A DNA stretch of 64,000 bases. It comes from Tubulanus polymorphus (taxonomy: Eukaryota > Animalia > Nemertea). The stretch covers positions 6,498,275 through 6,562,274 of the forward strand of contig NC_134032.1 in assembly GCF_964204645.1 (NCBI RefSeq), given 5' to 3'. The notes beneath the pieces were generated by a model. It saw only the letters and a list, made by a program, of their open reading frames with translations. It was not told the origin of the DNA and did no database searches. Below, piece by piece: positions 1-64,000 of the stretch. Position 1 is the stretch's first letter, and each line of letters begins with the position of its first letter. Position numbers and translations under genes: made by a program.

Positions 1-277
1 GCCGTTTCAATTTAAGTAGACCTACCCAGAAATATTTATTTCTAGGAAAATTAATTCAATATCTACGACTGTATTTTTTTTGTCATTTTTCTATGGGCGT
101 AATAGAAAACTTAGGTGTCTCGTACCTATGCTTGTCAAATGACAAGAAAATTCAAAACCCAATCAATGAATCTAACTAAAGTGCCGCCAGACATAATTTC
201 TTGAAAAATTTATTCATTCTAACGTCGGAATTTTGTATATTTTTGTTTTTAAAATTTGCTTCTTATTTAAATTTAAG

Positions 278-956
278 GCGATACGACAGAGTTAGGCCTG
301 CCAGTAATTCCAGCATCAGTAGTACGTCCAACACCAGCACCACGTCCCCGAGTAATCTCAGCTGTACCTACTGCAGAAACTTCAGCACCAGTAATAGTGC
401 AGCCAATACCAGCGCCAGTAATAGTACAGCCAATACCAGCACCAAGAAAACAGGGCCCATTTGATTCTGCAGAAGTTGAGCAACAGTTGTTGGATTTTGT
501 AGACAATGGATCAGTGGGAGAAGTAGTAAGCTTCGACTGCTCTGCACTTGAAGGTATTATTGAATTAAGATAAAGTAATATTGAATTGTGATCATTGAGT
601 GTTGTATAGATTCATGTGCATTCCTTTCCAAATTTTGTTATTTTCCATATATTTGTATTTTAGAAGCGTTCCATTCAACTGCAATGACTAACCAGCTCCA
701 GACAAGCAACAGTGATGTGTCGACTGCAGTGTCTCAGTCTGTGGAAAATGTACCAGAAGGTAAATATAGTCAACTTTATAAGCAGGGGCTTGAGAGAGTT
801 CTATAATACCGTGGTGTCATCATTGCCCAGAATAGGATTTTGCTTAAAATAAGCTTTTTGTGAAAAATATTTATATGTTTTTCAGAAATAAGATGCAGTA
901 GCAGAAAGAGAAAGCTGACAGAGAAGATGTCATCATACCAAATTAAAAGAAAATGA
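278..956 (+). CDS. Last three exons (278-553, 664-759, 886-956) of an unidentified gene with a Pro/Val-rich, low-complexity C-terminus; possibly an accessory gene of the KDZ transposon
   Basis: AG/GT junctions are all phase 1 and give one frame: DTTELGLPVIPASVVRPTPAP...EAFHSTAMTNQ...EIRCSSRKRKLTEKMSSYQIKRK*. AATAAA at 992-997. Confidence 0.6.
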
Positions 957-1256
957 GAATTCTGTTGTTATTATAATGTAAATTTTTTCAAAATAAAATA
1001 TTTGAAGTAACGTACATAAATTTCCTTCCTTCGGTAATTGTAGACTTGTTGACATGTGATCACCACTTAAAGGACTCAAATGACAACACAGTAGCAGAAT
1101 ATAGAGAAAATGCTAGACCAGCAGAGCACTTTAATCCTGTGATCTACCAATAAGTCATTAATTTTATAACATCACTGCAAATTTATTTCCTTTTAACAAT
1201 TAAGTAATACAGCTCATAATCCTGAAGTGTTAGAGCATATAATCCACTTGACACAT

Positions 1257-4200
1257 TTAAGATAGTTTTTTACCACGGTTCTTGATTGCCAGAAACAATG
1301 CAATGTGGCGTATGAAGTTTTCCTGAGACATATATGCTAGCTGAGATTTCAACTTTATTAATCCAGCATTAGCTTGTTCATTCAATTGGGAAATAATACT
1401 TCTGATGTCATGGTTGGTATGATAAGTATCCACACAGTATGCTTTTGAACAACTGAAAAGAAAACATACATAAACATATAACAACAATTGGCAGTTGAAC
1501 AATGTTATAATTGTAGGGCAAGAAATGTTTTGAATGTATTGATCCACAGCTAGATTTTCGTAGTAACTGAAAATGTTTCGTAGTATTTAGAAATGTTCTT
1601 AATGTTGTTTCCGTATGCGTGGGGGTTACGTTAAAGCCGTCAGACAAGAACGTACTAGTAGTAAGAATTACGAAAGTTCTTGTTTGATGCTTTCATCTAC
1701 CAACGCAAACCATAAATCAGTCTATAAACAACAATTCTTTCTCGGTTCTTCTGCTTGAGATCTGGCAAACATTCAGAAAATCTTTATTTAAAACTTTTAA
1801 ATAGTTGGAACCATATTTGGTTGGGTCGGAACAATGTGTATTTATAATGAGGGTCGTGAAGGGATCACGCTGATACTTGATGATATTCCCAGCTACTTTC
1901 CGTAAAAGGAAAAACCGGAAGTTTAGGAAGATGTGGTTGTTTTGCTTATCCTGTATTAAAATAGAATTAGTTAAATTGTAGATAAAATAATTAGTATAAG
2001 TATTTCAAATAATTTAAGAATTGATAATCAATCACAATGTATTCCGAATCGTAGTTAATTATAATAATTAAAAAAGAAACAATGAATTTGTACTGTAATT
2101 AGAAAAGAAAACAAAGTTTTGAAAAGATATTTAATTTGAGTAATCTAGATGTTGTTTAAGAACAAATTGTTAATAACCGCTAATGTTTTGGAAAAATTAA
2201 TTTGTGTTAAATGTTAAAACTAGCTGTCTGAAGTTTCTGTTGTCTGTATGCGCTCGTTGGTAATTCACAGACAATAGCTGCTCTCTCAACAACGACTAGC
2301 AAGGAGTGAATAAATCACAACGCGTCATGACAGGAGGGTTGGAAGGAAAAAGTTAGTTTAGCAAATCAGTTTTGAAAATAATTTTAGATCAGCGAATCAT
2401 TAAGGCCAAATTCTATATGACCAAAACAGTCATGACAGTAAGGTTGCTGCTCCTTGCCAAAAGTCGAGTGGGAGAGTCGGTATTTTAAGAATGCCGATTC
2501 TTTCTATAAAAGGGACCCGCATCTTGAGAGAGAGTCAATCGGGAGAATCTGTACCTTAGTAAGACGAGTGTCGACAGCAGGACAGGAGAAGCTTCGGAAC
2601 GATAGGGATTCATATAATAGGGATTAGGGAAATCATTCTCAGGTTCAAGGTAAATAAAATATATTATCTTCAATATCATCATCCGGTATTTCAGTTTATT
2701 CATTCGGATTTGTGCACGGACACGTTCTCTCGCCAGGGCCTTACTCAAGTATTTTATAGATAACGATTAAAGAGAGGATTGTGACCGGTGTATCAGTATG
2801 TTTGATACATGCAGAAAATGTTGTTGCCTTAAAAGGCATACGGGCGTATTTTTTAGCAAATCGTCCAAAGCATAATAAAATAAATTAAATGAAGTAAAAG
2901 GAGGCTTAATTACCCGGTATGGTTCTTCCAGTGCATTCGATCTATTCAAAACATCGTGTTCATGAAAAACACAGGCTCCCTGAAAAATAGATTTCATAAA
3001 TAGATTTCATAAATAAATTTCATCCACCCCGACTGAGCGCTACTGTACGGAACTCAAATGACGAATGACGTTCGTCAACAGCACTGAACTAATAAATCAA
3101 CATTAGTATACCTGTTGAGACAGTAATTATCAAGTTTGCAGCAATTATCGTATACAATAAGTTCTGGTGCTCTTTGAAATCTATTCCTGAATATTTGAAA
3201 TGGTTGTTTTGGTGACTCATGATTTTTCATGACCTACAAATATGATAAAATAACTAAGTTAACTAAGTTAACACCCAGTTAAATTCACAATTCATTTTGA
3301 TTCAAAATTTCGGATTAAGCAAAGACAGAAATTGTACTTACTTGAAATCCATAGCAAATCCCATGATTGCAAAAAATTGTAAATACACTAGGCGTCAACA
3401 CCCTGTGTGAGTTTGACAGCTTGTGACAAACATCATCACCATCTCTGCACTTGTTGATTTTTTTGTTTTTTCGGTCAGCATTATAATTAGCATCACTAAA
3501 AATAACAATTTTAATAAATCTGTAATCACCTGCAAATTCTTTTCAAACAGTTATTTTGTGTACAAAATTTGTATTCGCCTGGATTAATGTCGGAAGGATA
3601 TAGAGGGTTGCAGCTATGAAATTTTGGTAAAGTTGGAAAGAAACCAAAACTTTTGAAAAGTTCTTCTTCAACCACACCTTGTCTGATTCCGACAGCTCCA
3701 TCATTATTCACAGACAACTGAAATAATGAGATTTTTAAAAATCCTAAAAATTGTTTGATAAAATCTTAGTAATAGTTGGCATTAACGTATTTAAAATCAT
3801 TAGCATAAACATAATATAACAAACCTTGTAGCAAAGTTTTGAACGGGATACAATATCTCGTCGGAAGTTTCTCTCTGTATCTGTCATACTTCTTCTACAG
3901 GTTACAACATATTCCATTACAATAGGCATGGCATTTAACAGTTTATTCACAGCATCTTGGTTTGATGATTCGAAGAATTGTGGATCATGAAGAGCGAGAA
4001 GTAAAAGATCCGTAATGAAATCGAAATTTGATGACTGTATTACACTGTAACACACTGGACTACTGGTGGATAATGCACGGAACAGTCTCCTTTCCACCGG
4101 TTTGGCATTCATAGCATTATTCTGTTCGACTAGACTTTTCAGATTAGCTTAATGTGGTTGCGATAATAGTTTCTTGAGTTCAACTTTCTGAGCAGACGTT

Positions 4201-4343
4201 AACGGTATAGGTTCTCTTGGTAACTGATGACTGCTAGGTGACTTATGATGGGCTTCAATACCACCAGCATACTGTCTTAACAATTTACGACAACGGACAC
4301 TCAGAATAATTACCCTATCTTTATGGTCAGTTCCATAAACAAC
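1257..4343 (-). pseudogene. KDZ (Kyakuja-Dileera-Zisupton)/HMGXB3-like transposase, 3' half, spliced, with premature stops
   Basis: Manually spliced exons give CHKLSNSHRVLTPSVFTIFCNHGICYGFQ|VMKNHESPKQPF..RFQRAPELIVYDNCCKLDNYCLNR|EPVFF..*IDRMHWKNHTG|CSKAYC..SQLNEQANAGL..LAYM. These are typical KDZ motifs (C-x-HG, YDxxC, DxxH..H, EQ). Stops at about 2946-2948 and 4149-4151. Confidence 0.8.
1574..2813 (+). mobile_element. Probable solo LTR (~1.24 kb) in a KDZ intron
   Basis: TG...CA ends flanked by a 5-bp direct repeat GAAAA (1569-1573, 2814-2818). TATAAAAGGG near 2505 and AATAAA near 2653. No internal ORF. Confidence 0.5.
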
Positions 4344-4576
4344 TGTTGAGTTATGTTCTCAATTTACTCATCTTAGTGTGAGAGATTGTTTATTGTTTAT
4401 ATACCGGGTGGATGCTGCATGTAACCAAGACACACATCTGTTTGTAATTATTCTTGCATCTCTTTGTATTGTGGTTAAATAAAGATTAGTACGAGTCAGA
4501 TAGTCAACGAAAGAAGACGTGTTATAGTTTCTCTGCTCAAGGATTTTCCCCCATCATGGAAGGACAAAACCCAACA
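4344..4576 (+). repeat. Copia 5' LTR
   Basis: TGTTGAG...CCAACA, identical to 15229-15461. Confidence 0.97.
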
Positions 4577-5023
4577 GGTTATGGGCCCAGGGCACCAGCT
4601 GGACGCTATGGTCGACTTAATTACGATGGGGATGAAAGAAAATACGAACAATGGGAGGCAAAGTTTTTGGCATATATGAAAATACAAAAACTTAAAGCGG
4701 TAATTACCCAAGAAGCGGAAATTGATGATACGGACCTGGATTTAGTCGACAAAAATGAACAGGCGTACGCAGAGCTCATACAGCTACTTGACGACAGGAG
4801 TCTGAGCCTGGTAATGCGTGAAGCTGCAGATGACGGTCGAAAAGCATTAGCGATTCTGCAACGTCATTACCAAAATGAGGGAAAACCGAGGATCATTTCT
4901 CTTTATACGGAACTGACCTCACTAGTCATGAAGCCAAGTGAAAGTGTGACGGACTATATAATCCGCGCAGAAACGGCAGCAACAGCTTTAAAACCTGCCA
5001 AGGAGAACATAAGCGATAGCTTA
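4556..5023 (+). pseudogene. gag: Copia gag N-terminal part, interrupted by the gypsy insertion
   Basis: YEQWEAKFLAYM..AYAELIQLLDDRSLSLV..DDGRKAL. Removing 5024-10384 rejoins ISDSL|LIAMVLKGLP in frame. Confidence 0.92.
4577..4590 (+). promoter_or_regulatory. Copia primer-binding site (internal/half tRNA-iMet type)
   Basis: GGTTATGGGCCCAG directly after the LTR, the PBS type used by Drosophila copia. Confidence 0.85.
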
Positions 5024-5496
5024 TGTTACGGATGAAACTCCAGGGCCGAAATACCCAATTCTTTTTCGGATCCAAGCTCCAGGGTCGAACTAAAACCCAT
5101 AAAACTAACGACGACACCAGACGTATAATATTACAAAGCACGTACATTTATTAAAGTACTGTGGCTGGGACTCACTGAGGTCAGTAAACAGATATTTATA
5201 TAGGTACAGTTTATAGGGGTAAGTCAAGTATAAACACTGAATGATTCACACTTATAACAGACTGAAGTCAGTATACCATATAAACACTATACATACCATA
5301 ACTATTCAATAACTGGGTAACACAACTGGGTAACACCCTCACCCTTAAAAGATTCAGAGATGTATTTCTAGAAAACATATATGTACATACATTCTACAAA
5401 ATTCGACAAAAATACAAACAAACACATATTTAATCTTCAGATCATAACAATTCGGAATATTTCAACAATACATTACACATTAATTATTACATGATA

Positions 5497-8400
5497 TTAT
5501 GAGCGAGAAAGGGCATCTGAAACCACATTACAGCGTCCTTTAATGTGTCTTATGTCTAAGTCATACGACTGCAATATCACACTCCAAGCCATGAGACGCT
5601 TATTCTTGTTCTGCATCTTGTACAAGAAAGTTAATGGATTGTGATCTGTAAATATAACTACTGGAAAGATTTTCATACTTGTATAAACATCAAAATGTTC
5701 CAAAGCTAAGATTATAGACAGACATTCTTTCTCAATTGTCGAGTAATTTTTCTGCGCAGCTACAAACTTCTTTGAAAAGAAACACAAAGGATGTTCCAAA
5801 CCGTCATCATCATCTTGAGCTAAAACTGCGCCAGCACCCGAATCACTGGCGTCAACAGTAAGCTTGAATTGTTTATCGAAATTTGGAGCTGCGAGAATAG
5901 GAGTTGACATCAACAAATGTTTTACCGATTGAAAAGATTTCTCACAAGTTTCACTCCAGTCAAATTTTGCATCCTTTTTCAGCAACTCGGTCAAAGGAAC
6001 AGTGACTTGTGCGAAATTTTTACAAAACTTTCTATAGTATCCCGCCATTCCTAAAAAACGCATGATGTCACGCTTGTTAGAAGGTGGTGAATACTCAATT
6101 ATAGCTTTGACTTTTGCATCTATGGGGCGTACTTGACCTTGTCCCACTATATGGCCTAGATATTTAACTGTGGCCTTACCAAATTCGCTTTTTTCTAAAT
6201 TAACAGTTAGATTAGCTTCGGTGAGATTATGAAACAGATCGTTTATTTGTTGTAGATGTTCTTCCCAAGTGTCGGAAAAAACAATGATATCATCCAAATA
6301 TACTACAACACATACTAGCCCGCGCACTACTTTGTTCATTAACCGCTGAAAGGTGGGGGCAGAATTCTTCATGCCAAAAGGCATTACACGATATTGAAAT
6401 AATCCGTCAGGGGTCACAAAAGCGCTTATTTCTTTAGCTCTTTCAGAAAGAGGTACCTGCCAGTACCCTTTTGTTAGGTCGAATTTACTGACATATTTGG
6501 CTCGGCCAATGCGATCAATAAGATCGTCGACTCGTGGCATTGGGTAACTATCAGACTTAGTCACAGCATTGACTTTTCTAAAGTCAGTTACAAAACGCCA
6601 CTTACTCCAGGTTTGGGTACTAGCAAGCAGGGAGAACTCCACTCACTTTCACTAGGCTCAGCTACGGCCATTTTAATCATAGAAATAACCTCCTGTTTCA
6701 TAATTTCACCTTTTTGTGGGTTCACTCTATAATGATGCTGTTTGATAGGAGTAGCATCCCCAACATCGACATCATGAGATGCCCAAGATGTTAGACCAGG
6801 TTGATCTGTAAAAAGATGTTTATTGTCGTTAATAAGTTACAATAATTGATCTTTTTCTTTTGAACCCAAATGACAAACTTTTTCATCTATATTGTTTATT
6901 GCCTTGCTGTTATTGAAACCAGGTACAATAGGAACTAATTTAGAACTATCGAAATCAGATTCTAGATGCAATGGATCTTCAATATAATTTGAAATACATA
7001 TTACATTAGAATTATTTTCAGCAATTGAAATCATACCGACAGACTGTGGACGATCTATGTAACGTTTCAACATATTAACATGGCATAATTGAGTAGCTTT
7101 TCTACGGTCAGGCGTTGAAACAATATAATTCACATCGTTCACTTTTTCTTGCACTACATACGGACCATGAAATTTAGCTTTAAACGGATGACCTTTCAAT
7201 GGAAATAACACCAAAACTTTATCATCTTTTTTGAACTCTCTATTACGAGCTTTTTTGTCATACCAGGTTTTCATACGTCCCTGTGCTTGCTTTAGGTGCA
7301 TACGCGCACATTCCCATGCAGAATAAAACCGTTCTTTGAAATTGGAAATATATGTTAACAAATTAATTTCATCAGTTTTATCAAGCCATCTTTCTTTAAT
7401 TAGTTTTAATGGACCTCTAACCTGGTGACCAAATACCAACTCAAAAGGGCTAAATCCCAGGGATTCTTAAACTGCTTCTCTCATAGCAAAAAGTAGAAAT
7501 GGTACTGCCTCATCCCAATCTTTCTCATGTTGTGTACTATATGTTCGAAGCATTGTTTTGAGGGTCTGATGGAAACGTTCAAGAGCTCCCTGAGATTCAG
7601 GGTGGTAAGCGCTAGAAATATTTTGTTTAATTCCTAACTGATACATAACCTGTTGGAATATATTGGATACGAAGTTCGAACCTTGATCAGACTGCACCGA
7701 TGTCGGTAACCCAAACAGCGTAAAAAATTTAACCAATGCTTTGCAGATAAGTGGTGCAGTTATATTCCTTAACGGTATAGCTTCAGCGAAACGTGTTGCT
7801 TTACACATTATTGTCAACAAATACTGAAACCCTGATTTAGTTTTCGGTAATGGACCTACACAATCGCAAATAACCTCTGCAAACGGCTCCCCGAACGCTG
7901 GAATCGGAATAAGAGGTGCAGGGGGTATTATCTGGTTAGGCTTACCAGACTCCTGGCATGGTCGACAGGATGCACAAAAATTTTGAACATCACGCTTTAA
8001 ACCAGGCCAGAAAAAATGATTTAAGACTTTGTTGTAAGTCTTGGTGACTCCCAGATGACCAGCAAGCGAAGTTTCATGAGCTAAACTTAAAATATCATTC
8101 CGATATGGTGTTGGAACAACTATCTGATGATAAACTTTCCATTCATTACTTGCTGGAACATCTGGAGGTCGCCATTTACGCATCAACACTCCAGACTGAA
8201 AATAATATTCAGGAGTACCAGTTAATGATTCAATTGAATCGGAAGCAGAATTTAAAAATGTCTTGAACTCTGGTTCGACATTCTGCAAATCAATAAGGTT
8301 TGACCTTGATGATACATCTTTATTAGATGAAATGAAACCGGTAGACGTTTCGTCAAAAATTCGACCAAGAAACGAATCACTTAAATCTACCATTTCATTA

Positions 8401-9825
8401 GAAAACTCTTTGTTTTCTAAACAGGGCTTAGATCCCATTATCTTATCAGCACATCGCGACATAGCAGTAGTAGTTACACATGATGGGAAAATTCCAGGAT
8501 ATGTTTTCTCTAAACTTTCAGTATCTACATTAAGTAGAGGATCTGTAGTGACTAAAGGGTTAATGTGTACTCTACCACCAGCCAAGTCATTACCGAGGAG
8601 CATAGATACACCCAAAATAGGTAGTGACGACTGAACGCCCACAACTACAGAACCGCGAACTAAATCAGAATCCAGATAAACTCTGTGGAGTGGAACTTTG
8701 TTAATTTCCGAACCTACTCCTCTAATGAGAACATGTTCACCGATAAAAGTACTACCAGATAACGGTAAAAGACTCTCCAACATTAAAGTTTGAGAGGCAC
8801 CCGTATCGCGAAGTAATTTAATACTCACTGGTTCATCGGTACTTTCGAATGACAATAAAGCATCTACTATAAATGGATTATAACTCTTGCTATACAATGG
8901 TTGAACTGCAGGGTTGGATTTAATACGTTGAGTTGCTGTAAGACCGATCGGTTTTGTCTCTGATCTCTGGTTCTCTCCCCTCTCATTCTTTTTCTGAAGA
9001 GAAAAACATGTACTTAGAGTATGACCGGATTTTTTACAGTAATTGCACCAAATACCTTTATTTCTTCTACTCTGAGTCCAATTTTGCGTATTACTATGAT
9101 TATTGAAATTTCTTTGAAATTTTGACACATTTCGAGAATCCGAAGCCGGAAAATTACTAGCAGAACTTGACTCAAAGCTGATTTTGTGTGTCAGAGCATA
9201 ATCATCAGCAGAGCTGGCAGCTTTTGACAAACTATCTATTTTCTGTTCATCGACATATGTTCTAATATCACTATTAATACATTGTTTAAATTCCTCTACT
9301 AATAACAATTGTTTCAAAGAATCATAGTCTTTTACATCTTTTGAATCACACCAACGACTAAATAACGTTTCCTTTTCTCTGGCAAACTCAACATATGTTT
9401 CATTGGGAGATTTTTTTCGATTACGAAACTTCTGTCTATAAGCTTCCGGTACAAGTTCGTAAGCTTTTAATATAGCAGTCTTAACTATATCATAGTCAGC
9501 ACTTTCTTCGGCATAGAGAGATGAATATGCTTCTTGAGCTTTTCCAATCAAAACACTTTGGAGTAGCAATGTCTCTAGGCCACTTTAGATTATTGGCTAC
9601 TTTCTCAAAATGTAAAAAGTACTTATCTATTTCAGCTTCTTGAAATTTCGGTACTAGACGTATGTGACGAGTGACATCGAACTCATTCCTATGTGCCGGA
9701 AAGCCTTGCGGAGCACGTGACTCCAACTCCAAAAAGCGCAGCTGATGTTCACTCTCAAGACGTTTGATTTCTAATTGGTGTTTGCGTTCTCGTTCTCGTT
9801 CCTTCGCTTCGAACTCGAGCTCCAT
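5497..9825 (-). pseudogene. pol: Gmr1-like gag-pol (SCAN-like capsid, CCHC, PR, IN, RT, RNase H), broken into four ORFs
   Basis: CNYCKKSGHTLSTC, LRDTGAS, AHE..GHLG..CASCRPC, DCVGPLP/SDQG/LERFH, GPY, YLDD, DASDSG. Frameshifts near 9570 and 6610; in-frame TAA at 7467 and 6837. Confidence 0.93.
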
Positions 9826-10046
9826 TCTACGAATTAATGTAGCTTCCGTTTCTCCGGCCTCATTTTCTGTCTTCTCAGGAATCGCCTGCTGCTTTTAAAC
9901 GTCGCTTAAAAGACCAGATTTGACGCAATGTTCTTTATAAAACAGCACAGATAACAACATAAGTACTGCAAAAACTTTTCCTCGTTTCATTGGTTCTGCC
10001 ACAAACACGTCCAAATGTGCAAAAAGTCGTCTTCAAAGTCCGTGGC

Positions 10047-10063
10047 TCCCGGACGAGCCCCCA
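10047..10063 (-). promoter_or_regulatory. PBS complementary to tRNA-Pro
   Basis: Minus strand reads TGGGGGCTCGTCCGGGA, 5 nt after the 5' LTR. Confidence 0.9.
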
Positions 10064-10384
10064 ATTTCTGTTACGGATGAAACTCCAGGGCCGAAATACC
10101 CAATTCTTTTTCGGATCCAAGCTCCAGGGTCGAACTAAAACCCATAAAACTAACGACGACACCAGACGTATAATATTACAAAGCACGTACATTTATTAAA
10201 GTACTGTGGCTGGGACTCACTGAGGTCAGTAAACAGATATTTATATAGGTACAGTTTATAGGGGTAAGTCAAGTATAAACACCGAATGATTCACACTTAT
10301 AACAGACTGAAGTCAGTATACCATATAAACACTATACATACCATAACTATTCAATAACTGGGTAACACAACTGGGTAACACTTA

Positions 10385-12650
10385 TTAATCGCGATGGTCC
10401 TAAAAGGTTTGCCGGATAGTTATAAACCTTTTGTGGCGATAATCACGCAGAAAGACGATGCCCAAACGTTCTTGGACTTTAAAAACGCCCTCAGAAGATT
10501 TGAGGAGACCGAAAAAGCGAGGAAAGATACGGCAGAATCATCAGATGATCATGTGATGAAAAACAGAAGTTTTCCCGCCAAAAATGTCAAGGACAGTCAA
10601 AATAGCGGGAATAGTAGTGGCCCTAAGTGTTTCAGATGTGGAAAGATTGGGCATTACAAAAAGGACTGCTACGCAAAATATTGTTCTACATGTAAGTCCA
10701 ATACCCATAGTGATGAAAATTGTCGCGCACAAAACCGCGGGAAAAACAACGGTCGAAAAGATAGATTTCATCGAGCGAAAGATGACGCCCGATCATCAGA
10801 TGACGACGGTAACGAACATTCATTCTCATTTCTATATAAAGCTGGGTGTGATTATAGAAAAATTCCTGATGTGAAATCTCAAAATATGCACATCCCGGTG
10901 AATGAAGATGCCCTGAAATCGTGTTCGAGCCGAAAGAAGAATTCAGATGATATGTTGGTGGATTGTGGAGCTACGTCTCATATACTTACGGACTTTGGAT
11001 TATTCACGAAATTTAATGAAACATTTGTGCCGGAAAAACACACAATTGAACTGGCTAATGGAGAGCGCTCAACAAATGTGGCCGAAAAATGTGGAGATGC
11101 AGTAATTAATTTAAAAAACTCTGACGGAATAAACGTGAAATTCGAACTCAAAGATGCTCTGTATGTCCCGATATATCCGCAGGACATTCTATCCGTTCGC
11201 GCTGTGACAAAAGAAGGAGCAACAGTCACATTCCGTCCCGAGAATGCAAATCTCAAGTTCAAAGGTAACATTTTTAACATTCATATGTCAGATAGATTGT
11301 ATTATCTTAGTACTGTGGATCAAAATGATTGTGATTATGTTAGCATCACTCGTGACCTTCAAAGTTGGCACGAGGTCTTAGGTCATTGTAATTATGAAGA
11401 TGTAATTTCATTAGAGCATGTAGTCGATGGTATGAAAATCAAAGGTGTCACAAAAATCCCCGATGGTTGTATTGTGTGTACTATGGGAAAGCAAACGTGT
11501 GGTCGGAGTAGAGAGGCAAGGGCTAAATCCAAAGCTCCCCTAGATTTAGTGCATACTGATTTGGCAGGGCCAATTGAACCGGTATCCACTGAGGGATTCA
11601 AGTATGCGATTTCCTTTACTGACGACTATTCAGGGGCTGTGTCTGTATATTTCCTAAAAGCAAAAAGTAACACGACTGAGGCTACGGAAAAATTCCTGGC
11701 TGACATGGCACCCTTTGGTAAGGTAAAAAGGTTGAGATCAGACAGAGGGTCAGAATTTCTGTCTAATTCATTCAAGTCACTTATGAGTAGAAATCGCATA
11801 AGACACGATACCAGCGCCCCCTATAGTCCTCATCAAAATGGTGTTAGTGAAAGGCATTGGAGAACACTATTCTCTATGGGTAGATGCCTGTTACTTCAGT
11901 CTGAGCTGCCAAAAGAAATGTGGCCGTATGCAGTTATGGCGGCAGGTTATATTAGAAACAGGTGCTACAATAACCGGTTGAAAAAGACACCATTTCAAGC
12001 AGTCACAGGTAGAAAACCTAATGTGTCAAATATACAATCTTTTGGGTGCAGGTGTTTTGCCTACCAACAAAAGAAAACCAAGTTAGACTCAAGATGTGTT
12101 GAAGGTATTTTTGTAGGATATGATAAAAACAGCCCATCATATCTGGTGTATTTTCCTGAGACAAAGTTCTGAGGTACAGGGTTGTGAAGTTTCACACCAA
12201 GAAGTTTGTAGAACAACAAACACAAACAGGTGCACATGATGATGATGTTTCTTTATGTGAGTTTCCAATAATCAAATCTGACACAAATAGCAGCTCAAAT
12301 GGTTCCAAAGTTCAACCACAATTAACAATTGTCAGTAACCAAGGGACCAGTAACTCACATGATGAAACTGATGAGTCGAGATACCCCAGGCGTGAGAGAA
12401 AGCCTCCTGCTTATCTAAATGACAATATACGTGATTCAGATTTAGAAAGTTCATGTAACGATGACCATATGTTATTTGTATCGAACTCAAATTTAGATTA
12501 TTTGTGTAAGACTAAAGTTCACCCTGTGAACTATAGTGAGGCAATAGCATCCCCTGAGGCACAGCAGTGGCACGAGGCAATGAAGGAAGAGATTAAATCC
12601 TTAAAAGAGAATGACACATACTCTTTATGTAAATTGCCAGAGGGTAAACA
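10385..12650 (+). pseudogene. pol: Copia gag C-terminus (two zinc knuckles), protease, integrase and start of RT
   Basis: CFRCGKIGHYKKDC, VDCGATSH, WHEVLGH..CIVC, HTDLAGP, SDRGSEF, NGVSER. Frameshift near 12165-12172. Confidence 0.93.
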
Positions 12651-13500
12651 ACAGTTAATAGTTTTTATTATCTTTATATATGTATAATACTGACTGAAAC
12701 CATGGCATTTAAAGACTAGTATCAAATGACTACATCATCACAATATGATAGATTGAGAATTGCAGACTTGAACCTGTTCCAGTTAACATTTCATACGTAG
12801 ATCAATCAAAACAACCCCAGGATAGAACGAGCTCATATTCACTTAACTTTAATCTCATTTCTCACTTTGATTTAATGTTTACAATTGATTGCTTTTCAAC
12901 TGAAACGATGGGTAGATCTTAGGAAGGAGCAATATTTACTAAAAACAAATCAGTTTAATATTTATAAACGCCTGAGATAAATAAATAAGTATACCCTAAA
13001 ACATCAACTTTACAGATCTAGGAAAATAATGTACATCAGATAAAAATGCCCCCCCCCTCCCCAAAGATTTGAATAAGACATACAGCAGACTGCACTCAAG
13101 TCTTATCTAATGATTTCAAGAGATAATTCGGGTGTTTTTTGAAATAGTTTTGTGACTGTAAAAATGGAATAGATAACATTAACTTTGATAAACCACCAGT
13201 CTGTTGGCAGTCCTAAAAGGTCCGACTTGAGTAGAGTCTACTGACTGTACTTCAATGCGGTGGTACAACCAACAAATATTCATCCTATCATTCATTATAA
13301 TAAATAATATCACAATATAATATTTTCATCTATCAATTAAAATGTTGTCAATCTCGGTTTATTTCTCGTACGACGTCGTCCCAATATTTCATGAATGTTT
13401 CACTACCTGATACGCCATCTTTTAACATACGATCAACAGCTTTAGCTCGGTCCATTCCGGACCAGAAATCTTCCTTCCAATCTATTACGTTCCTGTCATT
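12651..13500 (-). other. 850-bp non-copia insert resembling the 3' end of a cellular mRNA (coding end plus 3' UTR), antisense to the copia
   Basis: Flanked by direct repeat GTAAACA (12644-12650, 13501-13507). Minus strand starts in the open frame NDRNVIDWKEDFWSGMDRAKAVDRMLKDGVSGSETFMKYWDDVVREINRD* and has AATAAA 13 nt before its end. Confidence 0.6.
13083..13247. mobile_element. Tc1/mariner-type MITE inside the 850-bp insert
   Basis: TA|CAGCAGACTGCACTCAAGTC ... GACTTGAGTAGAGTCTACTG(ACTG)|TA. Confidence 0.55.
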
Positions 13501-14910
13501 GTAAACATGCTGTGGGGGGTAGATGGGTTTACACAGTCAAAACAAAACCTGATGGATCAGAGCTGTATAAGGCAAGATATGTAGCCAAGGGCTATAGTCA
13601 AAGGGGTTGATTACAAGGAGACTTTTTCTCCTACTGCTAAACTCACATCTGTTAGAATCCTTATGCAATTAGCAGCTCAAAACAATTTGAAACTTGAACA
13701 AATGGATGTTAAAACAGCATACTTGAACGCCCCTATCGACTGTGAGTTGTACATGGAACAGCCAGAGGGCTTCAGTGTAAAATCAAAAAGTGGTGATAAG
13801 TTGTATTATAAGCTCAACAAATCTCTGTATGGTCTAAAACAAAGCGGCAGAAATTGGAATAACTTGCTCCATGATCATTTGATAAACCATGGGTTTGACC
13901 AAGGTTTAGTTGACCAATGCCTGTATATAAAATATGTAAATAATGAAATGGTGATTATGTTAGTATGGGTCGATGACGTCCTAATTGGTGCAAGTAGAGA
14001 TGATTTAATGTTTAAAACTAAACAAATGCTGAGCGACAGATTTAAAATGAAAGACCTGGGGAATATCTCCTGGTTCTTAGGCATTGAATTCGAGCAGGGT
14101 GACGGTGAAATAACAATGAGTCAGAAAATGTACATAAACAAAATCCTTGAAAAATTCCAAATGTCTGATTGCAAACCAAGAAAGACCCCATGTGAACAAA
14201 AACTGTCATTTAATGAAAATGCGGAGCGATACGACGCTAAGAAATATAGGGAGTGCATTGGTAGTTTGATTTATGCAATGACTTGTACTAGACCAGATAT
14301 TAGCTATGTAGTAACCAAACTATCACAATATTTATCAAACCCAACAGTTGAACACTGGACGGCAGCAAAGCATGTGCTCCGATATTTGAAAGGTACTAGT
14401 GATTACAAATTAGTGTATAGAAAGGATGAAAATGGGTTAAAACTCTCAGGTTATAGCGATGCAGACTGGGCATCATCTGCTGATGATAGGAAGAGTGTTA
14501 CGGGTTATTGTTTCAGTTTATCTGACCAGAGTGCATTGATATCCTGGAAATGTAGGAAACAGCCTACGGTAGCTTTGTCTTCGTGCGAATCAGAATATAT
14601 GGCTTTAGCGGCGGCCACTAAAGAAGCTCTGTACTTATCCCAATTTCTAACTGAAATTGACCCCAACGGTAGCTACGCCCCAGTCACATTGTACGAGGAC
14701 AACCAAGGCACTATCGCACTGGCCAAAAACCCCATCAATCATCAGCGCTCTAAACATATCGACATACGATATCATTTTATTCGTACAGAGCAAAACAATG
14801 GCAAAATTGAAATCATGTATTGTCCTACGGAACGAATGATAGCTGATGTTCTGACAAAGCCAGCAACAGATTTTAAGTTGAGAGAGTTTCATCCAAATAT
14901 TTTTGGTTAG
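13501..14910 (+). pseudogene. pol: Copia reverse transcriptase and RNase H
   Basis: RWVYTVK..YKARYVAKGYSQ, frameshift near 13600, then QMDVKTAYLNA, SLYGLKQSGRNW, WVDD, YSDADWA, EDNQG, KHIDIRYH, ADVLTK. Confidence 0.95.
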
Positions 14911-15228
14911 AAAAACTGCTTTGTTAAAAGTGTACCATTAAACGGCATGTAAACATTGATGCTACACCCACAATGCTTATAAACACGAAAGCACGTGTTT
15001 ACTGTGTATAGGGATTTTGTAAATATTGTCAATTATAGTATGCATGGTAATAGCGAACATTTTAAAGAGTAGAATATTGACCATTTATGATAGATGATTT
15101 AACCAATTACAGATGATTAGTTTTTAATATTTATCTGACGCAAAAGTTAGATTGCCAGATAATGAATATGTTATGAAATATGAGTTCTATGTATTTTAAT
15201 AATCTATCAATTGAGAATCATGTGGGGG

Positions 15229-15461
15229 TGTTGAGTTATGTTCTCAATTTACTCATCTTAGTGTGAGAGATTGTTTATTGTTTATATACCGGGTGGATGC
15301 TGCATGTAACCAAGACACACATCTGTTTGTAATTATTCTTGCATCTCTTTGTATTGTGGTTAAATAAAGATTAGTACGAGTCAGATAGTCAACGAAAGAA
15401 GACGTGTTATAGTTTCTCTGCTCAAGGATTTTCCCCCATCATGGAAGGACAAAACCCAACA
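15229..15461 (+). repeat. Copia 3' LTR
   Basis: Identical to 4344-4576; followed by TSD ACAAC. Confidence 0.97.
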
Positions 15462-15466
15462 ACAAC

Positions 15467-18200
15467 ATTTGTAACAGGGGTTATATTATCATCTAGACGT
15501 ATCGGCCATACTCCGCGCGGTGGCGCCACCCCGCGGGATTTACGCGAAGCAGCAGAACACAAACACGGCCACTCTCTCAATTTTCAATGATAGAAATCGT
15601 GTGTGCATTTCAATTATTTCGGCTGTTAGGGTTTTAAGGCACAATATAAGTTGATGATGTGATATGGCGATGTTAATTAATGATAATTCCGCAGTGAAGC
15701 TAGTCACGAACGGTGCCGATTGAGTGTACAGCTGCCAAAAACACTGAAATGTGCGTAGTTGCGTAACTATTTGCAGTGAATTGCAGACGAAACATGAAGC
15801 CTTAACGGCCGTTTAAAAAAAATTATACCAATCGCAATTGTAAAATAAAAATGAGATAGAACCTAAGTTAAAATTCTGGCCATTTCTAAAATGTTATTAA
15901 TTATTATTACTAATTTTTAGTCAGTGCGGAACGTTTAGTTTTCCAACAATAATGATAGGTTGGGTGGTAGGTAGTCATGCAATTCAAGTCATCATTTATT
16001 ACACGTTACTTCCGTGTTGTTGAAAATCTCGCGAGTCCTGGACTAAACCCCAATGAACAATGTGATCTGTGTGCTGGCCACAAATGCACACAGATCACAC
16101 TACACTACCCATTACACACTCCAGTACCCACAGCTTTCATATATTCATCCAAATATTTAGTGGCTTTCTTCCTGGATCAACAATATGTTTCAGTAGATCT
16201 TTCCTGAAGCCTAAGTCAATACCGTCACATATTATAACATCTGGCCTGCTTTCACAAAGTGACCAATTAAACTCAGTCTTCCAATCGATATCCAATAAGA
16301 CGAATAAATGCATTCCAACTCTGCTGTAATACATGCAATGGGATCATTGTTTCATCTTGTAGAACAGCATTTGCTCTGGCTATTGCCCTAAAAAAACAAA
16401 GTTGAAAAATTTGTACTCAAATTATCCGTTTGATCTCAGCTCAATAATTTTCTATTTTCATTACTGATCCTTTCAAGTAATAAATGGAATATTGTACTAT
16501 ACTTTACCTGTGAAATGTTGATAGTGGATTACAACCTTCAACCATTAGAAACATGTACTTGAATAGAACCCGATAGTCAACAAAATCTGTATCATTTAAG
16601 TTCACGAGTAGATGTTCTGAGCCATCGACTAACAGTTTACATTCACAGTCACCTTTCGCTGGTCTGTAATATGCTGAAATTCAAAATAAAATGTGTCAAT
16701 TTATATAAGATTAAAATTGGAATTTGCTCGCACTAATGAAAAAATTATCAAACACACCTTTAATTTCTTCAAGTTGACTGTCGCAGTATGTATCACTAAA
16801 TGTACCATTTTCGCAGTGTGAATCCTAACCTGTTTGCTTGCCAACCAACCCATTTCAACTAGATCTCTAGTGTCCCAAAGATTGCTATGTTTGCACTGAA
16901 ACGTATTGTCAGTGTTAGGAAGGAGAAAACGTGGCAATGGTTGTCCTCTATTTCATCTTTGTAGTAAATTCTGTTGCGTTACAGTTAACGGATACGGAAT
17001 GGGGTTTGAAGATATGTAAACTGTTCCGCGCATCACTTGTTTTGGTCGGTTTGTCTATATCATCCAAATTATCGTACACAGCAATTTCTTCTTTTTCACA
17101 CCACTCCTTATAATGATTAATATGCGAACAGTTGTGATTATATACACACGATTCACAAATTAAAACTTTCAATCGTTTATTCCACTTCACTATGCTCAAC
17201 ACATTATCGAGACAGATAAGTACTAACAACGGGTTAGTACTGAACACAGACACCGGAGATAGGTTTAACGAAGCACATACACCGTTAAAGTTATTTACTG
17301 ATTTGGAATACAGTAATTTAACTGAATAGCAATGTATACAGTAATATTTCTCTTCTCTATCTGAAAAGTCTCCAAATGATTCACTTTGAAGTACATCATT
17401 GATGGCTTTTTATTTTGTCAAATGACTTAAACCGGATGGACAGTTGCACGTTCAGAGGTACTTTATCTGATTGTCTTTAACGAACTTCATATTTTCCCGA
17501 ACAACAAAATGTGATGTCGATTTTTCATCTTTCACAACATATGTATCATCGGATATTTTCCAATGTTCATCACTTCTCCTAAGTTTTAACATATATGTGT
17601 ATCTCTCATCTGTAACTTTGACATCGAAAAATGACGAAGACCTGCGAAGAAAAAATATGCATGTAAATCTAATTTTTTTCTACCAAGATTTCAATAATAC
17701 GGATTAAAAAATCGCAGTGGATATTCTACCGTATACGGCTACGTACTTATTTCCGCTATTTTACCGTAGGCCTACATCGTCGCTATAATGATTTTATTGT
17801 TACTTTTATAAGTTAATACTATAATATATAGTAATAATGTACGGTAAAATAGCGGAAGTAAACACTTTGCCGTATACGGTTAAATATCCACTTCGTTAAA
17901 AAATTGTAAAAAAAACTCACAATAGACATGCTGGAGAATTATTCTGCTTTCGTACTATAAGACTTGCTCGTGGTCGTGGTTTAGGAGGTAAAACATTGAC
18001 AACAGACGGGTGTATCATCTTCTTGTTGAAACGGTTGCTGAACTAGCGGAAATTTATCTTGATCATTATTATTATTACTAACGATATTACTAATGTGTAC
18101 CCTTTTTTGCGGCGTTTTCAGTACATCATCGTCTTCACGATTTCTTTTTCTACGTTTTGATGTATGCAACACACCATCAGACCGTGAATAATCGTTAAAA
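15467..18200 (-). pseudogene. KDZ transposase 5' half (SWIM-like and CxC cysteine clusters, ICDG motif)
   Basis: Exons read ..CESCVYNHNCSH.., CKHSNLW..GW, YYRPAKGDCECKLLVDG..PLSTFHR, WNAFIR(frameshift)LLDIDW..CESRPDVIICDGIDLGFRKDLL. The frame LDDNITPVTNV|VYGTDHKDRV continues across the copia TSD. The 5' limit is approximate. Confidence 0.72.
17713..17895. mobile_element. Hairpin MITE in a KDZ intron
   Basis: Imperfect ~55-bp inverted arms: AGTGGATATT..CCGTATACGGC..TTCCGCTATTTTACCGTA and its reverse complement. Confidence 0.65.
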
Positions 18201-18356
18201 TAATAACACAGAATACAGCGGAATATAGACGGTTGTTCGGTGGTGTACCAGAACACCTTTTCAAGATGGCGGCTATGTAGAGGGCGCCATGGAACAATAC
18301 AGTGAGAACAGAACATTACGACCGCATACAACACGGGCCGAAAGCATCCGTAGCAA

Positions 18357-18578
18357 CACTGGTATCAGTGGTATCGGGGTATCAGTAGTGTCACCGGTCT
18401 CGGAGAGGATCGGGCAGTATCACTGGTAACAGTGGTATCGGGGTAGCAGTAGTATCACCGGTCTCGGAGAGGATCGGGCAGTATCACTGGTATCAGTGGT
18501 ATCGGGGTATCGGTAGTATCACCGGTCTCGGAGAGGATCGGGCAGTATCACTGGTAACAGTGGTATCGGGGTAGCAGC
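18357..18578. repeat. 64-bp tandem repeat, ~3.5 copies
   Basis: Units start at 18357, 18421, 18485, 18549 (CACTGGTAWCAGTGGTATCGGGGTA...GAGAGGATCGGGCAGTAT). Confidence 0.9.
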
Positions 18579-18614
18579 CGGATCACACGGTACCGTCCAT
18601 TCATTAGACTATAT

Positions 18615-18618
<4 letters not shown>

Positions 18619-18667
<49 letters not shown>
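18619..18667. repeat. (TA)n microsatellite
   Basis: Direct reading. Confidence 0.98.
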
Positions 18668-18670
<3 letters not shown>

Positions 18671-18932
18671 TTGGACATTTGAGGAAAAATTCAGTTGTCG
18701 ATTTTTGAATTCCCTGGACTAAAAACCTGTAGTTAAAAAAGGATTGCCAGCGCCAAATCCGCTCACTGTATAGTTTGCTCGGCCGCGCGCGCGCGAAGTA
18801 AATCCGGCAATTCGCGCGGTTCTATATACCTATATAAACCCGGGAGAAATATTCAGGCGATCATTTTACACACGACCACTGACGCGACGAAGCTCTCTCC
18901 GTAGGCTCCTCTCCGTAGATCGTCGACTCAAA

Positions 18933-19310
18933 CCGCGCCAACATCCCGCGCAAATTTCGAGCACGGTAATTCGCGCGGTTTACTAATACCGGTTGGCCTA
19001 CCGCGCCAACATCCCGCGCAAATTCCGAGCACGGTAATTCGCACGGTTTACTAATACCGGTTGGCCTATCGCGCCAACATCCCGCGCAAGTTCCGAGCAC
19101 GGTAATTCGCGCGGTTTACTAATACCGGTTGGCCTATCGCGCCAACATCCCGCGCAAGTTCCGAGCACGGTAATTTACGCGGTTTACTAATACCGGTTGG
19201 CCTATCGCGCCAACATCCCGCGCAAGTTCCGAGCACGGTAATTTACGCGGTTTACTAATACCGGTTGGTCTGTCGTCGACCGCGCCAACATCCCGCGCAA
19301 TATCCGCGCA
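18933..19310. repeat. 68-bp GC-rich tandem repeat, ~5.5 copies
   Basis: CGCGCCAACATCCCGCGCAA..GAGCACGGTAATT..TACTAATACCGGTTGGCCTA at 68-bp spacing. Confidence 0.92.
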
Positions 19311-19328
19311 AGTGGTCTATTTTATATA

Positions 19329-19605
19329 TTCCTCCCAAAGTCAATCGATGGAAACTTGACCAAGGGGTTCGATATTCAAACAATTGACTTTGGGAGGAAT
19401 ATTCCTCCCAAGGTCAAACGAAGAGAATTTGACATTCAGGTCTGATATTCAAAGTATTGACTTCGGGAGGAATGTTCCTCCCTATGTCAAACGAAGGAAA
19501 ATGGACCTGGTCTGATATTCGAAATATTGTCATATGTCAACTGAAGGAAAATGGACCTGAGTCTTAGATTCAAAGTATATTGATTTAGGGAGGAATATTC
19601 CTCCC
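19329..19605. repeat. Tandem array of ~72-bp self-complementary units
   Basis: TTCCTCCCAAAGTCAA...TTGACTTTGGGAGGAA repeated about four times, with decay. Confidence 0.8.
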
Positions 19606-20411
19606 ACCAACCTGAATTTTTAGAAAGATAGGTATCGGTGTTTGTGGGTTAATTTTTTTTTACTTTTTAAACAGTACCCAATAAAGCCAGGTAGATTTAT
19701 GAATTTCGAGTGATACAATACACAGTGTTCGAGGTAATGAGACGGTTTGAACAGACATGCAATTTTAGAAAACTAAATAGATTTAGTATTTTCTTTGTCT
19801 AACAGTAAATTGCTGTAACTTTGTCGACAATCAATTGTAATCAGATTGTAATCAGGCGCTTCTCGATAAAGATGTAGAGGGGAAATCGTAATTAAAACAC
19901 GTGCATAACATAGAAATTAAGTTTAAGTTTTGATTATACAGGGAATATATAAAGACTGCTTACAAATTTTTACAACACAGCTGCGATGAATCTAGATAGC
20001 TTAATACGGCACGAGTTTAGCTAATTTACGGGTTTAAAGGTTTATTTTCTGAGTCAATGGACGTAATTTGATAAATGCATTCTTTAAATGGAAATTCTGT
20101 AGTAATCGATACAAATCCTTTATATTAAGTGTTTTGTGTTAATTAAGAATCGTAATTCAAGGATTAAAGATCATTATGAAGCTGATACATTTCATTCATG
20201 TGGATTCTTCTCTCATTACTAGCGTTAATAGGAGATTCGCGTGTCACGCATGATAAAAATAAAAATATTCGAGTCGCAAATTAGCCATTGTCCTAGTGTG
20301 CATTATTCTCATTTATACGTAAAAATAAAGTGTATTCGGTATGAGGGTTTGTTTCTTTCTTCACTCCTTTATATGCAATTCAGAAATAGGAGTTAATAAG
20401 GAGGTTTTTAC

Positions 20412-21326
20412 GGTAACAGGTAAAAATGCCCCCGGTAAATAGGCCTATCCCCCCTAGGTAATAATCCCCCCGGTAAAAATCCCCTCTAGGTAAAAATCCC
20501 CCCTGGTAAAAATCCCCCCATAATTGATTTCACTAAAATTTTCAACAGCTATTATGTTTAGAAAAATATAGATTCGAAATTTTATTGCACTTTATTGCTT
20601 TATTTAACTCTAGTATAGTAATTCCATCCATTAAATACGGTAACCAAACGTTTGATAAAGAATAATAAGTGTAGAGACAAAATACTTATTCTAGGGGTAC
20701 GAGTCAGTTGATTGAATTCGGTCTTATAAACTAGCCTACTTGCTAATTAAAGAGTGGCCACTGTTGAAAATGAATAATTATTACCTAAGAGTTATTTAGT
20801 CACGGAGCCAACCCATTTGATTTACAGTTATTAACTTCTTTGATTTTTTGGGCACTGGAGTGATTACCCCTAAGATAATTTAAGAATAATTACTGTAGAG
20901 ACAAAATACTTATTCTAAGGGTACGAGTCAGTTGATTGAAATTGGTCATTTAAACTAAAGTGGCTAATTAGGAGTGGTCACTGTTGAAAATGAATAATCA
21001 TTACTTAAGAATTATCTAGTCGCGGAATTATCTAGTTTACAGTTATTAACTTCTTTGATTTTATGGGCAGAGGAGTGATTACCCCTAAGATAATTTAAGG
21101 TATTTGAAATTATTAAACAATAGAGATGACTGTTCTAATCCCTTGGTTAGTTTGGGTTTCTAATGTACTTATGTATTCCTAAATAATGTTGTAAGAAGTT
21201 AATTTCTTTTAACGAAAAGTGGATATGGGGGGATTTTCACCGGGGGGATTTTTACCTGGGGGGATTTTTACCTTGTGGGATTTTTACCGGGGGGATATTT
21301 ACCGGGTTTTTTTTTTACCTACATTC
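20412..21326. mobile_element. Non-autonomous MULE/foldback-type element
   Basis: TIRs built from ~15-bp GGTAAAAATCCCCC subrepeats. Near-perfect 9-bp TSD (GGTTTTTAC / TGTTTTTAC). Internal ~225-bp tandem duplication. Confidence 0.75.
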
Positions 21327-21625
21327 TGTTTTTACTCCTAGCCGAACTCAGTTCCCATTCAGTTCAGTTCAAGTTTATATGCATGGGGATCTATGAAATA
21401 AGGCAAAATACAATCTAGCCACTGAACGTTAGCACCCAGAAAACGTCAGGAATTTGCTGAGAGAAAACATTATGTTACAAGAATATCGGATAGAATCCAT
21501 TCTAAACATGCGTTACTAAACCCAGAACTCCAGATATCGGGATGATATGTCTAAGGCAGATTTCCCCCTTTGTGACACAACCATTTAATTACTCATGTGA
21601 CCATTATGTTTAAACACCTAATGCT

Positions 21626-21810
21626 TTAGTAAATATTGTAGGCACGAAAAAGCATGGCATTGATGAGTCCTATTTTCCATTTGTACGGGCACATGGCGTT
21701 GAAGTTAAAAAGTAGGCCTGTGTTTGAAGCTTTCCTGTACAGTCGAGATATTAAGTCACTACCGGTTTCTAACGGAATTTGTATTTCGGTATCGAGAAAA
21801 GGTAACCCGA
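21626..21810 (-). mobile_element. Penelope-like element RT fragment
   Basis: LPFLDTEI..LYRKASNTGLLFNF..CPYKWKIGLINAMLFRA. Confidence 0.75.
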
Positions 21811-21811
21811 G

Positions 21812-22007
21812 ACACGAGCCAAATTTCAGCACTAAACGAATGATTGCGTTTGAACTGGCACCGGAAATGATCCACTTCGCATTGTTTAGTATCGAGTGAA
21901 TGGTTTGCGTGTGAACGCGCTCTCTAATTAGGCACGGGCCAAATTTGGCCCGTGCCTGATCCGTGTCAATTTTGCCCGGGCCAAATCGTGTCCGTGTGAT
22001 CGCGGCT
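21812..22007. mobile_element. PIF/Harbinger-like MITE fragment
   Basis: End ..CGTGTCCGTGTGATCGCGGCT and internal palindrome GGCACGGGCCAAATTTGGCCCGTGCC. Confidence 0.45.
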
Positions 22008-23330
22008 CGATTTAGATGCTCTAGTCACCCGCTACCAATTGAAACTGGTAGATACCAAAACATACCAAGGGACGATCGCTTATGTACCAAATGTAACCTA
22101 AACAAAATTGGTGACGAATTCCATTATGTGTTTTGGAATGCAATTACGTACTTTTGCATTTGTGAAATGTGTACCAACACGTTTTTCGTTGTACCTAGAT
22201 GAGTTAGCCTCAAAAATTAAATCTCTAGGCGTGGAGGTCAATGATATTAGGTTGTCAATCCTTCTCTATGCCGATGATATTGTCCTAATAGCAGAAGATG
22301 AACACTCATTACAAGTACCTATAAATGAACTAATGGAATGGTGCAAAAAATGGAAACTGACTGTAAATCTTGAAAAGTCCAAAATAATGCACTTTAGAAA
22401 GAAATCTGCTCCACTTACCAACTTTCAATTCAAACTGGAGGACAAAACTATTGAAATTGTAAATGTATATAGATACTTAGGTGTAGAATTCAATGAATAT
22501 TTAGATTTTAGTTATACGGCTGATGCCCTTGCTAAAGCTTCTAGCAAAGCACTAGGTAAATTCCTTTGTAAACATTTTAATTCAAGTAGTCTTTCACATA
22601 AAACCTATAGTAAAATATATAATGCAACTACGGTCCCAATTATGGATTATGGAAGTGCTGTATGGGGACTCAAGAACTATGAGTGCTGTAAAAAAGTTCA
22701 ATTTAGAGCCATGCGCTCATTCCTGGGAACAGGAAAACACTCTTCGTTATTGAGTATCGAAGGTGATATGGGCTGGACTCCTGTATTTATTAGGCATCGA
22801 GTAGAAACGTTAAGATTATGGTTTCGTCTATGTAACATGTCTGATGATAGGATAACCAAAAAAATATTTTTACATGACTATCAAAACTCCATAAGTGGTT
22901 ATGAAAACTGGTGTAATCATGTTAAGTTGATTTTGACGGAATGTCAGATGGAATATTTTTATTTACATCCCGAATTAAGCTCTTTAAACGACATGGCTAT
23001 AAAAAAGGTTCTTTTAGATGCAAAGAAAATTATGTTCAGAAGTTATTCCATTGCCTGGTCGAGAAACATAGGTTCACAGGAGAAACTAAGAACTTATAGA
23101 TTACTTAAAAACACGTTTGGTACTGAAGACTATGTCAAATTCAACCTGAGTAGAGGAAACCGCTCTTTGATCGCTAGAATGAGAAATGGTACTTACCCTC
23201 TTAATATAGAATTAGGAAGGTATAGAAGTTTCCCTTAGCATTGCGTGTCTGTAGTATGTGTAATAAAAATGAAATAGAATCCGAACTACATTTTCTTTGT
23301 GAGTGTAACGCATATCATGATTTAAGAAAT
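22008..23330 (+). mobile_element. CR1/L2-group LINE fragments (RT C-terminal half and C-terminal Cys/His motif)
   Basis: LLYADDIVL, YRYLGV, LNIELGRY..CSMC..ESELHFLCEC; preceded by a second 3' fragment LPIETGRY..CTKC..DEFH. Confidence 0.88.
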
Positions 23331-23747
23331 GGGAACCAACAACCACCACTGAGAAGGCAGGGTTTAAACCCCATCCTTTGTGTAAGACTATCCATCAACG
23401 CCGATTACAAATCGTTTCTCGAGAACATGATAAAACAGGTCACGACAGGTACTATACCGGAATTTAAACTACAATTAAATATACGAGTTAGCGGGTATCT
23501 TACAGAATCAATTATTTTCTTAACTATGTTTACAGATATACCATCAGCACCAGCGTCTTTGCTGCATCGGGGTGAGTCGGGAAAAAGAAAAAGTTTTCAT
23601 TCACTGGATCTGACAGATTTTCACTGAAGAGGACACCTGTCTCTGGTAATTGATTGGCTAGGTTGCTGCCAATATTTACAAAGAAAGAATTAAATTCATT
23701 AGCAATATTTTCGTAGCCATCAACATTGATGCCGTTCCTCTTGAAAG

Positions 23748-24959
23748 TATGGTGGCTGATAAGGGCCATGAAAATATTTCATGATGAAAAAATTATTTCG
23801 TCATGAAAAATAAATTACTATCGAAAAATATTCGTGAGTGAAAATAATTTCATGAAAAATAATTTTCCATCGAAAAGTATTTCTTGAGTGTAAAATGATT
23901 TTGTTATGAAAATAATTTTCTATCGAAAAATATTTCGCGAGTGAAAATAATTTCGGTGTGAAAAAATAAATCGCCTTCGAAATATATTTTGTGAGTGAAA
24001 ATATTTCCATCAGAAATATTTTCCTATGTCTAAAAATATCTGCTGTAAAAATAATTTCGGGTTTTCACGTTTTTGCGCGCTCTATATCGATTGCGCTACA
24101 ACTAGGGCGCAGCAGTGTTTGTACCGTTAAGTATGTAGTGTGTATGTAGTGTGTTGAACGGGACATCAAGTATAAAAAGATGTCTTAGTTTTTGATCCTA
24201 CGGCTACAGCAACTTGTATTTTGGCCCTTTTTATTGATCGGCGGAGTCCACTACATTGGCCAAAATATTTATTTCTTGATGGACACTAGGATGTTGATGG
24301 AGGTGTGAGGAGGAATCACTATCAAGAGCCCTAATTTTGTTTTTGTCTGTACAAAATTGTTGATATTTTTGGCCCTAATTGTGTTCACATGGACCCGATG
24401 TCAGCACCACCATCCCACCCTTCCTAACGTTAGGTCACAAGGACTCGACGACATTTTTAGGATCAAAACCAAAGCTCTACCCATGTACCCTGATTCATGT
24501 GTGAATGAGAGCCGTGTGGTATCCCCTATGATATGCACGCTGTTTGTACCACGAGAGGGCTAGAAGCATAGATGAAATAAGATCAGGTATATACGGTTCA
24601 ACCGACAAGCGCGCACGCGTGCGCTAGCGGAAAACCCCTCAATTATTTTTACACTGCAAAAATATTTTAGTCGTCGGAATATATTTTGAAGGAAGGCGAT
24701 TTATTTTTCATTGCGGAATTATTTTTACTCAGCATATGTTTTGAAGGGAAGAAAATTATTTTTGCTTACGAATATATTTTGATGGAAATTTATTTTTCAC
24801 AGCGGAAATTATTCTTACTCACGAAATATTTTTCGATGGAAATTTATTTTTCATGAAATTATTCTGACTCACGAAATAATTTTTGATGGAAATTTATTTT
24901 TCATGACTAAATAATTTTTTCATAGTGAAATATTTTCATGGCCCTTATCAGCCACCATA
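23748..24959. mobile_element. Non-autonomous IS3EU-like TIR element
   Basis: Perfect 34-bp terminal IR TATGGTGGCTGATAAGGGCCATGAAAATATTTCA, ~300 bp of AT-rich subrepeats in each arm, near-6-bp TSD TGAAAG/TGAAAT. TAYGG ends with 6-bp TSDs fit IS3EU. Confidence 0.7.
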
Positions 24960-25145
24960 TGAAATACCAAGGTAATCTAATCCGATCATTGGAAGATTTC
25001 CCAATTAAATTGTTTAAGATATTCCATGGTTTTTTTTATATTGGATCTAGCTGTTAATAAATTAGTCTCATAATACTTTTTCACGGCATATTTGAGTGAA
25101 CGAGACAAGGTACGTTTGTAATTCAAATACTTTTTCAAAAGACGA

Positions 25146-25516
25146 TTCAATTCAATTCAATTAATTCTTTATTGTTCCTCAACGTAGTTAAACATCATAA
25201 TATTAAGTACAATAAAGACAGGGGTATAAAATAAAACATCTTAAAGGAAATGATAATAATATAGAGATTGAACTAAAACAATAACAGTTGAATATACCTA
25301 TACATACGAAGTAAACAGGTTTTCGGTGAGTCAGTGATGGTCGTTATTTCATGAGTTGAACCCTTTCTCGATGTATTTCCCTAACTATTTAGCCATTTCT
25401 ATAGAGGACATTATAATTACAAATTTGTCTTTATCATTTACATTCGACATGTTGGGATATTGGTTATAAAATTTATTCAACAAGTCTGTTCTTAAGTTAT
25501 CGAATTTTGCACACTC
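25146..25516 (-). mobile_element. 5'-truncated LINE 3' end with (TTGAA)n tail
   Basis: ECAKFDNLRTDLL..DKDKFVIIMS, then AATAAA and TTGAATTGAATTGAA. Confidence 0.65.
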
Positions 25517-26077
25517 CTACGCAATGATTTTCTGTATAAGCGATTTTTGTGTTCAATACATTTCAATAATCAAGTTGATAACCACGGTTTATGTAATTTA
25601 TTTTCGTGTACTTTATGGGGAGATAAAAAAGGAAAACATTCCTTATGTAATTCGATGAATTTAGTATTAAATGCGCTATATGAAAGTTGCGGGTCTGCAT
25701 TACTATAGATATCCGACTGATCAATGGCCAAGAGAGCTCGATTGAATTTCGAAATCTTACGTTTACAATAGTTTCTATTCGAATTCACCTGTTGTGCTCA
25801 ACATGACTACAGACGGTAAAAATAGGAAAATGATATGAAATATCGGTACAAATAATTTTAAATTAAAGATTTATAAAAGAGTTTTCATTATCTGGCTATT
25901 TCATTTGCTGTGCGTCTATGGTCATTCTAGGTTACAGTGCAGTAACCAAATGCGTGCGATACATAGGATCAGACCCCAGTTACCTTTATTGAAAAAAAAA
26001 TCATTTATTTTTCAAAATTTCTCGAATAGCGTTTTCTGCTCGATTAAAAAAGCGCAGGATATTCCGCCATATGCATC

Positions 26078-26695
26078 TGTCACTAACGGGATCTTTGAAT
26101 TCCACTTGAGTGATAGAATGTTAACAAACGTCCACGAATAAACGAGTCGCAACACACAGAGTTCCTGTCTTCAAAATTACTTTTATTTCACGAACCGATC
26201 TCAACGATCTAAAAATTTCTAGCGGTCTCCTCCACGGTCCAAAAACCCCAGTATATATAGTCAATTCTCCAACCCATCTCATTAGCGAACGACATTGCCA
26301 AAGCCCGTTAATTTGTCGTTAGCGCAACAGCGTTGCCCATAAAAATATCATTATTCAACCGAAATAATTACAAAAGGACATTATACGTGACAGTTTCCCA
26401 TAAAAATGTAACATTAACTTTGAATTATGTTCTTCAGCGGCAGTCGTTGCTCGCAGAAGCAAATACTTACGAACAACTGACGCGCATTAGTCGTAATTTT
26501 CCTAAGGTTCAATCTCAGTACAAAAAGTTATATGAAAGCTGACGCTGGAACAAAGTTCGAAAGTTTTATCACGAAAGATGGCACTGTTGAATGAGTTGGA
26601 TAATGAATGCGGAATAGTTTATGATATCGTTAGAAGATGGCAGCACTGCCTATGAATTGAGACTGCTGTTGAAACTCAATAATACCACTGTCACA
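26078..26695 (-). repeat. 3' LTR of the env-gypsy
   Basis: No difference from 36379-36996 found by eye. Confidence 0.96.
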
Positions 26696-27854
26696 TATAC
26701 CCCCCTTCCGCAAAGGCCCTGTCCTCAGGGACTAGAATTGGATAATACAAATACATGTTAAATGTTAAGTAAAAAGTGACATTAGGTCATCATGACATGA
26801 GACAGGAAAAAAAAAAAAAAATTTCCATTCATTGATACAACTACAACACCATTATGTAAAACATTAACATCCGATAATAATGGTTGCTTGGATACAGAGT
26901 CATAAATCTTGACTAATGGCCCTTAAGAGTAGCAAGCATCATACCGGCGCGCAACGGCAGATACAGCATACGCCATGGATTACAAGCGACCAACACAACC
27001 GTACAAACGGTAAGTAATTATTTTCTTATACATTATACTTATATGTTTAAAATGAACAATATCTATAAGAATATAAGATGAAATCCACAATCCATGTGCA
27101 TAATATATAACAGTAGGTATCATTAAACGAAAATAGGTGAACACAGCACACTATACCAAGACATTAAACACATCACAAAGAATGTTTTTTTTTTTTTTAA
27201 CACATATACGTTATACACCTACATCATTATATACCGTAAATACCAATAACCATACATGATTATAAGAGACACTATCAATTAGATATCTAATACAAGCCAT
27301 TAAATGTAAGCATTACAGATATAACTTCATAATCACTACCATATCACACGCACATCCTCAAACATCAATTTAATTTCATTACAATAATCACACTACAATT
27401 TACGTACATACGTAACTTTTAATCTAAAAGCAGCCTACATCAGAGTCACGTAAGAGGTTACTAGCACATTACGTGAAGGCCGAACGGGTCATCCGCACCC
27501 AGCCTCTCAAAACACTTCCGCACCGCAAGAGCTCTGATGCTGCCTAAACGCTCGCCTAGATAAATACAATATTCAACATATAATATCATTTCATATTCCA
27601 CTACAATTTATTCACTCAAGTAAAATACGCAGGCCTGACTTACACTATTACAAACATACAATCGAAATCGAGTACTCATTGCGCCTCTTCATTATAATAT
27701 GCCTCTTACTATGACAAATATATTTATTTATCATCCATTATTATCCATTTCATATCATCGTCTAATTATCGAATTCATACATATAGACATTATCGCCTAT
27801 ATCGAAATCATCCCCCCTCCCAAAAATGTACGGAATGAACCTCTCTATAACATC

Positions 27855-30547
27855 TTAAGGTCTTGATAACAACGAGGGGTACAGTAAATTGATGCCCCTC
27901 TGGGGTACTAATGGATTCGGAACACTCGGTGGCGAAGGAACCCGCGGGGATATAGCCGGAATGTTTCTATTAGTGGCTGCTTCGTGAGCCGCAATCTCGG
28001 CCTCCCAATCAGAATCATTGTTTCTGCGGAGCCTTCCGAGGCACCGTTCCTTTTTCACGGCCGGATCCCTCAGGAAATCCGCAATGCCTTTGACTGGAAT
28101 CCTCGCTCCATTAAATTCAATCCAAAAAAACTGGCAAAAATCCTCCGCTAGGATCCTCCTTACAGAACTAAATTTAAGCCAAGGAATTGTGACCTTCGAA
28201 GGCAAATCCATCACCTTCTGGCCATCCACTATAACCTCACTGTACATCGAAAATCTAAGTAATAGCGAAAAAGGACCATACAACCCCACTATTTCTGGAT
28301 CTGGCAACATAAGACAAGAATATTCTATCTCTGTCGGATGATATGGACAATCGCCCAACGGTATCATAATCGACTCATTAACATTACAGATCTCTAAATA
28401 AATAACACAATGTAAATCAGAACGGTCAACACTACTCCACGGAGAGCAACATCTCAGGATCGCGCGAATCAACCGAACGATATCCATGATCAAGACGCGT
28501 AAGACTAGAAAGGAACCCAAAACAAATATAACTTCCAACATGGGAATATCTGAAAGGTCAAATCGTTCGGTCACTACTTTAACTAAAACCGTTTCGTTGG
28601 CACCCCTATCAAGAGAATCCAGCGTTAGTTCATACGATTTATTTGAAACAACGGTAAATGCCTTCGCTAGAGGCATGGCAGATGCCACCGCCATCATCCC
28701 CAAAACCTTCCTGGTTTTAATGAAGATAAAAAGACACAAAAGCATGCTAGCCGATGACAGAGCGATGGCCACTATATTTAAGACACCTGGTGTATCGGAA
28801 ATTGTCCATTCGAAGTCTTCGCGAGACTCGTCTGACTTAGCGGCCAAAGCATCCGCCTTCGATGCATACATAGCGGTGTCATTCTTAATGTGATATACCA
28901 TCCGTTTAAAATCCAAAGAAAACTTCTTATCTTTATCAACTAGACCGGACCAGTTAGCCATGTTTAACTTAAAATGAGGGAGTTCCGTTTTTATAGGATC
29001 TGTAACCGTAGTGCCCCCAAAAATATTATCTAGCTGTTCCCGGTTATAAATTTGTGATACCACCGGAAGATTCATGCTATAATATTTTACAGGTGCGACA
29101 TCACCCGCACAAGCCGTAATTCGTGGGCTAAGTTCAAAAGTATTAGACGTTAATCGGCACTTGCACGGCACTGATAACAAACAAAACAAACAACTTTTAA
29201 TTGCTTGGACTGGTTTCCCTGGACAGGTTAAATCCCATGTCGCTGGCTTTCCCGACATCAAATATAAACTGTCTTTGACCTGCACTGCGCCTTCGAACAA
29301 CGCAGACGTCGGCTCGTATCTGATATCACACAATTGCGATACCAACTTAGGCTCGTCCCTATAAATCGCCAATGCACAACTGGGAATATTTCGCGACTTC
29401 ATCGACATCGCAGTCGAACAAGATTTCAGATATTTTCCTGAGCAAGATGAATAGAATTTGGACGAAAGCTCAGTATAAAACTGGCCATCGTCAGTTATAC
29501 CAAAATAATCAGGTAACCCAGTTAACAACGTACTGCGAGTCGACGAGGAATTGCAAGGTACAGGAAAAGCCATCACGTTGTATAAGCCGAAGAAGGCGTT
29601 GGTCGAGGATAATGGGATATTAATTGTTATATACAAATTATTGTCTGTCTTAGTGAATACAATATCTTGGGCCTGATAATAAAACCCTAACTCGTTATGC
29701 TGGATGGTGAAACCAACAAATTTGGCCTGTAACTCCTCTCGCACGTGTTGCAAAACCCTTTTTAAATCTTTTGGGGATACAAACTTCATGGGTAGATAGC
29801 CCTCTAAAAGAGTCTGAGTTGCCAAAAGCCATTGTTGTGTGGTACGTGTTAAATCTATCATGGACTGATAGTCAAACATTAATTGTTTGATAACTAGTAA
29901 AATTAATCTATTGTAATAATTTTGGTTTTGAAAATTAGACGCAACATCTTTCGCCAACTGGTCCATATTTCTAGAGTTATTCTTTACCCCAGCGACGACG
30001 TTGGTTATGCGAGCATCCGCAGATGACATGTACGAAGTCAGGTCGTCTGAAATCGTTTTTATTTGTTTCGTATTTAGCTTAGCCATATTTTCCACGTCAG
30101 TGATGTGCTTCGAAAGCTTTGCGAGATCCTCATCGGTCGCTAAGCCAAAGAGGTTTTTCATGAACTTTCCCATAAACGGGGCTAAAGCTCTCTTCGGGCG
30201 TCTCGACTTGGTTATCTCGGCTTTAGTTATAGTTACCGGAATGAGATCTTTAATCGTATTAATATCTTTGACTATCTGACCAACCAATTCATTATGGTGA
30301 TCCCTCATAGATGACATCAAATTGGAACCGACCTTACACAGTTCATCCCCGCCTTTATGAAAATCACAGTCCGGAATTACGGCCTTATATTTCGGCACTT
30401 GCAAAAAGGGGACTACAAAGGTGTGCTTCCACGCACTCGCACCATTGTCCACCACACCGATTTTTTGAAGTAACACGCCATATCCTGGGCGTATTACGGT
30501 GTCGGTCGCTAACGATCCCTGGATAAGAATCATAACTAGTGTGGTCC
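27855..30547 (-). CDS. env: Env: class I (F-type) fusion glycoprotein with a long C-terminal extension
   Basis: Signal-like N-terminus, furin site RRPKR|ALAPFMGKFMKNLFGLA (30189-30203), heptad repeats, Cys-rich domain, TM helix, then further hydrophobic segments. Confidence 0.9.
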
Positions 30548-30597
30548 CTGAAAAAGTACAGGACACATGATGAGTACAACGTGCTTAGAAATTGGAA

Positions 30598-33500
30598 CTA
30601 CTTCCGTCGTTTGTCCTTTCCTTGCTTCCGAAATATCTCCAAGGGCGTTTTATCAATAAAACTATCTTCGAATTCCCATGTGCAATCCTTCATGCCATAA
30701 CCCTTCCATTTGACTAGAAATTGTTCATTGCCCCCTTTGTTAAAACGCGATTTCAAGATCTTTTCTACCGTATAGATATCATCTTCATCTTCCAAATTAT
30801 CCCCGGAATCATCAGAATCGGATTGACCCCTCTCATCCGCTTCGGGGTCAGGTAACGATTCGTTCTTATCTGATGGTAAATCGACTGGTCTGTCCCTTGG
30901 GTCTACGTATAATTTCATTCGATTACAGTGAACTATTTTCGGAATATCATTACTCTTTCTCGTATGAGCGAGTTTATAATTCACTGGCGAAGTCTGCTGT
31001 AATATCTTATAAGGTCCTAAATAGTGGTGCACGAATTTCTTACAATGTCCTTTCGGGACGAAAGGGTTGTAAAGCCAAACTAATTGACCGACTTGAAAAT
31101 CCGGTTCCTTACTACCCCGATCATAATAGCCTTTCATACGCGCTTGCGCTTTTTCGATATTCTGTCTAGCTATCTCATGAACGACCTTGATCTTGCTCAC
31201 AACATTATCATAATATTCTTTATAGGAACCTGTCAAATCGGGTGTAGTAGAGAGCAAGGTCACATCGATCGGCAAAACTGCCTTCCTGCCATAAATCAAT
31301 TCAAACGGCGAATATCCAGTGGATTCGCAAATAGACGCGTTATGAGCAAACGTGATGCTTGGAAGGAAATCTGGCCAATCTCTATGATGTTTATCCGTAT
31401 ATTGAGACAGACTGTTGCAAATATTTTTGTTGCCTCGCTCAACTAAACCATCCGCTTGGGGATGATATGCAGACGTTCTGATTTTAGACGCGTTGCATAA
31501 TTTGCATAATTCGTGTATCAATTTCGCGTTGAAATTCGCACCTTGATCTGTTAATAAAGTTTTAAAACACGAATGTACGCAAACTATTTTATCAAATATG
31601 ACTCGAGCGATTGTGATAGCGTCGATTTCTTTTAATGCAAATGTGTGTGTCCATTTGGTTAAATATTCAGTACACACTAATATATACTGGTACCCTTCGT
31701 ATGATTTCTTCAAGGGCCCTAATATATCCATAGCTATTCTATCAAACGGTCCACCTACTTTGATGGGAATCAATGGCGCTTTAGCTGATTTTGGAGGTTT
31801 CTTCCTCGTAGCACAATCTTCACAACTTTTAACCCAATAATCTATGTCTTTATACATACTATTCCAAAAGTATCTCTGTCTCGCTTTATGCAAGGTACGT
31901 GAAATGCCAAAATGCCCACTCAGTGTATCGTCGTGTAGCGCATAAAGTATTTCTGATCTTAATGGTTTCGGAATTACTAATTGATGACAGACGTTCGCCC
32001 CATTTACCCATAAATGATGCAGAACACCGTTTTCATCCAGATAGTAATCTGGACTAGATATAACGATCTTTCTAGCATATTTATCGACCTCTGGTAGTTC
32101 TTCCTTTAATAAATAATTAATCATCGGACGCAAATCATCATCTTCCATTTGCATCTGTAAAAGTTCCTCTGGTTGTAAGGTTATATTCTCATCTATAGTG
32201 CCCTTAGGGTCTACCCCATCTCTTTGAGGTATCTCCTCATTACCACCATCAGTATCATGTTCCTGAGTATTAGGAATATTTTTAGGAGTCTCTAAAGCAT
32301 AGAGACCACTAGTTCCTAGTTGTAGGTTCATTCCGTTCATTCCATTGCGTGTATTATATTTCCCCTGTACATTTTCATTGATCCCTATTTCAGTTTCATT
32401 TATCTCTTCTTCATTTTTATTTATCCCCATGGGGTACAAGGTGTCTGTGTCACGTCCAGCGTTGACCACAGCCTTGCAATCATTTTCATTGGAGCTATTA
32501 CTCATTAATATATCCTCAGCGCTTAATTCATTATTATTATTAGTTATCATTACGCGTGCGTCATCGCGCGCGTTATAGGCATCAGGAGGCGATTCAAAAG
32601 ATAAGGAAAAACCCTTATTGTTAATATCAATAATATCATCTACACATCCACACTGAAAATTACAAGTACAAGTTTTACAATCATTTGTTTTTTCATTCAT
32701 TTTACCACCAATTTCAATTTGAAACGGATATCCATCCTCGTTACTACCAATAATTGTTGGGATTGAATATACCGGTCTCGACAAAGCGTCTGCATTTAAA
32801 TGTTTCTTCCCCGCTCTATGAACAATATCAAAATCATACTGAGACAATTTCATTGCCCAGCGAGCTAAACGACCGTTCGGATCTTTCATAGTCATTAGCC
32901 ATTTCAAGGCACTATGATCCGTAACTACTTCAAATTTCTGGCCATACAAATAGGGCTCGTATTTCTTCACACCATAAACTACCGCTAAACATTCTTTCTC
33001 ACTGACAGTATAGTTTTGTTCGGCTTTATTGAATAATCGAGTCCCATAGCATATAACTCGCTCTGGGTCTTTTCCTTGAGAAAGAACGAATCCAACGCTA
33101 TAATTGCTAGCGTCAGTGTATAATATGAATTTTTCATTGAAATTTGGATATGCTAAGACTGGAGCTGTAGTCAAAATTTGTTTGCATTTTTCGAATGCCT
33201 GTTGACATTCCTCGGTCCAATTAAAAGGTTTACCCTTCTGAGTTAAAGCCGTGAGAGGTCTGATTATTTCGGAGAAACCCTTCACAAAAGCCCGATAATA
33301 GGACACAAGCCCAACAAAACTACGTATCTGCTTAACTGTTTTAGGGGCTTTGTAGTTGACAACAGCCGAAATTTTTTCGGGGTCAACCTTAACACCTTCC
33401 GGTGTAACAATATGACCTAAGAATTTCAATTCTTTCTTCCCAAATTCGCATTTTCTAGACTTCAGCCTTAAGCCAGCCTGTCTAAGTCTTTCGAAAATTC

Positions 33501-35145
33501 GCCTTAAGTTATCCAAATGATTTTGCCAACTGGAGCCAAAACATATTATGTCATCTAAATATACAAGACATATATCGTACGTTAGTCTGTGTAAAACCCT
33601 TGACATTAATCTAGAAAATACTGCAGGGCTAATACTACATCCCATAGGTAGAACAGTATACCGATATAAACCACGCGGTGTTATGAAACTAGTATAATCC
33701 CGACTCTGAGGATCAATTTCGATCTGATGAAAACCCGAGAAAAGATCTAAACTGCTATAAATAACCGGCTTTTTCTGACCTAACTTACTCAATAATGAAT
33801 CAATTAATGGAAGTGGATAATGATCTTTACGCATTCGAGAATTCAAGGCTCTAAAATCTACAACGAACCGATATGTAGAGTCCTTCTTCTTAACCAGAAT
33901 ACAAGGACTACTCCATTCGGACGATGATTCTTCAATCAATTTCATTTCCATCATGTCGTCTAATTGTTTTTCTAATTCCGTTTCTAAAACAGGAGCCAAT
34001 CGATAGGGTCGTGATTTAATTGGTGGCCCTTCAATTTCAATTTTTGGTGTAATTAGATTTGTACGGCCAATTTCTCGAATATTATTAGCAAAAACGTCCC
34101 TGAATTCCATGCATAAATTCATTAACTCACTTTTCTGTACATCAGTTAAATCTGAATCTTCTAAATCGATATCAGGACTACCCTGTAATTCATCAGCGGA
34201 TAAAAACGGTTTAGCGGTCTGTTTGATTTCCAAACCATTCACTGTTACAATTTGATTCGACGAATCTACTTTCGATTCTCCATTATTTCCGCTACATATA
34301 TCAAAAGCAGGTTTTCCTTTATCACCAAATTGTGGCAAGAAAAATGCTAATTTTTGTTCCGAATGAATAATTATATCATCATCAGTGCAATTCAACACGA
34401 GCATCGGTACTGTATTAGCCGTTACTGTGCATAATGATTTACCAACCAATAATTGATCATGGTATTTGTGCAATAAACCAGGATATCCCTCTATCATTCC
34501 AGTGGTTCCGTCTGGAAGTGATTCACATAATTTAACCGGTAGAATAACTTGTGATAATTTTGGAATAGATAAATCAGTCATTACTTTCAATTTTACAGCA
34601 CCACACATATTATGGATTCCGTTTATAGCAACCGAAGTCTCACCCTTTATGAAAATTCGTTTGTCTTCAAAACTAATCAAAACTTTATATTTTTCCAGAA
34701 AATCTACACCTAAGATAATATCTTGAACCAATCCTGGAACCACATAGAATTCGTGAGAAAATGGTTTCCCGGAGACCTCGATCGTTAATTCTACAATACC
34801 AGCCAAGCGAAATGAATCACCCTTGACAGTGTGCGCATTTGCATATTTTCCTGGAATTAGCGAAGGCTTTTCATTCAATGAATCATACAGTGATTGGCTA
34901 ATACAACTAACACACGCGCCAGTATCAACAAGGAAACTGGTGGAATTACCATGAATCTTTCCAGGAACTGCTAATGCAACAGTTGCTAAAATTGGAATAG
35001 AATTAATAGTCTGATCGTTTGTACTGGAAGTAAAGCCTGGAAATATTTCGTTCTTTATCAGTTTACTCTTACCACAATGAGATGGGGATTTAATTTCTAA
35101 TGGCTCGGAATCATCCCCTAAAATCCGGGCCTGGGGTTGTTTCCC
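30598..35145 (-). CDS. pol: Pol (PR, RT, RNase H, IN, chromodomain), expressed by -1 frameshift
   Basis: The frame is open from the GGGAAAC site. FLVDTGA lies upstream of the listed ORF start; also YLDD, TDASN, HHCC, DILGP/TDQG/VERGN, GPY, and YTVEKIL..FLVKWKGY..TWE. Confidence 0.95.
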   Translation of the reverse strand, partial: GKQPQARILGDDSEPLEIKSPSHCGKSKLIKNEIFPGFTSSTNDQTINSIPILATVALAVPGKIHGNSTSFLVDTGACVSCISQSLYDSLNEKPSLIPGKYANAHTVKGDSFRLAGIVELTIEVSGKPFSHEFYVVPGLVQDIILGVDFLEKYKVLISFEDKRIFIKGETSVAINGIHNMCGAVKLKVMTDLSIPKLSQVILPVKLCESLPDGTTGMIEGYPGLLHKYHDQLLVGKSLCTVTANTVPMLVLNCTDDDIIIHSEQKLAFFLPQFGDKGKPAFDICSGNNGESKVDSSNQIVTVNGLEIKQTAKPFLSADELQGSPDIDLEDSDLTDVQKSELMNLCMEFRDVFANNIREIGRTNLITPKIEIEGPPIKSRPYRLAPVLETELEKQLDDMMEMKLIEESSSEWSSPCILVKKKDSTYRFVVDFRALNSRMRKDHYPLPLIDSLLSKLGQKKPVIYSSLDLFSGFHQIEIDPQSRDYTSFITPRGLYRYTVLPMGCSISPAVFSRLMSRVLHRLTYDICLVYLDDIICFGSSWQNHLDNLRRIFERLRQAGLRLKSRKCEFGKKELKFLGHIVTPEGVKVDPEKISAVVNYKAPKTVKQIRSFVGLVSYYRAFVKGFSEIIRPLTALTQKGKPFNWTEECQQAFEKCKQILTTAPVLAYPNFNEKFILYTDASNYSVGFVLSQGKDPERVICYGTRLFNKAEQNYTVSEKECLAVVYGVKKYEPYLYGQKFEVVTDHSALKWLMTMKDPNGRLARWAMKLSQYDFDIVHRAGKKHLNADALSRPVYSIPTIIGSNEDGYPFQIEIGGKMNEKTNDCKTCTCNFQCGCVDDIIDINNKGFSLSFESPPDAYNARDDARVMITNNNNELSAEDILMSNSSNENDCKAVVNAGRDTDTLYPMGINKNEEEINETEIGINENVQGKYNTRNGMNGMNLQLGTSGLYALETPKNIPNTQEHDTDGGNEEIPQRDGVDPKGTIDENITLQPEELLQMQMEDDDLRPMINYLLKEELPEVDKYARKIVISSPDYYLDENGVLHHLWVNGANVCHQLVIPKPLRSEILYALHDDTLSGHFGISRTLHKARQRYFWNSMYKDIDYWVKSCEDCATRKKPPKSAKAPLIPIKVGGPFDRIAMDILGPLKKSYEGYQYILVCTEYLTKWTHTFALKEIDAITIARVIFDKIVCVHSCFKTLLTDQGANFNAKLIHELCKLCNASKIRTSAYHPQADGLVERGNKNICNSLSQYTDKHHRDWPDFLPSITFAHNASICESTGYSPFELIYGRKAVLPIDVTLLSTTPDLTGSYKEYYDNVVSKIKVVHEIARQNIEKAQARMKGYYDRGSKEPDFQVGQLVWLYNPFVPKGHCKKFVHHYLGPYKILQQTSPVNYKLAHTRKSNDIPKIVHCNRMKLYVDPRDRPVDLPSDKNESLPDPEADERGQSDSDDSGDNLEDEDDIYTVEKILKSRFNKGGNEQFLVKWKGYGMKDCTWEFEDSFIDKTPLEIFRKQGKDKRRK

Positions 35146-36083
35146 GGCCTGAATCTATTAGGATTGTCGTTGGAACGATTACCGAAATTATTGTTAGAAT
35201 TATTAAACCGTCTATCCGGCCGATAACTACCGTTCTGCCTAAAACAATTACGTTCGTGATGCCCAACTCGATTGCATCTACCACAAACTACAGATCCGGA
35301 AGCAGATCTGAAATTTCGTGGCGGCAGGTTATTATCCTGCCTCCGGACCTGTACCTGAAGTCTCGAGACTTCCCGGCTTAAATTCCTGATTTCATCCCTG
35401 AGATCCGAAATTTCATTTCGGTTCTCAGTGGATGGTATGATGCCGGCAATTGGAGGCGGTTTCGCCTGCAGCGCCAACACGGATTCATACAAGCGCGCGT
35501 ATTGTTCGGCTTCGTCCATAGTTTTTGGTGATCTAGATACGACAAACGCTCTCAAATTGTCAGCCAAGCCATTGATAAATAGGACCATTAAATCATGATC
35601 GTTCTTTTCAAGAGCCGCCGAACGTATTTGGATGTCTTGAAGATAGACGTCCAACGATTCCCCCGGTAATTGTTTTCTGTTCATTAAACTTTGCTCACGC
35701 ACCCATTTCATTGATCCAGAATCGAATTTCTTTTTGAATTCCCTTTCAAAGTTGTCAATATCTGATAAGATACTATTCGCCGTTGTCTTAACGGTTGCGT
35801 CTTTTGACTTGCTTGCCTCGACCACGGTCCAATACCAAGCCGAAGCAAGTCCATCTAAAAACAGCCCCACTGCTTTAAGTTTCTTTTCATTGGTCCAGCC
35901 CATGAAAGTAGAATATTGGGTGAACCGCCGCCACCAAATATTAGCGTCTTCGCTTACCGTACCGGTAAACTGTGGCGGTTGTAGACGAGTCATGCCCATT
36001 GGCTTATCGTCAATTTTGGCTGTCATTTCAGCTAGTCTATCTGCCAATGCGCGGTCCATTCCAGACCTCGTTTCGACCGGCAT
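35118..36083 (-). CDS. gag: Gag (retrotrans_gag capsid, coiled coil, CCHC knuckle)
   Basis: PPQFTG..WWRRF, KQLPGESLDVY, LFINGL, CGRCNRVGHHERNC; ATG at 36083. Confidence 0.93.
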   Translation of the reverse strand: MPVETRSGMDRALADRLAEMTAKIDDKPMGMTRLQPPQFTGTVSEDANIWWRRFTQYSTFMGWTNEKKLKAVGLFLDGLASAWYWTVVEASKSKDATVKTTANSILSDIDNFEREFKKKFDSGSMKWVREQSLMNRKQLPGESLDVYLQDIQIRSAALEKNDHDLMVLFINGLADNLRAFVVSRSPKTMDEAEQYARLYESVLALQAKPPPIAGIIPSTENRNEISDLRDEIRNLSREVSRLQVQVRRQDNNLPPRNFRSASGSVVCGRCNRVGHHERNCFRQNGSYRPDRRFNNSNNNFGNRSNDNPNRFRPGNNPRPGF

Positions 36084-36354
36084 ACACAAATTCAATCAAA
36101 TAATTTCTAGGTTCTTCAATATTAAGTCAATTAAATGTACGATAGACCGAAGGAGACAGCAAAATATTCGGTCTATCCACAGAAAATTGTTCTACGCACA
36201 CGACGAAATCAAAATCAAATAACAAGTATTGTTCAATATTTACCAAAATCCATTTTCCGTGCGTTTCTCGAGTTCCTACTTCCTGTATTGTTCCAGTGAA
36301 TTATCTTTGTTTCCGTTGGTTTTGTTAAATAGCTCGATACCTCACTCAAGTAAA

Positions 36355-36376
36355 ATGCCCGCCAGGTTCTCCACCA
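36355..36376 (-). promoter_or_regulatory. PBS, tRNA-Ala-like, with a bulge
   Basis: TGGTGGAGAA-CCTG-GCGGGCAT compared with the tRNA-Ala complement TGGTGGAGAATGCGGGCAT. Confidence 0.7.
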
Positions 36377-36378
36377 TT

Positions 36379-36996
36379 TGTCACTAACGGGATCTTTGAA
36401 TTCCACTTGAGTGATAGAATGTTAACAAACGTCCACGAATAAACGAGTCGCAACACACAGAGTTCCTGTCTTCAAAATTACTTTTATTTCACGAACCGAT
36501 CTCAACGATCTAAAAATTTCTAGCGGTCTCCTCCACGGTCCAAAAACCCCAGTATATATAGTCAATTCTCCAACCCATCTCATTAGCGAACGACATTGCC
36601 AAAGCCCGTTAATTTGTCGTTAGCGCAACAGCGTTGCCCATAAAAATATCATTATTCAACCGAAATAATTACAAAAGGACATTATACGTGACAGTTTCCC
36701 ATAAAAATGTAACATTAACTTTGAATTATGTTCTTCAGCGGCAGTCGTTGCTCGCAGAAGCAAATACTTACGAACAACTGACGCGCATTAGTCGTAATTT
36801 TCCTAAGGTTCAATCTCAGTACAAAAAGTTATATGAAAGCTGACGCTGGAACAAAGTTCGAAAGTTTTATCACGAAAGATGGCACTGTTGAATGAGTTGG
36901 ATAATGAATGCGGAATAGTTTATGATATCGTTAGAAGATGGCAGCACTGCCTATGAATTGAGACTGCTGTTGAAACTCAATAATACCACTGTCACA
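36379..36996 (-). repeat. 5' LTR of the env-gypsy
   Basis: TG...CA, followed on the minus strand by the PBS. Confidence 0.96.
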
Positions 36997-38266
36997 CATC
37001 GACGTATTTAAATATGGCGGACTTTTCTGCACCTTTAAAAACACAAATATGGCTGTAAAAAGGAAAATAAGAAATTAATTCATGTCCGCACATGACGCCG
37101 TCGTAGAATTCGTAAAGTTTTCTATACTCGCTTCGCCAGCGAACTCGAGGCTTCCCCTTCCCGCTACCTGTACAGCAAAACCGTATTTCCATCAATATAT
37201 TTCATCAATGATCAAAATCAATATGCGGAAAATTTTGAAATGACATCTTACGAAATGGCCTCGAGCGAAATTATGATAGAAAAAAAACATAGATTTTTAT
37301 TCGTTTAAACTTTGAAAACAAAAAACTCGAATCGATAAGAGATATCGTTGTCAAAGTTCTACTCACTCATTCGCCCGAGGCTTTGCTACGTATTGCGCAT
37401 CGGATTTTCACAGCGTTCTTCGAGCCGATCGCGATTTCGCATCGTCGTTTCGAAAATAGGTTTCTTTTCGAAAGTTTCCGACGATTGCCAGAAAGCAATT
37501 CATTCAATTTCGAGACTATATCGCGATAATTCGAAGCACTTCGTCGTTGTTACCGACAGCCGCGGGGTGCGACGCAGGGCTAGCGGCGTTTTTGTGAAAG
37601 CAAGGCGAACGCAGCCGTATAAATCGAGGAACACGACGTTTTAACTTATATATTTAGACGCACTTTGTCAGCACTTTTTTCTATCGTTGTCGATTCGTTG
37701 TTTACGACTTCTACCATTGTTTCAAAAGTCTTTCGAATCGCACTTTGTTAACTCACGCACACACATGATCGCTCGTGCGCCCGAAATTGATTTGTTGGCT
37801 GGCTGTTTTGTTGTCTGCAATCTGCCTCGGAGTAATTGATGCGATGAATTGATATTCGCCTATAATCCGTGATCGAAACGCCAATTCGTGTCTTCAAGAA
37901 TTCTTACCATTCTTGAAGTCGTGATGCATCTGGGTGTAAGCCGCGTCGAAAGTCGAGACGCGGGTAAGGGAATATCCTAACCTTCAGATTTTCACCGAGA
38001 AATAGGCCGGTTTAGGCAGTAAAGGACCAGCGAGTGACACAGAAGATTGTATCTCAACTACCGAAATATATTCAGTCTTACACAATCTCACCTCTCGATA
38101 TCGAGAACGAATATATCTTTGTGCATAGTGCGACTGACATTGACCCCCTCCCCCGAAAAAAATTGAAAACAGAAGCCGAGAAGTCGGGATTCGAACACCG
38201 CGAGTAACTACATCGCTAACTGTTCGGTTCTTTTCGGTAGAGTTCTTCCACGGCTTTCGTTTTGCG

Positions 38267-39265
38267 ATGTCCCAGAATCTATCCACGCCGATCGGGCGTC
38301 CATACAATAGCTACATAGCCTTGATGTCGCTGCTGGGCAAATACGGCGCCTGGCGCGCGTTCGCCGTGGCCATGTCGGTCGCACTGTTTTCGCTGGGCGC
38401 GTTCGGTAACGTGGCCACGGTGCTCATCATGTCGCGCCCTCGTTTTCGGCGCCTTTCCTACGCCAACTACCTGATCCCGCTGGCCGTATGCGACGGCGTT
38501 TACATTATCAGCCCGACTCTGATGCCTTTGGTGCAATACTTGTTGAACGAAGTGACCAGCGGCCCGGTGGCAATTTTCAACACGCTCGCCGGCTGTCAGA
38601 TTTACGAGTTCATTGTCGGTCTGGGCCCGTTCACCGGCTCGTGGCTGATCGTGGCTATATCGTTAGAACGCCTGGCCGTCGTGCTGTTCCCGTTCGCGGC
38701 GCGGCGCGTGTGCACGGCTAGATTCGCACGCTCGATCGTGCTGGTAGTCCTACTCGCGAACATCGTCGTATCTTACTACGTAGAAGTAGTCTACATGCGG
38801 TTTCGCGACGCCGACGAAGGCTGTTTCATGGAGCTGTCGCGCCAGCGCGTTCTGTTCTCGTTCATCGTCTCGTACTGCTATATCGTACCCTTAACCGTGG
38901 TGATTGCCGCCAACGCCGTTACCGTGGCTTGCCTGTCGATCAGTGGGCGGGTCGCGTCGCCGAGTGTGACAACCGACGCCGGCGCGAAAACCATCGCGCG
39001 TACCAGGCGTACGACGGTGATGTTGGTCACCGTCTCATTGCTATTCGCTGCATGCACGATGCCGTCGACGGTCGTCACGCTGCTGCCCGTCGGCGATTTG
39101 ACGATCCTGCTGGACGTATTGTCGCAGCTTGTCGCCTGTAATTACGCCGCGAACTTCTACGTGTACGTTTTGCTCGGTAAAGACATCAGGGCGTATTTCG
39201 TCGCCAAACTCGCAGCCGTGTGTTGCTACTGTGGCGGGCGGGCGTCGGCGAAACGCGAGATTTAA
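38267..39265 (+). CDS. Intronless class A (rhodopsin-like) GPCR, peptide-receptor-like
   Basis: Seven hydrophobic segments; GN (TM1), LAVCD (TM2), C..ISLERL (TM3), FAACTMP (TM6), NYAANFYVY (TM7); GC-rich codons. Confidence 0.9.
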   Translation: MSQNLSTPIGRPYNSYIALMSLLGKYGAWRAFAVAMSVALFSLGAFGNVATVLIMSRPRFRRLSYANYLIPLAVCDGVYIISPTLMPLVQYLLNEVTSGPVAIFNTLAGCQIYEFIVGLGPFTGSWLIVAISLERLAVVLFPFAARRVCTARFARSIVLVVLLANIVVSYYVEVVYMRFRDADEGCFMELSRQRVLFSFIVSYCYIVPLTVVIAANAVTVACLSISGRVASPSVTTDAGAKTIARTRRTTVMLVTVSLLFAACTMPSTVVTLLPVGDLTILLDVLSQLVACNYAANFYVYVLLGKDIRAYFVAKLAAVCCYCGGRASAKREI

Positions 39266-39887
39266 TTTCCTGTTCGCATGATAGGAAAATATAACACGTC
39301 ACAAAAATAACACGTCCACATTTTTGGTGTGGTATCATCTATAAGCTCTTTTGTGTCTAAGCCCTAACATCAATAGTATACCCTATTGACCTGTCTTTTC
39401 GGCATCCTCTACTTCATATCGTACAACACAAACTCACGATCAGTTTAGAAGCATTTTGGGAAAAAAATGTACTTCATATTTCAATGAACATTAAGTTGAC
39501 ATCAGATCATAGATTGAAAAACTTAATACAAAAAAGATGCAAGATGATACAGGCGTTGATATACGCTACAAAAAAAACAATACGGTTTATGACCACACAT
39601 ACTTGGCGCCATCTATCATGAAAACTAAATACTAAGTGTCATTTTCTGCGGACAATGGCAGTCATTATTGAAAATAGCTTCTTCCATGTGCTTAAACCGG
39701 AATGGTAACGGGTTGTAAAAGCAGCTCCTTGCACATTATTATTCGAAAATGGAATTATTCAATTCATGGAATCAATTGTAAAGCTGAAAAAAGAAAAACA
39801 GTTAAGCTTCGGTCAAGGGAATGTTACCTAGAGAAATTGTTACCTAGCAGTGCGGGTTTGCATAAAAACGTGTGATTCAGCTGTTAG

Positions 39888-40055
39888 CACTGACCGAGGC
39901 TACAATATTGTAACCTAGGTCAATTCACTGCATAACTTTCTTTGTAAATACTGACCGAGGCTAAAATACTGTAGCCTAGGTCGGTTCACTGCACAACGTT
40001 TTTTGTAAACACTGACCGAGGCTACAATATTGTAACCTAGGTCGGTTCACTGCAT
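39888..40055. repeat. 61-bp tandem repeat, ~2.7 copies, each containing a palindrome
   Basis: GACCGAGGCTACAATATTGTAACCTAGGTC core in units at 39888, 39949, 40010. Confidence 0.85.
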
Positions 40056-40489
40056 GATCTTTGCTTGCGATACTGGCCCAACCCCAGTCGGTTGTTTATA
40101 AGTCTTTGAAGTACTGGCCAATTGGATGTTTCCTTAAACAGTATTTTGAAGATGTGGTGACGGAATCTGTTTTTTATTTCGTCATGAGAAGGTCCTACTG
40201 TTCGCTATTCTGTGTCGAAATATGAATTGAAATATAAAGGATCGAGTTTGTTTCCTTTCCCGATACTGTATTTATGCTTTTAATCATGAAGGATAATTGC
40301 GTTATAGCAATTATTGTGATAACCTACCACAGTCTCGAATTCACGTATAAGAAAACTGCAATTATCTTTAAATTCCAAATTCTATTCGAAAAGCGGCGTT
40401 TATGCGCACAATTCCTAAAATGTCAGAATTCCGAAAACTAGGGATTCACACGGTTAGAATGTTAACTAAATAAGTTTCGTCCGAGCAAA

Positions 40490-41146
40490 TCTATACTATA
40501 AGAAACTAACGGCGAAACTTTTCGGGTTGGTGTGGTCTGTGCGCTGCATGAACGGGTTTTTGGTATCAAATGTAAGATACCGGCCGTGTATATGTTCGGA
40601 TTTGTGCCGATACATAAAGTTTTGTTCGATTTTTGGATCATTATAGTTTAGGAGCTCTGCGTGACGTCACTGAGCGCGCAGATCAAAAATAGTCTGCACA
40701 CTGTGAGCATCACCTGTTGCTTGGTTTTTAAGGACAGTGTGCTAATTGACTATACATAAAAATGGGCTTGACAAAAATGTTCTTCCTGACAGAGGAATGT
40801 ATAATCGCACTGATATAGCTATCTTGCTAGGATGAAGGGTGTTTGAACTTCGCCGAATTCAGTTAAAATTCACCTAGATACCATAATTAATAAAATCTTA
40901 TTGACGGAAATTTACCGCTATAGTGAAGTTATTTCTCAGTGCGTTTTAAAAACACATTGAATTCGTCGTTCGTGGTCAATGATGGCGCAAAACAATTTAA
41001 ATTGCATCCAGTTGGGAGAATATTCCTTACTTTAGGGTGACTTAGTATTTTATAAATCAAGAAATAATTTACAATGGACTAATTTTCCGCTAGCAGCAAA
41101 ACAACACACGTGTTATCTTAACTATCAATGATAACGTCGTATCTAG
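40490..41146 (+). mobile_element. Possible non-autonomous Helitron
   Basis: A|TCTATACTATAAGAAA start; GTTATC..GATAAC hairpin shortly before CTAG|T; no TSD. Confidence 0.45.
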
Positions 41147-41489
41147 TTTTGCAAGTAGATATAGTCTTCCACCTCAATTGCAAATTTCATTGTTATTTTG
41201 CATTCATTTTGGTATTAATTGATTAAATATGTCTTGATCTAATTCGGTGATTCGGTGATTCGACGAAGTAGTGTGAAAGGTCCGAAGGCTATTTTCTGGT
41301 TCACGCGTGATAAACCCCGAAAACACTTCACGAAACAAATAAATAATAGCGATCAACTCTAAGACTAAAGAATATGCGTGGTTTCCACGCGAGAAGCAAA
41401 CAGGACAGTTGTTATCAAAAACTGTAGTAAATTTGTACTGTGGATATCCTTAGACAGGTATGTAACAGGGTACGATAAAAACCTCCAGG

Positions 41490-42030
<541 letters not shown>

Positions 42031-43869
42031 CAGCAAATTTGCCTCCACTCAGTAGATTATTTGTTTATTATCAAAATTGAAATAATATAATAGTTTTTTT
42101 TTTCAATTCTTAAGTTAATCAAATCATTATAATCTTTTGAAAGTATTATATCACTATCTCTTTCATTGAAAGGAATTTTTAGAATATTTATTATGTTTTC
42201 ATCTAAAGTTCCTTTAAAATTTAAAACTGTATTAAATATTTTAGGATTTTTGATTCCATTATGAAAAGTATCTACTAGTTCAGTAATTGAATATGTTTCA
42301 TTTGATAATATTTGATTAATTACAGTAATATTGTCAATTTCATAATGTCTTGCGGACACTAAATTTGTTGCTGAAATATAATTTTTAATGTTAAACTGTG
42401 AAAATATCTTATTGGTTTCATTGATTTCGATTTTGGATTTGGGTTCTTCTTCTTTCTTCATTTTTATAACAAAAATTTTATTAAAACTCATTCAAATATA
42501 AATATTCAAATATGAATTATTTCACTCACACTTTGTATGCTTAAAATCAAGTATTTAACACATATAAATATAAATATTCACTGTTTTAAATATGAATTAT
42601 TTCACTCACACTTTTTATGTTAAAATTTACATTGTATCATTCGAAATCTATATTTGATCTTATTTTCTGATTATTAACATTACTAACATTTTACTCTCAC
42701 TTTTAAAACATGAATATTTTAAGAGTAATTGGGAATATGTTGTTTCAGGTTAAGGGTCGAAGGGTCGAGCTCATGAAAAATAAAAATAAATTCTCGCACT
42801 TATATTCTCACATACTGGCGTATCTCAGTCATAAAATAAAAGTGGGTTATAGGAAAAGTCTACCCCCAGAGTGTTCAGTAATTCATTGTAGTACTAATGG
42901 CAATTTCCTGAGAAAATGTAGTGTAAACATTTTATCAATAGGAGTATAGTTGAACCTGAAATGGAGCATGCCTCGCAGATACGCCGGTTTGAGAAAATTA
43001 TTAGCTCCATTTATTTGAGACACGTCACTTAGGAATTTTGTATATCTCGCGAACCATAAGAGATATAAAGCTGGTATTTGGCATGGTTATATTGCACATG
43101 TGCCCTATCTATCTTCCGGCTATAACTCAAAAATCAATTTTTTTGAGATACGCCAGTTTGTGAAAAATGCGACGAGTTGTGGTTTCAGTATAAGTAATCT
43201 CGGCAATGAAGAATTCAAAACATCTATACTCATTTAGATCAACTTAAAGAAGTCGTGCAGTTTCACGTACGCCACCCGTTGTCGGCGTCGGAGATTTCTC
43301 TGTCTGTGATGAAACCGTACTCGAATCGCCCCATAAATGAGCTGAAAATGTTCAAAAACACGGAGATGCGGAAAAAGCCGCTTTCAAACTTATGGACGTT
43401 TTGAGTGACGGGAATGATACATTAGCACGGTTTGGTCACGTTAGAATATACCGTATTATGTTCGAAATTTTGCAGTGAACTTGCGCTGTCATTTTCAGTT
43501 GTTCATTAATTTGTGTAAATCCGTCTTTTCGTAGACGTGTTTCAGTCCGCTCAGCTTTAAAGATTTTGAGTGGTTCTTATAATTGTCGCATATTTTCATA
43601 GCCACTTGTCAATTCATACGCCTTAGAACAGCCGTTCCAGCCCAGTGTACGAATCATTATACATATATGTATACATATTAAAACCTCCAGTCCCTACATG
43701 TACAATATCAACAAGCTACACATGGACACACTTGCCTTGTCGACGTAAACAACAATATATATTCATTTGCGTGCGAAGTTCTGTTGGATTTTCAATATGG
43801 TATGTATATCGCGGGGAATGTTCAAGAAAAAGAATATAAAGCTTTTGAAGACTCGTAGTTTCAAACTAT

Positions 43870-44135
43870 ACCATCTTAGTTCAATTGCCGATCTAACAAA
43901 TTAAGACCAACCTAAGCTCATTTTAGTTATATGGCCAATCTTACAAATCAAGAAACATCTAAGAACATTTTGGTTTTATAGCGCATCTAACGTATCAAGA
44001 CCAGTCCAAGCTTATTTTGGTTATAGCCAATCTAACAACTTATAACCAGTCCAAGCTCGTTTAAGTTCTAAGGCCCATTTTGATTCTACAGTCAATCTGA
44101 CAACTTATGCTCACAAGCTCATTTTGATTCTACAA
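43870..44135. repeat. Degenerate ~42-bp tandem repeat
   Basis: Recurring CAATCTAACAA..ACCAGTCCAAGCTCATTTTGGTTATAG. Confidence 0.6.
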
Positions 44136-45584
44136 TAGTGATTTTCAGACATATAGGGATGATTGTCCGTCTGATCTATTTCGATTGTTTTGATCTGATC
44201 CTCCTTAGTGTTGTGTCTGTTAAATCTTTACAGAATGTTTTGTTTAAATCGATGTTGTACATATTGAAAATTTCGATTCCAGTTCGTGTAAACAATCTTC
44301 ATCAAGCCTGAACCGGTAGATGATTGATTATGGTTTATTATGATTGTTTGAATAAATAATCGCGATTTTGAAACCACTTTAATGGGTTAAGGTCACATGA
44401 TATGCTATATTTTCCGCTATGATATGTTATGGTCGTTTTACAATTCCAAATAGTCCGAGACATGCATTATTACCAAAGAACTTTACATCTGTTTCCCTGA
44501 ATTTGTCTGTAATAGGATCGACTAGTGTTGCGGTGTATCGCGGTGTTGATAGTCATCATATCATTAGCGCAAACGGTGACGACGGTGGCGGACCCTGGTG
44601 GCGACCAAGGAGGAGCCGCCGACGAGCGACAAATCAAGTATAAACAAGCGATGGCGAAAGTATTCGAAAATTTGGAAAATTGTTACCGTAAGTAAAACAG
44701 TTTTCCATCTGCAGCAAGTGTTTAGGACTAAAAATACAGCGAAACTCGCCGAAAGTCGTCGTAGGTGTAACGATCATTATGTTGATGATCACTTATCTAA
44801 GTTATGAAATAAGTTTCACTTAGTAATTTCAAATTTAGAAATTCAAATTGGCATTCGAAAATGGAGATAACTTCAGTAATGTCATGACATTCAAATAATG
44901 ACTTGCACACATAGTTCGCTAGTGATGCACTGACCCTTAATACGTATTCTAAAATGCTTCATTCACACTGGATCTGTGTGAATCTTGTAGTCTATCTATA
45001 CAACAAAGTGACAAGGCAGGCAGGAGTTTTTTATTTATAAAAAAAACACACAGATTTGTGGATAGTCTGCACCCGGCAGGCAGGATTTTGTTTTATTTTA
45101 TTTTTATCAAAAATAAATTTATGTAACTTTTTTGAATAAAAAAAAAACATAGAAATTCCCAAATATGGATATAAAATGGTAGGGAAAGCCCCGAGTTATG
45201 ACCTACTGACTGCATATTAATGTTTTCAAATGACTTATGGTCACCGGTACCTAATAACAAGAAAAAAACTATAAGTGACTGTAGTCACGGTGGGCGTTAC
45301 CCCTCGTTTAACTGTATTTCTATTCTATGCGAATACATATACATGTACGAGGTAAAATGGTTCGACTCATCCAGTCTTTATGCAATAGATAAACTAATGC
45401 TGAACTCCTTCCGAGCCCCCAAGCTTACATACATGGTAAACCAAAGTTATTTTTCCAAAATGAAATACGTTACGGGAAACCTATAGGGCCCTATAGATTT
45501 TGTATGGACTAAACAGCATTATGTTCAATTGAATCACCGTGAACATCAACGGCCTTGAACCCGCTACTGTTGCCTAAAGGCTTA

Positions 45585-45822
45585 AGGCTCAGACACACTG
45601 GGCAATTTAGTCGACAGAAATCGCCTTTCACAAATCATGTGAATCACCGAAGAGCCGTGATTGGTCGGTTGAATACGGCGCTCGAGGCGAACGATCACAC
45701 TAGGCTAAGTCACCGGCGACGAAATCCAACGATTCGGACGATTCCTTCGTCAATCTGACACGAACGCGATTTCGCCGCCCGATAAAATCGCTCGACGAAA
45801 TCGCCCAGTGAGCCGACCGCTT
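45585..45822. mobile_element. Harbinger-like MITE
   Basis: Arms CACTGGGCAATTT / AAATCGCCCAGTG, TAA at both flanks. Confidence 0.5.
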
Positions 45823-46309
45823 TAAGTCTATTCTTTACCGAGTGCGGCTTATGTGGACTGGTACACCTGTCGCTCCGATGAATTTCTCCCAATTCATGTA
45901 CAACACGTAATAAATATCAGCTTAAATTAAGTTTTATGTTCACCCGGCAGGCCGGATTTTTCAAATTCACACATGCTTTTCGAAGGTACCCAGCCGCCAG
46001 GATCTTATTTTTGAATTTTCAGCATGGTTTTTCCGATCCGGCCGCTACGGAGAAACAAGGTATCATTTTGTTTAGCCTTGAATTTATCGATTTTCCGTAT
46101 TCCGCGACACTTTCCTCAGTTTCGGTTCACTCATGATGCACTTGCGTAGTGGTCGAGGGCGACTATCTTCTATTTCAAATGGGGAAATTTAGGCGCTAAC
46201 ACCCTTTTATGCGGATAGAAAGCACTTCATTACGAAATACCTACCTGCCACAGTAAGAATTGGGTAGCGCCTGTGAAGCAAAAACATAAAACATTGTGTG
46301 AAAAACAAT

Positions 46310-47660
46310 TTCATTTTTCATTTTTTCTCCACTGCAACAATCGGACCGATTACAGTTTAAAAAAGATACGGCACTTTTATGAAGGCGCCTCAGAAAAATT
46401 GGTAATTTTATGTCATTGGCTGTAACTCTTTCATTTTTTTGAGATACAATGTAGTATTTTTCACTGGAGATACACATGTAGTATAATCTGAGGATTTTGT
46501 TGATACTGCATTCGTAAAAATATCGTCATAGAAACGCGCGTGGCCACCAGTTGAGTGAAGCGCAAAGCGCGCGTGAGTCGTCGATTTTTGCATATGCAGA
46601 TTTCATGGAAATTTTCAAGATTTTCAAGATTCTTTTTGGATTAGAATCATCGTTTCATTGTTTCCATGTTGGATTGAGGGTACCTGGTGTTTTTCCAGGG
46701 TAATTGAATTTGCAACGATGTATGATGTTCGCACAGACCGATTGTTTTTATTGAAACACTGCATCTTTGTATTGAAGTCGTCTCACCTAGAAGCAGTTAT
46801 CCTCTGTTCTTTGATCGACACTGCGCTCGGTCCCATGTTTAGCGTTCGACGTTTGTGAACATTGTTGGTCGGATAAGGCAAGTTTCTTGACACATTTTTC
46901 TAGACTAGATCCAATCCCAATGCGAAGTAACCGATTTACTGCATTTGGTATGTTTTCAGACACCAAACATCTTTTGAATAGAATGCTGGTTTGCCGTGCA
47001 ATACATGTTATGCTGCACATCATGGCAAAAGTAAATGCGATGTCTCTAATCTTCCATACATGTATATAATTTCGGAAAAATAAATACAGACACAGTTTAG
47101 CAATTGCCATTCGAGTAGATATATGAAATATTCAGACTCCACTGTTAAATAATTGAATTTCATGTTTTGCTGCCTCCCGGAACAAATTGACTGATGTACA
47201 TTTTTGTTCATTTCATGTTTATTGCTAATGAAAATCGTAAATGTCCACAGAACCCTAACCTACTATGAATTTCACCCTGGAGGGGCTACCTCAATTCAAC
47301 ATGTAAGCAATCGAACAATGATTTTAATTTTAAAAAAATCTTGAAAATTTCCATGAAAATAGAGTACACTGCGCGTATGCAGAAAATCGACGGTCGACGA
47401 CTCACGCGCGCTTTGCGCTTCACTCAACTGGTGGCCACGCGCGTTTCTATGAAGATATTTTTACGAATGCAGTATCCAGAAAATCCGCAAGTAAAACTAT
47501 ATCTTCAGTGAAAAATTCTACATTTGTACCTTAAAGAAAATTTAAAAAGTTACAGCCATGACACAAAATTGCCAATTTTTTGAGGCGCCTTCCTAAAAGT
47601 GACGTATACTTTTTAAACTGTAACTGTAACCGATCGTTGCAGCCGAAAAAAATGAAATAA
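46310..47660. mobile_element. Non-autonomous element with ~320-bp inverted arms
   Basis: 46310-46630 is the reverse complement of 47335-47660 (shared core CGCGTGGCCACCAGTTGAGTGAAGCGCAAAGCGCGCGTGAGTCGTCGA). Confidence 0.8.
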
Positions 47661-49071
47661 ACACCATCAGAAAATAGAAATTGTCACCTTTCTAGCGATA
47701 CATGACTTTTTGTGGCAAAAGCGGTGTAGACTACAACTAATCGCGCTGAAGATTTTATCGTAAAAATTCTAAAATCCGTCCAACAATACGGGACCTGCGG
47801 GACCGAATCAAAATGGCAACTGGTAACTGGAAACTTCCCTATTAGAAATACAAATTCGGACTCAAAATAACCGATTAACATATATATCAGGGTTCGGTTA
47901 AGATATCGAGGGGTCTTACCAATTTCTCTTGTGTTCTGTATTTTTAGGTGACCAGTGCGGCGTGGAAAAGTCATCGGGAATCGAGAACGAATGCACGGCA
48001 GTCTGCAATAACGCCGCAATGTCCGAAACGCATAAAGTCTGGGGCGAGTTTAAACCGGGCGATATCAGTCAGATGCAGCCTCGGAGGGAATTGTAGGATA
48101 ATCAATTCACCTGCCACGAATGAAGAGACACCCAGTTTCACAGTTAAGAATGAGAGTTAACTCTCTAACAATATGGTGGAACTGCGTCTTCTGACATAGA
48201 AATGAGTTTAAGATATGACTTCATTTGAAAACGAATTAATTTCACCTCTGCGTTACTTGCATTGTAAAATGGTGTTCATGTACATGAATGTATTCTGAAT
48301 AAGACACATACAATATCACAAAAGAAATATGCGTTAGTTAAATCTCCTTGTAGTGAACAGATTTCCCTCAAGCATATATTTTGTCCGGTCTTTATATTGA
48401 AGACGTGCATATGAAAGGTAGCATAGAGGTCTTATGCAGCCATGTGCTTCTCCGACTTGACTTCCCCATATATGTGGTCAAACACAGAGACCGATCTACA
48501 TGACATACCCTCTACGTTTATAAATCCCCATCAAATGTTGGCGCCAACTGGAGAACCCTCTATTGGTGGTCAAACGCAATTAGTGATTTACATGACAAAC
48601 CCTTGGCGTCTGTATATCCACTGATTCGACATTTTCAAAAAATGTAAGATTAATCTGTTTTATTTTCAGAGAAAATAGTCATGCCAAACAAAATGATATG
48701 AAAAATGCTATGAAAATTCCAAAAATCTTAAACGATAACGGAGGGGTCAAGCTACTATCGCTTAATTCCTTGAAATGCCATCTTAATTGAGTCATTTCGT
48801 AACATAAATAATATCGCAGGGCATATCTAGAGGTAATATCTAAGGGACCTAACAAATTTTCGTCTGGGCAAAGCGATAAGAAAAGGGCATGGATTTCAGG
48901 TAGAAAACCTTTTAATTTTTAAATTTCGCAAAGAATTGTGCCTTTGTTTTACAGAAATTTCCCTTTCTTCTAATTTTACAACTTAAGACCAGTCTGAAGA
49001 GGTAGAAACTTTAGTATTCATTTCATGACGACAGCGCAACTGGGCTCTGGTTATGAATGAATACCCCGGAT

Positions 49072-49737
49072 CTACGACTGCATCTGCTTTTTCCGCTGCT
49101 TGCGTCCGTCATCACCGCCAGCAGTCGCTTCGAACACCGATTTCTCTAACCGCGCCAGCTCGCGTATTGCACCGAGTTTACGCCTGAATTCGGCGAATGC
49201 GTCGCACGTCTTATCGAGAAACCGAAGATCCGGCCGCTGGCAGTTCTCCGCAACGTAACGCTGCAAATTCGCGCATAACGTATTGACCGTTTTCGCCGGA
49301 TAACGCTGACCGCCGCGGTTGCGTACCTCGACGATAAACCGACATAGCCAATAATTCAACTGATCGGCAGTCGTTGACTGAAAGTTATCACCGACGTCCA
49401 CTTGTCGGTCGATGCTAGCTGACGCGTTCTGCTCTTCCGCCCAAGAGAACCAATTACGGGCGGCCCAAAGCGACATCTTTTCCGTGTTCGCCGGGACTTG
49501 TTTCGCGGTGGTCGTTTCTCCAGATCGGTCTACATCTGGTTGATACGGCTGCATAATATTTTCCTCCCCGCACTTAGAATAATCATGACTTTGCTGCGAA
49601 TTCGAGTTCTGATTCGTAGTGTGACATTTTCGACGAGCTTTTTTACTAGTTCTAGTCTGTTGTTGTTGCTGTATTTTTTGTTGTTGTGATTGGTGGAATT
49701 CGTCAAACTGCCCGTAAAGCATTGAGGTCGTCACTTC
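49072..49737 (-). CDS. Terminal exon with polyQ and a Crypton-derived (ZMYM/QRICH1/KCTD1-like) N-terminal recombinase domain
   Basis: tttttacag| acceptor; PANTEKMSLWAARNWFSW..LNYWLCRFIVEVRNRGGQRYPAKTV..LQRY..F..FRRKL; stops before the catalytic DUF3504 region. Confidence 0.72.
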   Translation of the reverse strand, partial: EVTTSMLYGQFDEFHQSQQQKIQQQQQTRTSKKARRKCHTTNQNSNSQQSHDYSKCGEENIMQPYQPDVDRSGETTTAKQVPANTEKMSLWAARNWFSWAEEQNASASIDRQVDVGDNFQSTTADQLNYWLCRFIVEVRNRGGQRYPAKTVNTLCANLQRYVAENCQRPDLRFLDKTCDAFAEFRRKLGAIRELARLEKSVFEATAGGDDGRKQRKKQMQS

Positions 49738-51622
49738 CTGTAAAAATTCGAATGATTTGTATTTATAGTTAATCTGAAAAAAATTCGGCCACAAAAAATC
49801 AAGATAAGTTTTTAATCTCATTTCCATTTCTATTATTCTGGGATTAGGTGCACAAGTTGTATGGTAGAAACTATCTGGGCTTAAAAAGGCAGACGGTGTG
49901 AAATACAATGGGGTAAACACTGCCCACTGTGTTCTGATATTAAATATATGTCTATGTGTTCGATTATTCTTGTATTTCACGAAGTTGTCTTGTTTATGTA
50001 GCCTTGCGTCGTTAGGATCTTGGTTTCTCAAGACTAACCTTATAGGATTGTTCATTTAACCTCATAACGGGACCTTAAAAGTAATGGCCATATAACGTAA
50101 GCATTAAGCAGGACTCAAACCCACTAGTCACTCAGCGCTGATAGCATCACGCCCTACCCACTAAGACACACCAAGGGGTGTTTAAATGCCCTTTTAAAAC
50201 TAGTGGACCAAAGCTCCTGAGGCTCACAATATAAATGCTCCATCAAAAAATTAGGCACGGTATGGATTATTGGATACGATAAGAGGGAATTAGAAACGAA
50301 CAAGAAAATTAATTTTAATAAATTATTTGTCACCTGCGAAAAAAAATGTAGACATTTTTGGGATAAACTAACGTGGAATTGCATATTTGAAATCGAAGTT
50401 TTAAAAAATTTGAGGAATTATGAGATTTGGCGATTGGGTAGATGATACTTCGACTGTAGTAGTGGTTTAATTATTTTCTATTGAAAATAGTCGATAATTG
50501 ATCACTGGCGACCGACTTCTTTCACTTTTGCCTCTAAGCTGGTCTGCCCCCATGGTCGAGGAAAGAGCTCTTCTGATGTCTGCTTCATCATTACTTATGA
50601 GCATATCGATTGGCTTAGCCAGCCGGCAAGGTCCGCCCGGTTTGGCTGTCACTCGATATCCTCTTGAGTCTGGGTTGAGTAGACAATGTCATTTAAAATA
50701 ACTTGTTTATGTTATTCTGTACGAATTACGCATGTGTCTTGTATGTTGTATTTTCTTATTTTAAAATTTGTGACTTTATTTGAATTTGGAAATTTTATAT
50801 CTAAAAGGATCAATAAAGAATTGAATTGAATTGTCACCTAAAACATCATCAGAGGACGCGGAACCGTATATGATAGCTATGCTATTATGAATTGCTAATC
50901 TCATGAAACCTGCATACCCCTAATATCGAACATATTTTCTAAAACATCTGAATATCGAAATTATACGTTTTCACATTTTTATATTGACCGCTTGTAACTG
51001 CCGATGAAATTCCCGCCGGCCCTACACAGATTGTAGATAGCTTCGTCATTCCACCAGCATCCCCATGTCAGGGTCTTGCTTTTATATCAAACTTCCAAAT
51101 CGTGTATACATCCGCCATTTTAACCGAAGAATCCGATTAACTTCTTCTGATGTAATCATACATCCTTTACTATTACAATACGTCTTTTAATGATATTCAA
51201 TGCAATATAACATTTCGAAGTTCAAATAGGGCTCATTACCTCATCCCGCCATTATTTTTCATTGTCTCTCTTTGTTTTTCTCTGTCTCTTTTTTTTGCCT
51301 TTCAAGGGTGCTTGCTATAGCGGCCTTTTGGCCTTTGCTTGGCCCTCATAAGAAAGCCTTCTTAATTTCCTGTTTGATCTGCTTGTAAATATTCTTATAA
51401 CATACTTTCTTATGAAATAAATTGAAATTGAAATTAAAATTGAAATGTGACCTGTGACGTTTTGCACACCGATTTACGGTTGTCGTTTGTAAAATGACGC
51501 TGAATGGTTAACATTGTTTAGGTTTCATAATGGTAACGTTTTATAAGGCTTCCAAAAAGTGTCATATTCGTCATCGTGCATGTTCAATCCTTCAATCTTG
51601 GTGCACTGTGTAGTAAACATGT

Positions 51623-53608
51623 GGTTAGATCCATTTCCTAGACGTGGGTCCGAGGTGTCGTGGCGGACTTGACGTCACCATACGAATACGTCATCAATGA
51701 CGTGTCCAAGCTGTGCGATCGGGTTCGAGTCCCTGTCAACGGTTGTCATTAGTTGTAAGACGAGTTTGTCGATGACGTCACATATAAATAATAACATAAC
51801 CACGTGCGTGTACTCCGTGTACCAGTTCGTGATCAGACGGTGGCCTAGCTAAGTCAGTTTTGGTGGTACGTACCTGAAAAAGTCTTATTAGGACCAGAAA
51901 GCACAGGCAGTTGAACAAAAACATTGTTTTTTAATCCATTTTTCCCTGTATTGCAAAAGACGGTGCGGGTGAGCTGAATCGAACTCTACTGTAATAAGGC
52001 TAATCAAGAAGAAAAATAAACAAGAGCCCCAAGGTGCACTATGGCCAGCCTGTCAGCTTTTCATAAAATGGCAAATGGTGCATTCTGTGGGTTTAATTTG
52101 TCCAAATACACTCCCAGCTCATAGACTATTCAATCCCAGTCTATTAATTTACACAATTCAATCGTGTTTTCATACTATAAGTAGCACAGACAGCGACTGG
52201 AGCTAGCAGGAACAAATACCTCAGATAAATCTTTACCCTTTGTCTTATTGATTTGAATGCAGGATAGAATTGATTTTCTGAAATTTGCTCAATAAAACAA
52301 AATTGAATTGGATCTGCTGATTTACCTTGTTCAATAAAGTAAAATTGAATTTGGATTTGATATTTTTTTCTGCAGAATAAAATTTGATTGAATTTGCAAT
52401 TTGAGCACATGAATAATTAGCATGTCAAGGTCGTCTATCCGATTTGAGAAAAAGCTTTTTTCCCGGACTTTTGCACAATTGTCAATGATATTTTCTGCAG
52501 TGGAAATAAAAATGTTCCTCCCAAAAACCATATCAACTAAAGATCCCACAGAAATGGATATCGAAATACAATTTTAGATCTTAAAATAAAACCCGGAAGT
52601 GAAACGGTAGACGATACCGCGGATTCACGTGAACACCTGCTGACCTCTGTGGCTAAGCCAATCATAGAGGAGTCTTTGCTTTTTGATTGGCTTTTTAAAA
52701 GATATTTTTGCGGTCAGATTTTCGCGAAAAAAAAGCTCATATAAATTACAACGAGGCCCTCTTTCAAAATTCAGCTTCATAGGGGATGGAGAATGGATAA
52801 TGCTCTAATGAATGATTTGTATGAATATATGCTCAGTTGCACAGTCAAATAGCCTTAGCTCTGGAAACCATGTCATCTTGAACAAAAAATCATCAAAAGA
52901 TGATTACGGAGGAAAAGAGTGCGGCAATTTGTTAATGATGATGCAATTCGGCGCACAGAATTGGTCAATAAAGTCTTTGTATTTGAATTTGTTACCCTCA
53001 TCGTGCACGGACGTGGTTATGTTATTATTTATGTATGACGTCATCGACAAAATCGGTTTGGAACTAATGACTAATAGGGGTATTCCAACAAGAATTTCAG
53101 AGGTGGATCCAGCCCAAAACAAAATCAGTGGCACCAATCAATCAATTACAAAGAAAGAATAGTTTATCGAACATTTGATATTTGATTAATTCTAATAATG
53201 AAATCTCTACAGGAAATCATTGATCTGCATAGATTAGTTCTCCAATGATAAATTGAACACTAAATGGTGCATCTCTATAGGTCAGAAAGCCTCAAGATTA
53301 TTTGAGATCATTGCATAAAATTGAAATACACTATGGAACAAATTAAAGATAGGAGATTCAATCTTTTTGTCTCCTTGATCTTTTGACCTCAAAAGATCAA
53401 GAATACTTGCGACCATTGCATAGAATAGTGAAATAAAATAAATGGAACAAATTAAGGGATTCATTTCTACAGTTGCGAATTAGAGTTAACTCAGACGACT
53501 GTAGAACTGGGTTTTTGGCGGGGCGCACACGACTTTGAAAATCATTGATGTCATCAGACTCATGACGCCATGACACCTCGGACCAACGTCTAGGAAATAG
53601 ATCTAACC
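51623..53608. mobile_element. Non-autonomous TIR DNA transposon (GGTTAGATC termini)
   Basis: TIR GGTTAGATCYATTTCCTAGACGT(G/T)GGTCCGAGGTGTCRTGGCG at both ends; GT dinucleotide at both flanks. Confidence 0.75.
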
Positions 53609-54319
53609 GTCACGGAAAATCTGGTCGCGTTTAATGAAGCTATCAGTAACCATCAACGTATAAACGTGTCTCATTTTATCACGCTTCACCGAGACCCCGT
53701 TTTCGGCAAAAGTAAAGAAAAGTTTTTATACTATGTCTACTACCATATTGATTTCCTACAAACGGGCCCTAGTAGGTTAGGCCACGGCGACCAACCATGA
53801 GTGCAACTACTACTAACTACAGTACTTAACGCTATACTGCGGCTTATGTTTAACTACCTAGATTAAGTAGCCGTAGTGCCTATTAGCCATTTTAGGCTCC
53901 CGGGCCCTGCAGGAAAATCTTTTGTTGGAAGTGGATATTTTGCAAATGCGGCATTATTATTTTTAGTAAACGCTATTTTGCCAATGGCTATATATAATAA
54001 GATAGAGTAATCAAATATAACAATAAAATCATTATATTGGGTTTCACATGTAATTTTTCTATTTCATTTTCAATTGAAAGTTGTGATCAAACTAAACTCG
54101 TGAGAACTTAATTGTGTGTTAGTCTCTTTGTCTCTCGTTAAAAAATCAATAGTTCAAACTTTGGTGGCATTAGTCTAATTTAAAGTTGGGAGTTAAGAAG
54201 AATTATACAGTTATTCTAATTGACACAACTATCAAAATTTTGAGATGCTCCCTAATCATGTTTCGTGGGTGTGATTTAAATGGAGATTAGAAAATGACTT
54301 TATTTGTATTTATTTTTAG

Positions 54320-57300
54320 ACTGGAAAGAAATAATCAAGCCAGAAGAAAAAGTGCCAGTCATTGTGTGGAGATCATCAGTTAAAAATAACAGTAAATAAC
54401 AGAGTGCCCCTGTGATCCCATACGATGGCTGTCCTGTTGTTTATCTGGCTAGGTCGGTCCTAGTGTGCCACCTAGGCAAAGATATTGACACAAAGAATAA
54501 ACATAAGGAGAAGGCGGATAATAAAATGGTTAGTTCTATCCACATGCAACAGGAAGATACCACATTGTAATAAATGTTTGAAATACACACATGTGATATC
54601 TGTATACAACAAAGTAAACCACAGATCCACCCAATCTGTTTAGATTGATCATAGATGATATGTTTATCATTTTTGTTGTTCGGTTAATTGATATTGGCCT
54701 AGCCCAAACCATAAAAACCTACCTAAATAGTGCTCAATTTTTCAGAATGAAGACCATGCATTCGTAAAAAGGAGAACGTGGCTACAACCAACTAAAAACA
54801 GAATTGTCCGGCAACTATATACTCAGATTAAGTTTCCAGGTTACAAGGTACATTATTTGAATTAAGATTATGATACTCGAAGCTCAAATTTACAAGCAGC
54901 TTTTCCAGGGTTAAAGCCATTTGATTTAAGAGAATGTTTGAAAGAAACAAATTATAATACACTGTACCTCTATCTTAAGTTTAAGGTGCGATTTTCAGAT
55001 ATTTCAATTTATTTCTAGTTAGCTTTATAAATAGACCCCACTGATCAATCAAAATAAATATATCTTACAGCGTCCATATTGCATTGCATATTATTTATTA
55101 TAATCATAGTATGGATTATTTGGATATTATTGTATTAATATTCATTTTTGATGTTTTATTATTTCATTCCAGATCACGGGAAATACTGAATGGCACAGAA
55201 CTAAAGCCTCAAAATCGCTGAGAAGCAATCTAGTAAATGAGATGGATAATCTCGATGCTGTTGTTGAATACTTTACATCCTTCCCTGATAAAAGTGATCA
55301 CTCGACACACCCAGCTGATGGCAAAGTATATTTTGGAATTTCTTGTGACTCGGCAAACTTTCTTTTAAACTGTGGATCAATCACAGAATTATGGCTTGGA
55401 GTTTGAATTATATTAATTGATTTATGTCTTTGGGAGCGTTCATATATTATGTACCTGTATCGGGGGGGGGGGGAGGTTACTGAATTTTGGTACAAAGTGG
55501 TACATGGGAGGAGGGGGGTCAGCAAAAAAGGTAGTACTTTGATGGAGGGGTATTAATCAATCTTGGTACGTACTTTATGCACCAAACTCAAATGAAAATA
55601 GCTGATACAGGTGTTTTATCGGCTTTTAGTACCGGGTATATAAAATCAATAAACAACAATAAGCCTTTTTACAGTTTCCAGGCGCCATTTTTTTGGGTAC
55701 CCGCCGGGTCCGCATTGTTGAAATTTTTGTCCCTATTTTTCTCCGGTTTAGTTTTTTTATTTCGTTCATATCTCTGGATTTGATTAAGATAGAAACAAAG
55801 TAAAAATATTGATGAACTCGGCTGATAATAAACTTTTTTATGATATCACTCATTTATAAAGTTAATGCAACAATGTACGCTGGTGAAGTTATAAACATTG
55901 ATATCGTCTTCCCGATAATTCAACTTGAATTAATGCTCATCTCATTCAAAAGTTCGTAATTCTTACAAATATTAATCTACATTCTTGAAATTTTCAGGAC
56001 CAATAGCCATCTATATGTGGTCTTATATACCTTTTACCGTTTTCAATTATCTTTATTAGTTTTTAAGTAATTGCGAGTCAAACTTCCAAAACACGTTTTC
56101 TAGATTAGCATGTGTGCATATTTATATCAAGAAATTTGCCAATTTAACCGGTCCTACATTGTTAAAATCAAAATTTTCAGTAACTATGGAAACAAGGGCA
56201 CCTAGTTATTTGAAAAAAATGATAAATAGAGATATATTTCTAGTAACACAGGGACAGACTACGGGTTTGGAGGGTCGGTAGTCCGGACCCCTGCAACTTC
56301 CCATTAAGATTACCATCTTTGTCAAGACAGTGATCGCATAAAACTTACAAATCTAACACTCATCCTCTTGCAAATTAAATTGTTTTGGATGTATTTGTTT
56401 CAACACCGAGGGGCACCCTACTCACAGCCTTAAACCACGGAAAATGTCCTTATTTTTGGACCCCTCTCCCAATCATCAAAGATAGTCAAAAAAGTCGAAA
56501 TAAGTCTTAGTGTCAGGCATTTAAGTTTCATTGATCTCCCGTCTATATTATATCGTTTCACAGTATATTGCATCAATGAAATATTGCCGTTGGCAGGTGA
56601 TTCTGGAGCCAGTTAATCAAAAGTTAACCATCAGAAATACCATGGTGTAATGGCGAGCACTCGGTCTTCAGTTAAATACCGGTACCCGATTTACATTTTT
56701 GAATTTTCAGCAGCAGCTCCACACAAATGGAGGCAGCCATGGCTGTGTCAAACTTGACGCTTGCAAACCGTTGGATCGGCTTTACTTTTTTGAGAATGTT
56801 CGATGTTCGATCTTTATTACTGATCGTGACAAGAGCTGGAAGGTGTTTCAAATTGAATTTGAATATATTTGGCTTAGTCGATTGTGTTGGAAAGATTGGA
56901 ACTTTGGAATATATTAGTAAGGAACATAACTTTCGTTTACTTTCTGTCAAAATTGATCTCGTGTGTTTGATAGTTGTTTTGAGATTTGGCACGAATTCTA
57001 AGTCAGTTTTGATCACACAAGGTCTGTATTAGCCCACTTCACGTAAGTAGCCATGCAAATTTGCGACGGCAATGCGACGCAGCATTGAGACTGTGGTCCT
57101 CATACATGTGCCACATAATGTCTGACTTTCACATTTGCAATCGTATACCCGTACGTGCAGTTTTGAAATCGAATGAAACACGTTGGACAAAATGATCTGT
57201 TGTGAACCTAGGTAGCTGGTTAAAGCAACACCTGGGTTATTTTGTTTATTTTGACAAATCCTAGAGAATATATATCTTTAATAACCACTTTTCAAAAACC

Positions 57301-60100
57301 TAGGTGCCCTTATTTCCATGGTTACTTAATAAATTGATTTTCAACAAAGTAGGGACCGGTGAAATTGTGAAATTTCCTGATATAAAGATGCACCCAGGGG
57401 ACCCGGGAAAACGTGTTTTGGAAGTTTGACTCGCAATTACTTAAAAACTAATAAAGATAATTGAAAACGGTAAAAGGTATATAAGACCACATATAGATGG
57501 CTATTGGTCCTGAAAATTTCAAAAATGTAGATTAATATTTGTAAGAATTACGAACTTTTGAATGAGATGAGCAATAATTCAAGTTGAATTATCGGGAAGA
57601 CGATATCAATGTTTATAACTGCACCAGCGCACATTGTTGCATTAACTTTATAAATGAGTGATATCATAAAAAAGTTTATTATCAGCCGAGTTCATCGATA
57701 TTTTTACTTTGTAAATCTTTGTCTATCTTAATCAAATCCAGAGATATGAACGAAATAAAAAAATTAAACCGGAGAAAAATAGGGACAAAAAATTCAACAA
57801 TGTGGACCCGGCGGGTACCCAAAAAAATGGCGCCTGGAAACTGTAAAAAGGCTTATACTTGCTCAATTCTTTTGTTGTGTCATTTATTTCATATCGGACT
57901 TTTGTTCTATGTGTGCTTGGTATAATTGGGGGGGGGGGGGGGGTCATTGGTGCTATGGTACGTACCTAAGAGGGGGTGAATTTAGTACTAAGGTGGTACA
58001 AGGGGGAGGGGGGTCAGAAAAACGGAACCTGATGGGTCATAGGTTTATAAAATGGTAATTTTCTGTTGATTTTCTATTCATGTAGGTTGATTAGTTAAGG
58101 GAGCCTGTAGACCCTGGTGTGGTGAAGAAAATTGGGGAATTAACTGCAATAATTTTCAGATATGTTCCAGAAATGAGGCGCCATCTTAACAAGTTTGTGA
58201 AAGATGAATTCTTGGTCACTGATGAAGAAAAGAACAGGAGACGTAACTATCCTACTACAAGAGACATCAGCAATAAATGTCTTTGTTCAAATCTGGAACA
58301 CGTACGAGCTCGGTGAGTATTATTCTAATTATGGATTGACAGATTGACACCATTTCAAATAATGGTGTTGTGGTATATTGGATCTTTCTTGAATGTATTG
58401 ATAGGATGATCAAGAAAAATTGATGAGTTTTATTGACGAAATGAGAAATGATGGAGACAGAGTATTCTTTCAGCTTGCTGCACAAAATGATGATGGGTTT
58501 CGGGATGAACTTCTGCTCTGTTACCAGACAACATGGCAACAATATTTGTTGGCTTAATATGGAAATGACATTTGTCTACTTGATGCAACATGGAACGAGC
58601 AGTGGAAACCAAAGGAATTCCTTACCGAATTTTGTCTTGCAGAAATTAAGGCTTTGGAAGCATCATTTTATGGTAAATTTTGATTGAATTACCGTTTAAT
58701 CACTCAACCAACTGCAGGTAACCACATTTTCCAACATGTATCTTTCTTTCATAAGGTGTCCACGTTAAACTGTGTACGTTTCATATGGAAAAGGCCTGGA
58801 ATGAGTGGCTTTCCAAAAAAGACCATGATGTACTAGGTTAGTAATTCACTTAAACGTTCACCTTTATGATCAAAATATGGATCATAATAACTATAGTGTA
58901 CTTTTTCGTGAGAATATGCACATTATAATTACCAGCATTAAATAATACGTTTTTTAATTATTCAGAATACAGGGACGATATAAAGAAGCTCCTTCAGAAT
59001 GTTGCAGATGCGGTCACAGAAACTCAATTCAATGCTGCGTATAATGCTCTATGTGCAACTTCTATATGGATGTCAAATCCAAAGCTTCGACAGTGGTTTA
59101 ATGGAGCATGGATTATTGTAAAGGAGGTAAGCCTGAATGTTTTACATTGCCCTGTAGAGGGAATGTTGCTATAGCCTGGTTACAACACTGCCTCCTTTAT
59201 TGAAATGGTGCAGACGCTATCCACAAAGTTACCTTATCCTTGAATGAAGGCGAAATTGTTTTGGCAATCATAATTGTTAGTTATTATTATCATATATATT
59301 GTACAATAGTAACATTTTTTCAGTGATATGTAGCTGCTTTTCAAAATGAGACCCTCAAGCACACCACACCTACCTTGTTGGATACAAGAAGTGTTCACTG
59401 ACAGATTTGATGACTGTAATTGCCAGATGCATAAAAAAGTATGTTTATCATGTAGACTCCACCTATAGCGGTTCCTGTCTATTCGGTTAAATCCATTCAA
59501 ACCAGTAGAATAATAGAATGATTTGTGTGAGTCGATACAAAAAAAAGAACCAAAAATCTATACCGGTATTTGTCATCTTTAAACATATCAATGCTGCTCA
59601 GATTTTATCAAGAGGCAATACCCATTCATTGAAGGATTTATTGACACATTACTCCTTAGTAGCAATTGTTCTATAAATTCACCAGTGTCCGGTGATGCTC
59701 TGCAAATTCACAATGTAGGCCATCATTGGTTGGCATCAAGTAATATAGGAGGGACAGTTACAATATATGATTCAATGTTTTTGGGCAGGCCTAATAGATT
59801 CCTTCATGCACAGCTGTCAGCAGTCATGCAACTGGAGAAGGTTTGATTAATGTAAATCTGGTGTTACCACAGGCACAGGTTGGAGCAAATGACTGTGCAA
59901 TAGCTAACATTGTGTCACTGGCATGTGGAGAGGATGTAGGTATGATTACTTATTATCAAAGTAAAATGCGTCAACAATTACACCGGTGCTTAGAATATGG
60001 AAGATTTGAGATGTTTCCTCATCGAAAATTAATGTCTCCGAAACAAGTTAGTTGCAATAAAGCAATCATGAGTAAATACTGCACATGTCATTGGTATAAA
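54320..60100 (+). pseudogene. Decayed spliced MULE transposase with CaRF-like N-terminus, Ulp1/C48-like protease domain and start of a PHD finger
   Basis: IPYDGCP..VCHLGKD, QPTK..NCPA..FPGYK, REPVDP..PEMRRHL..YPTTRDISN, YQTTWQ..YGNDICLLDAT, CTFHMEKAW, LQIHNVGHHW..IYDS..QVGANDC..MRQQLHRCLE, YCTC; many stops and frameshifts. Confidence 0.75.
55660..57855. mobile_element. Long-TIR non-autonomous DNA transposon inside the MULE intron
   Basis: ~440-bp highly similar inverted arms (TAAGCCTTTTTACAGTTTCCAGGCGCC...), decaying out to ~570 bp; TA at both ends. Confidence 0.85.
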
Positions 60101-60832
60101 CTAGAATGAGGCAAAGCCTCGAATGCCCCCGGCCTGAAATTTACAGGCAGATGTGAATTTCCAGCTATCTTGTAAAATTGCCTGTTTCTATATTTCATTT
60201 AACATCTTTGATGCAAATGATAAAGGTACAATCGGTCAACAACTACGGCCTCTAGACTGTTAACGTCGTTTTTTATGTCGGCCCCTTGTGGCTAAAATTT
60301 AAATCGAATCGACACAATTCTATATAGGGTTCTACCCAAAGTGATACCCTAGTTGTGTACCAAGTTTGAAAACAATCGGTCAACAACTATGGCCTCTAGA
60401 CTGTTAACGTGGTTTTTCATGTCGGCCCCCTGGTGGCTTAAATTTAAATCGAATCGACCCAATTCTAAATAGGGTTCTACCCAAAGTGATACCATAGTTG
60501 TGTAATAAGTTTTAAAACAATCGGTCAACAATTACGGCCTCTAGACTGTTAACGTCATTTTTCATGTCAGCCTCCTGGTGGCTAAAATTTAAATCAAAAC
60601 GACCCAATTCTAAATAGGGTTCTGGCCCAAGTGATATCCTACTTGTGTACCAAGTTTTAAAACAATCGGTCAACAATTGCGGCCTCTAGGCTGTTAACGT
60701 CGTTTTTCATGTCCGCCCCCTGGTGGCCATAATTTAAATAGAATCGACCCAATTTTAAATAGGGTTCTGGCCCAAGTGATATCCTACTTGTGTACCAAGT
60801 TTTAAAACAATCGGTCAACAATTGCGGCCTAA
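60099..60832 (+). mobile_element. DINE-1/HINE-like element with four-plus ~145-bp tandem core repeats
   Basis: AACTAGAATGAGGCAAAGCCTC head; units start at 60228, 60372, 60517, 60662, 60807. Confidence 0.65.
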
Positions 60833-61303
60833 CTGCTACAGATGTAGCTAAGATGACCAAAGATAAATCTTATCTCTGTGCCTGATGTAAAAAGTGAATG
60901 TGAAGAGATTATAATTTAATGCATATATGTTTGGTCTAAATCAACATGTATGTTTCATAACTTTTCCAGTTAAGGATGTCAAAAACTCCTGGTAAGTTGA
61001 CTAAAACTTGTGTAAATCTATATATGCTTATGCAGTAGAATTCACTCAATTTGGATTACTAGGGACTTTCCAGATTTCTTCGAATTTAAGTAAAATCAGA
61101 ATTTTGAATGATTGTTTCCCATGGTTAATGGTTAAATGGACCAATTATTTCATCTGAATTAAGTGAAATTCTATGTCTTCAATTGCTTATTCGTGTCACC
61201 ATCTTTCTCATTTCTTCATTCAATGTATAGCTTCGACCATACACAGCAATGTTTGTTTAACCAAAAGATTTACCGGTCCACTAATATGCTAAAGAACAAA
61301 ATA

Positions 61304-61476
61304 CAGCCAACCCCCATATACTGCCCTCCCATTTACCCCCGCTAACCGGCAGGTTTGCTCAATGTACATCTCTACACAAATATAAATTAAAACACCCCGA
61401 TATAGCGCCGTACTCTCTATACCACCAAAATGGTTCTGCACTGATGTGGGCGGTATATCAGGGGGCGGGGTGACTG
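61304..61476. mobile_element. Tc1/mariner-like MITE
   Basis: TA|CAGCCAACCCC...GGGGTGACTG|TA. Confidence 0.55.
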
Positions 61477-61876
61477 TATCTTTTTGGTGAAATGAATTGT
61501 ATTTATAGAACTATACATTTTACCTGTAATTTTATACTATCTAAGAAAATAACTTGAAATATTTTTATTGTTAATATATGGTCGGCATATTTGCACTTGT
61601 ACATGGTATCACACTTTGTCTTCACTTTGATAATAATAGCATTTTGACAGAAGAATATGCATTTACATGTACATAATCAAATTTTTACTGGCATGTTTTA
61701 GGTCCAAAATTGGCTCAAGGATTTCTGGTCTAAAATCTGATGATGCATATTCTCCGGTGCAAAGTGCATTCAACAAATAGCACAAAATATATGATTTGTT
61801 ATTTCACTATTTTATGCAGTGGTCAAGTATTCTACAGTGTTGTCAGAGTTAACTCATTGAAAATTAACACATTTTA

Positions 61877-62579
61877 GAGTTAACTCTAATTGACAATTGT
61901 AGAAATGAATCCCTTAATTTGTTCCATTTATTTCATTTCACTATTCTATGCAATGGTCTCAAGTATTCTTGATCTTTTGTGATGCACCAATCTCCTGTCT
62001 TTACTTTGTTCCATGTATTTCACTATTTTACGCAATGATCTCAAGTATTCTTGATCCTTTTTGACCTATAGAGATGCACCGTGTTCAATTTAATATTTGA
62101 GAACTAATCTATGCAGAATGATTTCCTTAGATAGAGAATTGATTATTAAAATAAATCAAATATCAAATTTTCAATAAATTATTTTTTCTTTGTAAGTGAT
62201 TGATTGGCGCCACTGTTTTTGTTTTGGGTTCTTCAAAATAAGCCCCTGGATCCACCTCTGAAATGTTTGTTGGAATTACCCCCTCCCCTTTACCCCTCCC
62301 CCAAGTGGTAGCCCAAGAGCGGTAGGAGCTTGCCGACCGGGGCTGTGTGGAGGATGCTAACAGATTATTGGACAAGCAATAAAGTGGCAAAACAAAGGAA
62401 AACAAAACATTGACAAATTGCAATCAATTGACGCTTTGCTCAACGGAAACACGTTCTCTCGGTTGACAGGGACTCGAACCCGATCGCCCTGCTTGGATAC
62501 GTCATTGATAACGTATTCGTATGGTGATGTCAAGTCCGCCATGACACCTCAGACCCATGTCTAGGAAATAGATCTAACC
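61877..62579. mobile_element. Inverted, internally deleted second copy of the 51623-53608 family
   Basis: 62462-62579 is the reverse complement of 51623-51740, and 61877-62280 of 53080-53490. Confidence 0.75.
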
Positions 62580-64000
62580 TAAGCGTGTTCAACTTTGATG
62601 ATATACACAGTAACGGGTTTTCCCCATGACTCACTAGCCCATGGCAGAACTATTAATACTATGTTCTGCAGTTCTTGATGATGACACAACAGTTATCTGT
62701 AGTAATGCGCGGTCAACACAAAACTACGCTATTATTGTTCCCGATGATAAAAATATCTGATACCAAAGGAAATACGTAAAAGTAACCCGACAAATCTGAT
62801 TTTCTTCCATACGGCAAAAAATAGATGACAATTGGAACTTCATACGTATTTGATTTTGCGCATTGAACCGGTACATTTAAACATACATACCCTCTAAGCG
62901 GTGTGATCAGTACGCAAACTGAGGAGCATTTATTGATTACTGGAAAAGCGATAAAGAGATTCAACTTGTGGAACTGAACAGTTGATGGTGCGAATAATAC
63001 TAGTCGCTCCCAACACTAAGGCACTTGCGATCTGGTAAGGCTCTTTTCGAGCCTAAATAATACTCTGATCTTTTAAACGTGAACTTACAGAATTAGATTC
63101 CTTTGGAAATTTCTTCGGCTTTTTCTGCGTCGGTCCTGTCTGTTCAGTATAGGAATGTTGTTCACCGGTAGATGACCACTGGAGTGGTGATGTCATCAAT
63201 TCATGGGTACCACCTGGATTTGGGAAATAAGGAAATGATAAAAAAATCCATGTCAACTTCTTTTAAAATTTCCAGACTGTATACCCCAGAAAGCTGACTT
63301 ATGAGTCAGTTCACAGGAATAGAAAATAAATAGAGAGTACACATGTTAGTTGGCTTTTGACTCGCTAAGTACCGTTTTGGGTCAGATGTCATCAATGGAT
63401 CTACATGTAGTTAGTTACCTAATAGTTGGTGGTAAGCTTTTATAATCGGATATGCCTAATACCAATGTAGTTTGTGAAAATATCCGATTTGAAACTTAAC
63501 CACAGACAGGTTACTGAGTACACTGCTTGCACCCACAAAGCGTGTCCTATTCCTATTCCGGGGTTCACTATGGCGCTTCTTCTTCCGTATACTGTCAGCA
63601 TCAACTTATTGATGAATATAACAGTTTTCAGGTGTGCGCGAAAAAGAATAAGTATGAGTATCCGGAAAGAAAAAATTAATCTTAATTTAAAATTTATTTT
63701 TCTTAAAGTTTTTTCCCAGTAGCACTCAGAAATTTCACAATGTAGCGCCAATTACTCCTCTGAAAATTCAAGGCAAAATCCAAGTTTAATATGATACTGA
63801 ATAGCCAGTTTGCTGATTCGTTTCATGCATTACAAATTTGTGTTGTTTTATAGTAAATAGTCAAGGCTTTCATACTATATACGATTTGATTAGGTGGGCC
63901 ACCATAATCGTGCCCTTTTGGCCCCCCCCCCTAATCCACCCACACTTACTTGCACTTGAAGAGAGCGCACATATCTGTCATGTTCGTACTTCAAATACTC

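Follow-up and report, generated by a model that had tools for sequence, protein, structure and literature searches.

A conserved second membrane module with a predicted matrix-like domain in the F-type env of a nemertean LTR retrotransposon

Described systems and the element in Tubulanus polymorphus

The matrix (M) proteins of Mononegavirales are soluble, are encoded by a gene of their own and bind membranes peripherally; in VP40 the late motifs are located in a flexible arm, as they are in the env tail described here. To our knowledge, the mononegavirus matrix fold has so far been found in negative-strand RNA viruses. Chu-like viruses are RNA viruses with a different type of glycoprotein. The polyproteins of alphaviruses, flaviviruses and bunyaviruses, as well as P42 of influenza C virus, are characterized by a TM followed by a short basic loop and an internal signal, with the downstream membrane protein set free by signal peptidase; those known to us yield class II fusogens or other products and possess no mononegavirus-type matrix domain.

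The F-type "ancient errantiviruses" (Chary and Hayashi, eLife, PMC13524379) share with the element studied here the gag-pol-env order, the LTRs and an F-type env with a furin site, and a chromodomain-bearing clade has been reported from Cnidaria, Mollusca and Annelida in the available text of the same work. According to that text, the env analyzed there was cut to the ectodomain between the signal peptide and the TM, unlike in our study; the words "matrix" and "cytoplasmic" do not occur in its main text, and its figure supplements could show the extension. In Carbovirus the matrix gene directly follows the glycoprotein gene (gene order G-M), but in contrast to the env described here the two are separate ORFs, no TM anchor is reported, and late motifs are noted in P (PMC5834213, available portions). 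Foamy viruses (PMC7828637) and Drosophila gypsy (PMC3383448) resemble our element in having a Gag without a membrane-targeting signal: as stated in the accessible parts of these papers, foamy virus budding is strictly Env-dependent, gypsy Gag is not myristoylated, and the use of ESCRT by errantiviruses is unknown. Foamy viruses differ by the use of an N-terminal Env leader, and Drosophila env-F differs by ending in a TM and a cytoplasmic tail; a matrix-fold domain is reported for neither of them in those parts. No matrix domain in a retrotransposon env or in a chu-like glycoprotein is mentioned in the available text of PMC5408684, 10.1101/2024.12.15.628590, PMC12583693, PMC5834213, PMC4402516, 10.1101/2024.11.25.625296, PMC3383448, PMC7828637 and PMC12992720, and a full-text literature search, whose scope excludes most subscription journals, returned no paper on such a domain in either kind of protein.

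The window, i.e. the whole stretch of 64,000 nt of T. polymorphus contig NC_134032.1 that was analyzed, contains an intact minus-strand LTR retrotransposon bearing env (Table 1). Its two LTRs are identical at 618/618 nt, the 4-bp target duplication CATC flanks both ends, and the DNA data contain the empty-site joint 26073-36997, together with many variant positions in the retrotransposon region, which fits a multicopy family. The features by which errantiviruses are recognized are present: gag, pol and env are all intact ORFs flanked by LTRs, and Pol has the order RT, RNase H, integrase. Judged by its sequence, the element fits the F-type errantiviruses in the operational sense of PMC13524379. 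Gag matches the Pfam families Retrotrans_gag (E 4e-05) and Ty3_capsid (E 0.008). Pol comprises, in order, a protease-like motif recognized by eye, a weak dUTPase-like stretch, RT, RNase H, integrase and a chromodomain (Pfam positions in the ATG-started part: 239-401 for RT, 464-591 for RNase H, 879-1050 for integrase and 1279-1319 for the chromodomain). The env mRNA is probably spliced, as an acceptor-like site (30548-30549), found by eye, is in phase with a donor at 36243, 10 bases past an ATG at 36253.

Several other features of the element and its neighborhood deserve mention. The dUTPase-like match between protease and RT (34345-34590, minus strand) is weak, with E 0.001 under the Pfam cut-off; a dUTPase at this place is termed rare in retrotransposons in the available text of PMC5408684. 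The interval between RNase H and integrase contains an Asn/Glu-rich region of ~200 aa with a CxxCxC..CxC stretch (~32150-32750, minus strand), and the AT-rich stretch from the env stop to the 3' LTR (26696-27854) is devoid of long ORFs on the element strand. Elsewhere in the window we found nested direct-repeat pairs (4344/15229 and 5021/10066, spanning 4344-15461), possibly an LTR element within another, plus-strand ORFs at 22126-23627 that by eye resemble the RT region of a non-LTR retrotransposon, an intronless ORF of a rhodopsin-family GPCR (38267-39265, plus strand; 7tm_1, E 1.2e-13) 1.3 kb from the 5' LTR, and long inverted repeats of the kind found in non-autonomous DNA transposons (55642-57873 and 23748-24959).

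Table 1. Features of the retrotransposon and of its env, in window coordinates
Feature	Position	Strand	Remarks
5' LTR	36379..36996	-	618 nt, TG...CA ends
Primer-binding site	36358..36376	-	begins TGG, 2 bases past the 5' LTR; from sequence
gag	35118..36083	-	321 aa; Ty3-type capsid and a single CCHC knuckle
pol frame	30598..35154	-	open frame of 1518 aa, overlaps the end of gag
env ORF	27855..30533	-	892 aa from ATG; 909 aa stop to stop
F-type (class I) fusion ectodomain	28776..30533	-	Baculo_F match; furin-type RPKR at aa 112-115
TM1, F anchor	28719..28775	-	aa 587-605; hydropathy 2.65
KTRK and signal-peptide-like segment ending in AKA	28659..28718	-	aa 606-625; KTRK at 606
Predicted signal-peptidase site	before 28658	-	AxA ends at aa 625; F626 starts at 28658
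Predicted luminal spacer	28545..28658	-	aa 626-663
TM2	28476..28544	-	about aa 664-686; hydropathy 2.53; helix in the structure model
Beta-rich domain	28092..28418	-	aa 706-814, ~110 aa; predicted mononegavirus matrix fold
Variable Pro-rich tail	27858..28091	-	aa 815-892
LYPSL	27870-27884	-	env aa 884
3' LTR	26078..26695	-	purine-rich tract upstream; 1160 nt lie between it and the env stop

Env beyond the fusion protein

All motifs named in the first-pass annotation of this locus were located within the env ORF, and the length of 903 aa given there agrees with an upstream GTG start and not with the ATG. The N-terminal part of the protein is matched by Baculo_F (aa 66-439, E 4.5e-15, above the Pfam cut-off), and the profile of the env family matches a PDB "fusion protein" (9w4d, E 1e-19); the hydropathy scan revealed no hydrophobic peak of an N-terminal signal peptide at the env ATG. 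Instead of the single C-terminal TM and short tail of class I proteins, env has three hydrophobic segments, and TM1 is followed by another 287 aa; the last 281 aa are without a Pfam match. In a 19-aa Kyte-Doolittle window the peaks are at aa 587-605, 610-629 and 668-686.

A full HMMER scan returned 2303 relatives of env at E 0.001, the best 150 of which were analyzed. A profile of the domain, built from 92 relatives with at least 200 aa beyond query position 560 and with the query excluded, detects query aa 707-814 with an E value of 1.6e-12 and, at E <1e-5, recovers 90 of these best 150 relatives. Since 89 of the 90 belong to the training set, the score of the query is the main independent test, and it indicates that the extension after F is not a product of chance. 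The mean pairwise identity of the beta domain among the relatives is 19%, and conservation of the module at about this level across lineages rules out chance read-through of a lost stop codon. Of the other 60 among the best 150, 27 terminate shortly past TM1, 17 are fragments that lack TM1, and 16 have a partial or a different tail. In a FastTree phylogeny of 134 ectodomains (the 17 fragments were excluded), 22 of the 27 short forms (P0040, P0042, P0050 and 19 others), which stop within a few residues of TM1, form one clade with support 99, and the domain-bearing forms occupy the other deep branches; as this tree is unrooted, gain and loss of the module are indistinguishable. The alignments show that one layout is conserved across deep env lineages: TM1, basic residues, a short hydrophobic segment terminating in AxA, a spacer, TM2, basic residues, the beta domain, and a tail with YPxL or P[S/T]AP.

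Among the 89 domain-bearing relatives, the hydropathy of TM1 is at least 1.6 in 84, K/R follows TM1 in 85, and a hydrophobic core lies within the next ~18 residues in 80. The position equivalent to query residue 625 is occupied by A (59), S (19) or G (4), position 623 by A (37), T (15), V (15) or S (11), and position 624 is variable. The (-3,-1) rule of signal peptidase holds at the AxA site in 79 of 88 relatives and in at most 30 at any other position within 606-659, counts that carry the caveat that the aligner favors such columns; inside TM1 it holds in 34 relatives at 600 and in 56 at 596. The previously proposed AxA site is the sole position after TM1 (606-659) where most relatives obey the rule, and the conserved sequence pattern following TM1 is that of an internal signal peptide. 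Within TM1 itself (28746-28752, minus strand), small residues at aa 594 and 596, shared by 56 of the 89 relatives, constitute a possible helix-packing motif.

TM2 is present in 88/89 relatives, and a net positive stretch directly follows it in 88/89; the beta domain is therefore predicted to reside in the cytosol, as had been suggested before. The spacer has a median length of 30 aa in the relatives and 36% S/T/P, and is S/T/P-rich in most of them. The two sequons of the query spacer (aa 631 and 646), to which the first-pass annotation had drawn attention, did not turn out to be a conserved feature: one is found in 16 of the 89 relatives, and 19 were seen where shuffles predict 22.2. The CC pair at aa 695 is not among the columns conserved in at least 30% in the domain profile of the relatives.

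Predicted fold of the domain and motifs of the tail

The structure model of TM2 with the domain has a pLDDT of 84.9; a single-sequence fold of the tail region (pLDDT 36.9) was discarded. Both VIA searches ranked Borna M first among the structural matches, with modest fold scores, in line with the resemblance to bornavirus M that had been noticed by eye. According to the prediction, the domain would fold like the M proteins of Borna disease virus (3f1j), filoviruses (VP40) and paramyxo- and pneumoviruses, the single-domain Borna M being the closest; identity in the structural matches to mononegavirus matrix proteins is about 10%. Carbovirus M is also among the structural matches of the model. 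At the sequence level, a 50-sequence profile gave no PDB match at E 10, and Pfam assigned none of 50 domain members to a matrix family. The domain is basic in most relatives. We predict that it has the mononegavirus matrix fold, but do not file it as a mononegavirus M, because it is TM-anchored, has no sequence link to that family and shows a modest fold score; unlike those proteins, it lies in frame with env and is not a soluble product of its own gene.

A Foldseek search of BFVD with the same model yielded long chu-like glycoproteins as top matches (730-1235 aa, E 0.002-0.04), among them those of Shayang fly virus 1 and Taiyuan leafhopper virus, which suggests that these proteins may also carry a glycoprotein-matrix fusion. 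These matches, for example A0A0B5KT86, A0A455LK50 and A0A1L3KMZ8, are mostly 1040-1235 aa in length and provide a hint of such a hidden fusion. A word-index homology search returned no match for the tail region and one for the full env; the domain profile matched five longer proteins, four of them already known and one a new 936-aa Baculo_F protein; the Atlas comparison was uninformative (best scores 0.75 and 0.85), contig scans detected no locus matching env or its relative P0006, and a cluster look-up for 10 relatives gave no informative names.

YPxL binds ALIX and P[S/T]AP binds TSG101, and late motifs act in the cytosol only. Of the motifs earlier pointed out in the Pro-rich tail, LYPSL is present at aa 884, whereas PSPPSVP represents no canonical late motif; the motif scan found neither P[S/T]AP nor PPxY in this env copy. 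Among the 86 relatives with a complete domain (median post-domain tail of 27 aa), YPxL occurs in 22 tails (1000 shuffles: mean 0.62, maximum 4), the broader [LIMVFC]YPx(x)[LIVF] in 29, and P[S/T]AP in 14 (shuffles: mean 0.24, maximum 3), with PPxY being marginal (6 tails; shuffles: mean 0.82, maximum 6). At least one late motif is found in 37 of the tails and none in 49, and permuted decoy motifs score 0-4. YPxL is found 22 times in 2630 tail residues, but never in 9854 domain residues and 4 times in 46013 residues of the ectodomains. On the tree, the broader YP motif has a scattered distribution with 17 changes, and its carriers are at most 41% identical. LYPxL shows both conservation and strong enrichment, and YPxL as well as P[S/T]AP exhibit what is expected of an ESCRT late domain, i.e. 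location in a flexible tail at a frequency beyond chance. Both are described as ESCRT late domains in the available text of PMC5834213. The LYPSL of the tail is likely a budding signal. A true matrix domain is usually absent from gypsy Gag, as pointed out in the first-pass annotation, and in the 321 aa of the present Gag our scan detected neither an MG start nor any P[S/T]AP, PPxY or YPxL.

Alternative readings and implications

On balance, we consider it probable that env consists of an F-type fusogen and a conserved second module, likely released by signal peptidase and predicted to be a membrane-anchored matrix with a late motif. Cleavage by signal peptidase would yield a type I membrane protein, ~267 aa long, in a 1:1 ratio to F; F itself would retain TM1 and the spent signal. 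The domain of the released protein would form a layer on the inner face of the membrane, the protein would couple or gather F and the Gag capsid, and its tail would recruit ALIX or TSG101 (ESCRT) to pinch off the particle. The second module would thus take over the tasks that MA and p6 have within retroviral Gag, and complement a Gag without membrane or late signals.

It is unlikely, in our opinion, that the released second membrane protein has an unrelated beta fold and acts as an F chaperone, a trafficking adaptor or a host antagonist, with the YP motif serving in sorting or ubiquitin-linked turnover. Distinctly improbable is an uncleaved three-pass env with the cytosolic tail as a built-in matrix: membrane crossing by the middle segment is possible either way, each case leaving the domain in the cytosol, the spacer is short and cleavage is a prediction, but the middle segment is also short and weakly hydrophobic (1.59 as compared to 2.5-2.65 for the TMs), and its conserved -3 and -1 residues flank a variable -2 residue, as in signal peptides. 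We give very little credence to an extracellular domain, which would result if the middle segment did not cross the membrane and TM2 returned the chain to the lumen. The query does have sequons at aa 719 and 839, and sequons are not depleted in the domains of the relatives (77 seen, 70.2 expected), counts that leave the topology undecided; nevertheless, the charge following TM2, the restriction of late motifs to the cytosol and the conserved signal-like segment after TM1 all argue against a luminal location.

Our verdict is that env probably works like a glycoprotein-matrix polyprotein. As the module is predicted to be matrix-like and carries a likely budding signal, it is likely that these elements rely on an RNA-virus-style matrix, and not on Gag, to build and release their particles. 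The architecture of this env is apparently undescribed so far and common to a large lineage. A broader scenario, which we put forward tentatively and hold to fall somewhat short of probable, is that animal LTR retrotransposons of a widespread lineage carry a cassette of a fusogen and a TM-anchored late-domain matrix, homologous to the glycoprotein-matrix module of negative-strand RNA viruses. The fused layout would survive in long chu-like glycoproteins, and the retroelement module would have one ancestor in common with the matrix fold known from Borna, Ebola and measles viruses, possibly a glycoprotein-linked membrane protein that gave rise to free M genes.

It is an open question by what route env-carrying retrotransposons become enveloped and bud if neither a matrix domain nor a late motif is present in their Gag. 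For a large lineage outside the insects, a matrix-plus-late-domain module inside env offers an answer that is direct and can be tested. If true, it would place the mononegavirus matrix fold in reverse-transcribing elements beside an F-type fusogen, which suggests joint movement of fusogen and matrix as a single cassette, and it would indicate where to look for the matrix that some chu-like viruses seemingly lack.
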